Assembly (NCBI GenBank): GCA_046563655.1
Contig: CM102285.1
Location: 8,122,001-8,186,000, forward strand
Origin: Yuukianura sp. NJ FZ-2021
Taxonomy: Eukaryota
Reading direction: 5' to 3'
DNA length: 64,000 nt
Part shown: in pieces, positions 1-64,000 of the stretch
Layout: each line of letters begins with the position of its first letter
How positions within the stretch are numbered: the stretch's first letter is position 1
The notes under the pieces: model-generated
The model's input: only the letters and a program-made list of their open reading frames with translations
Told to the model about the DNA's origin: nothing
Databases searched by the model: none
Program-made: the position numbers and the translations under genes

Positions 1-2700
1 TAATGCAACTAAGTAAAACAAACAAAGTTTTTTGGGTTTTATGAGATTTCAACAGAGATCTTCTGGATTCAACTAACTACTCTTGTCAATTAATCTCAAT
101 TGTTGAAGAAGAAGAACTTGTTAAAGAATCAACTAGAGATTTGGCATTATTGGACTTGATAATAACAAATTTCGAATGTGGAACAGAAATCAAAATTATA
201 GACTATGGTGTTTCTGACCATGCATTGACAATGGTCAAATTTAACACTGTAAAATCAAAAAGGAAACAAATATTGATTGAATCTAGAGATTATTCGAAAA
301 CCAAACCAAATTAAACTTAATGAAATTATGTTGGAAAAATTTAACGATTTTGAAGACTTTAAAGAAGTGAATAACATGCTGAATTTTGTCATTAATGAGA
401 CCGTCGAAGTCTTCGACAGGGTGGCACCGATCACAAAAAAACGAAAAAACTCTGAAATAAAGCGTACAAATAAACCATCTTCAGAACTAACTAGCTTGAT
501 TAAGCAGTGTGATGAAAAGTTCAAGACGCTGCGACGAACAGGTCTCGAAATACTAAAGGAAGACAAAAAAAATTAAAAAAGAGGTCAAAAAGTTGACAAA
601 AAAAGAAATTCGACAAAGAATAGCCGAAAAGTTAAAAAACAGACGTTTGGACAACCTTAAAAAATGAATTAAATTTTGAACTAAAAAAAAGACAAACAAT
701 GCCTAACGTAGACTTTGACATTAATGAATTAAATGAATTTTACATCAAAAATTCGTTTCCAGAGGATGTTGTTCCTTACAATACACTTGAGGACAATAAG
801 ATCTGCAATATAAATGACGAATTGTTTGTTGTAAAGGAAATTAAAGCTTGTGAAGTAAAAAAAAACATGGAGAAAAATTAAGAATCGAAATTCAACTGTT
901 GAAATAGATGGAATTAGTAAAAAAATGTTCAGTATACTGATGAGCTTTCCAAATTTTGTTCAGACTTTAACAAAATTTTGCAACTTGAGTTTGGCAAGCG
1001 GAGAAATACCAAAATTATTAAAAAGAACAAGAATTTGCCCCATCCCAAAAATTAAAGATGCAAGAAACTTTAAAGATTTTCGTCCGATTGGAATTTCGCA
1101 TTTTCTGTTGATTTTACTTGAAAAACTTTATGTGCAAAAATTTTTGGAACACTTAAAAAATAACAATTTGTCTCTAAGTGTCAATCAGTTTGGCTGTCGA
1201 AAAAATCATTCGACTGAACAGGCTATGATATACACTGTGGACAATATTAAAAAACAACTTGATTTGGGCAAAGTATGTTTAATGGTCAGCATTGACCTAA
1301 AAAATGCTTTTCCAACAGTACATAGAGAAAACTTTCTTAAAAAATTGAGGAAACAATTTAAAGTATCTGACTTTTGGTTACGGAGCTATTTTACAGACAG
1401 AACACAGTTTGTACAAATTGGCGACACTAAATCTGAGGAGAGGAATAATTTAACAGGTTTGATTCAAGGAAGTGTGTTGGGACCTATTTTTTTCACTTTC
1501 TACATAAATGATTTAGAAAATGTATTATTAGTCTCCAGACCACAACTTTTTGTGGATGATACAAACCTGATGTTTATTGGAGAGTGGAAGAAAAAAACAG
1601 CATTAAGAGAAGGGGTGAATGGTGAATTACTAAGGGTGACTAATTGGATTGACGAGAACTATTTGGTAATAAATAGTGACAAAACTAAAGTCCTGATTTT
1701 TGGAAGTAAAAAACAATTGGAGATTTTTGGCAATTTTGAAATAATGGTTAAAGGTTATTTGATCGAGTATTCGGAAGTAATCAAAAGTTTGGGATTGATA
1801 TTACAAAAGGATCTGAAATGGGACAAACATATTGATGCGGTTATTAAAAAATGCTACATTATAATAATCAATGCATATAAAGTCAGAGAATTTCTAACAG
1901 AAAAAGCAAAAAAGATATTTATGGAAGCAATGGTACAATCAATTCTAAAATATATGTTTGTACTCTACGGTCAAACTACAATGAAGAATTTGAAAAAAGT
2001 CGAAAAAGTGATACGAACAATGGCGAGATTCGTCACTGGTTTAAAGAAATTTGAACCAGTGGCTGAGGAATTAACAAACAAGTTAAATTGGCTTCTTCCA
2101 AAATTCTTTTATGAGTTTCAAGTTTTGTGTACAACACATAAACTTTTATATGACAAGCACGTTGGTGCATTTGATGACTACTACAAATATACTTCTGAAG
2201 TACATAATTACCCGACTTCAAGGTCAAACAAGAACTTGTTAACGTATGAACATTATAACAAAGGAAAACTTTGGCAAACGACATTCCAAGCACGTTCAAT
2301 TCAGTTATGGAACTCTTTACCCCCAGAAATTACAAACCTCAAGAATTACCAAAAGTTTAAAGATTCTGTTAAAACGATGTTAATTAAGAAGCAAGGACAT
2401 TCCTTAGGCATAAGTGCTTAGGATTAAGTAATTAATTTTATAGGATAAGTTTGCAATGTCATTAACTTTTAATTTTAATTTTAAGCGAATAGTTTTAAGG
2501 AAATAAGACTTAGGGTTAAGTTAATGAGTAATTTAATTTTTGTTTTATTTTTAAACGTAAAAAAACACAATTTTGATTGGTTTAGTGAAAGATTAAAGAC
2601 TGAAATTGAATTGACAAGATGTAAAGCCACTAGCGTGGGTATCTTGTCACTAACAATTATGAAAGAAAAATGACAAGAATAAATTGAAAAAAAAAAAAAA
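1..2700 (+). mobile_element. Non-LTR retrotransposon (LINE, CR1/L2-like group), 3' part with poly(A) tail
   Basis: Frameshifted endonuclease/linker fragments at 1-900 (LLDLIITN..., SDH), RT ORF 925-2421, AT-rich 3' UTR, AATAAA at 2678-2683 and A-tail at 2687-2700. The 5' end lies outside the window. Confidence 0.92.
925..2421 (+). CDS. LINE ORF2 reverse transcriptase domain and C-terminal region
   Basis: Motifs PIPK, FRPIGI, NQFGCRKNHST, IDLKNAF, QGSVLGPIFF..YINDL, FVDDT, LWNSLP. Confidence 0.93.
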   Translation: MFSILMSFPNFVQTLTKFCNLSLASGEIPKLLKRTRICPIPKIKDARNFKDFRPIGISHFLLILLEKLYVQKFLEHLKNNNLSLSVNQFGCRKNHSTEQAMIYTVDNIKKQLDLGKVCLMVSIDLKNAFPTVHRENFLKKLRKQFKVSDFWLRSYFTDRTQFVQIGDTKSEERNNLTGLIQGSVLGPIFFTFYINDLENVLLVSRPQLFVDDTNLMFIGEWKKKTALREGVNGELLRVTNWIDENYLVINSDKTKVLIFGSKKQLEIFGNFEIMVKGYLIEYSEVIKSLGLILQKDLKWDKHIDAVIKKCYIIIINAYKVREFLTEKAKKIFMEAMVQSILKYMFVLYGQTTMKNLKKVEKVIRTMARFVTGLKKFEPVAEELTNKLNWLLPKFFYEFQVLCTTHKLLYDKHVGAFDDYYKYTSEVHNYPTSRSNKNLLTYEHYNKGKLWQTTFQARSIQLWNSLPPEITNLKNYQKFKDSVKTMLIKKQGHSLGISA

Positions 2701-4152
2701 CTCCATGTGCGAAACCCCTACCATGATGAATTCCTGGACTACATTAAAGTATTAAGTCCAATTTATCCCATGTTAACGCGATTGTTGGAAACTGTGGTAT
2801 ACCTTTCTACACTAATAGAAGACGTACTAATAATCTCCATATAAAATATTCTTCTTACAATGTCTGTTTTTAGAACATAGATGATCCCATCAGCAAACAT
2901 GTGACGCAACAGATCGGTTCGTGTAAACAAGCCTCACCCGTGAATGCCGGACCAATGTCGCGTTCCACAAAAAACCTAATTCAATACTTAGAAGATCCTC
3001 GGTTCAAACAAATGGTGATTGAAACAAGATTCCTAAGGGAAAAAAATTGTGAAACTGTTTGTGTGTGCCTTTAAATTCAATTTTAATCCTCTACTGATGC
3101 ATAATATGTTTAACCTAGTTGCTGAGTGGACGGTGTGCTTATGACATTGACGGTCAAGTTTTAGGTGTTTCCCATACGGGTCCCCGCTACATGGTATCCA
3201 GGTAGGTAAAACTATTGTATTTCCTATTTACGAAACCCTTAGCCGGTATAATAGTTGGTATTTTCTGTTGTTAGTTCGTGGATTTTAGATAGCAACCAAA
3301 TGGATTTCCCCGAAGCAATCGTTAAATTTGAAAAGAAATTATCAAAACATGGTGCGAGTTTCGTAAAAAGTCGTTGGACTGATGCCGCTGGGAATCATGA
3401 CACCTTAAGGATCCCTAAACCCAAAGCTGGTAACCTCCTAAAACCTTAAATCGAGAAATCTTTTCTGATTTGTATTGTTGTGTCCTTAGTTTTCTTCCCC
3501 CAAGATCTGCTGACACCTTCTCCCATTGAAGGGGGGGTTTTCTATTGTGGTATTTGTTACGCACATGCTGAGGAATCGAATACAAAGCAAATGGATGGTC
3601 CTGAGCCTCAGAAATTTACAGTTACTGAATTTGCCGATCATGTGTTAGAGCACGATCCCCTCTCCCGAATCGACCAGCCCTGTGGGTGTTACCAGACACT
3701 ATGGGTTTCCAATCGAGATGCCCATGCCCTCCGTTGCTCTTCCTGGGTCTGCTTTCATCACGACTTTACTGTACGTGAAAAAATCTATCGAACCATGTCC
3801 TTTGGTAAATAGTCTAATCGCCTTTTCATTCTCTTTTCAGGCCGAAGAAAAACGCAACCATCTATTTAAAGACAAAGAACATAATCAAAAACACCGTGGT
3901 TGCAATTTTTGTAATTTATGCAACGAAAATTTGAAGAATATTGAAGAATTTGAACGTCATAATGTAGAGCAGTGTAGGTTTTGCCGTAATTGTTGGACGC
4001 TCTTTTCCGAGTTAGACGTGTCCCGTGAGGAACACCAAAGGTTGTGCTATCGTTGTTATTGCGGTGTTATCTATACCAGTCCGCAAGAGTGCCTTAATTG
4101 TCGGGTACACTGTTTGAAAGGAAATGTGTATTTGCCCCGCCTTATAAACTAA
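2701..4152 (+). pseudogene. Last six exons of the element-borne antisense Cys/His-rich gene (copy A), interrupted by the LINE insertion
   Basis: Exons 2701-2796, 2874-3014, 3119-3201, 3275-3429, 3490-3770, 3841-4152 join in frame across GT-AG introns. The five complete exons have the same lengths as in copy B. Confidence 0.85.
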
Positions 4153-4239
4153 GTGTGTTATATTCTAATGATTAAAAATCAACCCTATTTGTGTTACCTA
4201 TATTACATCACCCTCTTCGCTAAAAAAAATTTCCTTTAA

Positions 4240-4812
4240 GGACGGGTAAGAGGCAGCGTTTGTTTAAGATTTGGTGTCAGCCATTGTCATTAGTAACAAA
4301 GCAAAATCACTGCTCAAACTTGCAAAAGTCGGCACTGTTTCCAATGGTTGACAAACCAAAGTTTTTCGTAGGATAGTAATTCAAACATCCATGGGTTCAA
4401 CAACAACTTTGTGCCCATGGAGACGGTTGAATTCAGTGCCGATATTTGCAAATTGTTGAATAATGTCAGAATTACATCTGTTTTGTCTTATAACTTTTTT
4501 ATTATAAGACCTAAAAATGCGTTTGAGGTGTCTAAAAATCCGAAAGACCATGGCACATAAGTTATATTTACCAGATTCCCGAATTTTTTTATCATAACAG
4601 GCTTAGAAAAAAATAAACGTTGTATGCAATTTTTAACCTCATTCCAGAACAAAAAGGCAAATTCTGAGAAATATAACTTATTCTACTGATAATAACGAAT
4701 TTTTAGAGTCCTCATACACATTTCTGCGTTATTCCTGTGAATACTTATAGGACCCTAAAGTTAATTAATTTGAGCCGAAACGAGACCCACCGTTGCCATG
4801 TGTGATTCCTTC
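4240..4812. mobile_element. ~570 bp non-coding insertion flanked by TTAA (Kolobok-like or other TTAA-specific MITE)
   Basis: Absent from the homologous position of copy B; TTAA at 4236-4239 and 4813-4816; only weak purine-starting terminal inverted similarity. Confidence 0.55.
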
Positions 4813-4869
4813 TTAAACCCGTTTTTATTTGTTTTATTACGTATGAATCCGGTTCAAATAAAACCAATA

Positions 4870-5248
4870 TGAGAGGACCTCCTGCGGATGTGTCACTCCC
4901 ACGTCGACAGAAGCCCAGGAAGAGACATCGTCATGCTGTATCTCGGATGGCCTGGATCCAGATTCTTCCCAACTCTGCCAATGAACACAAATACCAAAAA
5001 CTCTGCTAACAACAAACTCCAAACTCTCCTTCCAAATGGGTCTCAGGTATCTTTATTCACAATCCCCCGATAACCGAAGTGTTCCCTCTCACTGGACTCA
5101 AATCGTAATACTTCCTTGGGTAGAGATCCTCTCCTGAGGACCTCTACTCAAGTACTGACTGTGGCTGAGTCGCTCCTCTCCTTAGCGCCTACAGCCTGTA
5201 GAGCTGTATCCACGAGTGAGGTTACTTACCCCGGAAAGAGACCTCACA
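4870..5248 (-). repeat. LTR (5' LTR of copy A)
   Basis: TG...CA ends; about 25 differences from the 380 bp LTRs of copy B by manual count. Confidence 0.95.
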
Positions 5249-5847
5249 GTCCGGGGTACAGAGCTATAAATACTGGCGATCTTGTCGAGATTTACAAATG
5301 TGATGTCATTACTGATTACATGCTGCTACCACAAACTGAGTGCGTCTTAGAATGGCCCATTGAATTTTTTCATTCTACAGAAAAACGGGAAGGTTATTTG
5401 GCTGGAATTACGCACGAGATTTTTGACAAACCAACCTACGTTGCATGCCAAGCTCCAAATTATTATTTAAATTACGGAAATCTCACTCTTCACCTCACTA
5501 ACCGAACTGCTGTTGAAGATTATCCAATGATTTCTTTTTCTTACAGTGATTTAGAGATTGCAAAAATGTCCGGACTTAGTTTTACCTCACCAGGTTCTTA
5601 TTCTGTGGAGGAAATAACAGGTTCAGACACATTCATTGCTCTTAGGAGGGAAATCCAAAATTTAAATCGCATAGATTATCTAGTAGACAAGTATGTAAAA
5701 GGAGAAACTTTAGATCCTTTTGACAACAATTCTTTGTCTCGTTTCAGTGAATTCATCATTTCTCCGTTTCAGGATAACATTTCTTTTATTGGACTGATTG
5801 TTGTCGCAACTTTCTTATTTCTACTTTTTATGAAATTCTGCTACTAA
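5249..5847 (+). pseudogene. C-terminal part of an env-like class III (chuvirus-G/gB-like) glycoprotein of a different, older LTR element, including a transmembrane helix
   Basis: YRAINTGDLVEIYKC...ECVLEWP...GYLAGITHEIFDKPTYVAC aligns with env-1 YIATLAGDAISLKMC...NCTRNMP...GYMNALSHQIVLEPEPVLC; hydrophobic ISFIGLIVVATFLFLLFM. The first ~44 aa of track ORF 5116-5847 are LTR sequence. Confidence 0.75.
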
Positions 5848-7819
5848 AGAAAAGATGTGATTCTCACCAGATTCACACAATTACGTAACAGAACAACTAA
5901 TTCAGACTATATTTCTTTGGACAATTTCGACTAGGTTAATATTGCCATTCCTAAAATACTGGGAACAAGCGTTAAAAGACGAGCTCCTCGCAGGCCAGCT
6001 CCAAAACCGCGACCTTTGTACGCTCTCAGACCCGACACTTGTTTGCAAATAAATACGAATATGACACAGACAAACCAAGGAACAAATTTCCAAAAGTTTC
6101 CTACCCAATAGATGAGCTTCGAAAAATCGAGGTTTGAACAAACTTTCACTTTCCTTAAAAAATTTTACTTTTACATTTGGTTTCCAGATTTAATTCTTAT
6201 ATCTTGATACGTTCAAAAACTAAAAAAGAAACGTAAAACACCAAACCAAAAAAGAAAAGAGAAAATTAAGGAGAGAAAACGTGCCAAATCTAAGTTTGTT
6301 CAATCCTGCCGTGACAATATTTCTTCGGAAACTGATCTACCTAACAAAAATCGCTTCCAAACTAAATCTTTTCGGGCTAGACTAAATTATGTTATTTCAA
6401 CGGAAAAATTAAAACAAAGATTAGCACAACAAGAAAAATTTAGGAATACGCTCAAAAACTTGACCCACAAACTTTCTCTTATAATTCACTTGAGGAACCT
6501 ATCGAACTTGTATCAAATCTAGTGATTGTAAAGGATCCAGCAGTGGAAGTTACAGGAACAGTAACGAAATTCTTTACTTTTCCTGACCCTAGACCAGACT
6601 TACCAGATGTACCAATAATTAAGGGAGTAATAGAATATAATGGTATTCATCCAGCTATTTATAGATATAAACTAAAGCCTTTACACTCCTCTTTAGTTAA
6701 GAATCCTAAAGTGGGTAAACAATTTACTCCTTATGGAAAATTACTTAGGACTGAAACAGAAAAATCTTTTTATTTTAAGAAATATTGAAACAATCCGGAA
6801 ATGCTAGCAATGTACAAAGTTAGTTTCTAGGATTCTTTAAAAATATTTGCACCGAAACGCCCCCTATACATCATTCCAGTAGATGCTCCTAAACCACTCA
6901 CGTCCATGGAGGCAGCGACACGTTACCTGGAACATCTAAAGGCTACACAACCATCCACTGTAACTCCATAGGAAGAAAAGTCACCGCAGTGATTCCGCCT
7001 CCTAAATTCCTTATCGACTTAAGTATGCTGTCCCAATGTTGTTCCGCTAAGGGGAGATATGTTACACACTTCAATAAGTCTAAAATAGATTTATTACTAA
7101 GTTCACTTTCACTTGCATTCCATTTGTAAGTACTGGCCATGTTAAAGATACTTTTTAGTACCAACTGCACTTTAGTCTTTTCGAAACTTGTTAGATAATT
7201 GTTAAGAGTAAGTAAAGTGCATAGGACAGGAATGCACCCTGACCATCCCTAACCCTGTAGTAACATTAGTGATGAGGGTGATGAGCCACTTTCAAGACCC
7301 ACAAATCTCCAGTCGCCCCAGAACCGAATGACCACGTGTGTCAAAACAGGATTTGCCGGTCTGAAACTTGCGCCACTTGTGTACCAATGCATAAAAATGT
7401 AAGAAGCACAATGTGTACCAATGTACTATTACTATGAATGGTCAGAATTTTCAGAACGGCAAGTGACTCATGAACAAGAAAGAACACTCTACATTAGTCA
7501 TATCCTACACAATATACAGTTGTGTTCTTTTTTACTTGAAGAACATTTCTTACTAAGTTGCGTAAGATTGCATATAGGCACTTAGTCTTTTCCAGTGGTA
7601 CTATTAATACCTGTGAGCGGTTTAAGCGGATTAAACCACTCACACTCTAAGGCGCAATAAGCCTATAAGTATTAGCTCATATTTGGGCCCAAGGCCACTT
7701 TAGGGCGCATGAGCCAATAAGCTGGAATCCCTCCAGGTTGACTAAGCCCGGAGGCATTCCCATTACAACGAATGAGTCATATACATATTTACCTTAAGAG
7801 TATCTCTTTATATGTAGAG

Positions 7820-8450
7820 AGTTGATATCTGGACTCCGAGGGAGTCGGAGGCGATAGTGTGCTTAGGCTCCGCGGGAGTCTGAGCCGGAGCAGCAATAGT
7901 TAAGTGCTGACCGGCGTTGGATGTCCGACGGCCGAGGTCAAGAGGTCACGCGTCTATTAGCATATAGTTATCCTAACTTGTAAACCTGTTAGTAGGTTAG
8001 TTGGCAGTTGCCATATAAGGAAGGTCAAGTTGAAGGTGACCTTTGACCTTTGACACATACGGTGAAGTCTTCATGGAGTAGGGAGTTTTCTAGATCTCAA
8101 TAAACATAAGACGCTCAACAACCCTATTGTTCTTCTGACGTTTATTATATTTTCTGAATTGGAGTTTATCTCAAGATACGATAGTGTTGTATTTGAGGAA
8201 TATTGCACCGCCGATTACAGTCCTTATTCACATTCCGAGAGCGGAGTTGTCGTTTCAGAGAGGCTCTGTTTGTGTTTGGCTTGCGGTTTTGGTCGTTTCG
8301 ACGGCTGACGGATTCCGAGTACGGAGAAGCCAGAACCAGAGAGATTCCAGAAGCCCTTGCTGGTCAAGCCGACTTCCGGAAGTATGCCGCCTAAATGGGT
8401 GACAATACCTACAACGAAAGTGCACTGCACACTGCACTGTAACTGTAACA
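7820..8450 (+). repeat. Possible LTR of the older plus-strand env-bearing element (boundaries uncertain)
   Basis: TATA-like CATATAAG near 8012, AATAAA at 8099, ends near TGTAACA at about 8450. No partner LTR in the window. Confidence 0.3.
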
Positions 8451-10905
8451 ATATGGGACGAACTTGAAAGGAAATTAATTGTGTAATTAGCTATTTAAGG
8501 ACTTGCCACACCTGGAACTGCACCAATCGATGGTCAAGCAGAGACTCTTTCAAATCTTAGCTCACTAGACAGTGACCTTACCAGGTGAAGCTAGTGTTCC
8601 AAAAGTTTCTTTGGTTCATCGAATAAACAAACGACTCAAGTGTCATATTTTCTTTCTTGATTTTTTATTGTTTCAAGTCGTCAGGACTTGTAATATTGGG
8701 TAAGTCTAAATGTCCAGTTTTCGATGAAAGGTCATGGAAGGTCATTGTTCCTTGTCATATTTTCTCCATTCGTTGTGACATTCTGTGTAATGCCACGGCA
8801 ATGTTCAGTCATTGCCATACTTTCATTACAATTTTCAAAATTACTAATTTTTCTTTTTATTTTTCCAGATTCTCTCCAGCCGATGTCTCCTGCCTCAATC
8901 AACACTACTTCGACGATTCCGATGCCAAAGCCGCCGACCATTTCGACTCTCAGTAATTGCAATCCACCCAATGGAGCATTGGATTTCACGAAATGGCGAA
9001 TTCCTAAGAGGTCAACTCGGGATGGCGAGGAACAAACTCTCATACTGCCGACTAAAGCGGAAAGGTTAGTACGGCCCTACTACTTCAAACTCGATGTCCA
9101 AAACTCTGCTCATGGTGCCTGCGTTTTGGCCACGAGATTGGACGATGCATCTTTCGAGCCCTTCAACTGATACCGACCTCAACGCTATCCTTCTCCAAAT
9201 CATGATGCTCCAGGAGAAGCATCGAACTAAGGTGGTAGGAATGTTATGATAACATAACGTCAACTATTTCTTAAAGTTCAAAAGTAAAGTTCATATGCAA
9301 ATGATCTGTTCGTTAAAGTTCATTTCTGCAAACAAAAGACATTTTCCTTTTGTTAGACATAGAATGTAGTTTGCAAATACTTTACATGTATGCCAAGTAG
9401 GGTAACTTGTGTCTTTGTTTTACTCCAGTGGTTTCCGGCTGAGACTCTATAAAAGGGCTCAATCAGGCCAATACAGAATGATTCTTTCCTTCTAGTTTCC
9501 TCTGGAACATTCCCTCTTGTACGGCCTCACTGCGAGGTCAGGGCTTAGTGTCCTTGTCCCTTCTTGTATTGAAATAAACACGGGTCAATACCATCTTTCA
9601 CATTGCAACTGGCAATTCCAACTCCGACTTTGAGAAGTACATTCATTTCAGTACAATGTTATGGATTTTTGATTCTTTAAGAAAACCTGTAATGCAAGAG
9701 ATCCAAGCCTTCAAAAGAATCATGCTTGGCATGAAGATGAGGGAGAAGAGCCGCAGGAGAATGCCAAGAAAGCCCTTGAATATTTGAACATCGTGGCGAA
9801 CACAAGCCCGATGAGTCAGAGGCAAGCGACAATGAAGGACACGTGGAAGTGCAAGCGGAATCGAAGCTGGAATACATGCGCCGTGCCGAAGAGTAGGAAC
9901 TCAACCTTCCATCAAATCCTTTTAAATGAAGGTGGTCTGGTTTACAAATTTAGAACCTCAATCACCTTTTCCGTTCCACGCTTGTCTTGGATTCGTCCGA
10001 TACTGTTCAGGTAATTAAGTTTGTCGCCAGAAATACTGAGTTTGCCATTTTTCTGGTTAAATTTAGAGTTACCTTTACAGTTCGGATGGATTCGTGGACC
10101 TTGTCTGTGCCATCTGTGTAAACGTTGGCGAAAAAGATATCTGGAATAACCTAACCCAACAAGTTAACTTAACTCTGGTATAACCTAAGCAATAAAATTG
10201 AAAGCAACGGAAAGGTGCTAACACTGCTGAAGGAATGACCGAAAAACTGAATGCCATGACAACCACGTGTTTGTGGAATTGCCCCAGTCGATTCCACTAG
10301 AATCTGTAGTTTAAAGTTCCCGCTAACTTTACATTTAAAATTCCCACAATTTCAGGCGTCGATCTTAGCCCTTTGTCACTGGTAGTACAATGCTTTCAGT
10401 CTGCTAAGTATTCGCTCTCTCACTTCTCATTAAGAATTAATTGTTTTCAATTAAGTAAACTAAGGGTCAAAAGCCATGTTTGATCTGAGCTTCTGAGATT
10501 GGTCAAAAAGGCTTTCCTGTCTTGCATAAAACTGTCACTTCAGAAAAACATATTAAAATTATTAAGAGAATTCTATGCTAGATAGTGATATTAATCTTAC
10601 TCAATCCCAACCTTATTATTACTAACCAAATATTGTCACACTGTTTTCAAGCTTGTCGAAGACGAACACTCTGCAGAATAAATACAATGGGGAAAAAAGA
10701 ATTTAAACATCAGTTTAAGACTAGAGATTTGAAGGAGAAGGATAGTGCCAAAACTATGCCGGGGCCAAGTTTTCATATTTATAATTTACTATTTTCAATG
10801 TATATAAGTTGTAATTTTGAGACATAACGCCAAGCTCATTATGAACCCATTTCCCAGAAAACGTAAATCGAGCGGCGTTGAAATTAGCAGTATAAAACAC
10901 TCAAG

Positions 10906-11324
10906 ATGGGAGAAGAAAACATTGCCTTAGCCCTCCTTGCACTTAAAAATCTTGTCAAGGTCAACTCAAATCATGCTTCACTTTCTCAACAACTCCAGTC
11001 CCTCACAGCTGAAGTCACTTCAATCAAACAAAGAGTCCAGATTACTGAAGATGAACAGAAAAATTCAATTCAAAATGCACAAGCCCACGAGGCAGACAAC
11101 GAAAGACTTCAAATCGCTGTCAATAAAACTAATCTCGTCTTACACATCCTTCAAAGTATTACAAATGAAACGAAACGATCGCTTATGTCCGAAATTGAAT
11201 CAATTTTTGCCCATAGTTTGCAGATTACCTAACCTAACCCAATGTTTCTTGTCATTGAAGCTTATAGAGGTTGCAAGTGAATTCTACAAAACCCAACCAA
11301 GCAAATCAAAATTGTTTTCAAATC
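10906..11324 (+). pseudogene. Decayed LINE ORF1 (coiled-coil), cut by the LTR element
   Basis: Coiled-coil ORF (LQSLTAEVTSIKQRVQITEDEQ...NKTNLVLH); LINE ORF2 remnants resume after the right TSD. Confidence 0.55.
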
Positions 11325-11329
11325 CCTCG

Positions 11330-11709
11330 TGAGAGGACCTCCTGCGGATGTGTCACTCCCACGTCGACAGTAGCCCAGGAAGAGACATCGTCATGCTGCA
11401 TCTCGGAGGGCCTGGATCCAGGCTGTTCCCAACTCTACCAATAAGCACAAATACCAAGACTCTGCTAACAACAAACTCCGAACTCTCCTTCCAAATGGGT
11501 CTCAGGTATGTCTTTATTCACAATCCCCCTATAACCGAAGTGCTCCCTCTCACTGGACTCAAACCGTAATACTTCCTTGGGTAGAGATCCTCTCCAGAGG
11601 ACCTCTACTCAAGTACTGACTCTTGCTGAGTCGCTCCTCTCCTTAGCGCCTACAGCCTATAGATCTGCATCCCCGAGTGAGGTCACTTACCCCGGAAAGA
11701 GACCTCACA
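11330..11709 (-). repeat. 3' LTR (380 bp)
   Basis: TGTGAGG...CCTCTCA on minus strand, AATAAA on minus near 11513-11518, about 3 substitutions versus the 5' LTR. Confidence 0.97.
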
Positions 11710-11723
11710 CACACCCCCCGTCC
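11710..11723 (-). promoter_or_regulatory. Polypurine tract
   Basis: GGACGGGGGGTGTG immediately precedes the 3' LTR on the minus strand. Confidence 0.8.
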
Positions 11724-11954
11724 AGTGAGAAAATTCACTAGCGGTTACTGTTACACTGCCTAGAAGTGTTAGTAAGATGTTATGGTAAACCCAAAAAAAA
11801 ATTTTCATTCGTAAGTTTTGTATTTTTGTATTTGATTTTTGAATGCACTTAAAGATAAACTACATGCTGTAACATACAGCGATAACTAAGACCCGTCACC
11901 TTCATCTAGGGTTGATTCCCAACTACGTATATGTGTGTTAGTATTTGAATTATT

Positions 11955-12984
11955 TTAATTCATGCGTGGCTTATCGTTGCAGCGTCCAATCTGAATCCCC
12001 AATAACGACACTTTGTCTTCGGCCTGACCATTTCGTAAGACCTCGTCGAACTCATTCGTTAACGGCAGGAAGTCTGATGTGGTGGTCAAAGAGGGTGCCC
12101 AGCGGTCCGTGGTCCACACTAGACGAACGTAATGAAGGCGTTGTCCACATATTGGCTCCACAAACATTGAGGCGACGAAGAAGCCAAGCGATGGACAGCG
12201 GATGAAGGTTTCACCTAATAGGCAAGTTTGATTAACATAAATGAGGCTTGAGCAGGGAGGTTCATTTCGAAAAACTTTATATTTGGAACCCCAAACCAAT
12301 GTTGATGAAATCATGTCACAAACTTCCGCTTTAATATCGCAAGGCATCAGGGACGGCATACCTTCGACAGTAATTTCGCCTCTTACATTAGTCCAAAACG
12401 GTCGAATAGTTAAGTAGTAATTCGTGACTTGGCTAGTTATGGTGGTCGGCCATTTGTACCAAGTAGTAGGCCGCCGTTGTGTCCCAAAAGTAGTGTCGTT
12501 TAGTCGTAAAAGCGGTGTTCCATTTGGGTCCCGGTAGGTAATAGCCAAAAGTTGGCAGTCTAGTCCTGACATGCGTTCCCAACGCTCTTCCTCATACGGG
12601 TAGTATATCCCAAAGAAGTATAACGTTTTAGATTCATACAAAATCTGGCGGCGGCATTCCAAGGCCAAGTCTGGTTGTTCTAAGTTTTCAGACGTATGTA
12701 AATCTAACGTCACCATCGCCTCGGGGACTTGAGAAGACGGAAGACAAGAATGTCGGTTTCCCCGTAACGCATACATAATTCCGAGTGTCCAATGTGACCG
12801 TTGCTCTAATGACTGAACTGGATATTTGTCACGTGATAATTGACCCATTTTCGCATCTGTTGCCTGAGACAAAGTGATATTATTGTTGTTGACCGTTGTT
12901 ATTTGCATCAAGTCGTTCTGCATCTCACGCTGAGTCGCCACAACACCCCCCCACCATGATGAGGAAAATTAGTGTGTTAACCAT
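11955..12984 (-). CDS. env-like paralog 4: secreted class III fusion-domain-like protein (one G-run frameshift after the start)
   Basis: ATG at 12984 gives signal peptide MVNTLIFLIMVGGVVA if the G7 run at 12946-12952 is G6. Motifs ECRRQ...LYFFG...DC...YKWP...VTNYY...CDIKAEVC...LVW. No TM helix. Confidence 0.8.
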
Positions 12985-13100
12985 CTTCTGCAATGCACAG
13001 AGAACAAAATGTATTATACAATAAAAGTACCCTTATTTGTAATTAATTATCCCATAAGCCCCTGTAAGCAAAACAAAATTAAAAATTAGTAAATGTTGCC

Positions 13101-14339
13101 TTATTTCTTAATAACCAATCCCGCGTCGATTTTAATAATAGAGTTATTGTTTAAAAACGCCGCCACATCGAAAGTTTCGACGTCCTCATTCTCATCCCAT
13201 TCCGTAACTCGTCGAGCAGGCACCGTAGGTTCTACATCCATGTCATTAATGTGAAAAGGTTGATACTTCTGGAGGTTTAAAATAGTCTGAGGACGTGGAC
13301 TCGTGCGTACTGGTGGAGAATTGAGTTGCTGTTGGTCCACTGGGCTGCAGGATGCAATATGCAGTACTTTAAGATAACTTGGAGAGCCCCACTGTATACT
13401 CTGATAGAGATGTTGAAAATTCATCTCGATGTGAAAGGTTTGTGTTGTGTCGATGGTGTTAGTTTCGGTAGGAGGCAGAGTTTCCTCGGTCTCCAGAATG
13501 CTCCTCGAAACTCCCAAAGGTGTACCGCAGTCCTCCGTAGACGAGTTGTAGTAATCGGTAATACTAATAGCAAGGTCGGGGCAAATTAACTGTGCCGGAT
13601 TTAAGTAGCAGTTGGAAGGCATCTGTTTTTTCAGTGCGCATGAACTATTTTGAATTCCCGGGAAACGCCAGACTAACAGTCCTCTCTGTGTCCAACAGGA
13701 TAGATCCTTAAACGGGCAAGGTGATTGCAAGTCCGGGAGGAGGGAAGCACGTACGTTGCCGGAATAAGGATCATGTTGCATATCCACAAGTGAAATATAA
13801 TAATTAAGGATTCTAACCCCCCATGGTTCTTTATGTCCAAATTGCGTATCATTTGTTATCAAAAAATTACGGGTAGCTAAAGTGGTGTCATTCAGAATAG
13901 ACATAGGATATCCATCAGGATCAGTCCGCGTAAGATGCATATGGATGCATTTTGTTGGAGTAATAGCTTGTGGAAAGAGCGTAGTGTTGGTGGAGAAGGG
14001 TTTGGAGTGTGACGGATTATAGTACAATTCCTTAACCTCAAGGACACAATGATACCCCTGCACGTAAGTGGTCGGAGAGAGGCCACTCCATAGGGCGACA
14101 GAAATTAAGGCGGAATCTTTTAAATCATAAGGGCAGCTTTCAGGGCGGGTCCTTAGCATTCCCAAAGTCCAAATGCGAGTCCCATTGGTGGGCGGTAATA
14201 ATTCTGGTGTTTCTGTTAAAGCGGTTAAACGAGCATAATGGTCAAATTCAGTCGTGATCAACCGAATCTCCGCTGAAATTAGAGATGACATTGTAACCAG
14301 GATGACCCATAACCCCAGTGTCCCCTTAATTGAAGTCAT
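13101..14339 (-). CDS. env-like paralog 3: intact 412 aa secreted class III fusion-domain-like protein
   Basis: Signal peptide MTSIKGTLGLWVILVTMSSLISA; GYHC...TKC..M...DPDG...LNDTT...NYY...CPFKDLSC...LVW...ICPDL shared with the other paralogs; many N-glycosylation sequons; no TM helix. Confidence 0.85.
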   Translation of the reverse strand: MTSIKGTLGLWVILVTMSSLISAEIRLITTEFDHYARLTALTETPELLPPTNGTRIWTLGMLRTRPESCPYDLKDSALISVALWSGLSPTTYVQGYHCVLEVKELYYNPSHSKPFSTNTTLFPQAITPTKCIHMHLTRTDPDGYPMSILNDTTLATRNFLITNDTQFGHKEPWGVRILNYYISLVDMQHDPYSGNVRASLLPDLQSPCPFKDLSCWTQRGLLVWRFPGIQNSSCALKKQMPSNCYLNPAQLICPDLAISITDYYNSSTEDCGTPLGVSRSILETEETLPPTETNTIDTTQTFHIEMNFQHLYQSIQWGSPSYLKVLHIASCSPVDQQQLNSPPVRTSPRPQTILNLQKYQPFHINDMDVEPTVPARRVTEWDENEDVETFDVAAFLNNNSIIKIDAGLVIKK

Positions 14340-14380
14340 AGTCTGTGAAAGGAAAAGTGGAGAAAAAAATATATCAGTAT

Positions 14381-15467
14381 CTAAACAGTAGCACAGGCCC
14401 CCAATTGTTGCACTTGGATGAAGGTATTCTGTTTTACATTTAGTTGCTCTACCAAAGTCTGAAATTCCGAGTCAGCCACAAATTGGGAATTGTTCATGCG
14501 AAGGAGGGTCGTGGGAGAAGTAGTGATTTTGACAAGAAGCTGGTTAGGTTTAATGATTTCCATATAATGAGGCTGTATTTGGCGACGGGAAAAAGGGCAG
14601 TAGATGAACGTAGGCGTAACATAGCACATGTAATCTGTGTATGTAGTAAAAGCACATAGAGGATCTGAATCTACAAGGAAATGTTCTTGCAAAAGGAATC
14701 CGTTTAGTAGAAGGCAATGGCGTTGTCCAAAGTAGCAAGGTTGGGGAGGTAAAAATAAGTCTGTACTTGTAATTTGTAGAGACACTGGATCCACATGTAG
14801 GGCAACTTGATACACATGAAAATCCACAAAAATGTTTTCCTCATTCGGATGATATCGTTGATGAATCAAAGGATTACGATCCTTATAAGTCGTACGAAAT
14901 TTAGGTTTAACCCACGTCAAAAAAACTTTAAATTGAGAGTGGTTGATCGGCAGATTATAATACGCAAAGAACTCAGAGAAAGCAGGTCAATAGGCGGCCC
15001 TGATGGTCCATGTGATGCATGATCATATCGTAACATTGATCCAAAGTAAAATTGTTGTTCAAAAAAATTGTACCATAGTCGTTGTAAAAGGTAGTGATAT
15101 CTCCCAGTCGAACTGAAGCATAAGTGTGAATTGAAGATCGAGTGCTAGTACAAACATAAGCTATACGTGGATTACCATGCTTCTTGTTTAACCGAAACTC
15201 CACAGAAGTGAGTGTAGCGTCCGACAATTGGATAGGTCGTGGTTGATGATGAGAATTCATGGTGCCAATGATCCATCGATGATGGGATGGTGATGATTGT
15301 TCGCTGGTACCCCAATCGTCCCAAATCTGTCTATTATTAAACTGAGGCTCACTCTCGTCACTCGTAAAATTGTCAGTTAAAGTAGATTCCTGAAGAACTC
15401 TAATAATTGCTGAATTGCCGCAGGCCATAAAGATGATGAGGATGAACAAACACTGTAAACTAGCCAT
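14381..15467 (-). CDS. env-like paralog 2 (one frameshift near 14975-14980)
   Basis: Signal peptide MASLQCLFILIIFMACGNSA; AYVC...DQCYDM...; continues in ORF 14381-14920 with VDPVS...PCYFGQRHC...YMCY...IYCP. No TM helix. Confidence 0.75.
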
Positions 15468-15522
15468 TGCACTGTGAAAATGAAAAGTGAATGTGACGCT
15501 AACTTATGATTGTAGGAAAGTT

Positions 15523-17658
15523 TTACTCCGGGTGTGGGATACCTTTCCAGACAAAGCCTTCACCTTGAATGTAGAGCTCACACTGACGTGGTGAAGGTGC
15601 ACTCGGGACTGAAGGACTTAAGGGACCCGGTGGCTGATAATGAATGCGATACTCCCCCTCCGGCTTAGGCAAGAGTGTAGTCAGAGTAGCTGGGGTTTGT
15701 GTCTGTCCGGCTTGGAAGAGATGCTGATCACTCGTCATAGCGGGTAGTTCAAGCAAAGGTATAACCGTTTCATCTCTCCTAGACCTAGCATGATGCTTGT
15801 TGTTTCGTCAATGTGGAAATAAAATGGTGGTTAGGTCTTCACAGGTCTTCACATAAGACTGGTTCTGGTTCCAAAACAATCTGATGGGATAGGGCATTCA
15901 TGTATCCCTGCATCTTTTGGTGTTGGTACATGAAGGCCACAGGCATATTACGTGTACAATTACCAGTTTGCTGATGAATAAAATGATATGAGTCAATCTT
16001 AGTACACATCTTGAGGGAAATCGCATCTCCTGCCAATGTAGCAATGTATCTATGGTCTCGCAGAAGCATTCTAGCAATAATATTTGGAATTTTGTTCTCG
16101 GTAAGATACGTCGTTATGTCCAAGAGCTGACGTTGATTCAAACAAGTCTGCTGTACCAAGTTTTGAATGGCGTAGGTCGCGTTGGCCCGTACCATGTCAT
16201 ATAAATATTGAAATTTAGCATTCGTTTCACCAGCTGTCAAAACCGTAGCCGGCCTCGGCGTGTGGTCAGTGAGGGGATTAATTAATTGTCGATACACATC
16301 CGCCTCGGTACCTTGTAATACGGTTTGCCTGGCTCCGGATTCGTCCAGAAAGGAGCGTGAGACTTCGGGTGTAAAACTACTACTATTTGATCTTTCAGTA
16401 ACAATAGACCCGTGAAGGTGAGAAGTAGTGATGTTAATATATTCCACAGCACGCATTGGTAGATGAGTCAGAGATGGGTGATTTGTCGGAGTTGCTATCG
16501 GAACAGGTTCTTTCGTAGGTGGGTAAAAGAAGGGGTTATCCCGAAGAAAAGAATCAATCTTGGGTTCCATGGTAGTAGTTTGTCTAGTGGGTTGTATGCT
16601 ATCATTGTCCACAGTAGATGTAGAAGTAGTAGATGGCATTGACGGAAGTCGTCGATTTGTTGTTGATTCAAAACCAGGAGCCTTAGGACGACTCGCAATT
16701 TGTCTTAAAAGAGCTTCATCCGTAGTTTGATATAATTGTCGTTTTTTACGTCCTAGTCCTTTATCAGTGTTTACCCTTGTCGCCACTTCAAAAACGGATG
16801 TGATATGAGTAAAAAACGGAAGTGAATTCTGACGCTGTGGAGAGTACATAACCCCTGTGACCCGTACCCCATCTTGAGCCCACATATGTCAACCTCATGT
16901 AAGTCAACCAGATGGTATGAGATTTCCGGGCACGAAAGTTGATTATTGTTGGTTAACAAACACTCTGTGGTCTTGACCTTTTGAATTCGACAGGTTTGAA
17001 AAAGAGAATGTGTCCAGATAAGGATAGATTCTCCAGTACTTTCACATGAATCCGCGGTGGCGGCACATGTGGCGGTTAGAGGAATCGGTGCCAGAACAGT
17101 TTGATCCAGATTATTCACAGAAATAGTAATAGAAGAAAAATAGTAATTCGTCACATCCCTCTCAATGGTTTTGGGCCAAATATAGTCAATTTCCACTACA
17201 TCAGTCGTATCCCATTTATTATCCAAGAGTAGCGTCATTTGTTTTTTATTCGGTGCCAGTTTGGTAACTACCATATCATGACACTCCTGTCGTGTAACTT
17301 TGATAGGAATTTCCCTAGAAGTACTCGAGTGGCTGCCCCAAAAGAAGAACGATCGTGTTTCGACATTCTTAACCGCCTGACAATGGAATCCTTTTATCGC
17401 GTCCATATTTGGATTCTCCGTCCAAATAGTGAGTGGTACAATCGTCGTAGTCGTATGTAGCTCATCGATTTCGCAAGTTGGAGCCTCTGGCAGTCGATAT
17501 GTCAACGCGCCGCTGTTTTTGTCACAATACCACAAATGTGGCTGTTTTGGTTGAAAGGAACCGAAATATAAACGATAGAGCGTCGTTTCCTCCAAAGATA
17601 AAGATGCCGCTATTCGAAGAGTCGTAAGAGCGTAGATGAGGGAAAAGTATAGCATCAT
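15523..17658 (-). CDS. env-like paralog 1: longest class III fusion glycoprotein (chuvirus-G/rhabdovirus-G/gB-like), two frameshifts, no TM helix
   Basis: Signal peptide; GFHC...FFFWGS...QECHDM...YIWP fusion-loop pattern; furin-type GRKKR; NAKFQYLY...TCLNQ...IARMLL...YIATLAGDAISLKMC. Frameshifts at a G run near 16853 and a short tandem duplication near 15833-15853. Confidence 0.82.
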
Positions 17659-17749
17659 GCTTCCCCCCGTTGCGGGTTATCTAAAAAGTCATGCTGGATA
17701 GTGAAGGCCAGTCCACATAAAGCTAAGGAAAGAATTAGTATACAATGTA

Positions 17750-17990
17750 TCATCCGCACTCATACGCTTCAAGCCAACGCGGTGGTCGTCGTGAACGCCT
17801 TGAAGTACTAATAGACTGTATGTCTGGTATAGGAAACGGAGATTGACGAACGTCATGCGTCACGGCTGTCGATGGGGGGTTAACTGTAGGTGCAACCTCG
17901 GGTCGTGATGTCTTTATCGGGTATGCTAACCCCTGCAGCGATACTGTGGATGGTGTTTCTGCTCCTACGGTAGACCAACCCGAGGTTCTG
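17750..17990 (-). pseudogene. Remnant of a pol (integrase) C-terminal tail
   Basis: Low-complexity P/S/T tail ending TSRRSRRPPRWLEAYECG*, a typical LTR-retrotransposon pol end, placed just upstream of env-1. Confidence 0.55.
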
Positions 17991-20617
17991 TCAAACAACA
18001 TTAATACCTTCGACGATGTCTTACGCATCGGTTACAACGCTGGGCATTATGAAGACCTCACCCCGGAGTCCCTGCTAAACGACGAAGCTGAGACTACTGG
18101 CGACGTCGTTCCCCTCGATACAGATAACGATGATGATGAAGTCCGGCCTGTCATGAGCCGGTTATTGGATACCCTGGAGAATGAAATGTTAATGCCACCT
18201 CTGTCCAGCTCCGTGTCTGCAAGCTCTCCTGCCCCTCATATGCCGTCAATTTCAAAACTGACTGTTCTTAGTTTGAAATGGAAAAACTGTCTTCCCTTGA
18301 CGAAAAAATCTCGTAACTCTCGGCGTAACCGTATCCTTTCTGATTCGGAAGAGGAACTTCCCGAAACCTCTACGACCTCTGACAGGAATCCAACTCCAAC
18401 ATCATTTACGTCGCACGGATTACGTCCCCGGCGTGGAGTCATCTACACTGAACGGGGCGTGTCACCCGTGGCGCACAGTTCCCGTAACGTCAAGCGCGGC
18501 AAATCAAACCGCCGTAGGGCAGACCCGGAGATAGAGCCCCCTTTCGAGTTGAATGATGTCGACACTGAGGACAATACTCACAGTGAGTCCTTAACCTACA
18601 TCCGGAAATCCGTGGCTAAGGTGTTCGCAACGTGGAAACGGGAACTCATGACTAAAAAATGTCGCCGTACGCCTTGGCGGTATGACCCTGTCCTTGCCTA
18701 CTGTGCCTCACGAAGACTAACCACAGCCCTCTGTGGGAGCTTCTTTGATGCCCTGAAGCTAACTCTGCGTCCAAAAAGTTGGACCAAACAAGTAAGTGAA
18801 TGTACGCGTTGTTAATCTGGGTTGAATTAATGATCCGTAATGTCTTACTGCAATATAGATGAGTGACAAATGTGTAGTGTCCTTCTTCAAGGCTGTAACT
18901 CAGTCGACAGAGGAAATAAGCTTTTTTCTGAATCTCCTATGCCATTGGGTAACGGAACGTTTCCAAGACTGCGTCTACAAACGTGAGTCTCATGACATCA
19001 CTTACTGTTTCAATGTAAGTACGGTTCCTTTCAAAACGATCAGTGGGTTGTGTGGTATTACTGATTGATGTCTCGCTGTTTTAATAGTGGTTATTGGACA
19101 ATGAAATTGTGTCACGAGTCGCTTTAGCGACTTGGTGTGTGAACGCCACTTGGACAGATCCCAAGCAACCCATTCGAAACCCGTACCATGATGAGTTTCT
19201 GGACTACATCCACGTGCTAGGGCCAATTTACCCCATGTTAACTCGATTGTTGGAAAGTGTGGTAATACTTGGTACTCTAAGATAAGACACCGTTAATTAT
19301 TGTCTAAAATATTCCTATTATACGGTTTATTGTAGAACAAAGCAGATCCTATCAGCGAGCACGTAATGCAAAAGATCGCGTCCTGTAAACAAGCCGCCCC
19401 TGTGACTGCTGGACCGATGTCGCGCGCTACTAAAAACCTAATCCAATACTTAGAAGATCCTCGCTTCAAACAAATGGTAAGTTAAACCAGGTTGTTATTG
19501 ATGAAAATAATTAAATTGTATGTTGTTGACCTGCCTATCAAGAAAGTCTTTTACCCACCCATGCCTTATCTATATATCCTAGTTACTAAATGATCGAGGT
19601 GCATTTGACATTGACAGTCAGGTCTTAGCGAAATCCCATACAGGCCCCCGATACCTGGTGTCAGGGTAAGAAAAACTATTGTACCTTATGCCAGTCAAAT
19701 ATTTTACAAAGATAATAATTTTCAATATTTTATTACTAGTGCATGGTTGTTAGACAGCAACCAAATGGATTTCCCCGAGGCAATCGAAAAATTCGAGAAA
19801 AAATTGGCCAAACATGGAGAGAGTTTCGTAAAGAGTCGTTGGACTGATGCTGGCGGGAATCATGACATCTTAAGGATCCCCACACCCCAAGCTGGTACCT
19901 TTCGTTAACCTTGGATTGGTAATGTCATTCTGATTTGAATTTCCTTATCCCTAGTTTACTTTCCTCAAGACCTGTTGACCTCTTCGCCCATCGAAGGGGG
20001 CGTATTCTATTGTGGATTGTGTCATGCTCATGCTGAAGAATCTAACTCCACCCAAATGAATGGCCCCGACCCCGTAAAATTTACAGCTACGGAATTCGCG
20101 GAACACGTACTGGAACACGACCCGCTCTACCGAGTCGATCAGCGTTGTGGATGCTACCAAACTCTCTGGGTATCAAATCGAGATGCGCATGCCCTCCGCT
20201 GCTCTTCCTGTGTGTGTTTCCAACACGACTTTACAGTAAGACAAAACACCTATTGAAGTATGTCCTTTGTTAAATATTTAATGCTACGTCCTGTATTCTT
20301 TTCAGGTTGAAGAAAAACGTAAGCATCTCTTTGAAGACAAAGAACGTAACCAAGAGTACCGTGGTTGCAATTTTTGCAATCTATGTAATCAAAACATGAA
20401 AAATATTGAGGCTTTGGAGCTTCATAAGGTAAAGGATTGTGTATATTGCCGCAATTGTTGGAAGCTGTATTCGGAATTAGATATGTCGCGGGAAGAGCAC
20501 ATTAGATCCTGTAATCGTTGTTTTTGCGGTGTTATTTATACCGACCCTCTGGAATGCCTAGCTTGTCGCACATATTGTTTAAAAAGAAATGTTTATTTGC
20601 CCCGCCTTGAGAATTAA
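17939..20617 (+). CDS. Antisense multi-exon gene inside the LTR element: ~700 aa, acidic/basic disordered N-terminus, Cys/His-rich (zinc-binding-like) C-terminus
   Basis: Exons ~17939-18791, 18859-19014, 19088-19261, 19336-19476, 19583-19665, 19740-19894, 19955-20235, 20306-20617 splice in frame without stops across 60-106 nt GT-AG introns. ATTAAA near 20656. The 5' start is uncertain. Confidence 0.85.
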
Positions 20618-20756
20618 GTGTCTGCTTTGTGAAGTAAGTGCCCTTAATTATGCGTATTAAAAGCAACCTTCATTTATATTACTTGTGCTGCCTTACCTTT
20701 GCTCGCAGGGAAAAAAAATTTTTTTCGTTATTACCATGTTTATTTGATTCCGTATG

Positions 20757-20777
20757 GATCCGGTTCGAATAGGACCA
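20757..20777 (-). promoter_or_regulatory. Primer-binding site, tRNA-Tyr-like
   Basis: TGGTCCTATTCGAACCGGATC 3 nt after the 5' LTR; resembles the complement of the tRNA-Tyr 3' end (TGGTCCTTCGAGCCGGA) with a 2 nt bulge. Confidence 0.8.
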
Positions 20778-20780
20778 ATA

Positions 20781-21160
20781 TGAGAGGACCTCCTGCGGAT
20801 GTGTCACTCCCACGTCGACAGTAGGCCAGGAAGAGACATCGTCATGCTGCATCTCGGAGGGCCTGGATCCAGGCTGTTCCCAACTCTACCAATAAGCACA
20901 AATACCAAGACTCTGCTAACAACAAACTCCGAACTCTCCTTCCAAATGGGTCTCAGGTATGTCTTTATTCACAATACCCCTATAACCGAAGTGCTCCCTC
21001 TCACTGGACTCAAACCGTAATACTTCCTTGGGTAGAGATCCTCTCCAGAGGACCTCTACTCAAGTACTGACTCTTGCTGAGTCGCTCCTCTCCTTCGCGC
21101 CTACAGCCTATAGATCTGCATCCCCGAGTGAGGTCACTTACCCCGGAAAGAGACCTCACA
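20781..21160 (-). repeat. 5' LTR (380 bp)
   Basis: Near-identical to 11330-11709; followed by the PBS on the minus strand. Confidence 0.97.
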
Positions 21161-21165
21161 CCTCG

Positions 21166-24100
21166 GTGCGCGCAATACCATTTGGAATAATCGTGAACAT
21201 GTTAAAAAACTCACCCAACGCTCAAATTCACACAAGATCTACAGTTGAGTTAGGTGTCACCTAAGCTAACCTAACATTCAAATGAATCAAGGACCCACAT
21301 CTTTTGCTTCTGCCAACAAAACATCAGGACTTGGACGCAGCAACATTACCTAACGTTCTCTTACTACTAGCACATGATGACTCCTATATATCCAGAACTA
21401 ACCAACACAAAAACCAACTGAATGTAAAAAATGTAAAAAACCAATCGTCCAATGTCTTAAGAAGCCGATTAAATGTAGCAGCCCTGAATGTGTGCGGTTT
21501 CAACTCAAACGCTGATTCAATAAAATACTCCTTGACATGTACAAATTTGACGTTACACGCACCAACCCTCCACGACCTATCAACGGCTTCAATTTCTGCA
21601 TAAAGTTTGTGATTGGCTAGGAAAAGGAAGAGTGGGAATACTTATTCGTTCATCACTGAAGATTAGCAAAAAAACATTATTATACTTGGGTTAACAAAAA
21701 CGTTGAAGTGATTACGGCAAACATTCACTGATATTATGAACGATGTATCGAAACTATTACGTCACTGTTTAATGAACTAAATACAACCAGCAAATCTTCG
21801 TCCGTGCTTGGTGATTTCAACATCAATTCCATTTACATCTCTCGGAGATGTAATCATGCACTGAAGCAACTAAGTTCAGTTTTTAACAATTAGTGAACGT
21901 GTCCCGTGGTGACTGCATACTGGACTTAATATTCTGCAACAACCCCTGATCTCAATTTTTTCGATCCAGCTGTTTCTGATCACTGCGTCACTTCTATATT
22001 GGCGAATCTGTCTAAACCCAAAATAATGAAAATAAACTCCAATAACAAGACTACAAAGCCTTTGACTTTGAAGAATTTGGACGAAAGTACATTTATATAT
22101 CATTAGCATTTATATATCACATTTATATATCATTTAGCAAAAATTTTGCAAAAAGATGTCGATAATCTCTTTACTGAATTCATGTCAAAAATCAACACCA
22201 ATCTATAATCAAAACGCGTACAGTGTCAACCTCACCACAGCCACTGCCACTCTCGCTCTCCGATAACACGAAAATACTGATTTCAGAAAAGAGATAGGTA
22301 CTTCAAAATAACCCGTTCTCCCAATCTCATCTCCGTCAACTCAAACAAATTAACAAATCACTCAAATCTGCCTTCATACATGACAGAAAGTAATCACTCA
22401 ACACTGAAATAAAGAAAATTGGCCCGTTCAAAGCAATCTCCAGGATTCGTCTAAATTCAAAAAATCTTAATCAAAAACTTCTCTTTGCTGCTGAAAAAAT
22501 TAACCAATACCACACTGCAATTACTCCACACTCAAGTTCAACCTTCTAAACCACTTCTCATCAACAGACCCTGTGAACAGTTCACATTTTCTAACATTAA
22601 TACTGTAGTATTTAATCAAACTTGGAAGAACCTTAAGAACAAAAATGATAAGCGCAAAGATCAATTCGGAACTTCCAATTTGATTTTGCCACACTGCTTG
22701 GGATCTCAAAATATTAAAAACCAGGTTATCCACCTGATGAATGCTTCACCGAGAACTTTTCCTACGTCACCTAAACACTCAACAGTGATACCGTTAGCTA
22801 AAGTGTCCAAACCCTTACAGCCAAGTGAAACATGTCGTCCGATCTCTTTACAGCCTGTGATTGCAAAATTATGTGAAAGGTCTGTCCTGAGGACACAAAA
22901 AACCTTTTTCAATCTCCTGTAGGCGAATTCAATAGAGAATATGGTTTGGCTTGAGCTTGTCTTCAAACCGGATCGCAAACTGAAACCTATGCAATCCAAA
23001 AAATTTTTACTCAAGCCAACCCGAAACCAAACAGAAAGCGAGAGGAAACCGAGCCAAACAGGAGAAAACTCGAGGTCTATTGAATCGGCTTATTCAATAG
23101 ACTTTTGGAGTAAGCTAAAAGTTAGCCAAAACTAAGCTTTTTGCAATCCATGTCCAGACCAGGCTTGGAACTGGTTTACCCATTGCTTCGCCATTACTAA
23201 TTAGTAATTATTACTCCTTGTGACTACTGTCAGCCCCATAATAAGTGGTCAGCGCAGTAGTCCAATAGAAGATTAAGGTTTTAAAGTAAAAAACCATACG
23301 CCAACAACACTAATTGTGCAGTGGTTGTGATATTAAAGTAACGACGTCGGGCCCCAGTTCGGAATAGAGAAACTTCCTAGTATCATGCAGTGGAGGGAAT
23401 AACTATACAATTAAAATGAGATCTGCATTCACCTAATCATCACATTTAAACATTACGCTTAGATTCCTGCTAACAGAAGTGTATATCTTACGTAAGTTTC
23501 CTCCCGTTATGTCAAATGATTGGGACTCACCGGAGGCGCTGACCATTTTCATGGCTCTGACCATCCGGCTGATCCCACGAGTAAACATTTAACGTACTTG
23601 CGCCTAGCCTGGTACCCAATGTAATGAAACTTAGTAACATTCGTTATAATAAAAACAAATTCATAAAAGGCGGGTACAATTCATCGAATCCATCATATGA
23701 AGCAAGGAATAGGTCAGCGCCTTAGTGGTCAATGCCTATTCCTCGTCTGAAAAGTTGAAAGTAGTGAGATGGGAACAAATTTACTTGATATGGAATGCAA
23801 AAAAGTTATAAAGTTTAATTTTGTAAAAGTCAGCTGATTAGGTAAACACAATTTCAATTTGAAATTGCAATTCAAAATTTCTCCCGCCCCATCTCGGTTT
23901 TGCTAGGACGTCTGAGTTTGAGACAATCGGCTAAGTTTCAGCTTGCAAACCCAAACCGAGAGAAGCTGAAACCAAGATTCCAATTGAATTCCAGCTTCAA
24001 CTTCAGTTTAGGATTGGGTTGGTTTGAGTTTTTCGAGGTTTGCGTTTGGTTTCGGTTTTTTTCCTTTCTCTATTGAATCCCTCTCCTGAGTGATGCCCAA

Positions 24101-24300
24101 TTTGGGTTACGCAACACTCACTCTACAACGATGGGACAAATCGCTTTGCGGAACTTATCTATACTCATTTAAATTGCAGAGAAGTTTGCCGTGTGATCTC
24201 ATTGGCTTAAAAAAAACATTTTGATACTGTATACAAAGGCATGCTTTGTGAAAAACTACAAGTGGTACAACGTTAGATCTCCATGGTTTGAACAATCTCA
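21166..24300 (+). pseudogene. Heavily decayed LINE ORF2 (endonuclease and RT), continuation of the element at 10906
   Basis: LNVAALNVCGF (endonuclease start), LGDFNIN near 21808, VSDH near 21971, STVIPLAK...CRPISLQPVIAKLCE, and LLSDAQFGLRNTHST resuming after the MITE. Confidence 0.8.
22920..24082. mobile_element. Non-autonomous TIR DNA transposon inserted in the LINE RT
   Basis: Ends AGGCGAATTCAATAGAGAA and TTCTCTATTGAATCCCT; CTCCTG duplicated at 22914-22919 and 24083-24088; RT reading resumes across it. Confidence 0.75.
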
Positions 24301-27300
24301 TTGAATAAATCTCACACTTTGTATTAAACAATAGATCACAAGGCGTGAAAATGAATGTAAAACCTCGTCATTACGTTCTAATACGTTCTTGAGCCGGCGT
24401 AAAAACTTGAACCAAAACAGGACCATGCGTTTCGCACCTGTCAGTCCAAGTGTACTGATTGGTGTGCAAAAAAAAGACATAAAATTAAATTTTATGTCCT
24501 CTTCTTCCAGTTGAGACATAAATTTGGTTAAGTGTTAATGTGACAAGAAGTAAGAAAAAGCGTACGATGCCATTGTTTAGAATGCGTAATTTTTTAAGCT
24601 TATTGGAGAAATCAAAAGTGATTCTATGTTTCTCCCGTGTTTCTCAAAATCGCGAACATGTCCCACAAAAGTTGAAAAACGCAGTTTCAATTTGTGCTGC
24701 TACTAAAATCCAGAATTTGAAATGTTTGAAAACGAAGCGGAACAGATGTGGTGCCTTAACAAATGGACACTTTTGAATTACCCTTTTCCCCTTTCTGAAC
24801 AAGGGACTTAGCAGTTAAGTTTTGAAGAGCAGCGAAAGTACGCGAAATGTCCGCCATTTGCCCGATTTTTTTAGAGCAGTTAAAGTGGGAAAATTAAAAA
24901 ATCTGGCAATCGTGTGTGGACATATTTTCCAGAAGTAAGTACCCAAATGTTCTGGCATTAGCGTCAGAAATATTTTTGCTTAGAAGAGAGTAACAGTTCA
25001 CCCATAGTGGGAAAGTAAAGGGTAAGGGGGAAGATAGCGTTAAGCCCACTCTCAATCTCAAGGTATGTTAACGCTCTTCCCAAAATTCAACACTCTCTCT
25101 CTCTCTCTCAAGTCAACACTTTTCCTATAGCATTTAAGTGTAGTATTAAGTAGTGGGAAATGAGCAGTCATGCGAATTACTTGCTCCGCCTTTACTTCCA
25201 CGTCAGCTCCACGTCTTCAACAGTAGTACATAGCATAACAATACACATAAGTTTACAATTCATTCACTACTAGAATCTTCTCTGAATTCAATCTTTTTGA
25301 GTATCTCAACTTTCAATTAATTGTTTCTTTTCATTAATAAGTATAATTAAAAGTAATTGGTTTATTTGGCATTACTTGATTGGTCTCATCATCTTTCACA
25401 TCATTCAAATCCATTCTCACTTGAATTCTGCACATCTTATGGCCACGATCAACTACACCAAATTTTTCCAAATCTTCATAAAGTTAAACCTTTTATTAGA
25501 AATAATTTTTTGGGCTTAGTAAGTTGGTGAAGGGTTGATTTTTTTTGTAGAAAGTGTGTCTTAAGTGTTTGCATAAATCACGTAAGCAATGAAATTGAGA
25601 AACGTAAGAGGGAACCTAGACAAAACGGCTCACGCTACGTCAAACGACTTAACGTTTGACCTAAAGTAAACCTAAAGTATTAGTAAGTTTTTAATTTAGT
25701 TCTGATTCAGGGAATTTTGTTTTTAAATTCATACTTGCTTTTGGTTATTTTATTTTTTTGATATTACTCGTGCAAGGGTGACCATACACAGTTCAAGCCA
25801 AAATGCAGAAACAAGGATGTTTTTTTTTTTCGGTAGGGAATTCGAAGTTACATTTGGAGGAAGAAGATGATGAAACATAGGTTTGTAAGAAAGTTACTTA
25901 CCAGATAATTGCTGACTTTTTTTGTTTTATTTGTTTGTTTTTGTTTGGTTTAGTACCAACTCCGGAAATTTTGTTAAACCTGCCAATGTGTGTTCTGCCA
26001 AATCTGGTAAAAGTGAAAGTTGTGATACACAAAACCACACAGACACGTTTGGAAGAACCTACCCATAGATTAAAGTAGGAGGAACGATTTGCAGAAAATT
26101 TATGACAAATTCCATATTACTTTTATTTTATTTGTTAGAAAAATGCAGACGGACATGGAGCAAGAAATTGAGCAACTCTAAATTCATTTAACGTTAGCTC
26201 AACAACGTGCCAGTGACGTTGAAGGAACACTTGCATCTGCTCTTCGCGAGTTGGAAAATGAGCAAAAAAAGTGGAAAGTTTGTTGGTCTATGCAATCGCC
26301 TCCCGTTGACCCACCCCGTGCCGTCACCCGTGAGCCCGATGGACAAGTTCCTAGACCATCAAATGGTATTAGGAGACCCTTCAGATGAGTGACGGTTGGT
26401 CTGGCACATGTATTCCTACGAATACAAAAGATGCGGAGGATGACACAATTTATATAAACCGTAGAAGTTTTGGTAACTACCGTTTGTGCCAAATTCAGTT
26501 GGACGATGGCGGTTACAGAAAGGTGGGTCAAACCGACACCACAAACTCAAGCGGCCATAAATGATATGTTTCTTCGTCATGGTGTCAAAATTCTTGGAGA
26601 TTTCTTGGTTGATTCTTAAAGAAACAGAAAAAAATTCAACGAAAAAAATTTATGATGCAAAAGAAGAGAAATAACACAATTCAGATGGAACATTCGGTAT
26701 TAACGAGTAACGTTTATGCTGTTGTCAAAATACCATGTCACCGAAGGTATGAAAACGTTTGAGATTGACGTTTTGCTGAATTAATAGCTTAATTGATTAC
26801 TGCTATCTCACATGAGTTACCGCACAAAAGTTAAAATGTAGACTTTGAGCAAAAATCTACTCCTCCTTTGTGTTGTGGTGATTAGGCGTGTATTCAATTC
26901 GCCGCGAGGGCAGCAATTTTTTTTTGTGTTACGTTTTACAAATTTTGGTAAATTTTTAAATTTCAGAGGGAGAGTCGTAAATTTGGTTGAGTGTGACAGA
27001 TTTTTCCAGGTGTTCTGTTGTCACGTCTGAGTCGTAAAAAAAGCTTTGTATTTGACCGCACGTCTCACCTTTTGTGGTTTTTGTGTTGTTTATTACGAGG
27101 ATGCTTATGATGTTGTTATAGATGAAAGAGCGGCTAAACCACCCTTTTGTGGTTTTCAATCTTCCCTCCAAAAAACTTGTTTACTCTTCAGTTCGGTTGT
27201 TGCTCTAAACAATTGAGGGACACATATATCGCGTAGGACGCAGCGCAAAGCTTCTAGCCAGAACTGACGTTCAACTTTATCTCTTTTTTTGGCGCGACAA

Positions 27301-27418
27301 TGGAAGAAGTGGCGACTCTTCACTGTTTACCACCACAGGTGGGTAAAGTTTGGAAAAATTGTTTGTTTTTGTAAAACCTTACGAGTTATGTTGCTGTTGT
27401 TCATAAAAAGTTGGAATT

Positions 27419-27882
27419 TTTTTTTTTTTTTTTTTTGGAGAGTTAATTGACATTAGCATTTAGCTTTATCAACAGGGGTAGGGAATTTCTGGGTTGGGTT
27501 GAGGTCCTATGAGGTGGGGCGGTGGTACAGTCAGATAGTTGGCGAGAAGTTCTGAGGGAAGGACGAAAGGCTTTCTGCTAGAGCTGAACGGGCTAGGGCC
27601 CTACCACATATCACAGCTCCAGGCAAGTGACAGGAACAGCATCGTACGCATACCGGCCCACGACCCCCCTCCACAACAGCAACTACTGACCTCTTCACAC
27701 GCACCCATAACCCCCAAAACTGACCTATCATCCGAACACCCCATCTGGGCTAGGAAAGTGGAAAAACCATTTCTGGAAAACGACTTTCGTGTCGGCGACG
27801 CCGGGACTCGAACCCGCGCCCGTCCAAGGTGTTAGTAGGATAGAGCCGGAGCTCTAGTCCCCCCGCCTACGGGCCTTGGACT
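27419..27882 (-). mobile_element. tRNA-derived SINE with poly(A) tail
   Basis: Pol III B box GGTTCGAGTCC (minus, about 27803-27813) with an A-box-like head; ~20 nt T run at 27417-27436; TSD AAAAGTTGGAATT at 27406-27418 and 27883-27895. Confidence 0.88.
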
Positions 27883-28529
27883 AAAAGTTGGAATTATGAT
27901 TTTAGGTGTTGGGTTTTTTGGATAACGGAGGTTGGCCAGCCGCTGGAAGTACTAGTAAGAGGCTGAAGGAAATTGGAAAATACGATATGCAACTTTGTGA
28001 AGTGGACGAAGCTGATGGTTACAATGAACCAACTACAACTCATAAAAGCAGATGTGACTTTACAGTTCTGGAAACGATTCAGATTTGTTCCTGTCCTCCA
28101 CTTGCCCCGTTGGGACAAGGTGCAACGGCTAACTTTTGAACCTAAATAATGTTAAATTCATTCCTGAGTTACTGATCAAGTGTACACAACTGACGCGTTT
28201 AAAATTTAAGGGCATGCCATCCGTTGGAGAAAACATTTTTGACGAAGAGAAGTTTTCGTCAAATTAAAAAATTGTTCCCTCAACTTAACCACTTGAGCAG
28301 TTTCTACATCTGCAATTTGGAAAATGGTACCAGTCGCTCCTTACTATCAACCGTGACACTTTCCCCCATTAAAACTGGGACGTTTGCGTGACTTTGCGTT
28401 TATGGTCCGATTTGAAAATATTAAATATTTAAAGCTGGGGACAATAATTGGGTGCGCACCTCTGGCGCAAGCTTTTTTGAAATTCCGGACACGGTTAGGG
28501 AGAATTGTTGTACGTAATTTGTTGCACGA

Positions 28530-29065
28530 ACCTAAATAGCAGAGTAGTAGGTGGGTTGGGCTTGAAAGCAATGCGAGACTTATCTGAAGGAGATTCTTGT
28601 TTTTGTATGCTGGACAAGTTATTGATCTACAAAACAAACTGACCCTAACTAATGGTCTAACAAATTCCTTGTCGTGGTCTTATGAATTGTATACTGCTTT
28701 TCTAGCTTTTTAAAAGGTGTCTTAATGTTAAAAATTTTTGCTTTTGGATTCTTTGTGTAGCTCAGAGTTATGCTATGTCGCTCCGCAACTCGGTCAGTCG
28801 TGATGATCAACGTTTGTTTGTTGATGCTGCTACGTATGGAAATATCGCACGATTCACCAATCACAGTTGTAACCCGGAGGAGCAAAATGGCATTTTCTTG
28901 GAAGGCACTAAGCTTGGAAAGGCAGTCGTGAAAGTGGAAGCTAAGAAAGAGGAAAACTTTTAGCTCCTTATGCTTCAGAGGATGAGCAAATGGAATTTCG
29001 GTACAACTAAATTGAACAATGTCGCTGTGAAGGGATGTTTCGACGTATCATCGGTTCTACGCGTC
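28530..29065 (+). pseudogene. Decayed SET-domain lysine methyltransferase
   Basis: GLGLKAMRDLSEG...YAGQVID, probable short intron at about 28690-28760, FVDAATYGNIARFTNHSCNP, post-SET-like QCRC; frameshifts and stops. Confidence 0.8.
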
Positions 29066-29449
29066 ATCCAAACTTTCAGGATGAGGCGCGTGACACAACT
29101 GGAAAAATATCTTCCGGAAACGAACCTGCTAAAGGTTCGGATGGTCGATGGATAAAGCGTCCACCCGCCGCATTATAAGTAAAAAACCGTCGTATATGAT
29201 AAAAAAGTATTAAAACGAAACAGCGAATCGCATCCAATGTTAAGTAATAATGTCAGGAATAGGATTTCCAACTTTTTAACATTCTCCCGACCTAACTCTC
29301 AGCACCGTTGAGGATATTTTCGCTGCATTTCCTTCAGTTGAACATTTTTTTCTAAATCAATCAGCGGCGTACAGAGTCTAGAAGGTTCGAGCGAATTTGA
29401 ATCCCAAGTTCTATTGAAACTTCTTTGGAGAATATAGTTCGCCAGAAGT

Positions 29450-30770
29450 TGAATACTGTCGCTACTCTTACCGCAAACGTTTTCCAAGTGATTCGAAACA
29501 AATATTGGAAAGGATTTCATTTGGATTTGGCATCTTTTTTGGAGCATTTCTTCGTTTTCACGGAAAGCCGCCTTCCTAATGGAGAAATGTGAAATTCAAG
29601 CCGTCACGGATGACAAAATTTCAAAACTCATTACGAGAGGATTCTATGGCCTTGTGATTCAAGTAGAACAGTTGAAGTCTATTGCCAACAATGAACAGCT
29701 CTCCAACTATGACCATAACTTTCGGCAAAAAATAATTTTTTATGCTGACATTAACTCGGGCTACAGTAAGTGCTGCTTGGGTAATGTACCGTGCGGAGGC
29801 TACAAAAAAATGAGCGCGGCGGAAATCGTAAAGTTTGATCTCAACAAACCGAATTTTGACGACGGATGGGGTTACTTGTTTGAAGTCGACCTTGAATATC
29901 AAAGTGAGACAGTGAAAGACTTTCTCTCGGATTTTCCCTTTCCACAACAGAGACTCAAGGTTTCTGCTCAAGGTCTTTCTCCGTTCCAACGGGAAAGTTT
30001 GAGGGAACAAACGAAAATTGAACGAACGCGTGTTACTCACCCTTTACAAAAAAACAACGACAAGTCTACTATGGGAAATACCTCAAGTTCGGGATTGACC
30101 ATAGCGCAAAGGCCATCAAGTACTATTCAGTAATTAGATTTCGTGAAACGCCAGTTTTCGCAAATTTTGCAGCTAGTAATGTCATTGCAAGAAATCAAGC
30201 AAAGTTTCCCCTTAAAAAGAACTTCGGAAACAAAAACAACTCTCTCAATAGACAAATGCTAAAAAACAATGCAGATTACGTGAGATAAAAGGGCTTCCGG
30301 TCCTCAATAGAAGGGAAAGCGGAACTTGCCAAGGCAACTTTCAAGTCGCTCCAGATTTTGGACGGCGCTTTTTGACTTTTCAAAGGTAGGAATCACCGAT
30401 TACAATCTGTGCATGATTCGACTTGCAATACTTTCCAGCGCGAAAATTATGCTCTACTCATACTACTATAACGGATTGAAACGTGAGTTTGGACACAGGT
30501 GCCAGCATGAGATGACTCATACTGAAAGCATAGTTGCTGAAATCCACTGCAGCAGAGCCGCATTCGTAGCTGGACTGAAACCACTTTCGAATCGATTCGA
30601 CTTTTCCAACGTAAATTCATCATCCGTACTCTCTGATGCTTCTCGGGTAGGATTCCCGCGCCTCTTGATAATTCAAGGTGAAGGAATCAAAGAATTTTAC
30701 TCTACTTCTTGTTCCCAATATTTCATGGAAATTGACTCTGCGTTTGGTGAATCCAACTTACTAAACTAAC
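29450..30770 (+). pseudogene. Decayed protein-primed DNA polymerase B (Polinton/Maverick type)
   Basis: IFYADINSGY...VPCGGY...GYLFEVDLEY...SDFP and AILSSAKIMLYSYYYNGLK.EFG...MTHTESI...FDFSN match the pPolB motif order (YxDxNxLY, EVDLEYP, YTDTDS) but are degenerate. Confidence 0.82.
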
Positions 30771-33700
30771 GTATTTCGTTGAGACAAAACACCAATGGCA
30801 TATACAGAAGGAATCATCATATTGCTTGTCACCATCAGCAAACTAACTACTTCGGAATTGAATTCAATCAGTGATGAACAGCTAGTTTGGATCCTTAACA
30901 ACATGGAGGAAGCACAGCTTATCAAAAAAGCTATTGACGGTCTTAACAAAGCAAAGTCCGAACGTCTATCGGTAACTGATTACCCAATTAACAATAGGAA
31001 CCAGCTCATTCATTTGACTTTAGGCATATTACATAAGCAAAAGTATGAACGTGCCCAACGTAACCCATTTTCCCCTAGACTGTTAAAAAACTAACTTATA
31101 ATTTCCGTAATGAGTACAGGACACAAAACCCAACCCGCTTTACCTTCCAATCTCCCCTATGGGAAATCGGTCAATTACATCAGCTTTTGATCAGAATTTG
31201 GTGCCCGTAGACACCAGCGCTAATGACCAAAGGTCAACACCGTCTCTCGCGTCAGTCCCATGAGTGTTATAACAATTAAGCGCTTACAGCCATCAGGGAA
31301 CTATTAATAATACAAGCAACATTCCTCGCCAAAATCGCTATCTCGCACCAAGATTTAAACTCGCCGCCGGCACTTAAGTAGAAACTTCGAGCTAAAATTG
31401 GAATCTTCCCCACTTGAGACGTGGAGACGTGGGAATTAAGAAACTTGAATGTGACCTACAGTGGAACTTTTGCTTGGCCACAGCGAGTCCATCAATCTAA
31501 CCCCATCAAAACTTCATCTTTAATACCACCCCTCTTTAAGAGAGTATTTGCAGACAGTCAAGAAAAAATGCAGTTTCCCGCAAATACGAATGGCACATAC
31601 TACATGAAAATTTAATTTTAAATAAAATGTCCATGTAAAAAGGGCTTGTCCTTGACTACAAAATTCGGCACTACTCCAAATGCGATTGAAACTCTGATGA
31701 GTGGATTCTGACAAGAGTCCAACATGAGTGCCGTTTCATGCGTCAAGTCGCTGCAAAGAAAAGGGAGTTCTCAAACTCCCAAGCCATCATTTCAGGAGAA
31801 AAACGTGTCAGTAGTGTCGCTCGTCAAATGATGTGGGGATGTAATGAAGTTCATCTGTTTCCTCCAAATTACACCTAAACTCCAAGAACTTACATTTTCT
31901 TTTCGAGGAAACGTGCACTATTGACTTCGTCGCCTTTTGCATTCTGTAAAGCATAGGCTATATCCAAACAAAACTGGTCTATTTCTATTGTTGTTTTAGT
32001 TCAGAGATAGATTTCTATGTAAAACTGGTACTTTTATACTCCTGGTATTGGTTGTTTCGTTGGTTGGTTGCTCCAACCGTATAAATACGTCCCGTCGCCA
32101 GTAGGAAGTCGTCATCCCTTCTTGTGTAATTAATTTTTTGTGACCCTTTCACAATGTCTAGAAAATTAAGAAATTATATTTCCATTGTCAAGTGCCATAA
32201 CGCTTTGGTAGTAAAACCAAATTATTCCTTTACTTTAGAGTAAGTTCTAGCTTTCCATGGTACTGTTATTCTATTCTTTTGCTTTTGCTCGAACACGGCA
32301 GTTTTCAATCTTGGAACCAAAAATGCTTGGCTGTAAGACATTGGTTCGAAAACGAAAGGTTCCAAAAGTGCTTTAAAGCATCAGCACGTGTCATCACAGA
32401 ATTGACTGACACTGTAAAATAACATGCCGGCAGATTTGGAAGGTGTACCTAACAAGAATAAGGTTAGGTTAAGTTTAGGGCAACCAAGAAAAATGATGGA
32501 CCCAAAATTATAGTGCCGTGATTCCAGCCCTAGTCTCATAGAATATTTACTACTGAACCCCTTGGGGTAACCGGTGTTCAAATATGTTAACCAGGGACCC
32601 CAAGGTCCTCCGGAGACCCACTGGCCCAAGGCCAGGGGGAGACCCTCTTCGGATTCAGGCAGGGCACCCACCATGAATGCATATAAAGACCCCCAAAACC
32701 AGGACGAATCAACGCTTGGCGTCCCCGTAAGTGAGTTTCTAACTCTGAAACTCGAAATTTTCTTGCGCCTACGGCGCAAATGGCTTCATTTTCATGATTT
32801 TCAAATGCGAACCGCTAATTTGGATCCGCTGTCAGAGTTTTGCGAATGCAAAAATAATTGTCTGGTCGTTCAAAACAACATTTTTCGCAAGTTCCAGGGT
32901 CTCCGATTCGAATTTTTCGTGCCGAAATCGAAAATTTGCTTTCGCCTTACGGCGCGATTGTTCGCTGGTTTTACTCATTCTGCGGTTCCCAATCCATTTC
33001 TTCTTTCCCAAATTCAAAAAATTAGGTTAGGTTTGCACCCTGCGGCGTGATTTTTTTTGCTAATTTTATGCAACTGGCGCTTCCCCATACGGTTTTTGCG
33101 TACATAAATCGAAAAAGCAAATTTTTTCGATTTCTTAAATCGAAAAAAACCGTCTCCTGAGACCCCTCTGGAAAACTCGAGGTTTACATGAATTCCGGTG
33201 TTCACTAGTGAAAACAGTCCCGGAAGTGTGGAGTCTTTTCTGCGATATACGGCCAACGGCTGATAGATGATCACGTCAAACAATAGCGTAACTTCCGCTA
33301 CTTAATAAACTGCTAGTGGTTTACTAGATTGTTAGGATAAGGGTCTGCCCTTCTTTTTTCCAGAAGTCAAGGCAAAGAAGAATGTTCAAAATTGGTCCAC
33401 GCATTCTTAATTTTTTACACAACAGTTCAATTCGTTTCATTAAAACCAAAAAAAAAAAGTCTGGCGATATTGCTAACACTTGGTGGTTACGGGGGATGCG
33501 TTCCATCCTTAAAGCGGAAAGTCCTTACCACAAAAAAAAATCAGCCCCACTGCCCTAGTCTCATAGGACTGACGAGGGGATTATCCGGATGCTCTGAAAA
33601 CCCATCTGCTATGACTGCGTATTCTAGTCTTATAGTCAGTCAGAATAGGTTAGGTGCTGGTCAGAGCTGGTCAGAGAATTCGTTCTCTTACGATTTAACA

Positions 33701-33957
33701 CAAGTTACATTTTTAAGCTTTAAGACAACTTTAAATTAATGTGAAGTAGCGAGACGTTGCAAATGCCGACGTCTCTTAAAAAAGTCTGAGATCAGTGGGA
33801 TGATAGCAGAAAAAAAATGTTTGGTCTACTAATTGTGATGGCCAGCCATGTATTAGTGGCTGGCTTCATCATCCTTAAAGACATTACAGTCGGTTTTCTT
33901 TCGAGATGAACTTTTCCGTTGAGCTGTATCAGTAAACCGTTCACCGAGTTTTCACTT

Positions 33958-36900
33958 TTAGCGATTGCCTTTGGAAGCATTTCTCCAGCGCTGTTGCTGC
34001 TGAGACGAATTCGGCCCTGAGGAATTTCCCGGCGATCTGCCGCCACCACCACCACGCTGATCACGATACCCCCTATTCCCCCCGCTGCCATAGTGCCTTC
34101 TGTCGCCATAGTTTGAGTCACGTTCACCTCTTCCATAGTTTGACCTCTGAGAACCATCATTCCCTCCAGACTGCATTTGCCAACGATCTCCACTTCCACC
34201 TCCGTCGGAATATCCAGGACTTGTGTGTTGTTGTCTTCAAGTAATATTTTATGTAAGTTGACAAATATTCTAACAAATATTCTTCAGCCTTAAAAGATGT
34301 AACGTTTACCTTCCACGGGAAGGGTTGTGTTGCTCATTCCTTGCTGGGTAGTATGATGTGTTTGAAGTTCCACCAGGGGGCCGATACCCTCTCCCAGTTC
34401 GTTCTGGTGCGTTGAAAGACCTTGACAAAGGAGATGGCGCTCCCCGTGCTCCCCTTCCTAGCAAACGAAACCCGTCAGCTTGGCTTCCAGTTCGTCCGCG
34501 ACTAGACGCATTTGAGCCTTGACTTGAAGACTCCATTGCGACGAAGTCGTCCACATGTAAAGAGGGTGGACGCGAAGTATTGGGCGGGCGTGATCGGAAC
34601 GGGTCAAAGTTGGGCCGCGTGCTCAGCAATCCTCTCCCAAATCCGAGCCTAGCAATTTTTCAAATATTATGAATATGAAATATTTTACCTTCAGTTTTAC
34701 TCAAACTTTCTTAAATCTCTGCCAACCTGCCCTACCCCTAGGCTGGTGCTTGTGTTTTTTGAACATTTAAAAGTGACTTTTTCAGCTTAAAATATTTATA
34801 AATTATAGCCTCAAAACCGTCTATAACGAGCAGGTCAATCGTCAACCAAGTAATTTACAAAGTGGAAAAATTCGACTTCTTTGGAACAAAAATTCGTACC
34901 CAATCATTTCGATAAGTTGTAAGTGACACTAACCTTCCAGTCACGCCGGATCCTCTGGCGAAAACACTCTTCACAATGGGAGAAGACAAACTCGACACGG
35001 TTGAGTGCTGCGATGCAGTATTATTACTGGTAAGCGTGGTTTTTCCTCCTTGGGAATCATCATTCCTTTCTTCTGATTTCTCTTCGGTGCACGATTCTTT
35101 ATTCGCGTTACAAAATTTTTTCAGCTCTTTCATAAATTCAGTTTCTGATTCGTTAGAAACATCCTGTACTGTTGCCATTAAATCTCGAAATACCTGAAAT
35201 TAAATAATGAGCCACTAAAAAAATGCGCAACATCACTAACGTTTTCCATAACTTATGAACGCACCAAGTCTTCCATCGACAATTCATGTTCACTTTCTTC
35301 GCACTGTCCGATACTCTCCAAATACTGAAGTTTTTTGCCTGCATCTTCAAATTGGCAGGGGGTTCGGACGGACCGTCGTCCGAACTGCTCTTGCAGTGAT
35401 TCTGCGGGCGATAGAGTCACCTCATTCATTATTCCTTGAGAATCGTTTCCTACAGCGTTGACGTAGAAAAGAATCTTATCCAACTTCTCCCTGGCTTCCC
35501 GTAAGTAAGTTTTCAAATGTTGCTGCTCCTCGCTCCCTGATTCGGGTTTCAATTTAATTCATAACTTTGAAGTATGACCAAACCAAAACTAAATTATAAA
35601 TTACTGTATTAAATCACCTCTTCCGCCAGTACCATAGTCGTGATCCCTAGTAATACACACGCGGAAGCGCATGCACAGTTGAACGAGCGGATGGTTTTGC
35701 ATTGCTTCTGGAGATGTCCAACCTAGCAGTTTCCGGACTTCGGTCTTACTCAGAATTGTCTTACGTTCTCCGATACATCCGTATTCATGTTTAGTTGGGG
35801 ACAACTAAATGCAAAGTTAAACTGGTACTAGCTTCAACATAAGAATACAACATAAGAGAGAACTTACCTTCTGTGGCATGATAAGCTTGTGTAAAAGAGA
35901 TAGCAGTCCATCAACAACTTCCAGCGATTCCATTACGCCCACAATATCCAAGTTCTCCACGTCTTTTCTGCTCAACTTCTGAACCAAATCAGAAATTACG
36001 GTGGGATTCTTAGAAAGTGCTCTGTTCAAATAAACCAAAAAATAATTTAACAAAAATAGTTAACTAATAACTATTTGTGAATTCACATTTCACAAAGACG
36101 AAATATAAAAACTTCATTGGATATTAGGTAACTTACATCCTTAGATGATAAAACCCATATTCAGTGTCAATGAGGAGATTGATGGAGAAAAATATTTTAC
36201 GAATCACACCCACGTTCCCCAAAACAGTTTCCTGTGAACACAGGAATGAGATCAAACTGGTGCAGATGATAGACATGGCTTCCTTTGGCGGTAAACTGTT
36301 AGATTTCAAGTAATCTTCATCCACAATCCCCTTTGCATTTCCAAAAATGTTCACTTTCAGATTACACATTGTATGGAAGATCGACATCACTAAATCCTGA
36401 CCCTATAAATACAAAATCCAAACATGCGTACAGATTATATTTAGCATCGGTTTGTATAACTTCGGAAATTGTTTATAAAACTGCCCTACCTTGGTTTGCA
36501 ACGAATTTAGTTTCAGTCCTTTGTCCGATGGACATGTGGTAAGGACTGATGCAAGGAGGGTCAGAAAGTCTGAGAATTTCTCATCAACTTTGAAGGTACA
36601 TCTTAGTACTTGGATGACTCCCGCCTTAATAATGCCTGAGTTCCGAAGAAGGCCGTTGAAGAATCGCAAAAGTCTGACTGTTCGGATAGAGCATTGAACA
36701 ATCCTGCGATCAACAGAACCTTCCACCCATGCTGTCACAGCACTGTTGTTTCCTCTAGAGACTGTAGCAGTACCTTGAGAGGAAATAACTGGTGATGCTG
36801 TTACTTTTTCTTCTAAATCTGCCTCGATTGAGTTTAAAATCGGTTCCATGATGCTGCGACACACCACAAGGCAGGACGGTCCGCTTAAGTCGGCAATTTG

Positions 36901-38751
36901 TTCGCAAACTTTTTTTAACAGTACTTGCAGTTCACGATTTGTTGATTCACAAAGCACTCCAATCATCTGAAACCCAAAATGTACAGAAAAAATAATATTA
37001 GACATTAAACTCTGAATTATATACTTAGGCAATAAACCTACTTAACCTTCAGCAGTCACTTAAAAAATATAAAAGTATTCGACTTGTTGAATACCTCTTG
37101 GAGCGGGGCAGTTACTCCATGCAAGAATGCACTCCACAGTTTCCTTGAGCTGGTCAACCGCACCTTCTCTGCATCCGATAATTCCTTGTCGGCCACCAAA
37201 GGAAGCTTTAGAGCCTGAAGTTCGGAGAATATTTTCAAGCCCGAGACAAAGTTTGAAGGTGACGTCATAGTAAATCTAAAAAGCAATTTTGATTTAAAAA
37301 AATTCTAGCTTACTATGTAAATGCTTGATGACGGAATATAGTTCGAGTTTGGGTTTTACGAAATGAGTTCCGACATCATCCTGGTCCACGCGCTGTTGGC
37401 TGTTGACCAATTCGTCCTCAGCGTCGTCCCCCATTTTTATAACCGGGATTGTGTATGTCTGGAGACTAGCAACTATGTGCACCTTAATTTTCGCAATCAT
37501 ATGAACTGCGGTTGCTGATTGTGGATAACTGTCCGCCAACAAAAATGTTTGCAATAACAAGGGTACCAGTGTCAAATCACGAAAACCTAAAAATACAAAC
37601 ACAAAATTGAATTGCTGCACAGCATAAAAACTAGTACACTAAAAAGTCAAATTCCTTTTGAATTTTGAATTAAGATAAACATCGTAAACGAGTAGAAGCG
37701 AAAAAAACTTACCTGTATTCCGTATGGAAATAATTTCAGTCAACAGTGTGCGAATCAGTCGAACTGTTGGCAGGAGGAGAGCGGCGATAGCTTCTCCCTT
37801 GGAGAATAAGAACGTATGTGCATTGACAGCTGGATGCTTGTACTCTGTTGTAACTTTCCTTAAGATTTCGGCGAGAGTAGTCAGGATGTCCTCAGAATTT
37901 ATTTGGACTAGAGCACACTTTGAGGCAAGTCGGTAAGACATTGCTGCCCCTTCTCGAACTCTTCCAGCGTTAACATCTCCAGTAACTTCAGAAAGTGTGT
38001 TCTGGACAGTGTTTGAGTGTATGGCTAAAATACAACGGAACGTAGGTAAACATTCTCTTTTGTAATTTAAACTCCAAAATTATTACATGTATTTAAAGAT
38101 ATTTGTTGCGTACCGAGATTATCCAGAATCCGCAACCTCGTAACTATTTCAGGAGGAATGCCCCAGTTTAAGACAGTAGATTTGAACAATGACTCATCCG
38201 TGGCCACCTTAAGTTTCTCACAAACGTCAGCCACCCCTTCAAAAGTACAACAAGTTGAATCCAAGGTTGGTCGGATGAATCCTATGACTTCAGTCAACTT
38301 CGTCTGGCCTTCGAAGTCTTCGCCGATAGAATCATAGAGTCTGGAGATTCTATTCCCGTGCTTTGAATATACAGTAATAGAGATTTCGGTTAGTGAAACT
38401 GAGAGAACGATGCATCTTGAATGTCAAACCAACAAAACTTAAACTTACTTCTGAGAGGAATGGCAAATTATCTGCAGTACGTATAACATGTACTAAAATT
38501 TCGACTGCGTAGCCTCCAATAGCAGTTTTTTCAAGTTCTTGAGTTTTGTCCTCCGTCGTAGAGGAATATTTGATACAATTCAGGAGTCCCTCAATAAAAT
38601 TGCCAGTTGTGTACATTCGAGTAACTGCTAACCTCCCAAGGTTAGAAGAGAGTAAAAGAAATGTCTCCATCAAACCATCAATTAAATCATCCGCGTTGTC
38701 CGTGGAGAACTGCCGAGCCATGTCATGACACAAATCGATACACTTGAGGAC
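33958..38751 (-). CDS. vir: Protein virilizer (m6A writer complex subunit), multi-exon, C-terminal part only
   Basis: Signature DPFRSRPPNTSRPPSLHVDDFVAME, RG-rich tail, LKKVCEQIADLS and SRKLWSAFLH segments; many short GT-AG introns. First visible exon starts at acceptor 38751. Exact exon chain not fully resolved. Confidence 0.9.
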
Positions 38752-41700
38752 CTGGAAGAGAAAGTCAGATAAAAACACATTTCCTTTTTCCAATACTACT
38801 AGAACTCCAGTATTTTCATCGACCAACTTAATCAGTATCCAAGAAGTAATTCATGTATTAGATTCTTTTCAGAGAAAGCTACCCACCGAAACGGAGCAAG
38901 TGCCTTGCAAAACCTTGGGATATGGCGTGTAGTATTGTGAAATGTGAAACGTGATAATGCAACTACTATTTGCACAATACTTTCTGTAAAACTTCATATT
39001 TTCTGAGTTTAGTCTTAAATGGCTTTCTTGTGATTTGGAATTTTAGAGCAGCCGAGGATAAAACAGATTCGATTCGGAACAGAAGTATCAATAGGTTGGA
39101 AAATGGACTTGGCAGGAAACTGTGACAGAAACTTCTTAAAGCGCTTCTTAAAAATTACGTCGTTCCTTCATTCCATTCGATGTCAGTCTGAAGAATGTTA
39201 ATGAAAAACCTACGAACAAAAGGGAGTAAATTGAATTTCACTAAAAAAAAAGAAACCACTTTAGTTCAAACGTGCCACACAAAGTGAATAAAGACTAAAA
39301 ACGTTCTTGTTCAAGTAAAAGAAAAATGTAACACTTGAACCTGGAAATTCAGAAACAATGCAATCGGTCTTGGTCTGCCTCCTCACAATCTTACACGAGG
39401 AGAAAACAAAAAGCAGAAACTTCTGGGAAACTACTCAAGGTGAACCATACGAAATGAATTTCCAGTAAAAATTTATCCTTTAAATATTTTGTGCAAAATT
39501 AACAAACTTATATTATATTTCCTGAAATACACGCTTTTCCTGGTTTTCTATTTTCCCAAAACTTAACCTTAAGTACCACTCGAAGAACAATCATCAATTT
39601 AATTTAATTTACTATTCTATACCCTCCCACGTCTTTCTACTCACACACTAACTCGTGTTTCGTTTCCCCAAATCCTTCCTAAAAGAAAACAAAGTCCAAA
39701 GAACCTTTAATTACCCCTTGATACTCCACAATTAATCTGGCCATATCACACTATTAATCACTTTCGCAATTCCAGAAAGGAAGTTCTACTCTACCTTGTT
39801 ACCAGTGCTAAAAGCAACATCTACATGCACACTACTACACTACCAACTACTGGGCTGGGCTACTGCTAGGCAAATATGCTCTACTTTCTCCTCCGATTGA
39901 GTGAAAGAAGGCACGTCGACCCGACTCTTTCAGGTCTAAGCAGGTCACTCTGGTTACGACAAATGAGACAAAACAGAAGCGATTTCGAATTACAGTTACT
40001 CGCACGCAAGCCGCTTTTAAATTTTAAACTCCATGTCCTACTCCTAAATTAACCATAACCATGCAGAACGTAATACCCCAACCAATTTAAACTTGAAAAA
40101 GAAAATGGAACAAGTGAAGGTCGGAGGAAGGAAAGTCGGCAAAGTCGCAATTTCGCTTCAGTCCTGCAGTAGTACACAAAAGTTTAAGTTTACCATAATT
40201 AGGATTTTTGTTTTACGATTTTTAGTAAGTTCCTGGCTGTTATGCCTGACAATTTGTCTTGAGGAGTCTAATTGACAATAAAAATACTGTTTTTTTGTCT
40301 TGTTAAGAACTGCTGAAAATAACACAAAAACATGCAAAAAAAATTCACAGCGAAAGCGAAGGGATTGAAACTGAGTTTCTGAATAGAATACCGATAGTGA
40401 TCAAAAAGCCTTATGTATTAACCGAATGCAACAGAAGGAGGTTTAGATTAACGCAATTTGTGTAGCGTTTGTAGTTTGATCATTAGAAGAAACGTGCAAT
40501 GTTCGTTTTAAAACCCCGAACTAAAGGCAACGCGTTGCTGCCGGATCCGCAACTTTGGACTATGCTTGAGCTGTTTTAATTAAACTGCTAATAGTTCGTT
40601 ACACTTCTTTAGTGCTTGCCACTACTGAACGTTGACCTACTGCGCACACGCAATCAGAAGTCGCCGCTGCTAAATAAAATGATTTAACTTACTAATTACC
40701 AAAAAAAAAAAATAATTAGAAGATCATTCTCCTCACCAAATGCTCAGGTTCTTTCAGTTCAACCGACGAGTCTTGTCTCTCTCTGTCTCCGACATGACCG
40801 ATCTCCACCTTCACCGGAATTGTTTCGGCTACAATAGGAATAGGAACCGAAATCTTTTCTTCCCAGACAAGTTGACCCAGGTCATAAATGAATGAGTGGG
40901 TCTGAGTCTCTCTAGTTTGCAATAACGCCTGGCCTTGACAACTGAGAAAGTGGGGATGATCAGCAACGACATTCCCCTTGACTTGACACGACGTGACATG
41001 CATCCTCGTATCGGAGGAAGTGGTTTCATTTTCTGCAATGCCGTTCGCTCTGGAACTGAAGGGTGGTTCAATACTTGCTTTGATTACACGGTTGTCAGCC
41101 ATCTTGTAGCACGGTGTTTTGATTCCCCTTGAGATTGACACCGTAAGTGAACGGACGCTCAACGTTTTGATTCCTATGGATTGTAAAAGTAGCCACCCGG
41201 TAGCCACTTTTCGAAACAGTGTGACGTTGTGAGAACCAATGACAATGAGTACAAAACTGCACTATGACGGTTTCAGCGAATATTTTTAATCAATTTCAAA
41301 GTGATAAAACAAAAGTTAACAACTTAAACCACCGATAATTTAGCAACAAAATCGTAACTTACTTATTCAAAACTACTCAGTCCATGTGGACCACTTGAAG
41401 TGGTAGTGTAAATATTTCAACCCAACACCGAGTTACGTCATACATGATCACCGCACGCATACCACCATTACTAGTGCTGGGCAAAAATCCGGCCAATTTT
41501 TTTTTAAATTTTACTGTTCAACCAGCGATTATTAAAAAATTGTTTAAAGTGTGTGTTCACTCATTTGCTAAGATTAATTCAAATCGTGGTGCAGAAATTC
41601 GCAGTAAATTTAAAATCATAACGTAGAAAATCGTGCCGCCGAAAATCGCAGCGTAGAAATTGGTTGGTAGAGTGCTAAATTATGAGGAGAGATCGACTGC

Positions 41701-42495
41701 TTTCTACATGATTTGCTGCAAATTGGAAAAAAAACACAACCAAAAATTACTTGCAGAAAATCGAAATGTGAAAAATTGTCTGCAGAAAATTGTAATGTTC
41801 TACATTTTCTACAAGTAGAAAGCTTGCGGAAAATCGAAACGCTCAACAAAGTTGCCGAGAATCGAGACGTCCTGAACAAACTTGTGGAAAATCGGGATTC
41901 TAATAGCTTGCAGCAAATCCTGCTGCACAGTGATTTAAAAAACAAATACAAGCCGCCAAATTGAAACCACAAAATACCCGGGTGACAAAAATTTACGCCA
42001 TAAGTAGCATAGAAATTTTTGGTTTCACAAAAATTCCAGTATCCAGAGTTATCCAAGGGTTACAGAAGATCCAGAGGTGTCATTGGAAAGCTAATGCTAG
42101 CCCTGACACGATGAGTCTACCACTTTGATCCACTTTGTCTAATATGACAAGAAATTAAGCTGTTGAAAATTTTCTCTTTTACACGTAATGGGGGGAAGTT
42201 TATGCCAATTTGTTTTAAAGCTCAAGGTTGTGATATACCATAACTGCCATTTCAGTTTACTAAAATTAGAAAAATACGAAAAGTACTGAAATCGTAGTTA
42301 GCAGTTAAGTCAAGTCTTAAAAACGTATCAAATTAGCTGGCAAAATATATTTTCATTGTCATAATACATGAAAAACAATTTCTTTCTTTGATGCACTATG
42401 TAGTAGAAACAATGGAAATGTTATTCCTAATTGGGGTCATTAACTACCCAGCTGTGAAAGAAGAAATTGCGTGATTGTGCATCTAGGTTGTAGTG

Positions 42496-43741
42496 TATGT
42501 GGGGAGATTTGCTGATAAACAACAGGATTTTTTCCGCAACAGGAATACCAAAAAACGGGCTATTCCTGTTGCGGAGATTCCGTTTGCGTCAAATCGGAAC
42601 AGTCATTTTCTGTTGCGAAATTTCCTGGCAGTCATTTTCTGTTGCGAAATATCCTGGTAGCTAATTTCCGTCGCGAAACATCCTGGTAGCTAATTCCTGT
42701 CGCGAAAAATGCTGACGTCTAATTTCTGTTGCGAAAAATGCCGACAGTTAATTCCTACTGCAAAAAATAGCTGAGAGCCAATTCCATGTAGAAAATCGTG
42801 GTCCTCACTTTCTGTTGCAAAAAAAATTCGAGATGTGTTTTGGACACCAGGAATCGAGATGTGTTTTCGACATCAGCAACCAAGGTGGGTAAACAAATAA
42901 ACAAATTGTTTATTCTACACCAGGTTATTCAGTAAGTCGATGTTTTTAACTTTCTCAAATAATTTGCAAAACTTGCGTCGCCGTGCCTTGCTATGGTAAT
43001 AATTTGTATGTAAGTTAATAGGAATTGGAGGAAAAAATTGTTTTCTTCCAAAAATTTTGAAGTAGGAAGGTACTGAATAACCTGGTGTAGCAAATACAAC
43101 GTGTTGTATTTTGGTTGTCAAGGCACCTTGTCAGCAACCTTCGTCCGCCTTACCAAGAGATGGCGTGTACTTTGCACACTTACATACAAAGTAAAAAGAA
43201 AGAGAATTTACTAATTTCAATTAAAATGTTAAACGTTGATGAGGAAGGTAGCGCTACCCGTTTCGTAATATTGGCTTGTGCGCATGCGTACTGATTGAGT
43301 GAGATCGACATGAGAAGCAGAAAGATAAAGCAAGTAGCATTTAATTTGATGCAGTGCACGCCATCTCTTGGTAAGGCGGACGAAGGTTGCTGATGTCGAA
43401 AACACATCTCGATTCCTGGTGTCAAAAACACATCTCAATTTTTTTTTGCAACAGAAAGTGAGGACCCTGATTTTCTACAAGGAATTGGCTCTCAGTTTTT
43501 TTTTGCAGTAGGAATTAACTGTCGACATTTTTCCCAACAGAAATTAGACGTCAGCATTGTTCGCGACAGGAATTAACTACCAGGATTTTTTGCAACAGAA
43601 AATGACTGGCAGGAATTTTCGCAACAGAAAATGACTGTCACGATTTGACGCAACAGGATTATCCGCAACAGGAATTGCCCGTTTTTTGGTATTCCTTTTG
43701 CGGAAAAAATCATATTGTTTATCAGCAAATCTCCCCCCATA
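42496..43741. mobile_element. Foldback-type non-autonomous DNA transposon with long TIRs built of CTGTTGCGAAA-like subrepeats
   Basis: 42496-42880 plus 43131-43170 is the reverse complement of about 43350-43741; ends TATG...CATA; GTAGTG duplicated at 42490-42495 and 43742-43747. Confidence 0.85.
42881..43130. mobile_element. 250 bp MITE (P- or hAT-like) nested in the left arm of the foldback
   Basis: Ends CAAGGTG...CACCTTG; 8 bp TSD TCAGCAAC at 42873-42880 and 43131-43138. Confidence 0.8.
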
Positions 43742-43927
43742 GTAGTGGACCCTGTACCGCACCCCACTCGCGCCCTATAGGCTAAATTAGGATACGACAC
43801 ACAATGTACACACACTCATATTCTCAGTCTGAATAAACCCTCACTTGGCTCATCATCTGCTCTTGTCTCCGTCCACTTCCTTCCTCCAGCATCCGTATCA
43901 GCATCAGCATCCAGCATACAGCGGACA

Positions 43928-45702
43928 GACCCCGGCAAAGCTCAGGGTTTCGCTCCGCTCCGCTCAATTGGTGGTGATTTGACAATCGCTCTGCTCCGTT
44001 CAGCTCAGCTCTGTCATCTCCAAACACCGTTCCATTCCGCTCCGCTCAAACTAATACAGCAAAACTTTCGCTCCGCTCCGCTCAGCTCAGCCTTAACTTA
44101 GAAAGCATAGCTCCGCTCAGCATCGTTCGCTCAGGTTCATTTGGAAACAGTGTATCGCTCAGCCGCTCCGCTCAACTTTTGCCCAAAAACTTTCGCTCTG
44201 CTCCGCTCAACTCAGCACAATACTGCGCATGACACCGTTCCGTTCAGCTCCGCTCACAATTTCGCTCAGCTCAGAACTTCGCGCAGCTCAGATTCAATTT
44301 TTGTTTCGGCATCCAAATGCTATGTGTTTAGAGAGCTGACAGCGTCCGTTCTCTCAAAGGAGCTCCTCTCCCACTTCTCTTACAAGTTAAGTTCAAGTAC
44401 TTTGTACAATCTCAATCTCACACCTCTCTCTCTCTTAATTACTTAATTAACAGCAATTAATCGATCCCTTCATACTTCTGTTCAGTTCATCCTTTTATTA
44501 GTATAAATAAAAGGGCATAAGCCCAGAAAAATTGGATTTCCGACTTAGTCTCCGATTTCTTGTCATTTTTAAATTAAAACCGAAAACGTTGGTTCTTAAA
44601 CCAACATAATTTTTCCAATTTTCAAAAGTGCATAACCCTTTCGCTACGGATTTTTGTTTGTTTGTTGTTATTTCAACGGCTGAATTTGAAGATGAAAATC
44701 GGTTTTCTCAAACCAGTACTCCGCCCTTACTCCAACCAAAATTCAAATCTCATCAGTGAGTTGCTTCACCGATTCTACTGGCGCTCTCAGTCAACCCTTT
44801 TCAAAGGAAAAACAGCCAGTGTTCGTCGCAAACAGAATTCGCAAATTCAAGCTCTCACCAGTTACCATCCAGTGGTTCCATGTTCCAGGAGAAATCAATC
44901 TCGGAATATTCGGCAACAAACAGACCTGAAATATGTATTTGCCAATATAACCACTATAGACATGGAACTAAATATTTTTGGCACGTCTGTTTACTATTAC
45001 AAAATTACTATTAGCATATCATATTTCAAATTAATTCAAATTTCAACACAAAAGTTAAAGTCAATGTACATAGTCACATAAAGACTTGTTTGGACAAGTA
45101 TCTCATGCTATGGGTTTGAATTTCCCTGCAAAATTGAAAAAATCCAAAGTTAGCAACTACTGAGCCGAACGATCTTCGCTCCGCTCAGAACAAGCTTAAA
45201 TTTGTGCATTCTGAGCGGAACGGTCTTCGCTCCGCTCATCATAAAATAGGTGTTAATAAACTCTGAGCGGAGCGATCTTCGCTCCGCTCAGAACACAAAT
45301 AATTTCTCGTTCCGCTCCGCTCAGTGGCACGAATGTTCTCGTTCAGCTCGCCCGGCTCTGTCGGATAAATTCTCTGTGGGCCGTTCGCTCCACTCAGCAT
45401 AACGGCTTTTCTTTCCGTTCCGCTCAGTTCAGGTCAGTCAAAAAAATTCGCTCCGCTCCGTTCAGCTCAGGAATAAATTTGAAATTCCCGTTCAGCTCAA
45501 TCATCGCTCCGCATCAAACCGCTGTTCCGCTCAAAGACTGCCCCGTTCAACTCTCTAGACTACCGTTCCGCTCAATTTCGCTCCGCTCAGCTTGGCTACA
45601 CGTTCGTTCCGCTCCGCTAAGCAATTTTCGCTCTGAGCGATGCCTGAGCGGAGCGGAACGACAAATTTTTAGCGAAAATCTCCGAAGTATGCACCGGAGG
45701 TC
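43928..45702. repeat. Probable non-autonomous DNA transposon with two subterminal clusters of CGCTCCGCTCA(G) motifs
   Basis: Dozens of motif copies at about 43945-44290 and 45160-45660 flank a unique AT-rich core; weak GACC(T)CCGG inverted ends. Confidence 0.6.
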
Positions 45703-45983
45703 ACAGGTTGCTTCCCCGAGTTGACACACGTGGCGAGCGTGAAGCGGAAACGACTGCATCCCAGAAACGAAAAAATCAAGAAAGGTGAAACCTAACAAAA
45801 CTTAAAAAATTGGGAAAATTCGAAAATCGCTGTTTCAATTTCATCTAAATCTGAAAAAAATTCAAACTTTCATTAAATGGAGCAAAGATGGGAAGCCATA
45901 GCGTTAAAAAATTAAAGTCTAAATTTCTAAAAACTTGAAAAGTTAAAAAATCTATAACGTTAAAAAGTTAAAAACCCAAAAAC

Positions 45984-48900
45984 TATGGGGTCGCAAACTC
46001 CATTCTGCAGACGGACTCGAACTCGAGTACTCGTCTATTTTTTGGGACTCGAGACACGAGTCTTCGGTTTTTCAAACTCGAGTCTCACTTCAAAATTGAA
46101 CCAAATTGAGGTGCTATTAGTTTCGTTTACCCAAAGTTGTTTTATATGACACGGTAAAATTGGCAGTTCAAAAAATAGAATCTGGTTAGTATTAGGGCAG
46201 GGGCCACGTCAAATCAAAAAATTTCCCGGTTCGCTTTTTGTCCGAAACGCAATTAAATCTCATACTGAGTCTGACACTCTGAAACACGGAATGAGCTTTT
46301 AAAAAAAATTTTTCGAAGTTTCGAAGTTGCCCAAAAAATTTCCATCTTGAGAAACATCTTTTTGTCAAATTTAAAAAAAAGAATTCTTTCCTCTCATTTT
46401 TCACCACGTTTACAAGCTATTTCCAGTCGTTTTGCACAAACTTCTCTTTTTGTTGGGAAGGGTGCCCCTTTGTATGTATGTTTTTCGAATTTGATTTTTT
46501 GAAATTTTTGGAAATGAACGGATTGAGGTCAATGGTTATGTTGACTGCTTTGATCTCAATAGAGAGTTAATAGAGAGTTATAGCAAACTCAAATATAGAG
46601 CGAAATATAGAATATAAATATAGATTCTATATTTATATTCTATATTTTGAAATATGGAACAGCTACACTTACAGCACAATTTATACGAAAAAATTATAAA
46701 TATAAGTTACAGGAATTTCAAACGGTTCAGTCCTGTTTAAACCCGCCGAAGTAAACTGCGCTGGCAAAGTGGGCAAAATAAATGTCGCGAAGGTATATGT
46801 CGCCAAAATTATTGTCGCCAGGTAAATTGTCATTTGTCGCCAAATGCTAGCGTAAAGTTTAAGGAATTAGAAAACACTTAAGTAACTTGTTACGGCGGGA
46901 AAGTGGCAAAAATTCTGACACTTGGCGACATTTGGGACATTCATCACTTGGCGACATTTGTCGGGCGACATATTTTTTGTAACATTGTATTGACAAAAGT
47001 CGACATCTTACGAAATTTCTGGCGACCACATTCAAATTTACAACATTTATCTTTCCAATATTCGCACGGCGACATTCCAACTAACTCGAATCGGCGACAT
47101 TCCTAAGTCCTTTGCCACAAGCAACAACATTCGCTAATTCCAATAGGGGTGACTGGCGACATTGAAACAGGCGACACAAGTTTCAGCAGCATTGCAATTA
47201 AGGACATTAGCTGACGACATTACAATTTGCGACAGATTATGGCGACATTGAAACGAGTAAAATTTGACCCGGCGACATCGGTTACGGCGGCATTATCGTT
47301 TTAGTTTGTCTCTATTGGCGACTGACGTTGAAATTGGCGACATTACGTTTGACGGCATTACCTTTGGCGACGTTACAATTAGTGAGATAGGTTATGCCGA
47401 CATTTATATGACGACATTGCGATTGGCGACATCGCAATTGCAGTTGGTATTGCGGTGGGCGACATTGCAATTGCAGTTGGTATTGCGGTTGGCGGCATTG
47501 CAATTGGTGCCATTCGTTACGGCGACATTGAAGCTAGCGACATTAATAAAGGCGACTGCTTTAAGCGAATCGGTCGCGGCGACGTCATTGTCGCGCCATT
47601 TCAAATGGACATATGTTATGGCGACATTTCAAATGGACATACGTTATGGCGACATTTCAAGTGGCGACATTGCAATTGGCAACATTGCAATTGAAAATGC
47701 AACTGGCGACATTGCTTTAGGAGGCTTAGGTTACGGCGACATTGTCATTTAATCTTATTTTAAGAAGCTGCAAGGCGACATTTAGTAACGATCCGTTTAA
47801 AACAAGACTGTTCTTTTAAAAATTACGCTGCGCGTCTCAATTTTCCCAATCAAAGGGCTTTTCCTCCTGTATTCTATATTTCATAATCGAAATTACAGAA
47901 CTTTTCTATATTTCCCATAATCGCAAAATATAGAATATGGAGCGTTCCATATTCTATATCTATATTCTATATTCTATATTTTCCATAAACTGAGTTGCTA
48001 TAACTCTCTAATGCAACTCACTTTATGGAAAATATAGAATATAGAATATAGATATAGGATATGGAACGCTCCATATTCTATATTTTGCGATTATGGGAAA
48101 TATAGAAAAGTTCTATAATTTCGATTATGAAATATAGAATACAGGAGGAAAAGCTCTCTGATTGGGAAAATTGAGACGCGTAGCATAATTTTTAAAACAA
48201 TAGTCTGTTTTTAAACGTATCGTTACTAAATGTCGCCATGTAGCTTTTTAAAATAAGATGAAATGACAATGTCGCCGTAACCTAAGTCTGCTAAAGCAAT
48301 GTCGCCAGTTGCATTTTCAATTGCAACGTTGGCAATTGCAATGTCGCCACTTGAAATGTTGCCATAACGTATGCAATTTGAAATGTCGCCAATTGCAATG
48401 CTGCCACTTGAGATGTCGCCATCACGTATGTCCATTTGAAATGTCGCGACAACGACGTCGCCGCGACCGATTCGCTTAAAGCAGTCGCCTTTATTAATGT
48501 CGCTAGCTTCAATGTCGCCGTAACCCATGGCACTAGTTGCAATGCCGCCAACCGCAATACCAACTGCAATTGCAATGTCGCCCACCGCAATACCGACTGC
48601 AATTGCGATGTCGCCAATCGCAATGTCGGCATAACCTATCTTGTAACGTCGAAAAAGGTAATGTTGTCAAACGTAATGTCGCCAATTTCAACGTCAGACG
48701 CAAATAGAGACAACCTAAAACAATACAGCCGCCGTAACCGATGTCGCCGAGTCGAATTTTTCTAGTTTCAATGTCGTCATAACCTGTCGCAAATTACAAT
48801 GTCGCCAACTAATGTCCTTAATTACAATGCTGCCGAAGCTCGTGTTGCCGGTTTCGATGTCGCCAGTCACCATTATTGCAATTAACGAATGTTGCTGCTT

Positions 48901-49630
48901 GTGGCAAATAACTTGGGGATGTCGCCCTCAGAAATTTCGTAAGACGTCGACTTTTGCCAATACAATTTTAGAAAAAATATGTCGCCCGACAAATGTCGCC
49001 AAGTGATGAAGGTCGCAAATGTCGCCAAGTGGCAGAATTTTTAACACTTTCCCGCCGTAACAAGTTACTTGTTTTCTAATTCATTAAATTTTACGCTAGC
49101 ATTTGGCGAGAAATGACAATTTACCTGGCGACACTAATTTTGGCGACATATACCTTCGCGACATTTATTTTGCCCACTTTGCCTGCGCAGTCTACTTTGG
49201 CGGGTTTAAACAGGACTCAACCGTTTGAAATTCCTGTAACTTATATTTATAATGTTTTCGTATAAATTGTGCTGTAAGTGTAGGTGTTTCATATTTCAAA
49301 ATATAGAATATGAATATAGAATCTATATTTACATTCTATATTTCACTCTATATTTGAGTTTGCTATAACTCTCTAATAAGTGGTCGGACGAAAATTCTAA
49401 ACGGTGAATAGGACTGTTGGAAGTGACCGGGGGATTCCCAACAAGAATGCTTCGCATTCTGGCATAACCTGTAGTCATTCCATTCTCTTTAATTCCCGGA
49501 ATAGGTTATAATAATAATTATAATTATAATAATAATTTAAGGTTAAAAGTGAGACTCGAGTATAGACTCGCCGCCCAAATTCTGGACTCGAAACTCGATT
49601 CTCAAAAACCGGACGAGTCTGCGACCCCTA
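45984..49630. mobile_element. Non-autonomous hAT-like element hosting the large palindrome
   Basis: Ends TATGGGGTCGCAAACTC and GAGTCTGCGACCCCTA, subterminal ACTCGA motifs, 8 bp TSD CCAAAAAC at 45976-45983 and 49631-49638. Confidence 0.82.
46571..49375. repeat. Two adjacent inverted copies of a ~1.4 kb TIR element rich in GGCGACATT motifs (2.8 kb imperfect palindrome)
   Basis: Copy 1 at 46571-48010 has TIR TAGAGAGTTATAGCAA...TTGCTATAACTCTCTA; copy 2 at about 48013-49375 is its diverged reverse complement lacking the inner terminal ~12 bp. Confidence 0.9.
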
Positions 49631-50429
49631 CCAAAAACATTAAAATCATTTTTGAAAAAATACAGCTCTTTTGTCTCTTTCTCCTCTTCCTTCTACAGCA
49701 CAGAAGCGAAACATACCCCTTGAAGAGGCCTTGAAGGTCAGGGGTCATCAAATTAAGCCTAGAGGGCTCATTTTCAAAAAAAAAAAAAAAGGTACGGGTG
49801 CTGCACGATTTTTTCAAAAATCTGAAAACATAGCGTCTTTTTGAGGAAAAACCAAGATGGTGGGAGGGATGACGCATCACACATCTTGAAAAAAAACAAG
49901 GACGAGACACAAGTGGAAGAAGAAATGGTGGAGCATACGTTCCCAACCGACAACAGACAAACAGACAACCAATCACACTCAGTTGCCATTGATAGTGGCG
50001 AAACTGCAAAACACTACGATTGACAAATGTAAAAATTGCAAAACTGTGCAAATGCTAATTGGCGAAATTGGAGAATACTACAAAGCAAAACATTTCGATT
50101 TGAAATGTAAACATCAATAAAAGTCAGCTAATTGACAAAAACAAATTCAAATTTTGCTCAAAACTGACATTTCAATTCAAAACAAAAACAAAACTCAGCT
50201 GTTCAACAAAAACAACTTCCAATTTGAAACTTTCGCGCCAAATTTCATTGTTTTGTTTCAAATTAAAAAAAATATCATTTGTAAATTACAAAAACTCAGT
50301 CCTAGAGGGGCAAATTGTTAATTAATAATTTTGAACGAACTTTTGAACTTGAGTTTGGTTTTGGTTCTCCTCATTGACAGTCGCAGTAGAAATTTAAGGC
50401 GATCACCGCATTCAAGCCTATATCAATCA

Positions 50430-51057
50430 TCAAATTTTGCTCAAGGATATTCCAAAAGACCAGCCTCATCGCCTCTTAAAAACGACGACAAGAAGGCCAA
50501 ACACGATGAACGAAAAGATCCATTGACCGGTACCTTTGAAGAACAAATTCGCTTTTTAGTTACACAGTTCATGCAATGACAGCCTGTGTAAGAAAGATTG
50601 AAGGGTGTGGAAACAATTGACCCAGTGGTAGTGAGTGAAAAATTTGATTCCATCGAAATTGAATTGAATAGACTTAACAAGAAAAGTATTGCGTCAAACT
50701 TAATTACTTCTGGACTCGACGAAGACGACAACGAAACAATTCCCGAACTCTACAAAAACGTGCAGACCATTTTTGAAAAACTACGGATTCGGATTCCGGA
50801 AATGGATTTCAGCCAATGTCGAAGTCTAGGAAAAAAGTCGGAGCGAGCCAGACTTGCACAGGTGAAAATGTTGCGTGAGAGAGATAAGTACACAGTACTT
50901 GAACTAAAATCATCCATTCGACAGGAGCCTTTTCTCCGGGAAATCTACATCAATCTAAAACGAACGAACATTGAGCGTACCAAAGAGGGAATACTACGTG
51001 AGGCCCGAAACAAGTTGCGGAAGAAATACCCAAGAGCAAAGTTCCAGATCCGTAATG
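50430..51057 (+). pseudogene. LINE ORF1-like remnant, truncated by the Copia insertion
   Basis: SNLITSGLDED...CRSLGKK...RLAQVKM...IYINLKRT..ER: coiled-coil plus RRM-type ORF1 pattern with in-frame stops upstream. Confidence 0.7.
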
Positions 51058-51454
51058 TGTCGAAAATAGCAAACAAGAATATGTCATAGTTATGACTCAT
51101 GATGTGTGGTAATGACCTAGGACACATTTATCTTAATTAGAATAAGAACAGGATTTGGTGGCATATTAATTATCAGGTTATTAGGTTGAGGTTAGCGTCA
51201 TTAATACAATAGGCATTGCATTAGGTCATTACGTCCTTAGACTCCAAGAACACGACGTTTTAATTAAGGTTATGCAAACATGACTAATGCTAATTGTAGG
51301 TCAGTTAAGTAGTATAAATACTGCTCTGTAAGATTGTACTGATCAGTGTGTGCCTCGTAAGCTTTGAGATAAGAAGTTTATTGTTATTCTAAATAAAATC
51401 AACAAAATCCAAAGTGTGCAGTTACAGTGATTGATTTATTCAAAATCTTCAACA

Positions 51455-51468
51455 CGTTATCAGCACGA
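51455..51468 (+). promoter_or_regulatory. PBS complementary to the anticodon arm of tRNA-Ile (half-tRNA priming)
   Basis: CGTTATCAGCACGA directly after the LTR, with no TGG. Confidence 0.7.
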
Positions 51469-51528
51469 GACTACTTCAGAGGGTTCTTTCTCGACAACAG
51501 AGAAGACGCCAAATAGAAAGAAGACACA

Positions 51529-52944
51529 ATGGCTTCCAACCCAAACTCTTCAGCAGTAGCTGTACCTGATGAGACCGTTACTAGCTATCATTTTGTCAAT
51601 AAGAAATTTGACACTGACTCTATCTAAGTTAAACGACGAAAACCACATTACCTGGAAGATGAGGCTCGAGAGTCTTTTTCGGGCTCATGACATTCTAGGC
51701 GTAGTGACAGGCACTGTACCAAGGCCTGCTACGACAGGGGCAGACCAAACAAAATGGGACCGACAGAATAACGAAGCCATAACGAGCATTTATTTATGCA
51801 TCAAAGATAAGGAACTTGGCCCCATCGCAGGTTGTTCCACAGCTTCAGAAGCTTGGAACAAATTGGCTACCATACACCAAGATGTAAGTGGTGAGTCCAA
51901 AGGTTTACTGTGGCAAAAATTTTATAACGTGAAAACTAGTAGTGACAAAAATGCACTACAAGCAATGATTGAAATACAAAACATCGCGGTCCAATTGAGG
52001 ACGTTAGGTTCTACAGTAGACGAAGAATCAGAAGTATCAAGGGTCATCACTAGTTTAGATGACGGCAGATACAAGCACTTTAAAGAAGCATGGAAATCAG
52101 TTGAAAGTTCTAAAAGAACTACTGGAAATTTACTGTCCAGGCTTAAAGCTTTGGACATTGATAAGTCAGCAGAATCAAAAACAGAGGAAAGTAAGTCAAA
52201 GTCGTTTTTCTCTAATGAAGGAAAAGCGGGAAAATTCAAAAACCAAAACTACAAGGACAAATCAAATGACATTTGTAAAAACTGTTCCAAAAAGGGACAC
52301 TGGGCCAGGGATTGCTTCTGGAATAAAGCTTCAGTCTCTCATAAGCATATCCCTAAGGGCACTAAAATTCGTCCTTATACTGGTTCTTGGAAAAGAGATC
52401 CAAATTATGTCCCAAATGAGCAAGCAAAGAGGGACACAAGAGAAAAGCATGCATACATGGTATGGCAAGCAGATGACCTCGCTGAACAATGGATTAATGA
52501 CTCCAACACTACTGTGGAAATCGAGAGTGGTTCTCCGATTTCACAGTCTATGAAGAGCCAAAACGGATTTCTTTGGCCAATAACTCTTGTAGCCATGCCG
52601 TTGGATTCGGTACAGTCAAAGTAAAGGCTTTAAAACAAGGGAGATGGGAAGTGATTGAACTACAGAATGTGGACTATGTTCCACAAGGAGTAAACCTTGT
52701 CTCAGAAAACGTGCTTCTGGAGAAAGGTTTCGAAGTCGTTAAAAACAAGTATGGAGACATAACGTTTTCTGGAATAACGAACCAGATATTGAAGCCGTCA
52801 GGAAAGATGGGCTTCAGATTATGAAATTTCGACCTATAAGGAGACATGCGTTTACTTGTATCAAAGAAGTGACATGGCACAAGCGCCTTGCTCACATTAA
52901 TGGCGAATTCATAAAACTTACAAAAGAAAAAGAAGCCGCCCTTG
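51529..52944 (+). pseudogene. Copia gag-protease-(pre)integrase, frameshifted
   Basis: KLNDENHITWKMRLESLF, ASEAWNKLATIH, CKNCSKKGHWARDC knuckle, WINDS, AVGFGTV, LQNVDYVP..NLVS, WHKRLAHIN. Confidence 0.9.
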
Positions 52945-53645
52945 TGTCAGCTCCTAAACCGGGCCAGAACGGCGGATTTAGGAGTGACATGATTTCCGCC
53001 TAACTTGGAAGAACCTCCAAGGTCGCTTCCAAGTTCGGCGGGATTCGGTTTCACGAGTTGCCCGGAAATCCTAGCAGAGTCATCTCCTGATTAGGAGATG
53101 ACCCAGTTTCCTCTAAAAATAGAGACTCAGATTTGCAAATCCTGATTTGCAAATCAGGATTTGCAAATCTGAATCTCGAGAGAGTGAGAAGACGAGAGAG
53201 GAAGGAAGAAGATTGGCTAAGGGAAAGCGGAGTGATCTCGGCCTCAGGGAGAGTTCCCTTAGCCGAGATCACCCGCCTAACCCAACTTAACCCGGACTTG
53301 ACCTCTCACCCACTGGAGGTTGCGGAGACCCTCCGACGTGTTCTCGTGAGTGTGGAAATAAAAAGTGTGCAACAAAACTTTCTCCAGAGCTCTTCCGGAG
53401 TCTTCTTTAGTTGGTTAGAAGCGATGTGGTTAGAGGAGCTTTCTGTTCTGGTCTCCGCTTTCTCCAGATTGACCTCGCAACTCACACGAGCCCTGATCCA
53501 GTCACCGTCCGAGATCCAGTCCGATACCTCTCGGGCCACAGTTATCATGGTGAGGTCTAACATACATTCTCTCATTTCCTCCCGGGAGCCTCGGGGTTAC
53601 CCCCTCGGTATCCGCGGGGTTCACAGAAGAGGTGGGAGCTTGACA
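52945..53645 (+). repeat. LTR-like sequence (701 bp) of an unidentified element
   Basis: Inverted ends TGTCAGCTCC...GGAGCTTGACA, AATAAA at about 53357; begins exactly where Copia homology stops. No TSD or clear PBS/PPT. Confidence 0.65.
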
Positions 53646-54799
53646 GTCAGCCCAAGGAACAGGCCTGTCAAGTGCTCACATCTTTTATGGTCCTTTTCGA
53701 ACGCGGATTTTTTTTCTCAGAAATGGTTTGAAATTGTATGCGTGTGATCCTTTAGTTCTCCCTCTAATACTTACGGCCCATGACAACTGTACCCTCCCCC
53801 TCCTTCTGCTTCTTTCCAAAAATACAATTCCCAGGGAAGAAAGCCAGATGTAAACTGGAAGATGTCCAAATATGGCCATCCTCACGCCCGGGCTTCAAAT
53901 TTCGGTAGGTCCTAATTTAACAACTTACGCACTCTCCTTCCTCACAATATGCAGATCCGTAGTTTTTAGTGTTGCTCTAACTCTCATGCCGTATCCACCT
54001 CTTTACACTTACGTAGCATGCATAATGCTAAGTACAACAGTTATCTTATCCACAGATTTACCAGGAGTGGCTTAGTACCAAACTCACCAGTAGTAGCTAT
54101 TGTTAACTAACTTCCGACAGTTCCGTTAAGTGACCACCTCGAAATCAAATACACCTTAACAATTGGCAGTGACACTCAGCATTGACCTCAGTCAAAGTCA
54201 CGTTCAGTGAAAGTAACAGGGACAGGTTGTGCTAACAGCGCCCAGTCTCCAGACCACATCACCGCACTCCACCTCCCCCTCCGATCACCAGCGACAAGGA
54301 CTACCTTGACCACGAAAGAGGGAAGTGACACGAAAATCCTGCTCATCAGTTTATCACTTTCACTGAGACACCCCACATCGTTCTCGTACGGTTCCACCTC
54401 TCGGTTTCATACCTTCGGCCACTCACAGGATACCCAAACTCCACATCTTAAAACTGCTCGAAGCGACCTTGGAACGACTCAACACCCTCGGAGCCCATTA
54501 CCACTCTCGCAGCCTTCATCAACTCGCTTCTGGGATGACCCGCTCCACCTCGACCGGAAACTAATCAACCCTACTGGAGGCCGCATCATCACCCGCTCAG
54601 CTAAGCTAACTTTTCTGCAATAATCATAATTATAAAAGCATCTCTAAGCTAGTATCACGTACTTAAGTCTCCGTTATCTTAAGTCTAAGTCTCTTCTTCC
54701 AGCATTCGTCTTTTCACTCTGTAGGGAGTGGCCTTCACTTTCCCACTTTCACTTTCATTCTTTCTTTCCTCGAACGAACGTAGGGGGGCAACCAACTAA

Positions 54800-55163
54800 G
54801 AATTTTAAATTGGCACAAGGTGTCACCACCACCTTTCGCCTGCGCGAATTTTAAATTGGCACAAGGTGTCACCACCGCCTTTCGCCTGCGCGAATTTTAA
54901 ATTGGCACAAGGTGTCACCACCACCTTTCGCCCGCGCGAATTTTAAATTGGCACAAGGTCTCACCACCACCTTTCGCCCGCGCGAATTTTAAATTGGCAC
55001 AAGGTGTCACCACCACCTTTCGCCTGCGCGAATTTTAAATTGGCACAAGGTGTCACCACCACCTTTCGCCCGCGCGAATTTTAAATTGGCACAAGGTGTC
55101 ACCACCACCTTTCGCCTGCGCGAATTTAAAAATCGGCACAAGGGGTCACAACCACCTTTCGCC
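54800..55163. repeat. Tandem array, about 8 copies of a 46 bp unit
   Basis: GAATTTTAAATTGGCACAAGGTGTCACCACCACCTTTCGCC(T/C)GCGC starts at 54800, 54846, 54892, 54938, 54984, 55030, 55076, 55122. Confidence 0.97.
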
Positions 55164-55374
55164 TTACCACTTTAAATTCGCAACTAGGTAACACCAACTA
55201 CTGTACGCCTTGCAAATTTCAATTCGTAGTTGGGGATCCACACTACACTTTACACTCACAGACGCCACACCTACTTACTTTTGGGAAACGCTCATACATT
55301 GACCAGCATTACGAAATTCATTTTACAACTTAGTAGTCCGCTTCGGAGTCCTTACTTTTGTCTGGGGCAGGTGT

Positions 55375-56031
55375 ATGGCCACCTCGGAATACTTCATATA
55401 TCTACCTCATTTCACCAAACCCATCCTACCGAGGCAGGACGACGGAGCCTCTCCAGCCGCGGCACGTTTGCTACGATATAACACTGAATTCCAGTTGCCG
55501 TGTGTGTATTGCGATTGTACGTATGAGGAACCTTTTATCAAGATCAACTCCTTAGACCGCCCTCCAACTACGCATCGTTGGCAATTCTCTCGGGAGCACT
55601 TACGCTACTCCCCCGTTGCCTTAGCACCCCCTCAGGGCATACCTAACCTTCATCCACATTTATATCCCTCACCTCAACCCTGCCTTTCCATTAACCGCTT
55701 GGAAGATCTCCTTTGCTTAAATTGTCAACTTGATCTTCATTATAATCAAGGATCATTACACTTCGATCCCAAGTTCGCACAAAGCCAATATCTTTCTCCT
55801 CGGGAACTCCGAGACGAACTTCTGCGATCGGTGTGGGTTGTTCAGCAACAAAAGAGAACCATTGCAGATCTCGTACATCAATTAGCATCCACAAACGCTA
55901 CGGAGCACCCCATCCCGGACCTTCCTCAGCCAGAGTCGCCTTCCTCTCTATCCTTAACCCCAACCCCCCAACGCAAGTCGAAGCGTAAACGACCATCTAT
56001 GGGTGGCCGGAGGTCGTCACGACAGAAGTAA
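55375..56031 (+). CDS. Orphan 218 aa protein with two CxxC pairs, coiled-coil and basic NLS-like tail (paralog 1)
   Basis: PCVYCD..YEE.F, HRWQ, LCLNCQLDL and SPRELRDELL are shared with the next ORF; tail RKSKRKRP. Confidence 0.75.
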   Translation: MATSEYFIYLPHFTKPILPRQDDGASPAAARLLRYNTEFQLPCVYCDCTYEEPFIKINSLDRPPTTHRWQFSREHLRYSPVALAPPQGIPNLHPHLYPSPQPCLSINRLEDLLCLNCQLDLHYNQGSLHFDPKFAQSQYLSPRELRDELLRSVWVVQQQKRTIADLVHQLASTNATEHPIPDLPQPESPSSLSLTPTPQRKSKRKRPSMGGRRSSRQK

Positions 56032-56078
56032 ATGACTATCCCTAATTATGGATCCCTTCAGAGTTCGGTATTCCAAGG

Positions 56079-56855
56079 TTGGTTCGGTTAGGCGTGAGTT
56101 CGGTTAGCATTAGTCCAGGTCATCCGCCATTCCACACGGAGGTAGCCAGTTGCCACGGTCGGCTGAGAGATCACTCAACCGGTCAATACCAAGCCTCAGT
56201 ACTAACTAGCGGGAGTTGTACACCCCAACCGCCACTACGGAACCCCCACTACGTCAACGTCCCCACTTCTATCACCCCGCCCACCCCCCAACTGGACGAC
56301 GGGACTTACTCTAAGGCCAAGGCTATTGCAGCCTACACCAACAAGTTTGAATTCCCTTGTGTGTACTGTGACTCAGTATATGAAGAAGTCTTCCTTAAAC
56401 GCCCAGAAATAGTCAGACGTTTCATGGTACACAGATGGCAGTATGTCGACTATCAATTTGTGGCAGCTGACGTAGACATAGCCCAGGGCCCAACCTTACA
56501 TGATTCCTTACGTAGAAGCCATCCTTTAGCCACACCTCGCTTAATTTTAAATAAGGTAAACGATCAGCTGTGCCTCCAGTGTCAGGTGGACCTGGCTCAA
56601 CATGGACGTATCCAATTCTGCCCAATGAATGCCCAAACACGCAATATGTCCCCGCGCGAACTCCGCGACGAGCTATTGAAAGCCACGATTATTTGTAACG
56701 AACGGGCCATTCGCATTCGAGACCTGGAAGACCAACTCGCGTTCCGAGACGGTGTTGGGGCGGATACCCCAGACGACTCCAGTGCAGACTCAGCATCTTC
56801 AGCATCTGAGGCTCCTCTCTCTCCAGATACGGACGACGACGCAAGGTCATCCTAA
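56079..56855 (+). CDS. Orphan protein, paralog 2 with acidic tail (start uncertain)
   Basis: PCVYCDSVYEEVF, HRWQ, LCLQCQVDL, SPRELRDELL; no in-frame ATG before the conserved domain. Confidence 0.72.
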   Translation: MVRLGVSSVSISPGHPPFHTEVASCHGRLRDHSTGQYQASVLTSGSCTPQPPLRNPHYVNVPTSITPPTPQLDDGTYSKAKAIAAYTNKFEFPCVYCDSVYEEVFLKRPEIVRRFMVHRWQYVDYQFVAADVDIAQGPTLHDSLRRSHPLATPRLILNKVNDQLCLQCQVDLAQHGRIQFCPMNAQTRNMSPRELRDELLKATIICNERAIRIRDLEDQLAFRDGVGADTPDDSSADSASSASEAPLSPDTDDDARSS

Positions 56856-57227
56856 CATTTACCTACCCTCACACCTTTCTCCACCCGTCCAATCCTTCTC
56901 CCACCTTACATGGCGACCCTCACCTAACATTACCTAATACACCCCCACCTTACGCTCGTATCCCTCTCCTGCAGCCAGAACTCTTCATCCTCCTTGCTAC
57001 GAAAAGTCACGAGTCTCAAGGGCATCCTCCCTGAACCCCACTGTGTACGCCAAAGGCCAGCACTGAGAAGGCTTCTCCCGCGTGGAGACTGAGACCTCAG
57101 GCTGCGTATCCTGCGGCTGCAGCTGGTAAAGACGGCCTTGGCTCTGACCCTTGAGCGAGACTTTTAGGAGAACCTTCCATCCCATTCCCTCTCCTCCGCC
57201 AGCTCACCCAAGAACTACTCCTTGTCC

Positions 57228-58054
57228 TCAACTACCTTTTAAGCGGTCCTTTTCTAAAATCGTCTGAAAAGGGTCCAGATACTCTTCTTGTAGTCCGGCC
57301 AGATTGACTTTCTCGTACACGAGGGGATTTAAAGTGAGTGAATTATTTCTAGTAAGGGTGTGCAGACTGGGATATGTAACACCATGGATAATTATATTGT
57401 TTCTGTTATGATTTCTCTTCTTCCGCTTTCTCTGCTTCTCAATTTGTGGCTCGGGCTCCAGGGCTGCTCCTGTAAACGCCGTGTGAGGCTCGTTATTTTT
57501 GTTTGGGTTAAACGTTCTCTTGATGAGTCTGTCGATGTGACTTCGAATTTTCAGTAATTGTGTGGAAGTTGGAATCTCCAGAAATTTCTCCAAGATTTTT
57601 TTGGTATCGAAAACATCAGTTGGACGAAAATGTTTAACAGGCGTCTGTGAATCTGATATTGGGCGTCCCATTTTCCAAGGCTGATTAGGATGGCTGTCAA
57701 TTAAACACACTTCGTGTCCCTTCGACAACTATGACCACCGGACTCTCGGCACCAATTATGTGAGGCACTCTTTCCTCACGGCTATAAGGCTCCAAGCTAC
57801 TGCATTGGTTTAGTCACAACCAGCATCCCGCTGCATCCTCTCCTAGTCACCAAGGGCCGGTCACTCGACCGACAATCAATCCCTTTTCTTACGCCCTTTT
57901 TGTAGCCGTCCTCGGCCACGACAGAAAACAACCCCAAACCCCTTCTCTCGATTCCTACGCTCTATTCTATGTTGAATTACTTAAATCTACTTTTAAAGTC
58001 ACAATTTTTTTTAAGTATCCCAATCTGAGCTTTAACTGGACGGGAATCCGCTTC
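57228..58054 (-). mobile_element. 5' end of a minus-strand LTR element: partial LTR, PBS and first ORF
   Basis: On minus ...GTGCCTCACA (edge at 57759) then TGGTGCCGAGAGTCCGG (57754-57738, tRNA-Phe/His-like PBS), then a basic 166 aa ORF at 57228-57728. Confidence 0.6.
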
Positions 58055-58521
58055 TGTAAGGTAAGGTAGGGCAATCTTCCTCTTTGTGCGTCGCCCTAGG
58101 TAGACAGCGTAAACTGGCTTCACGCCTAGACCCTACAACCCCATCCCCTACCCAAGCGCCCCATCCCTGTCCTCCACATCCGCTCACTCATCAGATCCCT
58201 TCCATAGCAAGTCCCGACTCGAGCTAATTCTGCTGGCCATCGTCGGTCAGTTGGCATCCACCCAGCATCATATGGATAACATTGTGGGCAACGATTTGTT
58301 GTTGTGAAACTGAGCCATACGGACAGGTTTGGCTATCCAAGCTTTCTTCCACTCTTTCGTCATCTAGGGATAGGCACGCCCGTCTAGGGACGAAATCCCA
58401 GAGTTTTGGCGACCGTCCACCCTGACACGCGATTCCAACAAGACATCCGATCCTCGGGTTCGCCACTCCCATATAAGGCGACATCTAATTTTGGCAACAC
58501 GTCCGGGCTCCTAGCTCCCAC

Positions 58522-59134
58522 ATGGCGTTGGAACATTGGGACGGCCGGATTCGAAACCTTAAAAGGACAGGCAAAGATATAATTTTAAATATCTGCAACA
58601 CCGAGGGAACTTGGCACGACCGCAACGAGCTTTGGGCTCTTTCTCTTGCTCCCAAAACGGGATATTTATATCTTTCCGTGCCAACTTGGCAAGACTCAAA
58701 TTTGGCAGATTGGCAAGGGTTTTTGGGTTGCCAACCTCATAGTTGAAACTGATCCAAATGGCAGCGATTCCTTCCAGCATTTCTCCTTCTATAAAGCCCT
58801 GCGAAAGATTCGGAGCTTCGTTCAGTTCTCTCGAAGCACCGTCCCCTTCCAGATCCTGAACTCCGAATACTACTTAGCACAGTATTTTTCTATACGTAAG
58901 ACACTGATTGAAGTACTAGTGAACCATCGAGTGGTAGTCCATCTCTACGGACCACATCGTCCATCCTACTCTCTCACCTATACCATACCTCCGAACATAT
59001 TTCGCGACAAGCCAAAACCACCGTGTCCACCGGCTCCCTGCATTCGCTTTACGGCCATTGCCTGCTCTTCTACATCACCTACTCCGACCAACGAGGTTAG
59101 CAATTCATACATTGTCCAATCTCCACCTTCATAA
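58522..59134 (+). CDS. Extra ORF (~200 aa) upstream of Gypsy gag, one T-run frameshift
   Basis: ORFs 58522-58746 and 58646-59134 join at GGGTTTTTGGG (about 58717-58727); the stop is 2 nt before the gag ATG. Confidence 0.5.
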
Positions 59135-59136
59135 CA

Positions 59137-60492
59137 ATGTCCACTCCGAACACTCCTCCTAACCCTACACCATCCCTTCCAACGAACCCCCCATCCAATC
59201 CAGCCACTCCTTCGGGAGGGCATCAGGTCATCCAACCGAGCCGATTGAACCACCTATTTAACAACACACCGGCGCCTATCCCATCATCGTCCACGGCAGC
59301 CACTATCCAAACCCCCCAATCCATCCCATCTACTGCTCCTATCGTTAGAGTCACCGTAAAGTACCCTAAGTTTGGTGGAACTCCGAAGGAGGATGTCCAC
59401 AAATTCCTTATGTTATACGAGATGTCATGTATGGCTAACCGTCTTATCGAAAACACTTGGGCATTGTATCTCGGTGAGGCACTCGAAAACATAGCGGGCG
59501 ACTGGTTTCGCCACTACGTTTTTGAGTTGCAGAAAAACAATCAAATAGCTATCCTAAATTACGCAGAAATTAAAGAAAAACTTATAGCCATCTTTGGCTC
59601 GCGCGATTCTATTGCGGCCGAAGAGAAGGCCAATAATCGCAAACAGACTCTCAGCGAGAGTACAGAGGCTTATGTCTTCGATCTGCTGAACCTCCTAAAT
59701 CAAATTGATCCCGAGATGTCCGAATCTCGTAAACTACGATATTTAATTCGCAATTTAAAGCCTTCTTATCTCCATCAAGTAGCCTTACTTAAGCCATCAA
59801 CAGTTCAAGAATTTTTGCAAATCATGAAGCGAGTCGAAGAGGCCCGCTCAATGGTTTCACACCAAGCCGACATTAATGTTGTCCAAGACATTGTATCCAA
59901 CTCAGTTGATAACTTAGCTCTAGGTAAGCGATGCGCCGACCTCTAACTTAAGATCAACAACTTGCTAGCTGCGCCATCTTTGGCAACCTCGCCCCAACAA
60001 CATCAGCGCATTTACCCGACTTTACCAAATAATTTCATCGAGACGACTAACATCGTGCAGGATCCGAATTTGTACATTGGCCCAAGCCAGTTTGGCACTA
60101 ACACCCGGACCGGAGGCTATTCAAAGCCCCTCCGGCAACGACGGCAGGGACCTCCAGCGGGCTCTAACTCCACCACTTCTCAACAATGCTATCGGTGTAA
60201 GTTAGGGGGCCATATTGCGCGCAACTGTACACAAACTGCTTGCGAAAAATGCGACCAGTTTGGTCATACTACGCAGGATTGTAAGTTGACTCAATTCTGC
60301 CCATATCACAACACGACTCGCCACTCCGCGAGCCAGTGTCGCGCACTAGCTGCTCAGCGTCAGCAACAATACTGCGAGCATCACAATAGCACAACACACT
60401 CTACTGCCGACTGCCGCGCAAAAAACTTCAATGGGCAGGCTCCGCCCAACGCAGCGAGCCTGCCCAGGCCAGACCTTCAGCGTCCTCAATAA
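59137..60492 (+). CDS. Gypsy gag (frameshift near 59930-59960) with four zinc knuckles
   Basis: PKFGG..EDVHKFL, A.DWF, RKQ..ESTEAY; CYRC..GHIARNC, CEKC..GHTTQDC, CPYH..RHSASQC, CEHH..THSTADC. Confidence 0.9.
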
Positions 60493-63400
60493 CGCCTCCG
60501 ACTTCCTCGCCAAGTTTTCAGATTCAAATCATCAAAATTCACTCTATCGGGACAGCCCATCTCTTAAAAATTTTAGCGAAAGTTAATGACACTGTGGTCC
60601 CGGTCTTACTTGATACAGGCGCTGAAACCTCCTTAATTGATTCTTCCTTGACGCATCCTCTCGACATTTCACATCTGGACACACCAATAGAGCTCCAGGG
60701 CCTCGGTAGCCAACCAGTAATCCCCGTAATCTACCGTAACGATACAGCTCCACTCCGAAATCATTTTCCACTCTTTGCTTGTCCTTAAAGATTTTCCAAT
60801 GAGAATATTACTCGGTAACGATTTCATTCGAAAAACAAAACTAATTATCGACTTTGCCCATGAACAAGTCATCGATCACGAACAACATATTAAAATGATT
60901 CCCCCACAAACCTCCTCTCCCTTAACTCACAACACACGCAAAACATACACACTCGTTAGCACACAGGACTACTTACACATCTCAACGGACAGCGGCCGCC
61001 GTGTGATCCTGCCACCCTCTGACGACCTCCGGCCGACCCCTGATCAAGGTCAAATGGTGGATCCAACGCAGAGGATGACAGCATCCACACCCGTCGAGAT
61101 TCTGGAAAGCCTTGGACACACCCAAGCAGCGGATAGGCCAATAGGCGTCCTATCTCTGGAAAGCCTTGGACACACCCAAGCAGCAGCACTAGCTCCACCC
61201 AATTGGAGTACGATGATCACGGAGGCGTTCCCCACCACTCCGCCCTACAGGAGTATGCTGACCGAAGCGGCGTTCATTTCCGCTCCTATCGACAGGAGCA
61301 TGACCCCAGCGTTCACATACCAAACCTCACCACTAACACAGTATCAAACTTTACACAACACACGTTCACCGTCTGTCAAAACAGTTCCGAGTCGAATCCG
61401 CCAATGGGTCCGGTCTCTCACACACAAACTAAGAACACACAATACACCTCAATTAACCTCTTCGCTTTCTACTACTCGTACCTACACAGCTGTACCCTCA
61501 CCTCTCACAGTCATACCACCAACCACTCTTACAGTTAACATCTCCGAGCTGGTTCCTCCGCCCCCAGAGGACCCCTCGGTTATAGATGAAACGTTGCCTT
61601 CCTTTCACATCTCCCAGCTTCCTCCTGACCTTCTTGAGGAACACAAAACCAAAATCTTTGCTCAAATTAGTCTCGACCTTTCCGAAGTCCAACAGAATCA
61701 AATTAAGGGGGTCTTATCAGACTTCCTTGACGTATTTGCGTTTCGTAGTCAGATCGGCACCATGAAGTCTTACTACCACCATATCGTTCTTAAAGATAAC
61801 GCCAAATGTTTCCGACAACAACCGGCGAAACGCAGTGAAGCCAGCATGGCTTGCGAGAATAAAGCGGTTGAGGAACTCCTTCGCCTCAAACGGATCCGTC
61901 CAAGTAACTCGAATTACTGCTCCCGGACCGTTTTGGTCCCGGACGGTCATAAAATGGCCGACGGCAGCACTAGCTTTCGCTTAGCCATTGACTACACCAA
62001 GTTAAATTCCATGACAGCTCCTATCGAATTTTCACTCGTAGGTATTGACACCATTCTAGAGTGGCTACGACCTCGCCATACGTATATGTCCATTTGCGAT
62101 GTTTCTAAATCATACTGGTCTATACCAATGAGTGAGGAAAGCAAGCAATACACACAGTTTACTACTTTCCTTGGGAATTTTGAATTCAATTATATGCCGT
62201 TTGGCCTGGCTTTTGCCAGTGCTTCCTGGGTTCGCGCCCTTACCATGGTATTAGGCACTCTGCTTTATGTCACGTGCGCCACCTACATCGATGACATCAT
62301 CATGGGAGCTGAGACCTGGGACAAACACCTTCAGGACATCCGGCTCACGTTTACTCGCCTTAGGGAGTTTGGAGTCAAACTTAGTATCCACAAATGTAAG
62401 TTCGGTTACAAACAACTCCCCATTCTCGGGATGATTATCGATCAGGACGGCATCCGCCCCAGCCCAAAGCGGGTCCAGGCAGTCCTCGACATACCATACC
62501 CGACGTCGGTTACTAAACTCCAACAGGCCCTAGGATCTGTCAATTGGCTACGTCGTTCGATTCCCAATCTCTCTATTATCAGTCGCCCTTTGTACGAACT
62601 TCTCAGAAAGGATCAACCTTTCCAATTCGAAGCACGGCATAAGGAAGCGTTCGACGCTATCAAGGCAGCCTTAACGCACGAACCAGTACTTCATTGGTTT
62701 GTGCAGAGTCGGGAGACAAAGGTATTCACGGATGCTAGCATGACAGGCATCGGATGTTGTCTATTCCAAGTCAATGATCAACAAATCGACGTCCCTTGCG
62801 CATACTACTCCGTTACTTTGACTAAATCACAATCTGCTCTGCCGGCATATCTCCGAGAGGTCTTAGCGATTGTCACTGCATGCCGCGTATTCCACATCTA
62901 TCTTCATGGCAAGCACTTTACGGTATACACGGATAGTCTTCCAGCTTCATTTCTAAAGACAGCTAATTTGACCAAGAAACTCAATGACAGGTTGACGTTG
63001 TGGTCTCTGAGTCTCCTCGACTATGACTTCGACATTAAATATCGATCGGGCAAGACCCAAGAATTTCCTGACTGGCTGAGTCGCAACAGCCAACCAGAGA
63101 CATTTAACGATTTAACCGGCCTTAAAGATCCATATACCCTAGCTATCAATTACGCTCCCATCCTGATTTCTAAACTCAACGCTAAAACCTTTCAACATAG
63201 CAACGAACTGTATGATTGGAAAGAGCTGCAGCGACATGATGCCTTTTGTAATCACATTCGAGCAAAGCTAGAATTGAACCATCCTCAGATTCGAAAGCGG
63301 TATTTAATCAAGAAGGGCTTGATTTATGATCTTAAACTAGGCTTCAGTAGAATTGTAGTTCCCGACACCGTACGTCGCACTATTCTCTTTGATGCTCATT

Positions 63401-63942
63401 CTAGCCCACTCGGAGGCCACGTTGGGTTCTCCAAGACTTACCTCCGGCTGATCCAACGATATACCTGGCCAACTATGAAGTCAGATCTGTATGCTTTCAT
63501 CCTAGCCTGCGACCTTTGTTCTCGAATGAAGCGTCACTATGGGAAGAAGCAAGGCCTCTCGGGCAACCTTCCGGTTCCACAATACCCCCACGAAGTTGTA
63601 TCATCCGACATCATAGGCAAATTAAAAATTCCCAGCGAAGGGTATTCTTACATTCTCAACATTGTCTGCCTCCTCACACACTACACCATTTTAGTACCAC
63701 TGAAGTTCCTCACAGAAGATGAATTAGCGGAAGCCTTCGAACAGGAGTTATTCCTCAGATATGGCGTTCCAAGGGTCATAATCACGGACAACGGCTCTAA
63801 TTACACATCAGCGCTAATGAAACATCATGCGACCCTCTTTAAAACTCGTATCCGTCACCCTCTTTATCAAATGCCCAATTTCGCAGAAACAAATCATGCC
63901 TTTCCGGAACCCGCCACCTCATACCCACGCTTCGCTTGTTAA
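60420..63942 (+). CDS. Gypsy pol: protease, RT, RNase H, integrase (partial)
   Basis: AAAAAAC slippery site near 60420; LLDTGA; IDYTKLN, MPFGL, YIDD; TDAS, YTDS; H..GH...CDLC; SDIIG, TDNGSNY. Frameshift near 60780; homology is lost after about 63860. Confidence 0.95.
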
Positions 63943-64000
63943 GTTAACCGCGTATCCTACATACCCTCAACCTGTTAAATTAAGCTCTGTCGTCAAAATT

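Follow-up and report, generated by a model that had tools for sequence, protein, structure and literature searches.

A stretch of the genome of Yuukianura sp. NJ FZ-2021 raises the question of how an element flanked by two nearly identical LTRs could be copied when its interior seems to lack the genes for copying, and of what the genes that it does carry might do. The element occupies positions 11330-21160 of the 64,000-nucleotide stretch of DNA that we analyzed (the window). A preliminary description of the locus had taken it for a recently inserted LTR element in which gag and pol are replaced by four viral-fusogen paralogs and an antisense gene, and had proposed that it acts as a satellite or helper-dependent envelope module. 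We have examined the ends of the element, its genes, its relatives and its occurrence in read contigs. The features are collected in Table 1.

Results

Ends and Coding Content of the Element

The two LTRs both have TG..CA ends and differ at 3 positions over 380 bp, and the TSD, PBS and PPT are all present; the structural part of the preliminary description is confirmed. The PBS sequence occurs just once in the window, where zero matches would be expected by chance. As we read it, the complement of the PBS departs from a canonical tRNA 3′ end, and no tRNA gene was found in the window. The AATAAA motif is present in the LTR on the minus strand only; by this signal, the PBS and the PPT, the sense strand of the element is the minus strand.

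Table 1. Features of the Element, of Its Second Copy and of Neighboring Sequences in the Window
Feature	Position	Strand	Remarks
LINE RT ORF	859-2418	+	
Copy 2 (fragment)	2701-5248	-	LTR, PBS region, ~600-nt insertion, antisense exons 3-8
Copy 2 LTR	4870-5248	-	93% identity to 3′ LTR of copy 1
envX, C-terminal part of a separate gB-like env	5248-5844	+	ends with transmembrane segment, stop
Left TSD copy	11325-11329	.	CCTCG, read directly
3′ LTR (element sense)	11330-11709	-	380 bp, TG..CA; 99.2% identity to 20781-21160
PPT-like run	11710-11723	-	GGACGGGGGGTGTG; abuts 3′ LTR; G-rich, minus-strand reading
Paralog D	11955-12984	-	signal peptide ATG 12984; 337-codon ORF 12968-11958
Paralog C	13101-14339	-	intact 412-codon ORF; signal peptide, no anchor
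Paralog B	14381-15467	-	signal peptide ATG 15467; two ORFs, frame break 14973-14986
Paralog A, gB-like gene	15839-17658	-	signal peptide ATG 17658; N-terminal ORF to 16771; C-terminal ORF 16888-15839
Divergent spacer	17659-17846	.	between A start (leftward) and antisense frame (rightward)
Predicted antisense gene, 8 exons	17847-20617	+	735-codon spliced ORF
Antisense exons 1-4	17847-18791, 18859-19014, 19088-19261, 19336-19476	+	
Antisense exons 5-8	19622-19665, 19740-19894, 19955-20235, 20306-20617	+	
Leader donor-like site	20692-20702	-	GCAAAG/GTAAGG; exon end 20697, 59 nt past PBS; predicted use
PBS	20756-20777	-	TGGTCCTATTCGAACCGGATCC; 22 nt, starts TGG; 3 nt inside 5′ LTR
5′ LTR (element sense)	20781-21160	-	380 bp; TATA-like motif near 21112; AATAAA 20963-20968 on minus strand
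Right TSD copy	21161-21165	.	CCTCG, read directly

With its LTRs, TSD, PBS and PPT the locus is structurally an LTR retroelement. It is not an autonomous LTR retrotransposon or ERV, because no gag or pol is encoded. A domain scan of the 81 element ORFs of at least 45 aa on both strands (10 + 31 + 40) found no gag, protease, RT, RNase H or integrase domain in any of them, in agreement with what had been noted earlier, and the identical scan detected gag/pol domains in the LINE, copia and Ty3 elements of the window. By tblastx the element did not match the Ty3, copia or LINE genes of the window, and in the remainder of the window copy 2 was its sole match.

Copy 2 has itself inserted into envX, and breaks off near 2700 at the poly(A) tail of the LINE on the plus strand with the RT ORF 859-2418, which cuts it. 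Its ~600-nt insertion is absent from copy 1. The copy had been put forward as showing that the element belongs to a family, and that is borne out; as a 5′ fragment only, however, it does not include A-D.

A Predicted Spliced Gene on the Antisense Strand

All seven introns of the predicted antisense gene are bounded by GT..AG and measure 60-145 nt, and the spliced ORF of 2208 nt contains no internal stops. Upstream, the reading frame stays open as far as 17847, and the first in-frame ATG is near 18150. Exons 7 and 8 are rich in Cys and His, and the stop is followed by ATTAAA. The divergent spacer is presumed to be the internal promoter region of this gene.

Comparison with copy 2 over 310 codons gave an amino-acid identity of 78%, with dN/dS = 0.09 and dS = 1.35, and the differences fall 38/34/131 by codon position. 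Exons 4-8 align without gaps or stops and the splice sites are kept; exons are 71-85% identical between the copies and introns 57-67%. Among the exonic variants listed, 9 of 15 are synonymous, and in organism B there is an in-frame length difference of 372 nt in exon 1. Judged by these sequence comparisons, purifying selection on the gene has been strong from one element lineage to another. The GT..AG introns, the open reading frame and the low dN/dS uphold the Cys/His-rich, 8-exon gene of the preliminary description. The exon ORFs gave no match in Pfam, a profile of exon 8 found none among 1.84 billion proteins, and Foldseek returned nothing for the protein at E ≤ 0.001. The best score of an Atlas search with the protein, 0.85, is no more than a lead.

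Could the element have arisen by deletion from a complex autonomous retroelement in which an antisense accessory gene next to the PBS was followed by gag-pol and then env, gag-pol having been lost at 17659-17846 in the window copy and a near-identical sibling? Copy 2 is consistent with this, in showing that the PBS-adjacent antisense gene is old and selected in the lineage. Furthermore, the sequence past the antisense gene in other copies has not been seen, and the A-C region is covered by single contigs only. Nevertheless, one would not normally expect 3 kb of antisense gene to separate PBS and gag, the interior is tightly tiled by genes, and there is an acceptor-like site just upstream of A. 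No loose contig end falls at 17659-17846 among the 24 of 116 listed, and four anchorless paralogs are not the residue expected of a simple deletion. We consider an origin of this kind unlikely.

Four gB-Like Paralogs on the Sense Strand

The four sense-strand genes are related to one another. D is 22% identical to the N-terminal ORF of A (E = 2e-11), C is 24% identical to D (E = 3e-7) and B is 21% identical to C (E = 3e-4), and all four contain five invariant Cys residues and an F-x22-C helix motif. Paralog A matched the Pfam family Monjiviricetes_fusion (PF24664) with a score of 41.7 bits (E = 5e-11; family cut-off 27) and herpes Glycoprotein_B (PF00606) with E = 6e-6. Its N-terminal ORF matched Rhabdo_glycop_FD with E ~0.0025-0.0026, below the family cut-off, which is the sole match bearing on the N-terminal fusion-loop and PH domains of the class III fold, and its seven PDB matches were all to herpesvirus gB helix regions (E = 0.06-0.33). 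A is the only one of the four with a direct match to a class III fusogen profile. A joint profile of the four gave no matches in the PDB, and the AlphaFold model of C had a pLDDT of 31.6, too low for use.

Each of the four has a signal peptide, and none has a transmembrane anchor or any further hydrophobic segment. Paralog A includes an RKKR sequence and the domain III helix, and ends without an anchor at a 10-nt tandem duplication, its match to the Monjiviricetes_fusion profile stopping at position 430 of 653. The yardstick for where A-D end is envX. This env matches the same family (0.0007-0.0015) and is 28% identical to the end of A (E = 2e-7), and A ends ~130 residues short of the point where envX reaches its anchor; a tblastn search of the element with the envX tail gave a best E of only 3.1. 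B and D stop 4-10 residues past the first conserved central-helix Cys (7 in B, 10 in D). A-D have the central helix (domain III) region with conserved Cys that is expected of class III, and lack the C-terminal domains IV-V and the anchor that a fusogen requires. Since there is no anchor, the products as encoded would be secreted gB-like fragments, not fusogens. Four class III glycoprotein-like ORFs had been described here. The paralogs are real and gB-derived, but the profile match is confined to A, the anchors are missing and the frames of A, B and D are each broken once in the window. The terms "viral-fusogen" and "envelope module" are not supported for a set of genes without anchors, three of which (B, D and A) end before the anchor region.

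The frame break in A sits within the 118-nt overlap of its two ORFs, which are in different frames, and that in D is at a homopolymer run right after the signal peptide. Every read contig over the overlap in A differs in length from the window, as do some read contigs at the break in D; for B there was no length difference among those listed.

The minus strand carries candidate splice signals for a sense transcript. The donor-like site in the leader is the only GTRAG on this strand from the PBS to the end of the antisense gene. Strict acceptor-like sites are infrequent, just 9 in 9071 nt, and two of them adjoin the ATGs of B (4 nt upstream) and C (3 nt). Upstream of A there are acceptor-like sites at 17722 and 17681, one of them strict, 64 nt before the ATG, and in D a cag lies 3 nt before ATG 12984. 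A joint in a DNA contig falls within 1 nt of this cag, the putative acceptor.

A second alternative is that the element is a decaying chimera, with A-D as functionless duplicates of env fragments carried as passive cargo, their frames open from youth and not by selection. The breaks in three of the four frames would be expected of such an element, and the searches returned no homologs. Moreover, non-synonymous changes make up 5 of the 8 variants listed for A-D, which gives no sign of present-day constraint on these genes. However, paralogs that have diverged to 21-24% identity retain ORFs of 200-456 codons, the five invariant Cys and signal peptides, and acceptor-like sites are retained at their ATGs. 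Not every read contig carries the breaks in A and D. In addition, a second organism (organism B) holds 11966-12535 of D with 37 differences in 570 letters (~93.5% identity). Decay of this kind seems to us distinctly improbable.

Insertion, Mobility and Proposed Helper Dependence

The exact empty site is present in contigs from two of the three runs (X1 and X3) of a source-like sample. These join 11324 to 21161 with 5 letters in common at the joint, matching the 5-bp duplication. The occurrence of the empty site in contigs of the same sample, taken with the LTR pair and TSD, indicates that the insertion is recent, as had been supposed from the LTRs, and also polymorphic; the element has therefore been mobile recently. 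A contig of 8226 nt from run X2 spans 11681-19905 with 28 differences and one gap relative to the window, and occurs alongside contigs near-identical to the window in the same sample. We count this variant as support for copying as one unit. The interior junctions are crossed by contigs of three runs (X2 over 11681-19905, X3 over 17350-18835). The complete layout of A-D and the antisense gene is known at the window locus only, plus one version ~0.3% different. The missing second complete copy is all that favors a cluster of host genes that two solo LTRs happen to flank, or a chimeric assembly, and such a non-mobile arrangement is barely credible in view of the precise empty site with its 5-bp duplication, the PBS and PPT at the inner LTR edges and the unbroken contigs of three runs over the interior junctions.

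Between copies 1 and 2 the LTR and PBS are 91.7-93.4% identical, and the interiors are saturated with changes. In read contigs of organism A, the inner PBS edge (20757/20758) is the exact starting point of at least three other continuations, and in organism B of one more; loose ends of other contigs at 20757/20758 were found in runs X1, X2 and X5. Conserved LTR and PBS, saturated interiors and alternative continuations together fit mobilization in trans by a helper. The likeness of the LTRs of copies ~6 kb apart could be due in part to local gene conversion. Helper dependence, the portion of the earlier satellite proposal that outlives the envelope module, is in this way supported indirectly by sequence, no gag-pol partner having been seen.

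Discussion

We think it probable, if by no means certain, that the locus is a non-autonomous LTR retroelement, recently inserted on the minus strand, of gB-env retrovirus-like ancestry, copied by a helper and carrying as cargo an antisense gene and genes for secreted fragments. The ancestor, retrovirus-like and akin to the errantiviruses or to BEL/Pao, would have carried an env of the gB type. The parts needed in cis for copying (LTRs, PBS and PPT) have been retained, and gag and pol are not encoded; a helper that has its LTR and PBS in common with the element would supply the proteins for packaging, reverse transcription and integration of the RNA. The signals on the minus strand suggest that the sense genes are expressed in the manner of a complex retrovirus: one LTR transcript with the leader donor at 20697 could be joined to alternative acceptors just ahead of each signal-peptide ATG, giving A, B, C or D as four secreted, anchorless fragments of the gB ectodomain. 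The usual place of gag-pol is taken by the 8-exon gene on the opposite strand, whose introns come through retrotransposition since they lie antisense to the genomic RNA. Our best guess for its protein is a nuclear zinc-binding regulator that aids expression or transmission of the element. For the secreted fragments it is binding to the receptor or the envelope of the helper, in interference or as an adaptor, not in membrane fusion.

A bolder version, tentative and to our minds rather doubtful, would have a satellite lineage that gave up gag-pol, keeps selected genes of its own, parasitizes an endogenous retrovirus and swaps LTR/PBS modules to match its helpers. In such a lineage the orphan spliced antisense gene would have replaced gag-pol, and secreted gB fragments, produced as an array by alternative splicing, might modulate the envelope or receptor of the helper.

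Non-autonomous LTR elements are usually regarded as stripped-down, non-coding hitch-hikers. ETn/MusD and VL30 of the mouse, and LARD, TRIM and BARE-2 elements of plants, are mobilized in trans, having LTR, PBS and leader in common with the helper and the interior replaced. Their interiors, as generally described, are non-coding or hold a gag remnant, and diverge while the LTRs track the helper. In contrast, the interior of the window element is dense in coding sequence, with dN/dS = 0.09 for one gene.

Refrex-1, suppressyn and Fv-4-type interference involve truncated, secreted derivatives of class I Env, anchorless or defective, that are fixed in the host as restriction factors and could hinder entry by binding a receptor. 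A-D resemble them as anchorless envelope fragments, with receptor interference predicted as a working model, but are of class III and are carried on a mobile, polymorphic element.

The antisense genes of HTLV-1 (HBZ, which is spliced) and of plant Retand/Tat elements accompany gag-pol; antisense ORFs of the latter are reported in PMC11963269. Like these, the window element has a protein-coding gene on the strand opposite the genomic RNA. Unlike theirs, its gene has seven introns, lies in the place of gag-pol, starts internally and is directed toward the 5′ LTR.

The invertebrate Ty3/gypsy errantiviruses with gB-type env are found across the metazoa and have gag, pol and one TM-anchored env; the env product carries a signal peptide and conserved Cys bridges, in some cases also a furin site (Chary & Hayashi, eLife 2026, PMC13524379). 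The window element shares with them the LTRs, the PBS and a gene for a herpes-gB-like class III glycoprotein, and differs in the absence of gag and pol, the four anchorless paralogs and the antisense gene. A term search of the text of that survey gave no hit for non-autonomous, antisense, paralogous, multiple-env or gag-lacking elements. Anakin, of the BEL/Pao group, has GAG-PR-RT-RH-INT and a single chuvirus-like G; defective LTR-flanked copies of the Anakin type are described as decayed and not as keeping an alternative set of genes, "solo" glycoproteins exist, and receptor blocking is put forward as a possible role of exported glycoproteins (Dezordi et al. 2020, PMC7642597, in the passages drawn upon). 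The class III glycoprotein within LTRs is common to the window element and to Anakin and the defective BEL/Pao copies of that paper, and the Pfam family matched by A covers G proteins of this type. The window element has instead an alternative gene set that includes an antisense gene, and none is described for Anakin in the passages concerned. The claim that no element with this layout had been described is consistent with the literature searched and with the term search of the main recent survey. We infer that the layout adds a new form to the non-autonomous LTR elements, the functions of its cargo being predicted.

What we have described is an element dense in coding sequence, at least one gene of which has been kept by strong selection both between element lineages and in a second species, and it places an orphan protein family in a concrete genetic context. 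If our reading is correct, invertebrate retrovirus-like elements can have satellites with genes of their own. An antisense gene with introns could then be inherited through retrotransposition, in a parallel from nature to the antisense-intron reporter design. Finally, anchorless class III envelope fragments may serve a mobile element itself, and not hosts alone, to interfere with or redirect an envelope.

Organization and Orientation of the Element

The element occupies positions 11330–21160, and its features are collected in the table below. The primer-binding site (PBS), the polypurine tract (PPT) and the only AATAAA of the LTR all lie on the minus strand, and the element is therefore read on that strand. 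The opposite orientation is ruled out by these three signals together with the introns retained in the plus-strand gene. The complement of the PBS has CCA at its end and contains GGTTCGAAT, in a spacing unlike that of a canonical tRNA 3′ end. Neither a tRNA gene nor any Rfam family was found in the window, and the 21-mer of the PBS had no match in metagenome contigs.

Features of the LTR element and of its cargo genes
Feature	Position	Strand	Description
LTR pair	11330–11709 and 20781–21160	minus	direct repeats of 380 bp, 3 mismatches, TG start, CA end
Target site duplication (TSD) CCTCG	11325–11329 and 21161–21165		pentamer at both flanks, by direct reading
PBS TGGTCCTATTCGAACCGGATCC	20756–20777	minus	3 nt inside right LTR; unique in window, 0 matches expected
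PPT GGACGGGGGGTGTG	adjoining left LTR	minus	same strand as PBS
AATAAA	20963–20968	minus	only one in LTR; downstream of TATA-like motif
Gene A	17658–15839	minus	signal-peptide-like hydrophobic start
Gene B	15467–14381	minus	signal-peptide-like hydrophobic start
Gene C	14339–13101	minus	signal-peptide-like hydrophobic start; frame intact
Gene D	12984–11955	minus	signal-peptide-like hydrophobic start
Antisense gene	17847–20617	plus	8 exons, 7 GT..AG introns of 60–145 nt

The Insertion Is Recent and Polymorphic

Logan contigs of four DNA runs, three (X1, X2 and X3) from one source-like sample, organism A, and one (X5) from organism B, were compared with window positions 10800–21700. In two of the three runs of the single sample (X1 and X3), position 11324 is joined straight to 21161, with five letters fitting both sides. 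This joint is the exact pre-insertion site; the insertion is therefore genuine and precise, and the sample is polymorphic for it. The preliminary description had taken this to be a recently mobile LTR element, and the near-identity of the LTRs, the TSD and the empty-site contig bear this out.

Run X2 gave a contig of 8226 nt extending through 11681–19905, with 28 differences and one gap relative to the window; contigs of X1 are near-identical to the window, with 0–2 differences per 1–3 kb. Together these indicate two versions about 0.3% apart, either copies or alleles.

The Element Lacks gag and pol

Stop-to-stop open reading frames of both strands were scanned against Pfam, comprising the 10 largest, 31 of at least 45 amino acids in 17450–20890, and 40 in 11535–17551. 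No match to gag, protease, reverse transcriptase (RT), RNase H or integrase was found for any of the 81, confirming the earlier claim that the interior has no gag, RT or integrase core. The same scan detected such domains elsewhere in the window, namely LINE RVT_1, a copia gag, and a Ty3 capsid-protease-RT-RNase H-integrase series. Comparison of the element with the rest of the window by tblastx gave copy 2, a diverged fragment of the same family at about 2700–5248, as the only match.

The RVT_1 match (E = 7e-22) lies in an RT frame at 859–2418 (plus strand) of a LINE-like element at 859–2700. At 51560–52621 (plus) lies a gag of copia type that includes a zinc knuckle. A Ty3/gypsy element at 58589–63939 (plus; domain matches 59101–63939) encodes a capsid, a zinc knuckle and a protease, and its RT-RNase H-integrase frame of 1070 codons reaches the window end. 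Neither of these two has the LTR or PBS of the element studied here. The window also contains a tandem array of about 10 units with a 46-bp period at 54754–55223, in its GC-richer right part. Two pairs of paralogous frames had no Pfam match: a tandem pair at 55303–56028 and 56046–56852 (plus; 37% identity), and an inverted pair at 47261–47749 (plus) and 48229–48666 (minus; 37–74% identity).

The Antisense Gene Is Spliced and Conserved

Spliced in silico, the eight exons form an uninterrupted frame of 735 codons (2208 nt), and an ATTAAA lies past the stop codon. Upstream of the first in-frame ATG the frame stays open for 101 codons, and this ATG is thus a start candidate only. Exon 1 is rich in acidic, serine and basic clusters, and exons 7 and 8 contain 19 cysteine and 9 histidine residues in 198.

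Copy 2 contains exons 3–8, placed with respect to the LTR and PBS as they are in copy 1. Exons 4–8 align without gaps between the copies at 71–85% identity; the introns are 57–67% identical with insertions and deletions, and the splice sites are mostly conserved. Over 310 codons the amino acid identity is 78%, with 38, 34 and 131 differences at the first, second and third codon positions, giving dN/dS = 0.09 and dS = 1.35, and copy 2 is free of stops. Among the read-contig variants listed, 9 of 15 in the antisense exons are synonymous, as are 3 of 8 in genes A–D. Judged from this pattern of codon change, the sequence is evidently a real gene under purifying selection, and the intron-rich, Cys/His-rich antisense gene of eight exons proposed earlier is upheld by the open spliced frame and the low dN/dS. 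Lying on the strand opposite to the genomic RNA, the gene does not lose its introns before reverse transcription, which accounts for their persistence in both lineages.

No exon frame matched Pfam. A profile of exon 8 found no match among 1.84 billion representative proteins, and exon 7 had no relatives among longer proteins or in metagenome contigs. The best ESM Atlas score of exon 8 was 0.85, for clusters that are either unnamed or generic zinc fingers; this is below threshold, and serves only as a lead. Structure prediction had been suggested for the cargo. A model of exon 8 (pLDDT 66.9) retrieved nothing from the PDB with Foldseek at E ≤ 0.001, and that of gene C (pLDDT 31.6, from an alignment of only four sequences) was too poor to be used. 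The antisense protein thus appears, in these searches, to be an orphan with no detectable relatives.

The Sense Cargo Comprises Four gB-Related Paralogs Without Anchors

Genes A–D are related to one another. D matches the N-terminal frame of A with 22% identity (E = 2e-11) and C with 24% (E = 3e-7), and C matches B with 21% (E = 3e-4). Five cysteines are invariant across the four, and all share an ungapped F-x22-C motif corresponding to the start of the domain III helix. Only A directly matches known families. Its C-terminal frame matches Monjiviricetes_fusion (41.7 bits against a cut-off of 27; E = 5e-11) and herpesvirus Glycoprotein_B (E = 6e-6) in Pfam, and its PDB matches, although weak (E = 0.06–0.33), are all to herpesvirus gB (seven of seven) on the domain III helix. 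An RKKR motif lies upstream of this helix, which we take to fit the place of the furin loop of gB. The N-terminal frame of A had a chance-level match only in the PDB, and a profile of the four paralogs had none. The C-terminal frame had no relatives in protein homolog searches (among longer proteins, or those of similar length over residues 200–349), and no usable match in the ESM Atlas. A search of viral contigs for loci related to the element cargo found nothing.

No hydrophobic segment was found in A–D beyond the signal peptides. B and D end 7 and 10 residues after the conserved helix cysteine, respectively, and C continues for about 85 residues with no hydrophobic segment. In A the Monjiviricetes_fusion match stops at position 430 of 653, at the stop codon of A. 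By contrast, a fragment of a different gB-like env next to copy 2, at 5248–5844 (plus), can be aligned to the final 67 residues of A and extends about 130 residues beyond them, ending with a transmembrane segment and a stop. The idea that A runs on to an anchor farther downstream was rejected: no transmembrane segment turned up, and the tail of this other env, used as a tblastn query, gave only E = 3.1. As encoded, A–D would be secreted fragments of a gB ectodomain, none of them a complete fusogen. The four viral-fusogen paralogs of the preliminary description are thus indeed four gB-related paralogs, but truncated and anchorless, and not fusogens.

Three of the four frames are broken in the window. 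A lies in two frames, with the break inside a 118-nt overlap (16771–16888); in D the break falls in a homopolymer run directly past the signal peptide, and in B at 14973–14986. At the overlap of A every covering contig, in all three runs of the same sample, differs in length from the window, and some contigs differ in length at the homopolymer run of D, showing that these breaks are not common to all versions. They may be assembly errors. A 10-nt tandem duplication containing the stop of A also differs in length in one X1 contig, and no difference at the break in B was among those listed for the read contigs. An intron bridging the two frames of A was discarded; the overlap offers a single GT..AG pair, 33 nt long, which is in frame and too short.

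Predicted Splice Signals on the Sense Strand

With acceptor-like sites defined strictly, as YAG preceded by 16 nt of which 12 or more are pyrimidines, only nine occur in the 9071-nt minus-strand interior. Such sites lie 4 nt upstream of the ATG of B, 3 nt upstream of that of C and 64 nt upstream of that of A; D has cag 3 nt before its ATG, preceded by a weaker pyrimidine tract. The leader, from the PBS up to the antisense gene, has a single GTRAG candidate donor, GCAAAG/GTAAGG, at 20697 and thus 59 nt beyond the PBS. The order of LTR, PBS, donor, series of acceptors each with its frame, PPT and LTR matches that of a complex retrovirus, the splice signals here being predictions from DNA.

In X1 and X3, a DNA contig links 12988, within 1 nt of the predicted D acceptor, with 20758, at the inner edge of the PBS. 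The shorter side has just 28 letters, and letters between the sides are possible; as a lead only, the contig could be a family copy derived from spliced RNA.

A Family Sharing One LTR and PBS

The claim that a second, diverged copy makes this a family stands in that copy 2 has the LTR, the PBS and antisense exons, but only exons 3–8 are present. The poly(A) tail of the LINE (about 2686–2700) cuts it inside exon 3, and the remainder would lie past the window start. About 600 nt of copy 2 (4222–4825), between its antisense 3′ end and its PBS, have no counterpart in copy 1. On its left, the env at 5248–5844 is broken off by the LTR of copy 2, so the target of the copy 2 insertion was the env of a different element. 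This env differs from the cargo described here; its C-terminal part, with a weak Monjiviricetes_fusion match, is what is seen, and the element that was hit presumably has it complete.

Contigs of organism B (X5) on 19333–20959 cover antisense exons 6–8, the PBS and part of the LTR (33 differences in 1150 letters, about 97% identical), and those on 11529–12535 cover D (about 93.5% identical), the PPT region and again some of the LTR. Exon 1 has a length difference of 372 nt, a multiple of three. A copy-2-like intron variant is also present, and thus at least two subfamilies are common to the two organisms.

Copies 1 and 2 are 91.7–93.4% identical in the LTR and PBS; in the interior, synonymous sites show saturation and intron identity is about 60%. 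Likeness to the element starts exactly at 20757/20758, the inner edge of the PBS, in contigs with at least three different continuations in organism A and another in organism B, indicating that several distinct interiors have one LTR and PBS module in common. Such a pattern is to be expected of non-autonomous lineages that recombine with an active helper or come under selection to match it. Alternatively, part of the likeness between copies 1 and 2 could reflect local gene conversion, as they lie 6 kb apart. Dependence on a helper is the most likely reading for the element, and we hold its mobilization in trans with moderate confidence. The helper dependence proposed earlier thus gains indirect support from the shared LTR and PBS, but an envelope module is not supported, as the cargo is of anchorless fragments. 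No gag-pol partner was seen in the window or the read contigs.

Relation to Known Elements

Among known systems, LTR elements that depend on a helper include ETn/MusD and VL30; in HTLV-1, the antisense gene HBZ is spliced; and secreted fragments of Env are exemplified by Refrex-1 and suppressyn. A literature search, with Repbase, Dfam, supplements and subscription journals outside its scope, gave no match to the layout of the element. In the accessible parts of the source, gB-type env genes occur in Ty3/gypsy errantiviruses across metazoans, always with gag, pol and a transmembrane-anchored ectodomain (PMC13524379), whereas the element has neither gag nor pol, and its fragments are anchorless. 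The BEL/Pao element Anakin, as partly described, carries a single chuvirus-like G, unlike the four paralogs here, and has defective and solo copies for which a receptor-blocking role was proposed (PMC7642597). The accessible parts of these two papers describe no element that lacks gag-pol and has multiple env paralogs or a spliced gene in antisense, and six terms for features of this kind had 0 occurrences in PMC13524379.

Confidence is low in any function proposed for the cargo proteins. It is high in the structural reading of an LTR element without gag or pol that bears a conserved, spliced antisense orphan gene. We regard the element as a variant of the non-autonomous LTR retroelements, one that lacks gag and pol and carries an antisense orphan gene and anchorless gB-like cargo.

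Follow-up and report, generated by a model that had tools for sequence, protein, structure and literature searches.

How can four glycoprotein genes that stand one behind the other in a single LTR element each be expressed? This question is raised by the 64-kb stretch of DNA analysed here (the window), in which such an element lies on the minus strand. Splicing of env to one acceptor is well established for gypsy-type elements, and the use of many acceptors is considered typical of complex vertebrate retroviruses. A sequence-only reading of the window had claimed that each of the four env paralogues has its own splice acceptor just before the ATG, and that a single donor beyond the 5' LTR would serve all of them.

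A young LTR element lacking gag-pol

The element spans 9,831 nt of the minus strand (21160..11330) and is a young, recently inserted retrovirus-like mobile element. It has direct LTRs with TG..CA ends, a short target-site duplication, a primer-binding site (PBS) and a polypurine tract, the features that define LTR retroelements (Table 1). The two LTRs of 380 nt each are 99% alike over 300 nt. A joint 11324->21161 in DNA contigs skips 9836 nt, the length of the element and one copy of the duplication together, so that the contigs also show the precise empty site. For the same LTR-PBS sequence at least four other continuations were found in the DNA contigs, which diverge after 20758/20757. The contigs came from the runs X1-X4 of one sample and from run X5 of organism B; coverage by X5 is confined to the LTR, a portion of ORF D and the 3' portion of the antisense gene and includes none of the acceptors.

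No sense-strand ORF was found between 20697 and 17681, and gag and pol are absent from the element. The pol sequence of a related element, L001 (see below), gave no match inside it either. Since gag-pol is absent here and present in L001, the element is a non-autonomous derivative of the Ty3/gypsy errantivirus (Metaviridae) type. A search with the Ty3 pol of the window gave only relatives at 22-34% identity.

Table 1. Features of the element and of the second copy, in window positions
Feature	Position	Strand	Remarks
5' LTR	20781..21160	-	380 nt, TG..CA, AATAAA at 20969; direct repeat of 3' LTR
3' LTR	11330..11709	-	direct repeat of 5' LTR
Target-site duplication	21161..21165 (upstream copy), 11325-11329 (other copy)	-	CGAGG, 5 bp
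PBS	20758..20777	-	starts TGG, 3 nt beyond 5' LTR
Candidate 5' splice site	20691..20699	-	AAG/GTAAGG, last exon base 20697
Antisense gene	17847..20617	+	first in-frame ATG 18153; seven GT-AG introns, 60-106 nt; 646 codons
Candidate 3' splice site, ORF A	17681..17697	-	CTTTTTAG, G at 17681, 22 nt to ATG 17658
ORF A	15523..17658	-	class III glycoprotein, gB/rhabdovirus-G-like; signal peptide; breaks near 16850 and 15840
Candidate 3' splice site, ORF B	15472..15488	-	TTTTCATTTTCACAG, G at 15472, TGCA, ATG 15467
ORF B	14381..15467	-	signal peptide; single frame break near 14980; counterpart of ORF 2 of relative
Candidate 3' splice site, ORF C	14343..14369	-	TTTTTTTCTCCACTTTTCCTTTCACAG, G at 14343, ACT, ATG 14339
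ORF C	13101..14339	-	intact, 412 aa; signal peptide; anchorless; gB-like fold (model); counterpart of ORF 3 of relative
Candidate 3' splice site, ORF D	12988..13009	-	TTTTGTTCTCTGTGCATTGCAG, G at 12988, AAG, ATG 12984
ORF D	11955..12984	-	signal peptide out of frame with body; counterpart of ORF 4 of relative
Polypurine tract	11710..11725	-	GGACGGGGGGTGTG, adjoins 3' LTR
Copy 2	2710..5248	-	second, older family copy; LTR 4828-5248 (92-93% identical), PBS, 3' part of antisense gene (75% identical)

The opposite strand carries an intron-bearing gene that lies wholly within the proposed env intron (20696..17682). Its C-terminal exons are rich in Cys and His. In the comparison with copy 2, exon columns are 78.5% identical and intron columns 61%. 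Among the Pfam families at E<=1, none reached its cut-off for this gene, and the last exon had no homologue among longer proteins. The Atlas look-alikes of exon 7 shared no common family and gave only a faint zinc-finger lead.

An RT ORF at 859-2421 was rejected as a family part, as it belongs to a LINE inserted into copy 2, with a poly(A) run at ~2690-2705. A third cassette was not found between 5250 and 11300. No Pfam family was assigned to 59 of 61 further window ORFs, and the other two had one weak match each below the cut-off.

Four paralogous glycoprotein genes

ORF A matched PF24664 with 41.7 bits (cut-off 27). HMMER returned 40 homologues for it, with 'Envelope glycoprotein B' of Folsomia candida as the only informative name; three were named 'hypothetical protein'. 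ORFs B, C and D are paralogues of the first ~280 residues of ORF A, with E-values of 8e-12 for A to D and 9e-8 for C to D. ORFs C and D were also matched by other gB-like proteins, and four Cys columns are invariant. A word-indexed search found no homologues of ORF C. The model of ORF C, with a mean pLDDT of only 56.5, gave 58 Foldseek matches at E<=1e-3, and at this low model confidence all matches listed were herpes gB or rhabdovirus G (probability 0.96-1.00). The paralogy E-values, the invariant Cys residues and the gB-like fold of the ORF C model together back the earlier assignment of the four ORFs as env paralogues.

The ectodomain of a class III fusion glycoprotein was recognized by the sequence of ORF A and by the predicted fold of ORF C. 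A C-terminal membrane anchor was not seen in the window: no piece of ORF A contains a hydrophobic 19-mer, and none was detected at the C-terminus of B, C and D or of the counterparts o2-o4 of the relative. The gB of the relative (L2_gB) has such an anchor at 790-826.

In the window copy the reading frames of ORFs A, B and D are interrupted and only C is intact, so that this copy may be unable to make the proteins at all. The break in ORF D is located in a G run near 12950. At three of the break points, or next to them, the window and DNA contigs of the same sample are of unequal length, so some of the breaks may be specific to the assembly or the allele.

Candidate splice sites before the ORFs and in the leader

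Splice-site coordinates are window positions on the minus strand, and polypyrimidine-AG motifs were taken as acceptors. All four acceptor motifs of the sequence-only reading were located on the minus strand as claimed, and no ATG intervenes between any of them and its ORF start. We scored acceptors by the number of pyrimidines in the 14 nt before NYAG and added 2 if a pyrimidine was present at -3. Compared to 534 AGs of the sense strand of the element, the acceptors of ORFs B, C and D reached the 98th, 99.8th and 94th percentile, respectively, and acceptor A, the weakest of the four, only the 87th. An AG scoring >=12 within 4 nt upstream was present at 3/4 ORF starts and at 2/162 other ATGs of the element. 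Acceptor A was not significant alone, since 24 of these 162 other ATGs had an equally good AG within 25 nt. The pattern of an AG scoring >=12 within 4 nt before an ATG occurred 40 times on both strands of the 64-kb window, three times at the starts of B, C and D. It was found at none of the 11 first ATGs of other window ORFs (13 ORFs examined, two without ATG).

The donor, which had been placed about 85 nt past the 5' LTR, was found 84 nt past the LTR end at 20781. It matches MAG/GTRAGT at 8/9 positions, and no other GT in the first 320 nt beyond the LTR reaches 7/9. The GT is kept at the aligned position in copy 2, where it reads GTGATG. An AATAAA is located at 20744, upstream of the donor.

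The leader exon contains ATGs at 20852, 20845, 20839 and 20737, all after the poly(A) signal of the LTR. On a cis-spliced messenger these four would stand ahead of the glycoprotein ATG whichever acceptor is used, which fits poorly with a leader of this kind. A leader frame of 52 codons begins at ATG 20852 and runs to the donor; that it would be continued by the frames of C and D and not by those of A and B was judged to be due to chance. We did not count a DNA joint 12988->20758 (X1, X3), one base from the predicted exon start of ORF D, because its shorter side has 28 letters (limit 31) and the sequence between its two sides lacks GT..AG ends.

Neither AATAAA nor ATTAAA is present in the spacers A-B, B-C and C-D, and the messengers would therefore be nested and co-terminal in the 3' LTR. 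They would be structurally polycistronic and not the 'four monocistronic mRNAs' of the sequence-only reading. An ATTAAA occurs at 13136, within the end of ORF C.

The same layout in a distant relative

L001/L002 is a metagenomic Ty3/gypsy element with 25-34% protein identity to the window cassette. Its gag-pol (1546 aa, with RT, RNase H and integrase) is followed by counterparts of the four glycoproteins in the same order as in the window (E-values of 3e-51, 1e-7, 4e-37 and 2e-43). The gB gene stands directly after pol, and only 1 nt separates a good acceptor from its ATG. Each of the four ATGs of the relative lies 0-1 nt after a Y-tract-AG, compared to 4/127 of the other ATGs in L002. The AG position is thus kept beside all four ATGs despite the low protein identity. 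Window and relative together have an AG 0-4 nt before the ATG at seven of the eight ORF starts. Since they are conserved in the relative and rare before control ATGs, the AGs before the glycoprotein ATGs are, as judged from sequence, very probably real 3' splice sites.

As L001 and L002 share 98.4% identity over 4.6 kb, the comparative support comes from one other lineage only. The sequence of L001 begins inside gag-pol, and the leader with the donor region lies outside the comparison. A search of IMG/VR gave no further relatives, and L003 is a 1.6-kb gB fragment only.

A model for expression of the cassette and its alternatives

What the sequence shows is the anatomy of the element, the paralogy of its genes, a cassette and AG positions that are conserved, and more acceptors than expected by chance. 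The model that we propose adds use of the AGs, their pairing with the donor and a promoter in the LTR, all of which we infer. Transcription would start in the 5' LTR, and the sole good 5' splice site of the leader (20697/20696) would be joined alternatively to one of the four acceptors, 0-22 nt before the ATGs. This would give four nested messengers, all ending at the poly(A) signal of the 3' LTR and each exposing a different first glycoprotein ORF, and the unspliced RNA would serve as the template for transposition. We assign a probability of about 0.5 to this model. The proposed env introns of 3.0-7.7 kb count against it, as the only introns seen in the genome have 60-106 nt, and so do the low score of acceptor A, the leader ATGs, the AATAAA ahead of the donor and the frame breaks.

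The parent family would be env-carrying Ty3/gypsy (errantivirus-type) LTR elements, with the conserved four-gene glycoprotein cassette as its hallmark. This cassette would encode a class III (herpes gB/rhabdovirus G-like) fusion protein and three secreted-type paralogues of its N-terminal domains. In the window derivative, gag-pol would have been replaced by the opposite-strand intron-bearing gene inside the env intron. What this derivative has retained would be just the parts that the model needs, namely LTR, PBS, the leader as far as the donor and the whole stretch that begins with acceptor A. The motifs point to an extension of errantivirus env splicing to a conserved four-gene cassette. 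We hold more tentatively that an invertebrate entry module of four glycoproteins is expressed by one donor and four acceptors and that, in addition, a currently mobile 'env-only' satellite with a zinc-finger-like antisense gene exists.

Alternatively, the AGs could be acceptors for SL trans-splicing. A polycistronic precursor from the LTR or an internal promoter would then be resolved ORF by ORF, with no cis donor. SL-resolved operons occur in nematodes, rotifers, flatworms and tunicates, and short distances between AG and ATG, as found here at all starts except that of ORF A, are typical of SL-accepting genes. Messengers made by trans-splicing would also be free of the four upstream ATGs in the LTR leader, and a precedent is provided by Cer1, for which passages of PMC3315495 describe RNAs with and without SL1 at an acceptor. 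However, neither an SL RNA nor any other Rfam family, nor a tRNA, was detected in the 64-kb window, and a good cis donor is present at the expected place. Furthermore, operon-type processing normally requires a poly(A) signal between cistrons, and all three spacers lack it. We consider trans-splicing an unlikely explanation, though one to be taken seriously.

We regard it as improbable that an internal, possibly bidirectional promoter is active between ORF A and the antisense gene, with ORF A being unspliced and B-D using another donor than 20697. The starts of ORF A (17658) and of the antisense gene (17847/18153) are arranged head-to-head, 190-490 nt apart, and the two genes run away from each other out of this short spacer. 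No other acceptor is as weak as that of ORF A or as far from its ATG, and the leader ATGs would be avoided. The position of gB right after pol in the relative, with its good acceptor, stands against this promoter, since the ancestral arrangement cannot depend on it. That the motifs have no function and merely reflect T-rich spacers in an element that is decaying and not expressed is very improbable: the three broken ORFs, the missing anchor of ORF A in the window copy and site A not being above chance would agree with it, but the AG position is conserved in the relative, the control rates are low (2/162 and 4/127), the nearly identical LTRs and the exact empty site speak against decay, and so do the length differences between the window and contigs of the same sample at or beside three of the break points.

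Comparison with known systems

In Drosophila errantiviruses of the gypsy/ZAM type and in simple retroviruses, a leader donor past the PBS is used with one acceptor before a single env gene. The element likewise has a candidate donor past the PBS and an acceptor-like site just before env, but differs in having a candidate acceptor for each of its four paralogous genes. In complex retroviruses (lentiviruses, deltaretroviruses and spumaviruses), a single main 5' splice site is combined with numerous 3' splice sites. The candidate messengers of the cassette would, by analogy, likewise be nested and co-terminal and expose different ORFs downstream of pol, and a putative 3' splice site before each downstream ORF is indicated here by motif, excess over chance and positional conservation. 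While the extra genes of complex retroviruses encode regulators and accessory proteins unrelated to env, in vertebrate Ortervirales, all four genes here are glycoprotein paralogues of a Ty3/gypsy-type element. The likeness is an analogy and not a membership.

Herpesvirus entry depends on gB and separate accessory glycoproteins, and gD and gH/gL are not paralogues of gB. The cassette also has a class III fusogen gene beside other glycoprotein genes, and the predicted structure of ORF C matches the gB ectodomain. In contrast to herpesviruses, the extra predicted proteins stem from the N-terminal domains of gB itself and are anchorless. Non-autonomous LTR elements of the LARD/TRIM type have LTRs, PBS, polypurine tract and target duplication and lack gag-pol. 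The window element has the same anatomy, with mobilisation in trans presumed, but keeps the whole glycoprotein cassette and the opposite-strand intron-bearing gene.

According to a passage of PMC5408684, LTR retrotransposons typically express their ORF3s through spliced RNAs. Env-carrying Ty3/gypsy errantiviruses with an HSV-gB-type ENV were described as having three ORFs in the main text of Chary & Hayashi (eLife 2026, PMC13524379). Compared to that description, L001/L002 has the same order of GAG-POL-ENV, with a Ty3/gypsy pol followed by a gB-like glycoprotein, and the family also sits in multicopy LTR elements with a PBS. What differs from it is the env cassette of four genes, three of them anchorless paralogues, and the lack of gag and pol in the window element. 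In the main text of that paper, splic-, acceptor and paralog occur 0 times, and the passages on an 'additional ORF' are general. For the Ty3/gypsy-type element Cer1 of C. elegans, passages of PMC3315495 report cis-splicing of the RNA at consensus sites as well as SL1 trans-splicing, and full-length RNA must skip these splice sites. Cer1 differs in lacking a cassette of gB paralogues, and its spliced 2.4-kb RNA does not represent a series of env messengers.

Significance of the cassette

If the model is true, four acceptor-bearing glycoprotein paralogues have been kept over deep divergence, and the layout of complex retroviruses would have arisen independently in invertebrate endogenous retroviruses. 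The cassette would then be a natural system for the roles of truncated copies of a class III fusogen, which could be receptor binding proteins, decoys or regulators of fusion. The copy without gag-pol would mean that a glycoprotein cassette is able to travel as a satellite, and that an antisense intron-bearing passenger gene may lodge where the proposed splicing of the sense strand would remove it.

Structure and insertion of the element

The non-autonomous element comprises 9,831 nt, and its LTRs begin with TG and end with CA in the minus orientation. A primer-binding site (PBS) opening with TGG starts 3 nt past the 5′ LTR, a polypurine tract directly precedes the other LTR, and a 5 bp target-site duplication, CGAGG, is present on both sides of the LTR pair. 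Neither gag nor pol was found within the element. In DNA contigs from X1 and X3, two runs of one sample, position 11324 was joined to 21161 (shorter side 49 letters). Since the 9,836 nt skipped correspond to the element plus one duplication, this joint is the exact empty site. The depth of the flanks exceeded that of the element, so the empty site may represent either an allele or a paralogous, unfilled copy of a flanking repeat. Whichever origin the empty site has, the element arrived by integration.

Features of the window and of the related element (window positions unless stated; a slash marks a candidate splice border or another junction)
Feature	Position	Strand	Sequence	Remarks
Element	21160..11330	minus		
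LTR direct repeats	11330-11709 and 20781-21160	minus		99% alike over 300 nt
Donor	last exon base 20697	minus	AAG/GTAAGG	84 nt past LTR end 20781
Acceptor A	G of AG 17681	minus	CTTTTTAG	22 nt to ATG 17658
Acceptor B	G of AG 15472	minus	TTTTCATTTTCACAG	gap TGCA; ATG 15467
Acceptor C	G of AG 14343	minus	TTTCTCCACTTTTCCTTTCACAG	gap ACT; ATG 14339
Acceptor D	G of AG 12988	minus	TTGTTCTCTGTGCATTGCAG	gap AAG; ATG 12984
ORF A	17658..15523	minus		
Antisense gene, coding span	ATG 18153 to stop 20615-20617	plus		
Copy 2	2710-5248			
LINE-type element	859-2705	plus		RT ORF 859-2421 (PF00078); poly(A) run ~2690-2705
Divergent gB-like fragment	5257-5844	plus		
Copia-type gag ORF	51560-52624			PF14223, PF00098
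Tandem array	54754-55223			
Unrelated Ty3/gypsy element	55303-63942	plus		Ty3 capsid-like ORF 59101-59946; pol ORF 60730-63942
Pieces like those in X5	11529-12535 and 19333-20959			DNA contigs
L002 acceptor-like ends, in gene order			..cctcgacag/t; ..caattccag/a; ..ccttcttag/; ..tctcttttag/	

Glycoprotein genes

The sequence-only reading had labeled the four ORFs env paralogs, and this was correct by the criteria of BLASTP, matches to foreign gB-like proteins, shared cysteine columns, and a structural model of ORF C. ORF A starts with a signal peptide and matched PF24664, the Pfam family for class III fusion glycoproteins of viruses, with 41.7 bits (cut-off 27). Weaker matches to herpes gB (PF00606) and the rhabdovirus fusion domain (PF00974) were under their cut-offs. 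A full HMMER scan with ORF A returned 40 proteins at E ≤ 0.001, and 26 of these reached 1e-10. Four of the ten homologs that were inspected were named clusters: the sole informative name was ‘Envelope glycoprotein B’ from the springtail Folsomia candida, and three were called ‘hypothetical protein’. The other six, from metagenomes or run assemblies, had no name. PF24664 was matched by nine of the ten.

Each of ORFs B, C, and D opens with a hydrophobic stretch of the signal type and lacks a C-terminal anchor. By sequence comparison, they are paralogs of the N-terminal ~280 residues of the gB-like protein. BLASTP among the window ORFs gave E values of 8e-12 for A-D, 9e-8 for C-D, and 7e-5 for B-C; ORFs C and D were matched by foreign gB-like proteins, and an alignment of eight sequences contained four invariant cysteine columns. 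The AlphaFold model of ORF C was of modest quality (mean pLDDT 56.5; 70–87 over most of residues 90–230). At E ≤ 1e-3 it matched 58 PDB chains; all of the matches listed were ectodomains of herpesvirus gB or rhabdovirus G.

ORF C is intact (412 aa). In the window copy, the reading frame of ORF A is broken near 16850 and near 15840, full-length relatives are homologous to it only up to about residue 700 of 850–1000, and no membrane anchor was found in it. ORF B is frame-broken near 14980 and ORF D in a G run directly after the signal peptide. At or next to three of the break places, DNA contigs of the same sample had a length unlike that of the window, so some of the breaks may be limited to this assembly or allele.

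Acceptor and donor motifs

As seen in the table, minus-strand reading located the four polypyrimidine-AG motifs and the donor at the positions first proposed for them. The donor agrees with the consensus at 8 of 9 places, is the single good one in the leader, and lies just 3′ of the PBS. The GT at this place is also present in copy 2, a second member of the family in the window. No ATG lies between the AG and the ORF start for any of acceptors A–D, and neither AATAAA nor ATTAAA occurs in the three spacers between the ORFs. The leader contains four ATGs and an AATAAA at 20744. ATG 20852 in U5 starts a 52-codon frame that runs via the PBS up to the donor in phase 0 (20697-20852). Once spliced, this frame would be in frame with the start codons of ORFs C and D and out of frame with those of A and B, a match that we judged to be due to chance.

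A metagenome scan that used the gB-like alignment yielded contigs L001 and L002 of a Ty3/gypsy relative; they stem from different samples and are 98.4% identical over a 4.6-kb overlap. Combined, they encode a 1546-aa gag-pol of the Ty3/gypsy type with RT, RNase H, and integrase domains, followed by a gB-like gene whose 938-aa product is anchored and by three ORFs (344, 367, and 339 aa). Each of these four genes corresponds to a single window ORF, and the order A, B, C, D is preserved (E = 3e-51, 1e-7, 4e-37, and 2e-43; identity 24–34%), and a pyrimidine tract with AG ends 0 or 1 nt before each of the four ATGs. About 600 nt of non-coding sequence after ORF 4 (L002 7517-8214) terminate in GAGGTGGTGTG/TGTCATGG, similar to the border between polypurine tract and LTR in the window element.

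Acceptors were scored by the pyrimidine count in the 14 nt ahead of NYAG, with 2 added for Y at -3. An AG with a score ≥12 was present within 4 nt upstream of 3/4 ORF starts in the window, compared with 2/162 other ATGs of the element. The corresponding values for L002 were 4/4 and 4/127. Across the whole window and both strands, the same pattern was found at 40 places, including the starts of B, C, and D; in 11 other window ORFs, the first ATG lacked it in every case. Acceptor A was not significant when taken alone. Since the motif remained fixed at four start codons while the proteins drifted to 25–34% identity, we concluded that selection acts on it. For a transcript start, a 5′ UTR of 0–4 nt is unfit, and the AGs are therefore best read as 3′ splice sites. 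We estimate a probability of about 0.8 that they function as 3′ splice sites in one way or another.

The antisense gene and other features of the window

A plus-strand gene is located between the donor and acceptor A. It has seven GT-AG introns of 60–106 nt and a single open frame of 646 codons, its C-terminal exons are rich in Cys/His, and it had neither a Pfam family nor a detectable homolog. As read from the sequence, its ATTAAA and 3′ end stop just short of the donor, which places the gene wholly within the proposed intron 20696..17682. Copy 2 is older (LTR 92–93% identical) and kept the last exons of this gene. Identity between the element and copy 2 was 78.5% in exon columns and 61% in intron columns, the pattern expected of a gene under constraint. 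In copy 2, the gene is interrupted by an inserted LINE-type element.

The plus-strand gB-like fragment, which derives from a different and very divergent gene of this kind, aligned to residues 620–816 of the gB-like protein of L002 (E 4e-15). It ends abruptly at the LTR of copy 2, and no paralog cassette was recognizable after it. Also present in the window are a copia-type gag ORF that encodes a zinc knuckle, a tandem array (period 46 nt, eight copies), and an unrelated Ty3/gypsy element that continues past the window end and has a pol ORF with 35.5% identity to L001 pol.

Possible origin of the glycoprotein messengers

In the model that we favor, the leader would be joined alternatively to one of the four acceptors, and the products would be nested messengers with a common end in the 3′ LTR. 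The one good leader donor, the GT kept in copy 2, and the spacers without AATAAA or ATTAAA argue for such alternative acceptor use in cis. The earlier proposal of one donor and four acceptors is partly supported, namely by the env paralogy, the AGs kept at the ATGs of the relative, and the one good leader donor; its messengers, predicted as monocistronic, would be polycistronic in structure. This derivative without gag-pol appears to have retained precisely the leader as far as the donor together with all sequence from acceptor A on, which would fit the cis model. The four leader ATGs and the leader AATAAA count against it, as do introns that would span 3–7.7 kb, compared with ~70 nt for the visible introns in this genome. 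We consider the chances that the AGs are joined in cis to the leader donor to be about even.

Use of the AGs as acceptors for spliced-leader trans-splicing would dispose of the objection raised by the leader ATGs and the AATAAA, and Cer1, as presented in PMC3315495, provides a precedent; we regard this explanation as less likely than joining in cis. A third and still less likely explanation is an internal promoter in the spacer from which ORF A and the antisense gene diverge head to head.

In DNA contigs of X1 and X3, the last PBS base (20758) was joined straight to 12988, the G of acceptor D, and 7,769 nt were skipped. The joint ends one base off the predicted ORF D exon start, has a shorter side of 28 letters, and its ends are not GT..AG. 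A deletion derivative may account for it, as may aberrant reverse transcription.

The env splicing of gypsy involves a single acceptor, and complex retroviruses use one donor and many acceptors. For ORF3s of LTR retrotransposons, spliced messages are described as typical for expression (PMC5408684). Chary and Hayashi reported gB-type env in Ty3/gypsy elements across metazoans, arranged as GAG-POL-ENV or GAG-ENV-POL, and the main text of that study makes no mention of splicing, acceptors, or paralogs (PMC13524379). Full-text literature searches did not turn up any account of a cassette with several env genes, or of more than one env acceptor, in such elements.

Distribution of the family

The LTR-PBS of the element had at least four different continuations in DNA contigs, one of them in a second organism (organism B), which diverge at 20757-20758. 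The family thus has several internal architectures, and one of these may be the autonomous partner. X5, a DNA run of organism B, contains pieces with a likeness of 93–97% to three parts of the element: the LTR, ORF D over its C-terminal two thirds, and the antisense gene over its 3′ part. Two organisms therefore have this family in common, and with it the antisense gene.

Follow-up and report, generated by a model that had tools for sequence, protein, structure and literature searches.

Within the window, the whole 64,000-nt stretch of DNA analysed, a spliced, Cys/His-rich gene lies on the plus strand beside minus-strand genes for viral-type glycoproteins, and both are enclosed by a pair of nearly identical long terminal repeats (LTRs). 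A second, truncated copy of the gene (copy A) is found nearer the start of the window. The longer copy (copy B) consists of eight exons spanning 17847-20617 (+), joined by seven introns, with the following features:

17847..18791, plus strand: exon 1, an open frame of 315 codons, acidic and then Ser/Thr- and Arg/Lys-rich; first in-frame ATG at 18153
18859..19014, plus strand: exon 2, 156 nt, phase 0
19088..19261, plus strand: exon 3, 174 nt; homology to copy A begins within it, at 19172
19336..19476, plus strand: exon 4, 141 nt
19583..19665, plus strand: exon 5, 83 nt
19740..19894, plus strand: exon 6, 155 nt
19955..20235, plus strand: exon 7, 281 nt, with the first Cys/His clusters (C-x2-C...H-x3-H; C-x-C-x11-H-x3-C)
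20306..20617, plus strand: exon 8, 312 nt including the TAA stop, with C-x2-C-x12-H-x4-C, C-x2-C-x13-H-x3-C and a C4 cluster
20656..20661, plus strand: ATTAAA, a poly(A)-signal-like hexamer 39 nt past the stop, aligning with ATTAAA at 4171-4176 of copy A
17659..17846, no strand: 188-nt spacer between the start codon of glycoprotein ORF G1 (minus strand) and the open frame of the gene (plus strand)

The joined frame of copy B runs for 748 codons (2247 nt) and contains one stop only, at its end, in agreement with the stop-free, seven-intron product described in an earlier sequence-only reading of this DNA. All seven introns have the form GT...AG, are 60-106 nt long and have a GC content of 0.22-0.40, versus 0.38-0.52 for the exons. 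Reading through an intron encounters at least one in-frame stop in every case (7/7 in copy B, 5/5 in copy A), and GT-AG termini are present at 12/12 introns over both copies. By this computed structure, copy B appears to be a genuine spliced protein-coding gene with its own ATTAAA signal. The strand opposite the gene contains no ORF of at least 150 aa. The gene start placed at 17939 by the sequence-only reading is only a possible acceptor site, the frame being open from 17847. No in-frame ATG occurs in the frame upstream of 18153; a TGA at 17844-17846 cuts the frame off from an in-frame ATG at 17745, and the search for a 5ʹ mini-exon yielded none that was convincing, since no acceptor of a candidate scored close to the real ones. 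Translation from 18153 could give a protein of 646 aa, and the 188-nt spacer is a putative divergent promoter region.

Copy A preserves the 3ʹ part of the same gene next to an unrelated retrotransposon:

859..2700, plus strand: non-LTR retrotransposon with an RVT_1 ORF and an A-run at 2687-2700, interrupting copy A in exon 3
2707..4152, plus strand: copy A, from the end of exon 3 to the stop, with five introns and 353 codons without an in-frame stop

The exons of copy A lie at 2707-2796 (cut), 2874-3014, 3119-3201, 3275-3429, 3490-3770 and 3841-4152. As reported earlier, exon lengths (141, 83, 155, 281 and 312 nt) and phases are identical in the two copies; GT-AG is kept at all five shared introns, no exon indel or stop is present over 1062 nt, and intron lengths differ from those of copy B. 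Because no decay is seen in these 353 codons, the disruption of copy A is probably recent. The reverse transcriptase upstream of copy A was rejected as part of the same element, since the A-run ends that poly(A)-tailed non-LTR element where homology starts.

Comparison of the two copies in the window, where no third was found, indicates that the gene has clearly been kept by purifying selection. The proteins share 277/354 amino acids, and nucleotide identity is 88%, 89% and 58% at codon positions 1, 2 and 3. The NG86 method gives dN 0.122 and dS 1.26, the latter near saturation, and thus a dN/dS of 0.097 (bootstrap 95% range 0.059-0.138), far from 1 and in support of the selection proposed in the sequence-only reading; pN/pS is 0.18 (Fisher p 1.5e-49). 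Intron cores are 0.63-0.77 identical versus 0.58 for shuffles, so their description as barely alignable was fair; in 3/5 introns the observed identity was reached by at most 1/300 shuffles, and the similarity of the 3ʹUTRs was reached by 3/500.

The product contains basic patches in its N-terminal part (aa 153-162, 193-197, 216-224 and 270-274 of the 748-codon frame) and Cys/His clusters toward its C-terminus. Both features were noticed previously, and the Cys/His clusters listed then are all present. Within exons 7 and 8, 26/28 Cys and His residues are kept in copy A, including 15/15 in exon 8 alone. Two units, at aa 669-690 and 693-714, have the spacing C-x2-C-x12/13-H-x3/4-(H/C), which is the classical C2H2/C2HC zinc finger consensus, and looser Cys/His units are found at aa 571-606 and 616-634. 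Relatives of this protein were sought with exon-sized pieces, which make weak queries, and the middle region (exons 2-6) was represented by short pieces only. Pfam searches of each exon at E up to 10 returned only three sub-threshold chance rows, and no zinc-finger family matched exons 7 and 8 of either copy at that threshold. A phmmer search of exon 8 against 1.84 billion representative proteins yielded no credible homolog; its two matches at E ~6e-4 were simple repeat proteins, judged spurious. Likewise, no match came from word-based searches with exon 7 (longer proteins) and exon 1 (proteins near its length), from metagenome scans with the exon 8 and exon 7 alignments, from viral-contig scans for the gene or from PDB sequence profiles at E up to 10. 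The best scores in the ESM Atlas were 0.85 and 0.91, with no family in common, and rows with zinc-finger families scored only 0.79-0.86. Structure models of exon 8 reached a pLDDT of 66.9 for one of five and 38-46 for the other four, and the exon 7 model reached 36.4. With the exon 8 model, Foldseek found nothing in the PDB at E<=0.001; the highest Z from VIA wide was 3.5. Thus profile and structure searches, of the kind proposed in the sequence-only reading, returned no homolog, family or fold, and the product appears, among these exon-piece searches, to be a Cys/His-rich orphan. The nuclear-regulator or anti-silencing function suggested for it is speculation from composition and Cys/His spacing.

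Upstream of the gene and on the other strand are ORFs that the sequence-only reading took for a pol remnant:

11958..17676, minus strand: tandem env-like ORFs, class III fusion glycoprotein paralogs
17658 to 15842, minus strand: G1, a class III fusion glycoprotein ORF with a frame break near 16774-16888
14471-13104 and 12968-11958, minus strand: further paralogous N-terminal regions of env-like ORFs

These ORFs are not pol. PF24664 (Monjiviricetes_fusion) matches at E 5e-11 and 41.7 bits versus a cut-off of 27, weaker Pfam matches are to Glycoprotein_B and Rhabdo_glycop_FD, and 7/7 weak, sub-threshold matches in the PDB are to herpesvirus gB. Judged by these profiles, the neighbouring minus-strand ORFs encode fusion glycoproteins of class III (gB/rhabdovirus type), arranged as a tandem set of three or four paralogs that have diverged deeply, to 22-25% identity. 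The presence of a class III env suggests an element of animal type. G1 had no match among longer proteins and viral contigs, and a brute-force search for spliceosomal introns joining the env ORFs produced arbitrary combinations only. No gag, protease, reverse transcriptase, RNase H or integrase was detected by Pfam between the enclosing LTRs (six minus-strand ORFs plus exon 1), and neither gag nor pol was detected in 60 more ORFs of at least 70 aa outside the pair (1-11400 and 21100-30000). The only reverse transcriptase in 1-30000 belongs to the unrelated non-LTR element next to copy A. An element here would therefore be non-autonomous at best.

The repeats that would bound such an element, and the motifs at their inner ends, are as follows:

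20737..21160, minus strand: LTR3, TGT...ACA, the proposed 5ʹ LTR of a minus-oriented element, with AATAAA on its minus strand only
20726..20736, minus strand: PBS-like site, a minus-strand TGG directly after the inner end of LTR3
11710..11727, minus strand: short PPT-like G-run, GGACGGGGGG on the minus strand, adjoining the inner end of LTR2
11330..11709, minus strand: LTR2, 378/381 identical to LTR3, with ~42 nt of its outer end missing
4828..5248, minus strand: LTR1, 92.4% identical to LTR3 and in the same orientation, 675 nt past the stop of copy A

LTR2 and LTR3 are direct repeats with TG..CA ends and 99.2% identity, and LTR1 is 92-94% identical to them. The missing outer end of LTR2 means that no target-site duplication can be read. 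The TGG and the G-run at the inner LTR ends are present on the minus strand only, which makes it probable that the element is minus-oriented and the gene antisense to it. The site at 20726..20736 is called PBS-like from its TGG; no tRNA genes for comparison with it, and no Rfam families, were found in the window. The 3ʹ end of the gene is 120 nt from LTR3, and each of the gene copies in the window (2/2) is followed by an LTR, the two LTRs sharing family and orientation.

Gene and LTR nevertheless appear not to have one common history. Between copies A and B, 59/104 four-fold sites differ, corresponding to ~1.06 substitutions per four-fold site; the gene copies are thus separated by about one substitution per neutral site, whereas LTR1 and LTR3 are 92.4% identical. 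Moreover, copy A has 594 nt between its 3ʹUTR and LTR1 that are absent from copy B and match nothing else. This spacer was considered as an old LTR and showed no similarity, and the stretch just left of LTR1 was rejected as a homolog of the PBS side of copy B (225/500 shuffles as good). For the retroelement reading, the divergence mismatch and the 594 unmatched nt call for a further step, in which LTRs were swapped or inserted independently. Carriage by a retroelement, as claimed in the sequence-only reading, therefore stands insofar as the gene lies inside a 99.2%-identical LTR pair, but the disagreement of gene and LTR divergences tells against it, and given this mismatch the LTR lineage may, as a possibility only, have carried the gene over the long term.

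The favoured explanation, to which we give an even chance, is that the spliced gene lies antisense inside an LTR-bounded, env-bearing retroelement without gag and pol. Read on the minus strand, such an element would comprise the 5ʹ LTR (20737-21160), the TGG-start PBS-like site, the gene on the opposite strand, the 188-nt spacer, the tandem class III fusion-glycoprotein genes, the G-run PPT-like site and the 3ʹ LTR (11330-11709). Transcription of the gene would begin in the spacer and proceed toward the 5ʹ LTR, and the transcript would be spliced seven times and polyadenylated ahead of that LTR. On the genomic RNA of the element the introns would be in reverse; hence they could not be removed there and would survive reverse transcription. 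In the predicted product, the N-terminal third would be disordered and acidic/basic, the middle is conserved and matches no known family, and the C-terminus bears five or six putative zinc-binding clusters. Such a product would most likely act in the nucleus by binding nucleic acid or chromatin, and might serve the element through, for example, transcriptional control or the countering of silencing, much as additional antisense ORFs may do in other LTR elements. The element itself would be mobilised in trans.

Several observations count against the favoured explanation. Three or four tandem env paralogs are an unusual layout for a retroelement. Its ends offer a PBS-like site called on TGG alone and no readable target-site duplication, and its interior no gag or pol. 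The genes differ by ~1.06 per four-fold site versus 92.4% identity of LTR1 and LTR3, and the first in-frame ATG comes only at 18153, with a TGA at 17844. The product has no zinc-finger Pfam match and poor structure models (pLDDT 66.9 and 36.4).

A broader version of the favoured explanation, possible though doubtful, is that a whole family of gag/pol-less, env-bearing LTR elements carries, as its one well-kept gene, this intron-rich antisense gene for an orphan multi-zinc-finger nuclear protein under element-level selection, with LTRs swapped between lineages. If so, selection on the element keeps the gene across lineages diverged to saturation, and a host-style multi-exon regulatory or anti-silencing gene is naturally carried in antisense through reverse transcription.

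Among the rivals, the one that survives best, although unlikely, is an old lineage-specific host gene family, or a long-domesticated one, in a transposon-rich region, the LTR2-LTR3 interval being trapped DNA. The copies would then be ancient DNA-level paralogs under host-level selection, and the LTRs separate insertions of a young family nearby. This would account for the neutral distance of about one per site between copies beside 8% between adjacent LTRs and for the 594 nt that separate copy A from LTR1, and it suits the normal host-like architecture of a gene with its own poly(A) signal, in an interval that has neither gag nor pol nor a readable target-site duplication. It fits less well with a same-family, same-orientation LTR just downstream of both copies, with the TGG and G-run exactly at the inner LTR ends, or with viral-type glycoprotein genes as the sole neighbours within the interval; an identity of 99.2% between LTR2 and LTR3, versus 92-94% for LTR1, also suggests one insertion rather than two independent ones. 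The want of any homolog among ~1.8 billion proteins (exon 8) or in word searches (exons 1 and 7) would be unusual for a host gene, although exon-sized queries are weak.

It is improbable that the locus is instead a virus-like, DNA-level mobile or endogenised non-retroelement in which a glycoprotein cluster is paired with a divergent spliced zinc-finger regulator, the 424-nt repeats being either direct terminal repeats native to it or LTRs inserted later. The head-to-head layout across the 188-nt spacer, the three or four tandem glycoprotein paralogs (22-25% identical), the intact intron-rich gene and the lack of a reverse transcriptase would all agree with it. However, Pfam detected no gene of DNA-virus or Maverick type for a capsid, polymerase, integrase or packaging function (ORFs in 1-30000; ORFs of at least 150 aa elsewhere), the repeats end in TG..CA and are flanked on the inside by PBS-like and PPT-like sites, and LTR elements are known to carry gB-type env genes, according to the portions of PMC13524379 consulted. 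Least probable of all is that both copies are dead relics of past selection, with nothing made from the locus today: copy A is interrupted at 2700/2707, the start of copy B would be lost (TGA 17844-17846, no ATG before 18153), the adjacent env ORFs carry frame breaks, and with LTRs 0.8% apart an intact copy B frame would be expected by chance even without current selection, but the 748-codon frame is intact over eight exons with a start possible at 18153 (646 aa), the 353 codons of copy A show no decay at all, which argues for recent disruption, and such a state concerns the present locus only and is compatible with every other reading.

Extra antisense ORFs in LTR elements are already known, and their function is poorly understood; in the review passages and search results covered, none is described with a multi-intron, host-like structure. 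If the gene truly rides in the element favoured here, antisense placement lets retroelements keep complex spliced genes. The gene would then found a new orphan zinc-finger family, a candidate for the control of element expression or host silencing, and the element, env-only and non-autonomous, would represent a type that bears several paralogous class III fusogens. Were the gene instead trapped host DNA, the locus would amount to no more than a family of orphan genes, so far unannotated, among nested transposons.

The HTLV antisense gene is HBZ, which encodes a bZIP protein. The gene described here would resemble it, judging from sequence alone, as an antisense, spliced, presumably nuclear regulator in an LTR-bounded, env-bearing element. 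HBZ begins within the 3ʹ LTR, contains a single intron and encodes a bZIP domain; the present gene, in contrast, would start internally beside env, with its 3ʹ end facing the proposed 5ʹ LTR, and has seven introns and Cys/His clusters. The HTLV antisense transcript arises from the 3ʹ LTR, according to the consulted part of PMC7264820.

A closer parallel is found in plant and fungal LTR elements, in which antisense extra ORFs without database homologs, some of them nuclear, are described in the sections of PMC7264820 consulted; these aORF-3R include maize Grande gene23, rice RIRE2, Silene Retand, Phaseolus PvRetro13 and Botrytis Boty. As in these elements, the coding unit is probably on the strand opposite the element genes (here plus, versus minus for env and the PBS-like and PPT-like sites), and the same sections offer further likenesses in an internal promoter (putative here), the lack of database homologs, a suspected nuclear or regulatory role and retention across copies. 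In those sections, however, the aORF-3R lie between pol and the 3ʹ LTR of gag-pol elements, whereas the present gene would be located near the 5ʹ LTR and PBS of an env-only element; it also has seven introns, and the word "intron" occurs 0 times in the review. For the env side of the locus, PMC13524379 reports, in the portions consulted, that gB-type env is widespread in metazoan Ty3/gypsy and BEL/Pao elements. These are likewise LTR-bounded and encode, in sense orientation and ahead of the 3ʹ LTR, a herpesvirus-gB/chuvirus-like fusion glycoprotein, but in those portions they have gag, pol and a single env, whereas here there are no gag and pol, three or four env paralogs and an antisense spliced gene; the word "antisense" occurs 0 times in that paper.

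No precedent for an intron-bearing antisense gene in an LTR element was found in the portions of the literature searched. The orientation logic itself is described for indicator cassettes, in which the removal of an intron from retroelement RNA depends on its orientation relative to the element transcript (PMC12786077, in the part consulted). Antisense, intron-bearing cassettes of this kind are engineered reporters; in contrast, at this locus the arrangement would have arisen naturally, and it would keep a gene with several introns in working order.

The window holds a spliced gene in two copies, the eight-exon copy B and the truncated copy A, an observation that is confirmed and far above chance; it is very probably a real gene. 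The joined frame of copy B is 2247 nt long with its sole stop at the end, so the seven GT-AG introns and stop-free product described in the sequence-only reading are borne out. These introns measure 60-106 nt, each contributes at least one in-frame stop when read through, and they are AT-richer than the exons (GC 0.22-0.40 vs 0.38-0.52). Copy A was said to share exon lengths and phases with copy B, and it does (141, 83, 155, 281 and 312 nt), with GT-AG at all five common introns.

17847-18791, 18859-19014, 19088-19261, 19336-19476, 19583-19665, 19740-19894, 19955-20235 and 20306-20617 (+): exons 1 to 8 of copy B, with GT-AG joins
2707-4152 (+): copy A, beginning within exon 3, with five introns in common with copy B

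Similarity extends into the short 3ʹ UTR, where the alignment score is above chance (matched by 3 of 500 shuffles) and a conserved ATTAAA at 20656-20661 of copy B aligns to 4171-4176 of copy A. At the other end, the exon 1 frame of copy B has its first in-frame ATG at 18153 and none earlier, and no credible acceptor was seen for any candidate 5ʹ mini-exon. A further ATG, at 17745, shares the frame of exon 1 and is cut off from it by a single TGA at 17844-17846; this short frame (17745-17846, +) may reflect a nonsense change in copy B or chance.

Across the 354 codons common to the two copies, 277 of 354 residues are identical, and nucleotide identity is 88%, 89% and 58% at codon positions 1, 2 and 3. 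The dN/dS ratio is 0.097 (dN 0.122, dS 1.26; bootstrap 0.059-0.138), far under 1 and only approximate because dS is close to saturation. The pN/pS ratio is 0.18 (Fisher p 1.5e-49), and 45 of 104 four-fold sites are identical. Intron cores are 0.63-0.77 identical, compared with 0.58 in shuffled sequence, in keeping with the weak alignability noticed earlier. Together, the codon-position, dN/dS and intron figures establish that the contrast between exons and introns is real, as is the purifying selection already proposed for the gene.

The encoded protein opens with an acidic region (residues 1-102, D/E 21%), followed by a stretch (residues 103-315) high in Ser/Thr (23%) and Arg/Lys (18%) that includes four basic patches, a region of higher hydrophobicity (residues 316-550) and a C-terminal region with 29 Cys/His (residues 551-748). 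Direct reading of the frame thus recovers the Cys/His clusters and basic patches reported before. Within the C-terminal region are two C-x2-C-x12/13-H-x3/4-C units, whose spacing corresponds to that of a classical zinc finger ending in Cys, and copy A retains 26 of the 28 Cys/His of exons 7 and 8. Profile and structure searches, earlier suggested for the spliced protein, were run on exon pieces and gave no homolog or fold. No Pfam family matched any exon, exons 2-6 being searched solely as fragments of 28-58 residues. There was likewise no credible match for exon 8 among 1.84 billion representatives, for exons 7 and 1 in word-based protein searches, for exons 7 and 8 in metagenome and viral contigs, or for the gene's exons in PDB sequence searches. 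ESM Atlas returned weak leads only, zinc-finger families among them at 0.79-0.86. Structure models were poor (pLDDT 36.4 for exon 7 and 66.9 for exon 8, the latter one model of five), and fold searches on that exon 8 model found no match. Within reach of these searches, the predicted protein is an orphan; a nuclear nucleic-acid-binding role would be its most economical reading, as a guess.

Comparison of the window with itself yields three direct copies of a repeat of ~424 nt with TGT...ACA ends, two of which enclose copy B, whose stop codon lies 120 nt from LTR3.

about 4828-5248: LTR1, sharing 92.4% identity with LTR3 and 94.2% with LTR2
11330-11709: LTR2, with ~42 nt absent at its outer end and the target-site duplication of the LTR2/LTR3 pair unreadable
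20737-21160: LTR3, identical to LTR2 at 378 of 381 positions

On the minus strand, a PBS-like TGG abuts the inner end of LTR3, and a PPT-like GGACGGGGGG stands immediately before that of LTR2. The plus strand shows nothing PBS- or PPT-like at either inner flank, and no tRNA gene was found in the window to compare with the TGG. AATAAA within the LTR occurs on the minus strand only, and the env-like ORFs are also on that strand. These features agree on a minus-oriented element, and it is fairly probable that LTR2 and LTR3 bound a single insertion in this orientation. The sequence TTAGGTTAGG, two units of the TTAGG telomere-type repeat, occurs at 11237 (-) and 33022 (+), one of them just beyond the shortened outer end of LTR2.

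Minus-strand ORFs fill the remainder of the LTR2-LTR3 interval (11958-17676). The sequence-only reading took this neighbor for a pol remnant; its ORFs are not pol but of the class III fusion-glycoprotein type. ORF 15842-16888 (-) matches Pfam Monjiviricetes_fusion (E 5e-11, 41.7 bits vs a cut-off of 27) and, more weakly, Glycoprotein_B. ORF 16774-17676 (-) weakly matches a rhabdovirus fusion domain, and all seven sub-threshold PDB sequence matches are to herpesvirus gB. Two more copies of the N-terminal region (~13320-13970 and 12075-12704, 22-25% identity) were found by tblastn, and hydrophobic, signal-peptide-like runs open several of the ORFs. A frame break near 16774-16888 splits the first paralog (17658 to 15842), so there is at least one break overall. 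These matches and diverged copies amount to three or four tandem, deeply diverged class III fusogen paralogs, an arrangement unusual inside one LTR pair. Neither the interval nor 60 further ORFs from 1-11400 and 21100-30000 yielded gag, protease, RT, RNase H or integrase.

The window as a whole is eukaryotic and rich in transposons.

58589-63942 (+): Ty3/gypsy gag-pol, coding for capsid and zinc knuckle, whose RT-RNaseH-integrase ORF (1070 aa) reaches the window end
51560-52624 (+): copia-type gag with zinc knuckle
54800-55222: tandem array with a period of ~92 nt

Two inverted repeat pairs (42496-42881/43385-43741 and 46567-47021/48929-49379, 85% and 94% identical) may serve as the terminal repeats of further elements, and a short stretch of ORF at 28706-28960 (+) that matches the SET domain (E 1.2e-4, 22.9 bits vs a cut-off of 22.4) may be a host gene exon. 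Because CpG observed/expected is 0.78-1.14 and no RIP-like dinucleotide bias was found across the window, the host seems not to deplete CpG in these repeats.

Copy A lies in different surroundings.

859-2700 (+): non-LTR retrotransposon whose 520-aa RT ORF is intact (RT 859-2421) and whose tail is a pure A-run

The A-run stops at 2700, the exact start of homology to copy B, which indicates that this element cut copy A in exon 3. Its RT was considered as that of the gene's carrier and rejected, since it belongs to the non-LTR element, whose 5ʹ end, like the remainder of copy A, was not found in the window. Downstream, 594 nt (4234-4827) separate the 3ʹ UTR from LTR1; this stretch is missing in copy B and matches no other window sequence, LTR included. 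An env-like fragment at 5257-5451 (+), 28% identical to residues 281-347 of the first paralog (PF24664, E 7e-4), starts 9 nt beyond the outer end of LTR1, so it would seem that the element bearing LTR1 inserted into an env gene that is older and from a different family.

The best single reading, given about an even chance, is that a non-autonomous, env-bearing LTR element carries the gene in antisense. LTR3 would serve as its 5ʹ LTR and LTR2 as its 3ʹ LTR; between them would lie, in this order, the PBS-like site, the oppositely stranded gene, a spacer of 188 nt, the env paralogs and the PPT-like site. The seven introns would lie reversed in the element RNA and so be retained. Confidence stays there mainly because of the two copies in this 64-kb window, set beside public protein and contig collections, and of two histories: the gene copies differ by ~1 substitution per neutral site and the adjacent LTRs by just 8%, which, with the 594-nt stretch, indicates separate gene and LTR histories. 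LTRs might have been swapped between old element lineages, and non-autonomous elements often share a helper's LTRs. Alternatively, LTRs might have inserted independently beside two old paralogs; a trapped host paralog family is a possible but rather unlikely explanation. A virus-like, non-retroviral unit is less likely still.

HBZ, the antisense gene of HTLV, is of the bZIP type. An antisense promoter is located in the 3ʹ LTR of HTLV (PMC7264820, in part). Under the preferred reading of an antisense passenger, parallels are the plant and fungal LTR elements with antisense extra ORFs (Grande gene23, RIRE2, Retand, PvRetro13 and Boty), which occupy the stretch from pol to the 3ʹ LTR, use internal promoters and lack homologs, some being nuclear; introns are not mentioned for them in the available part of that source (PMC7264820), whereas copy B has seven. 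In metazoan Ty3/gypsy and BEL/Pao elements, gB-type env is widespread and gag-pol is present, and the word antisense is absent from the accessible text (PMC13524379). In the literature as far as accessible, no LTR element was found to carry an antisense gene with multiple introns, a point on which a 2011 survey of plant Ty3/gypsy extra ORFs may bear. Engineered antisense-intron indicator cassettes rely on the same principle as the proposed intron retention (PMC12786077, in part). The gene would belong with the known antisense accessory genes of LTR elements, as a variant.
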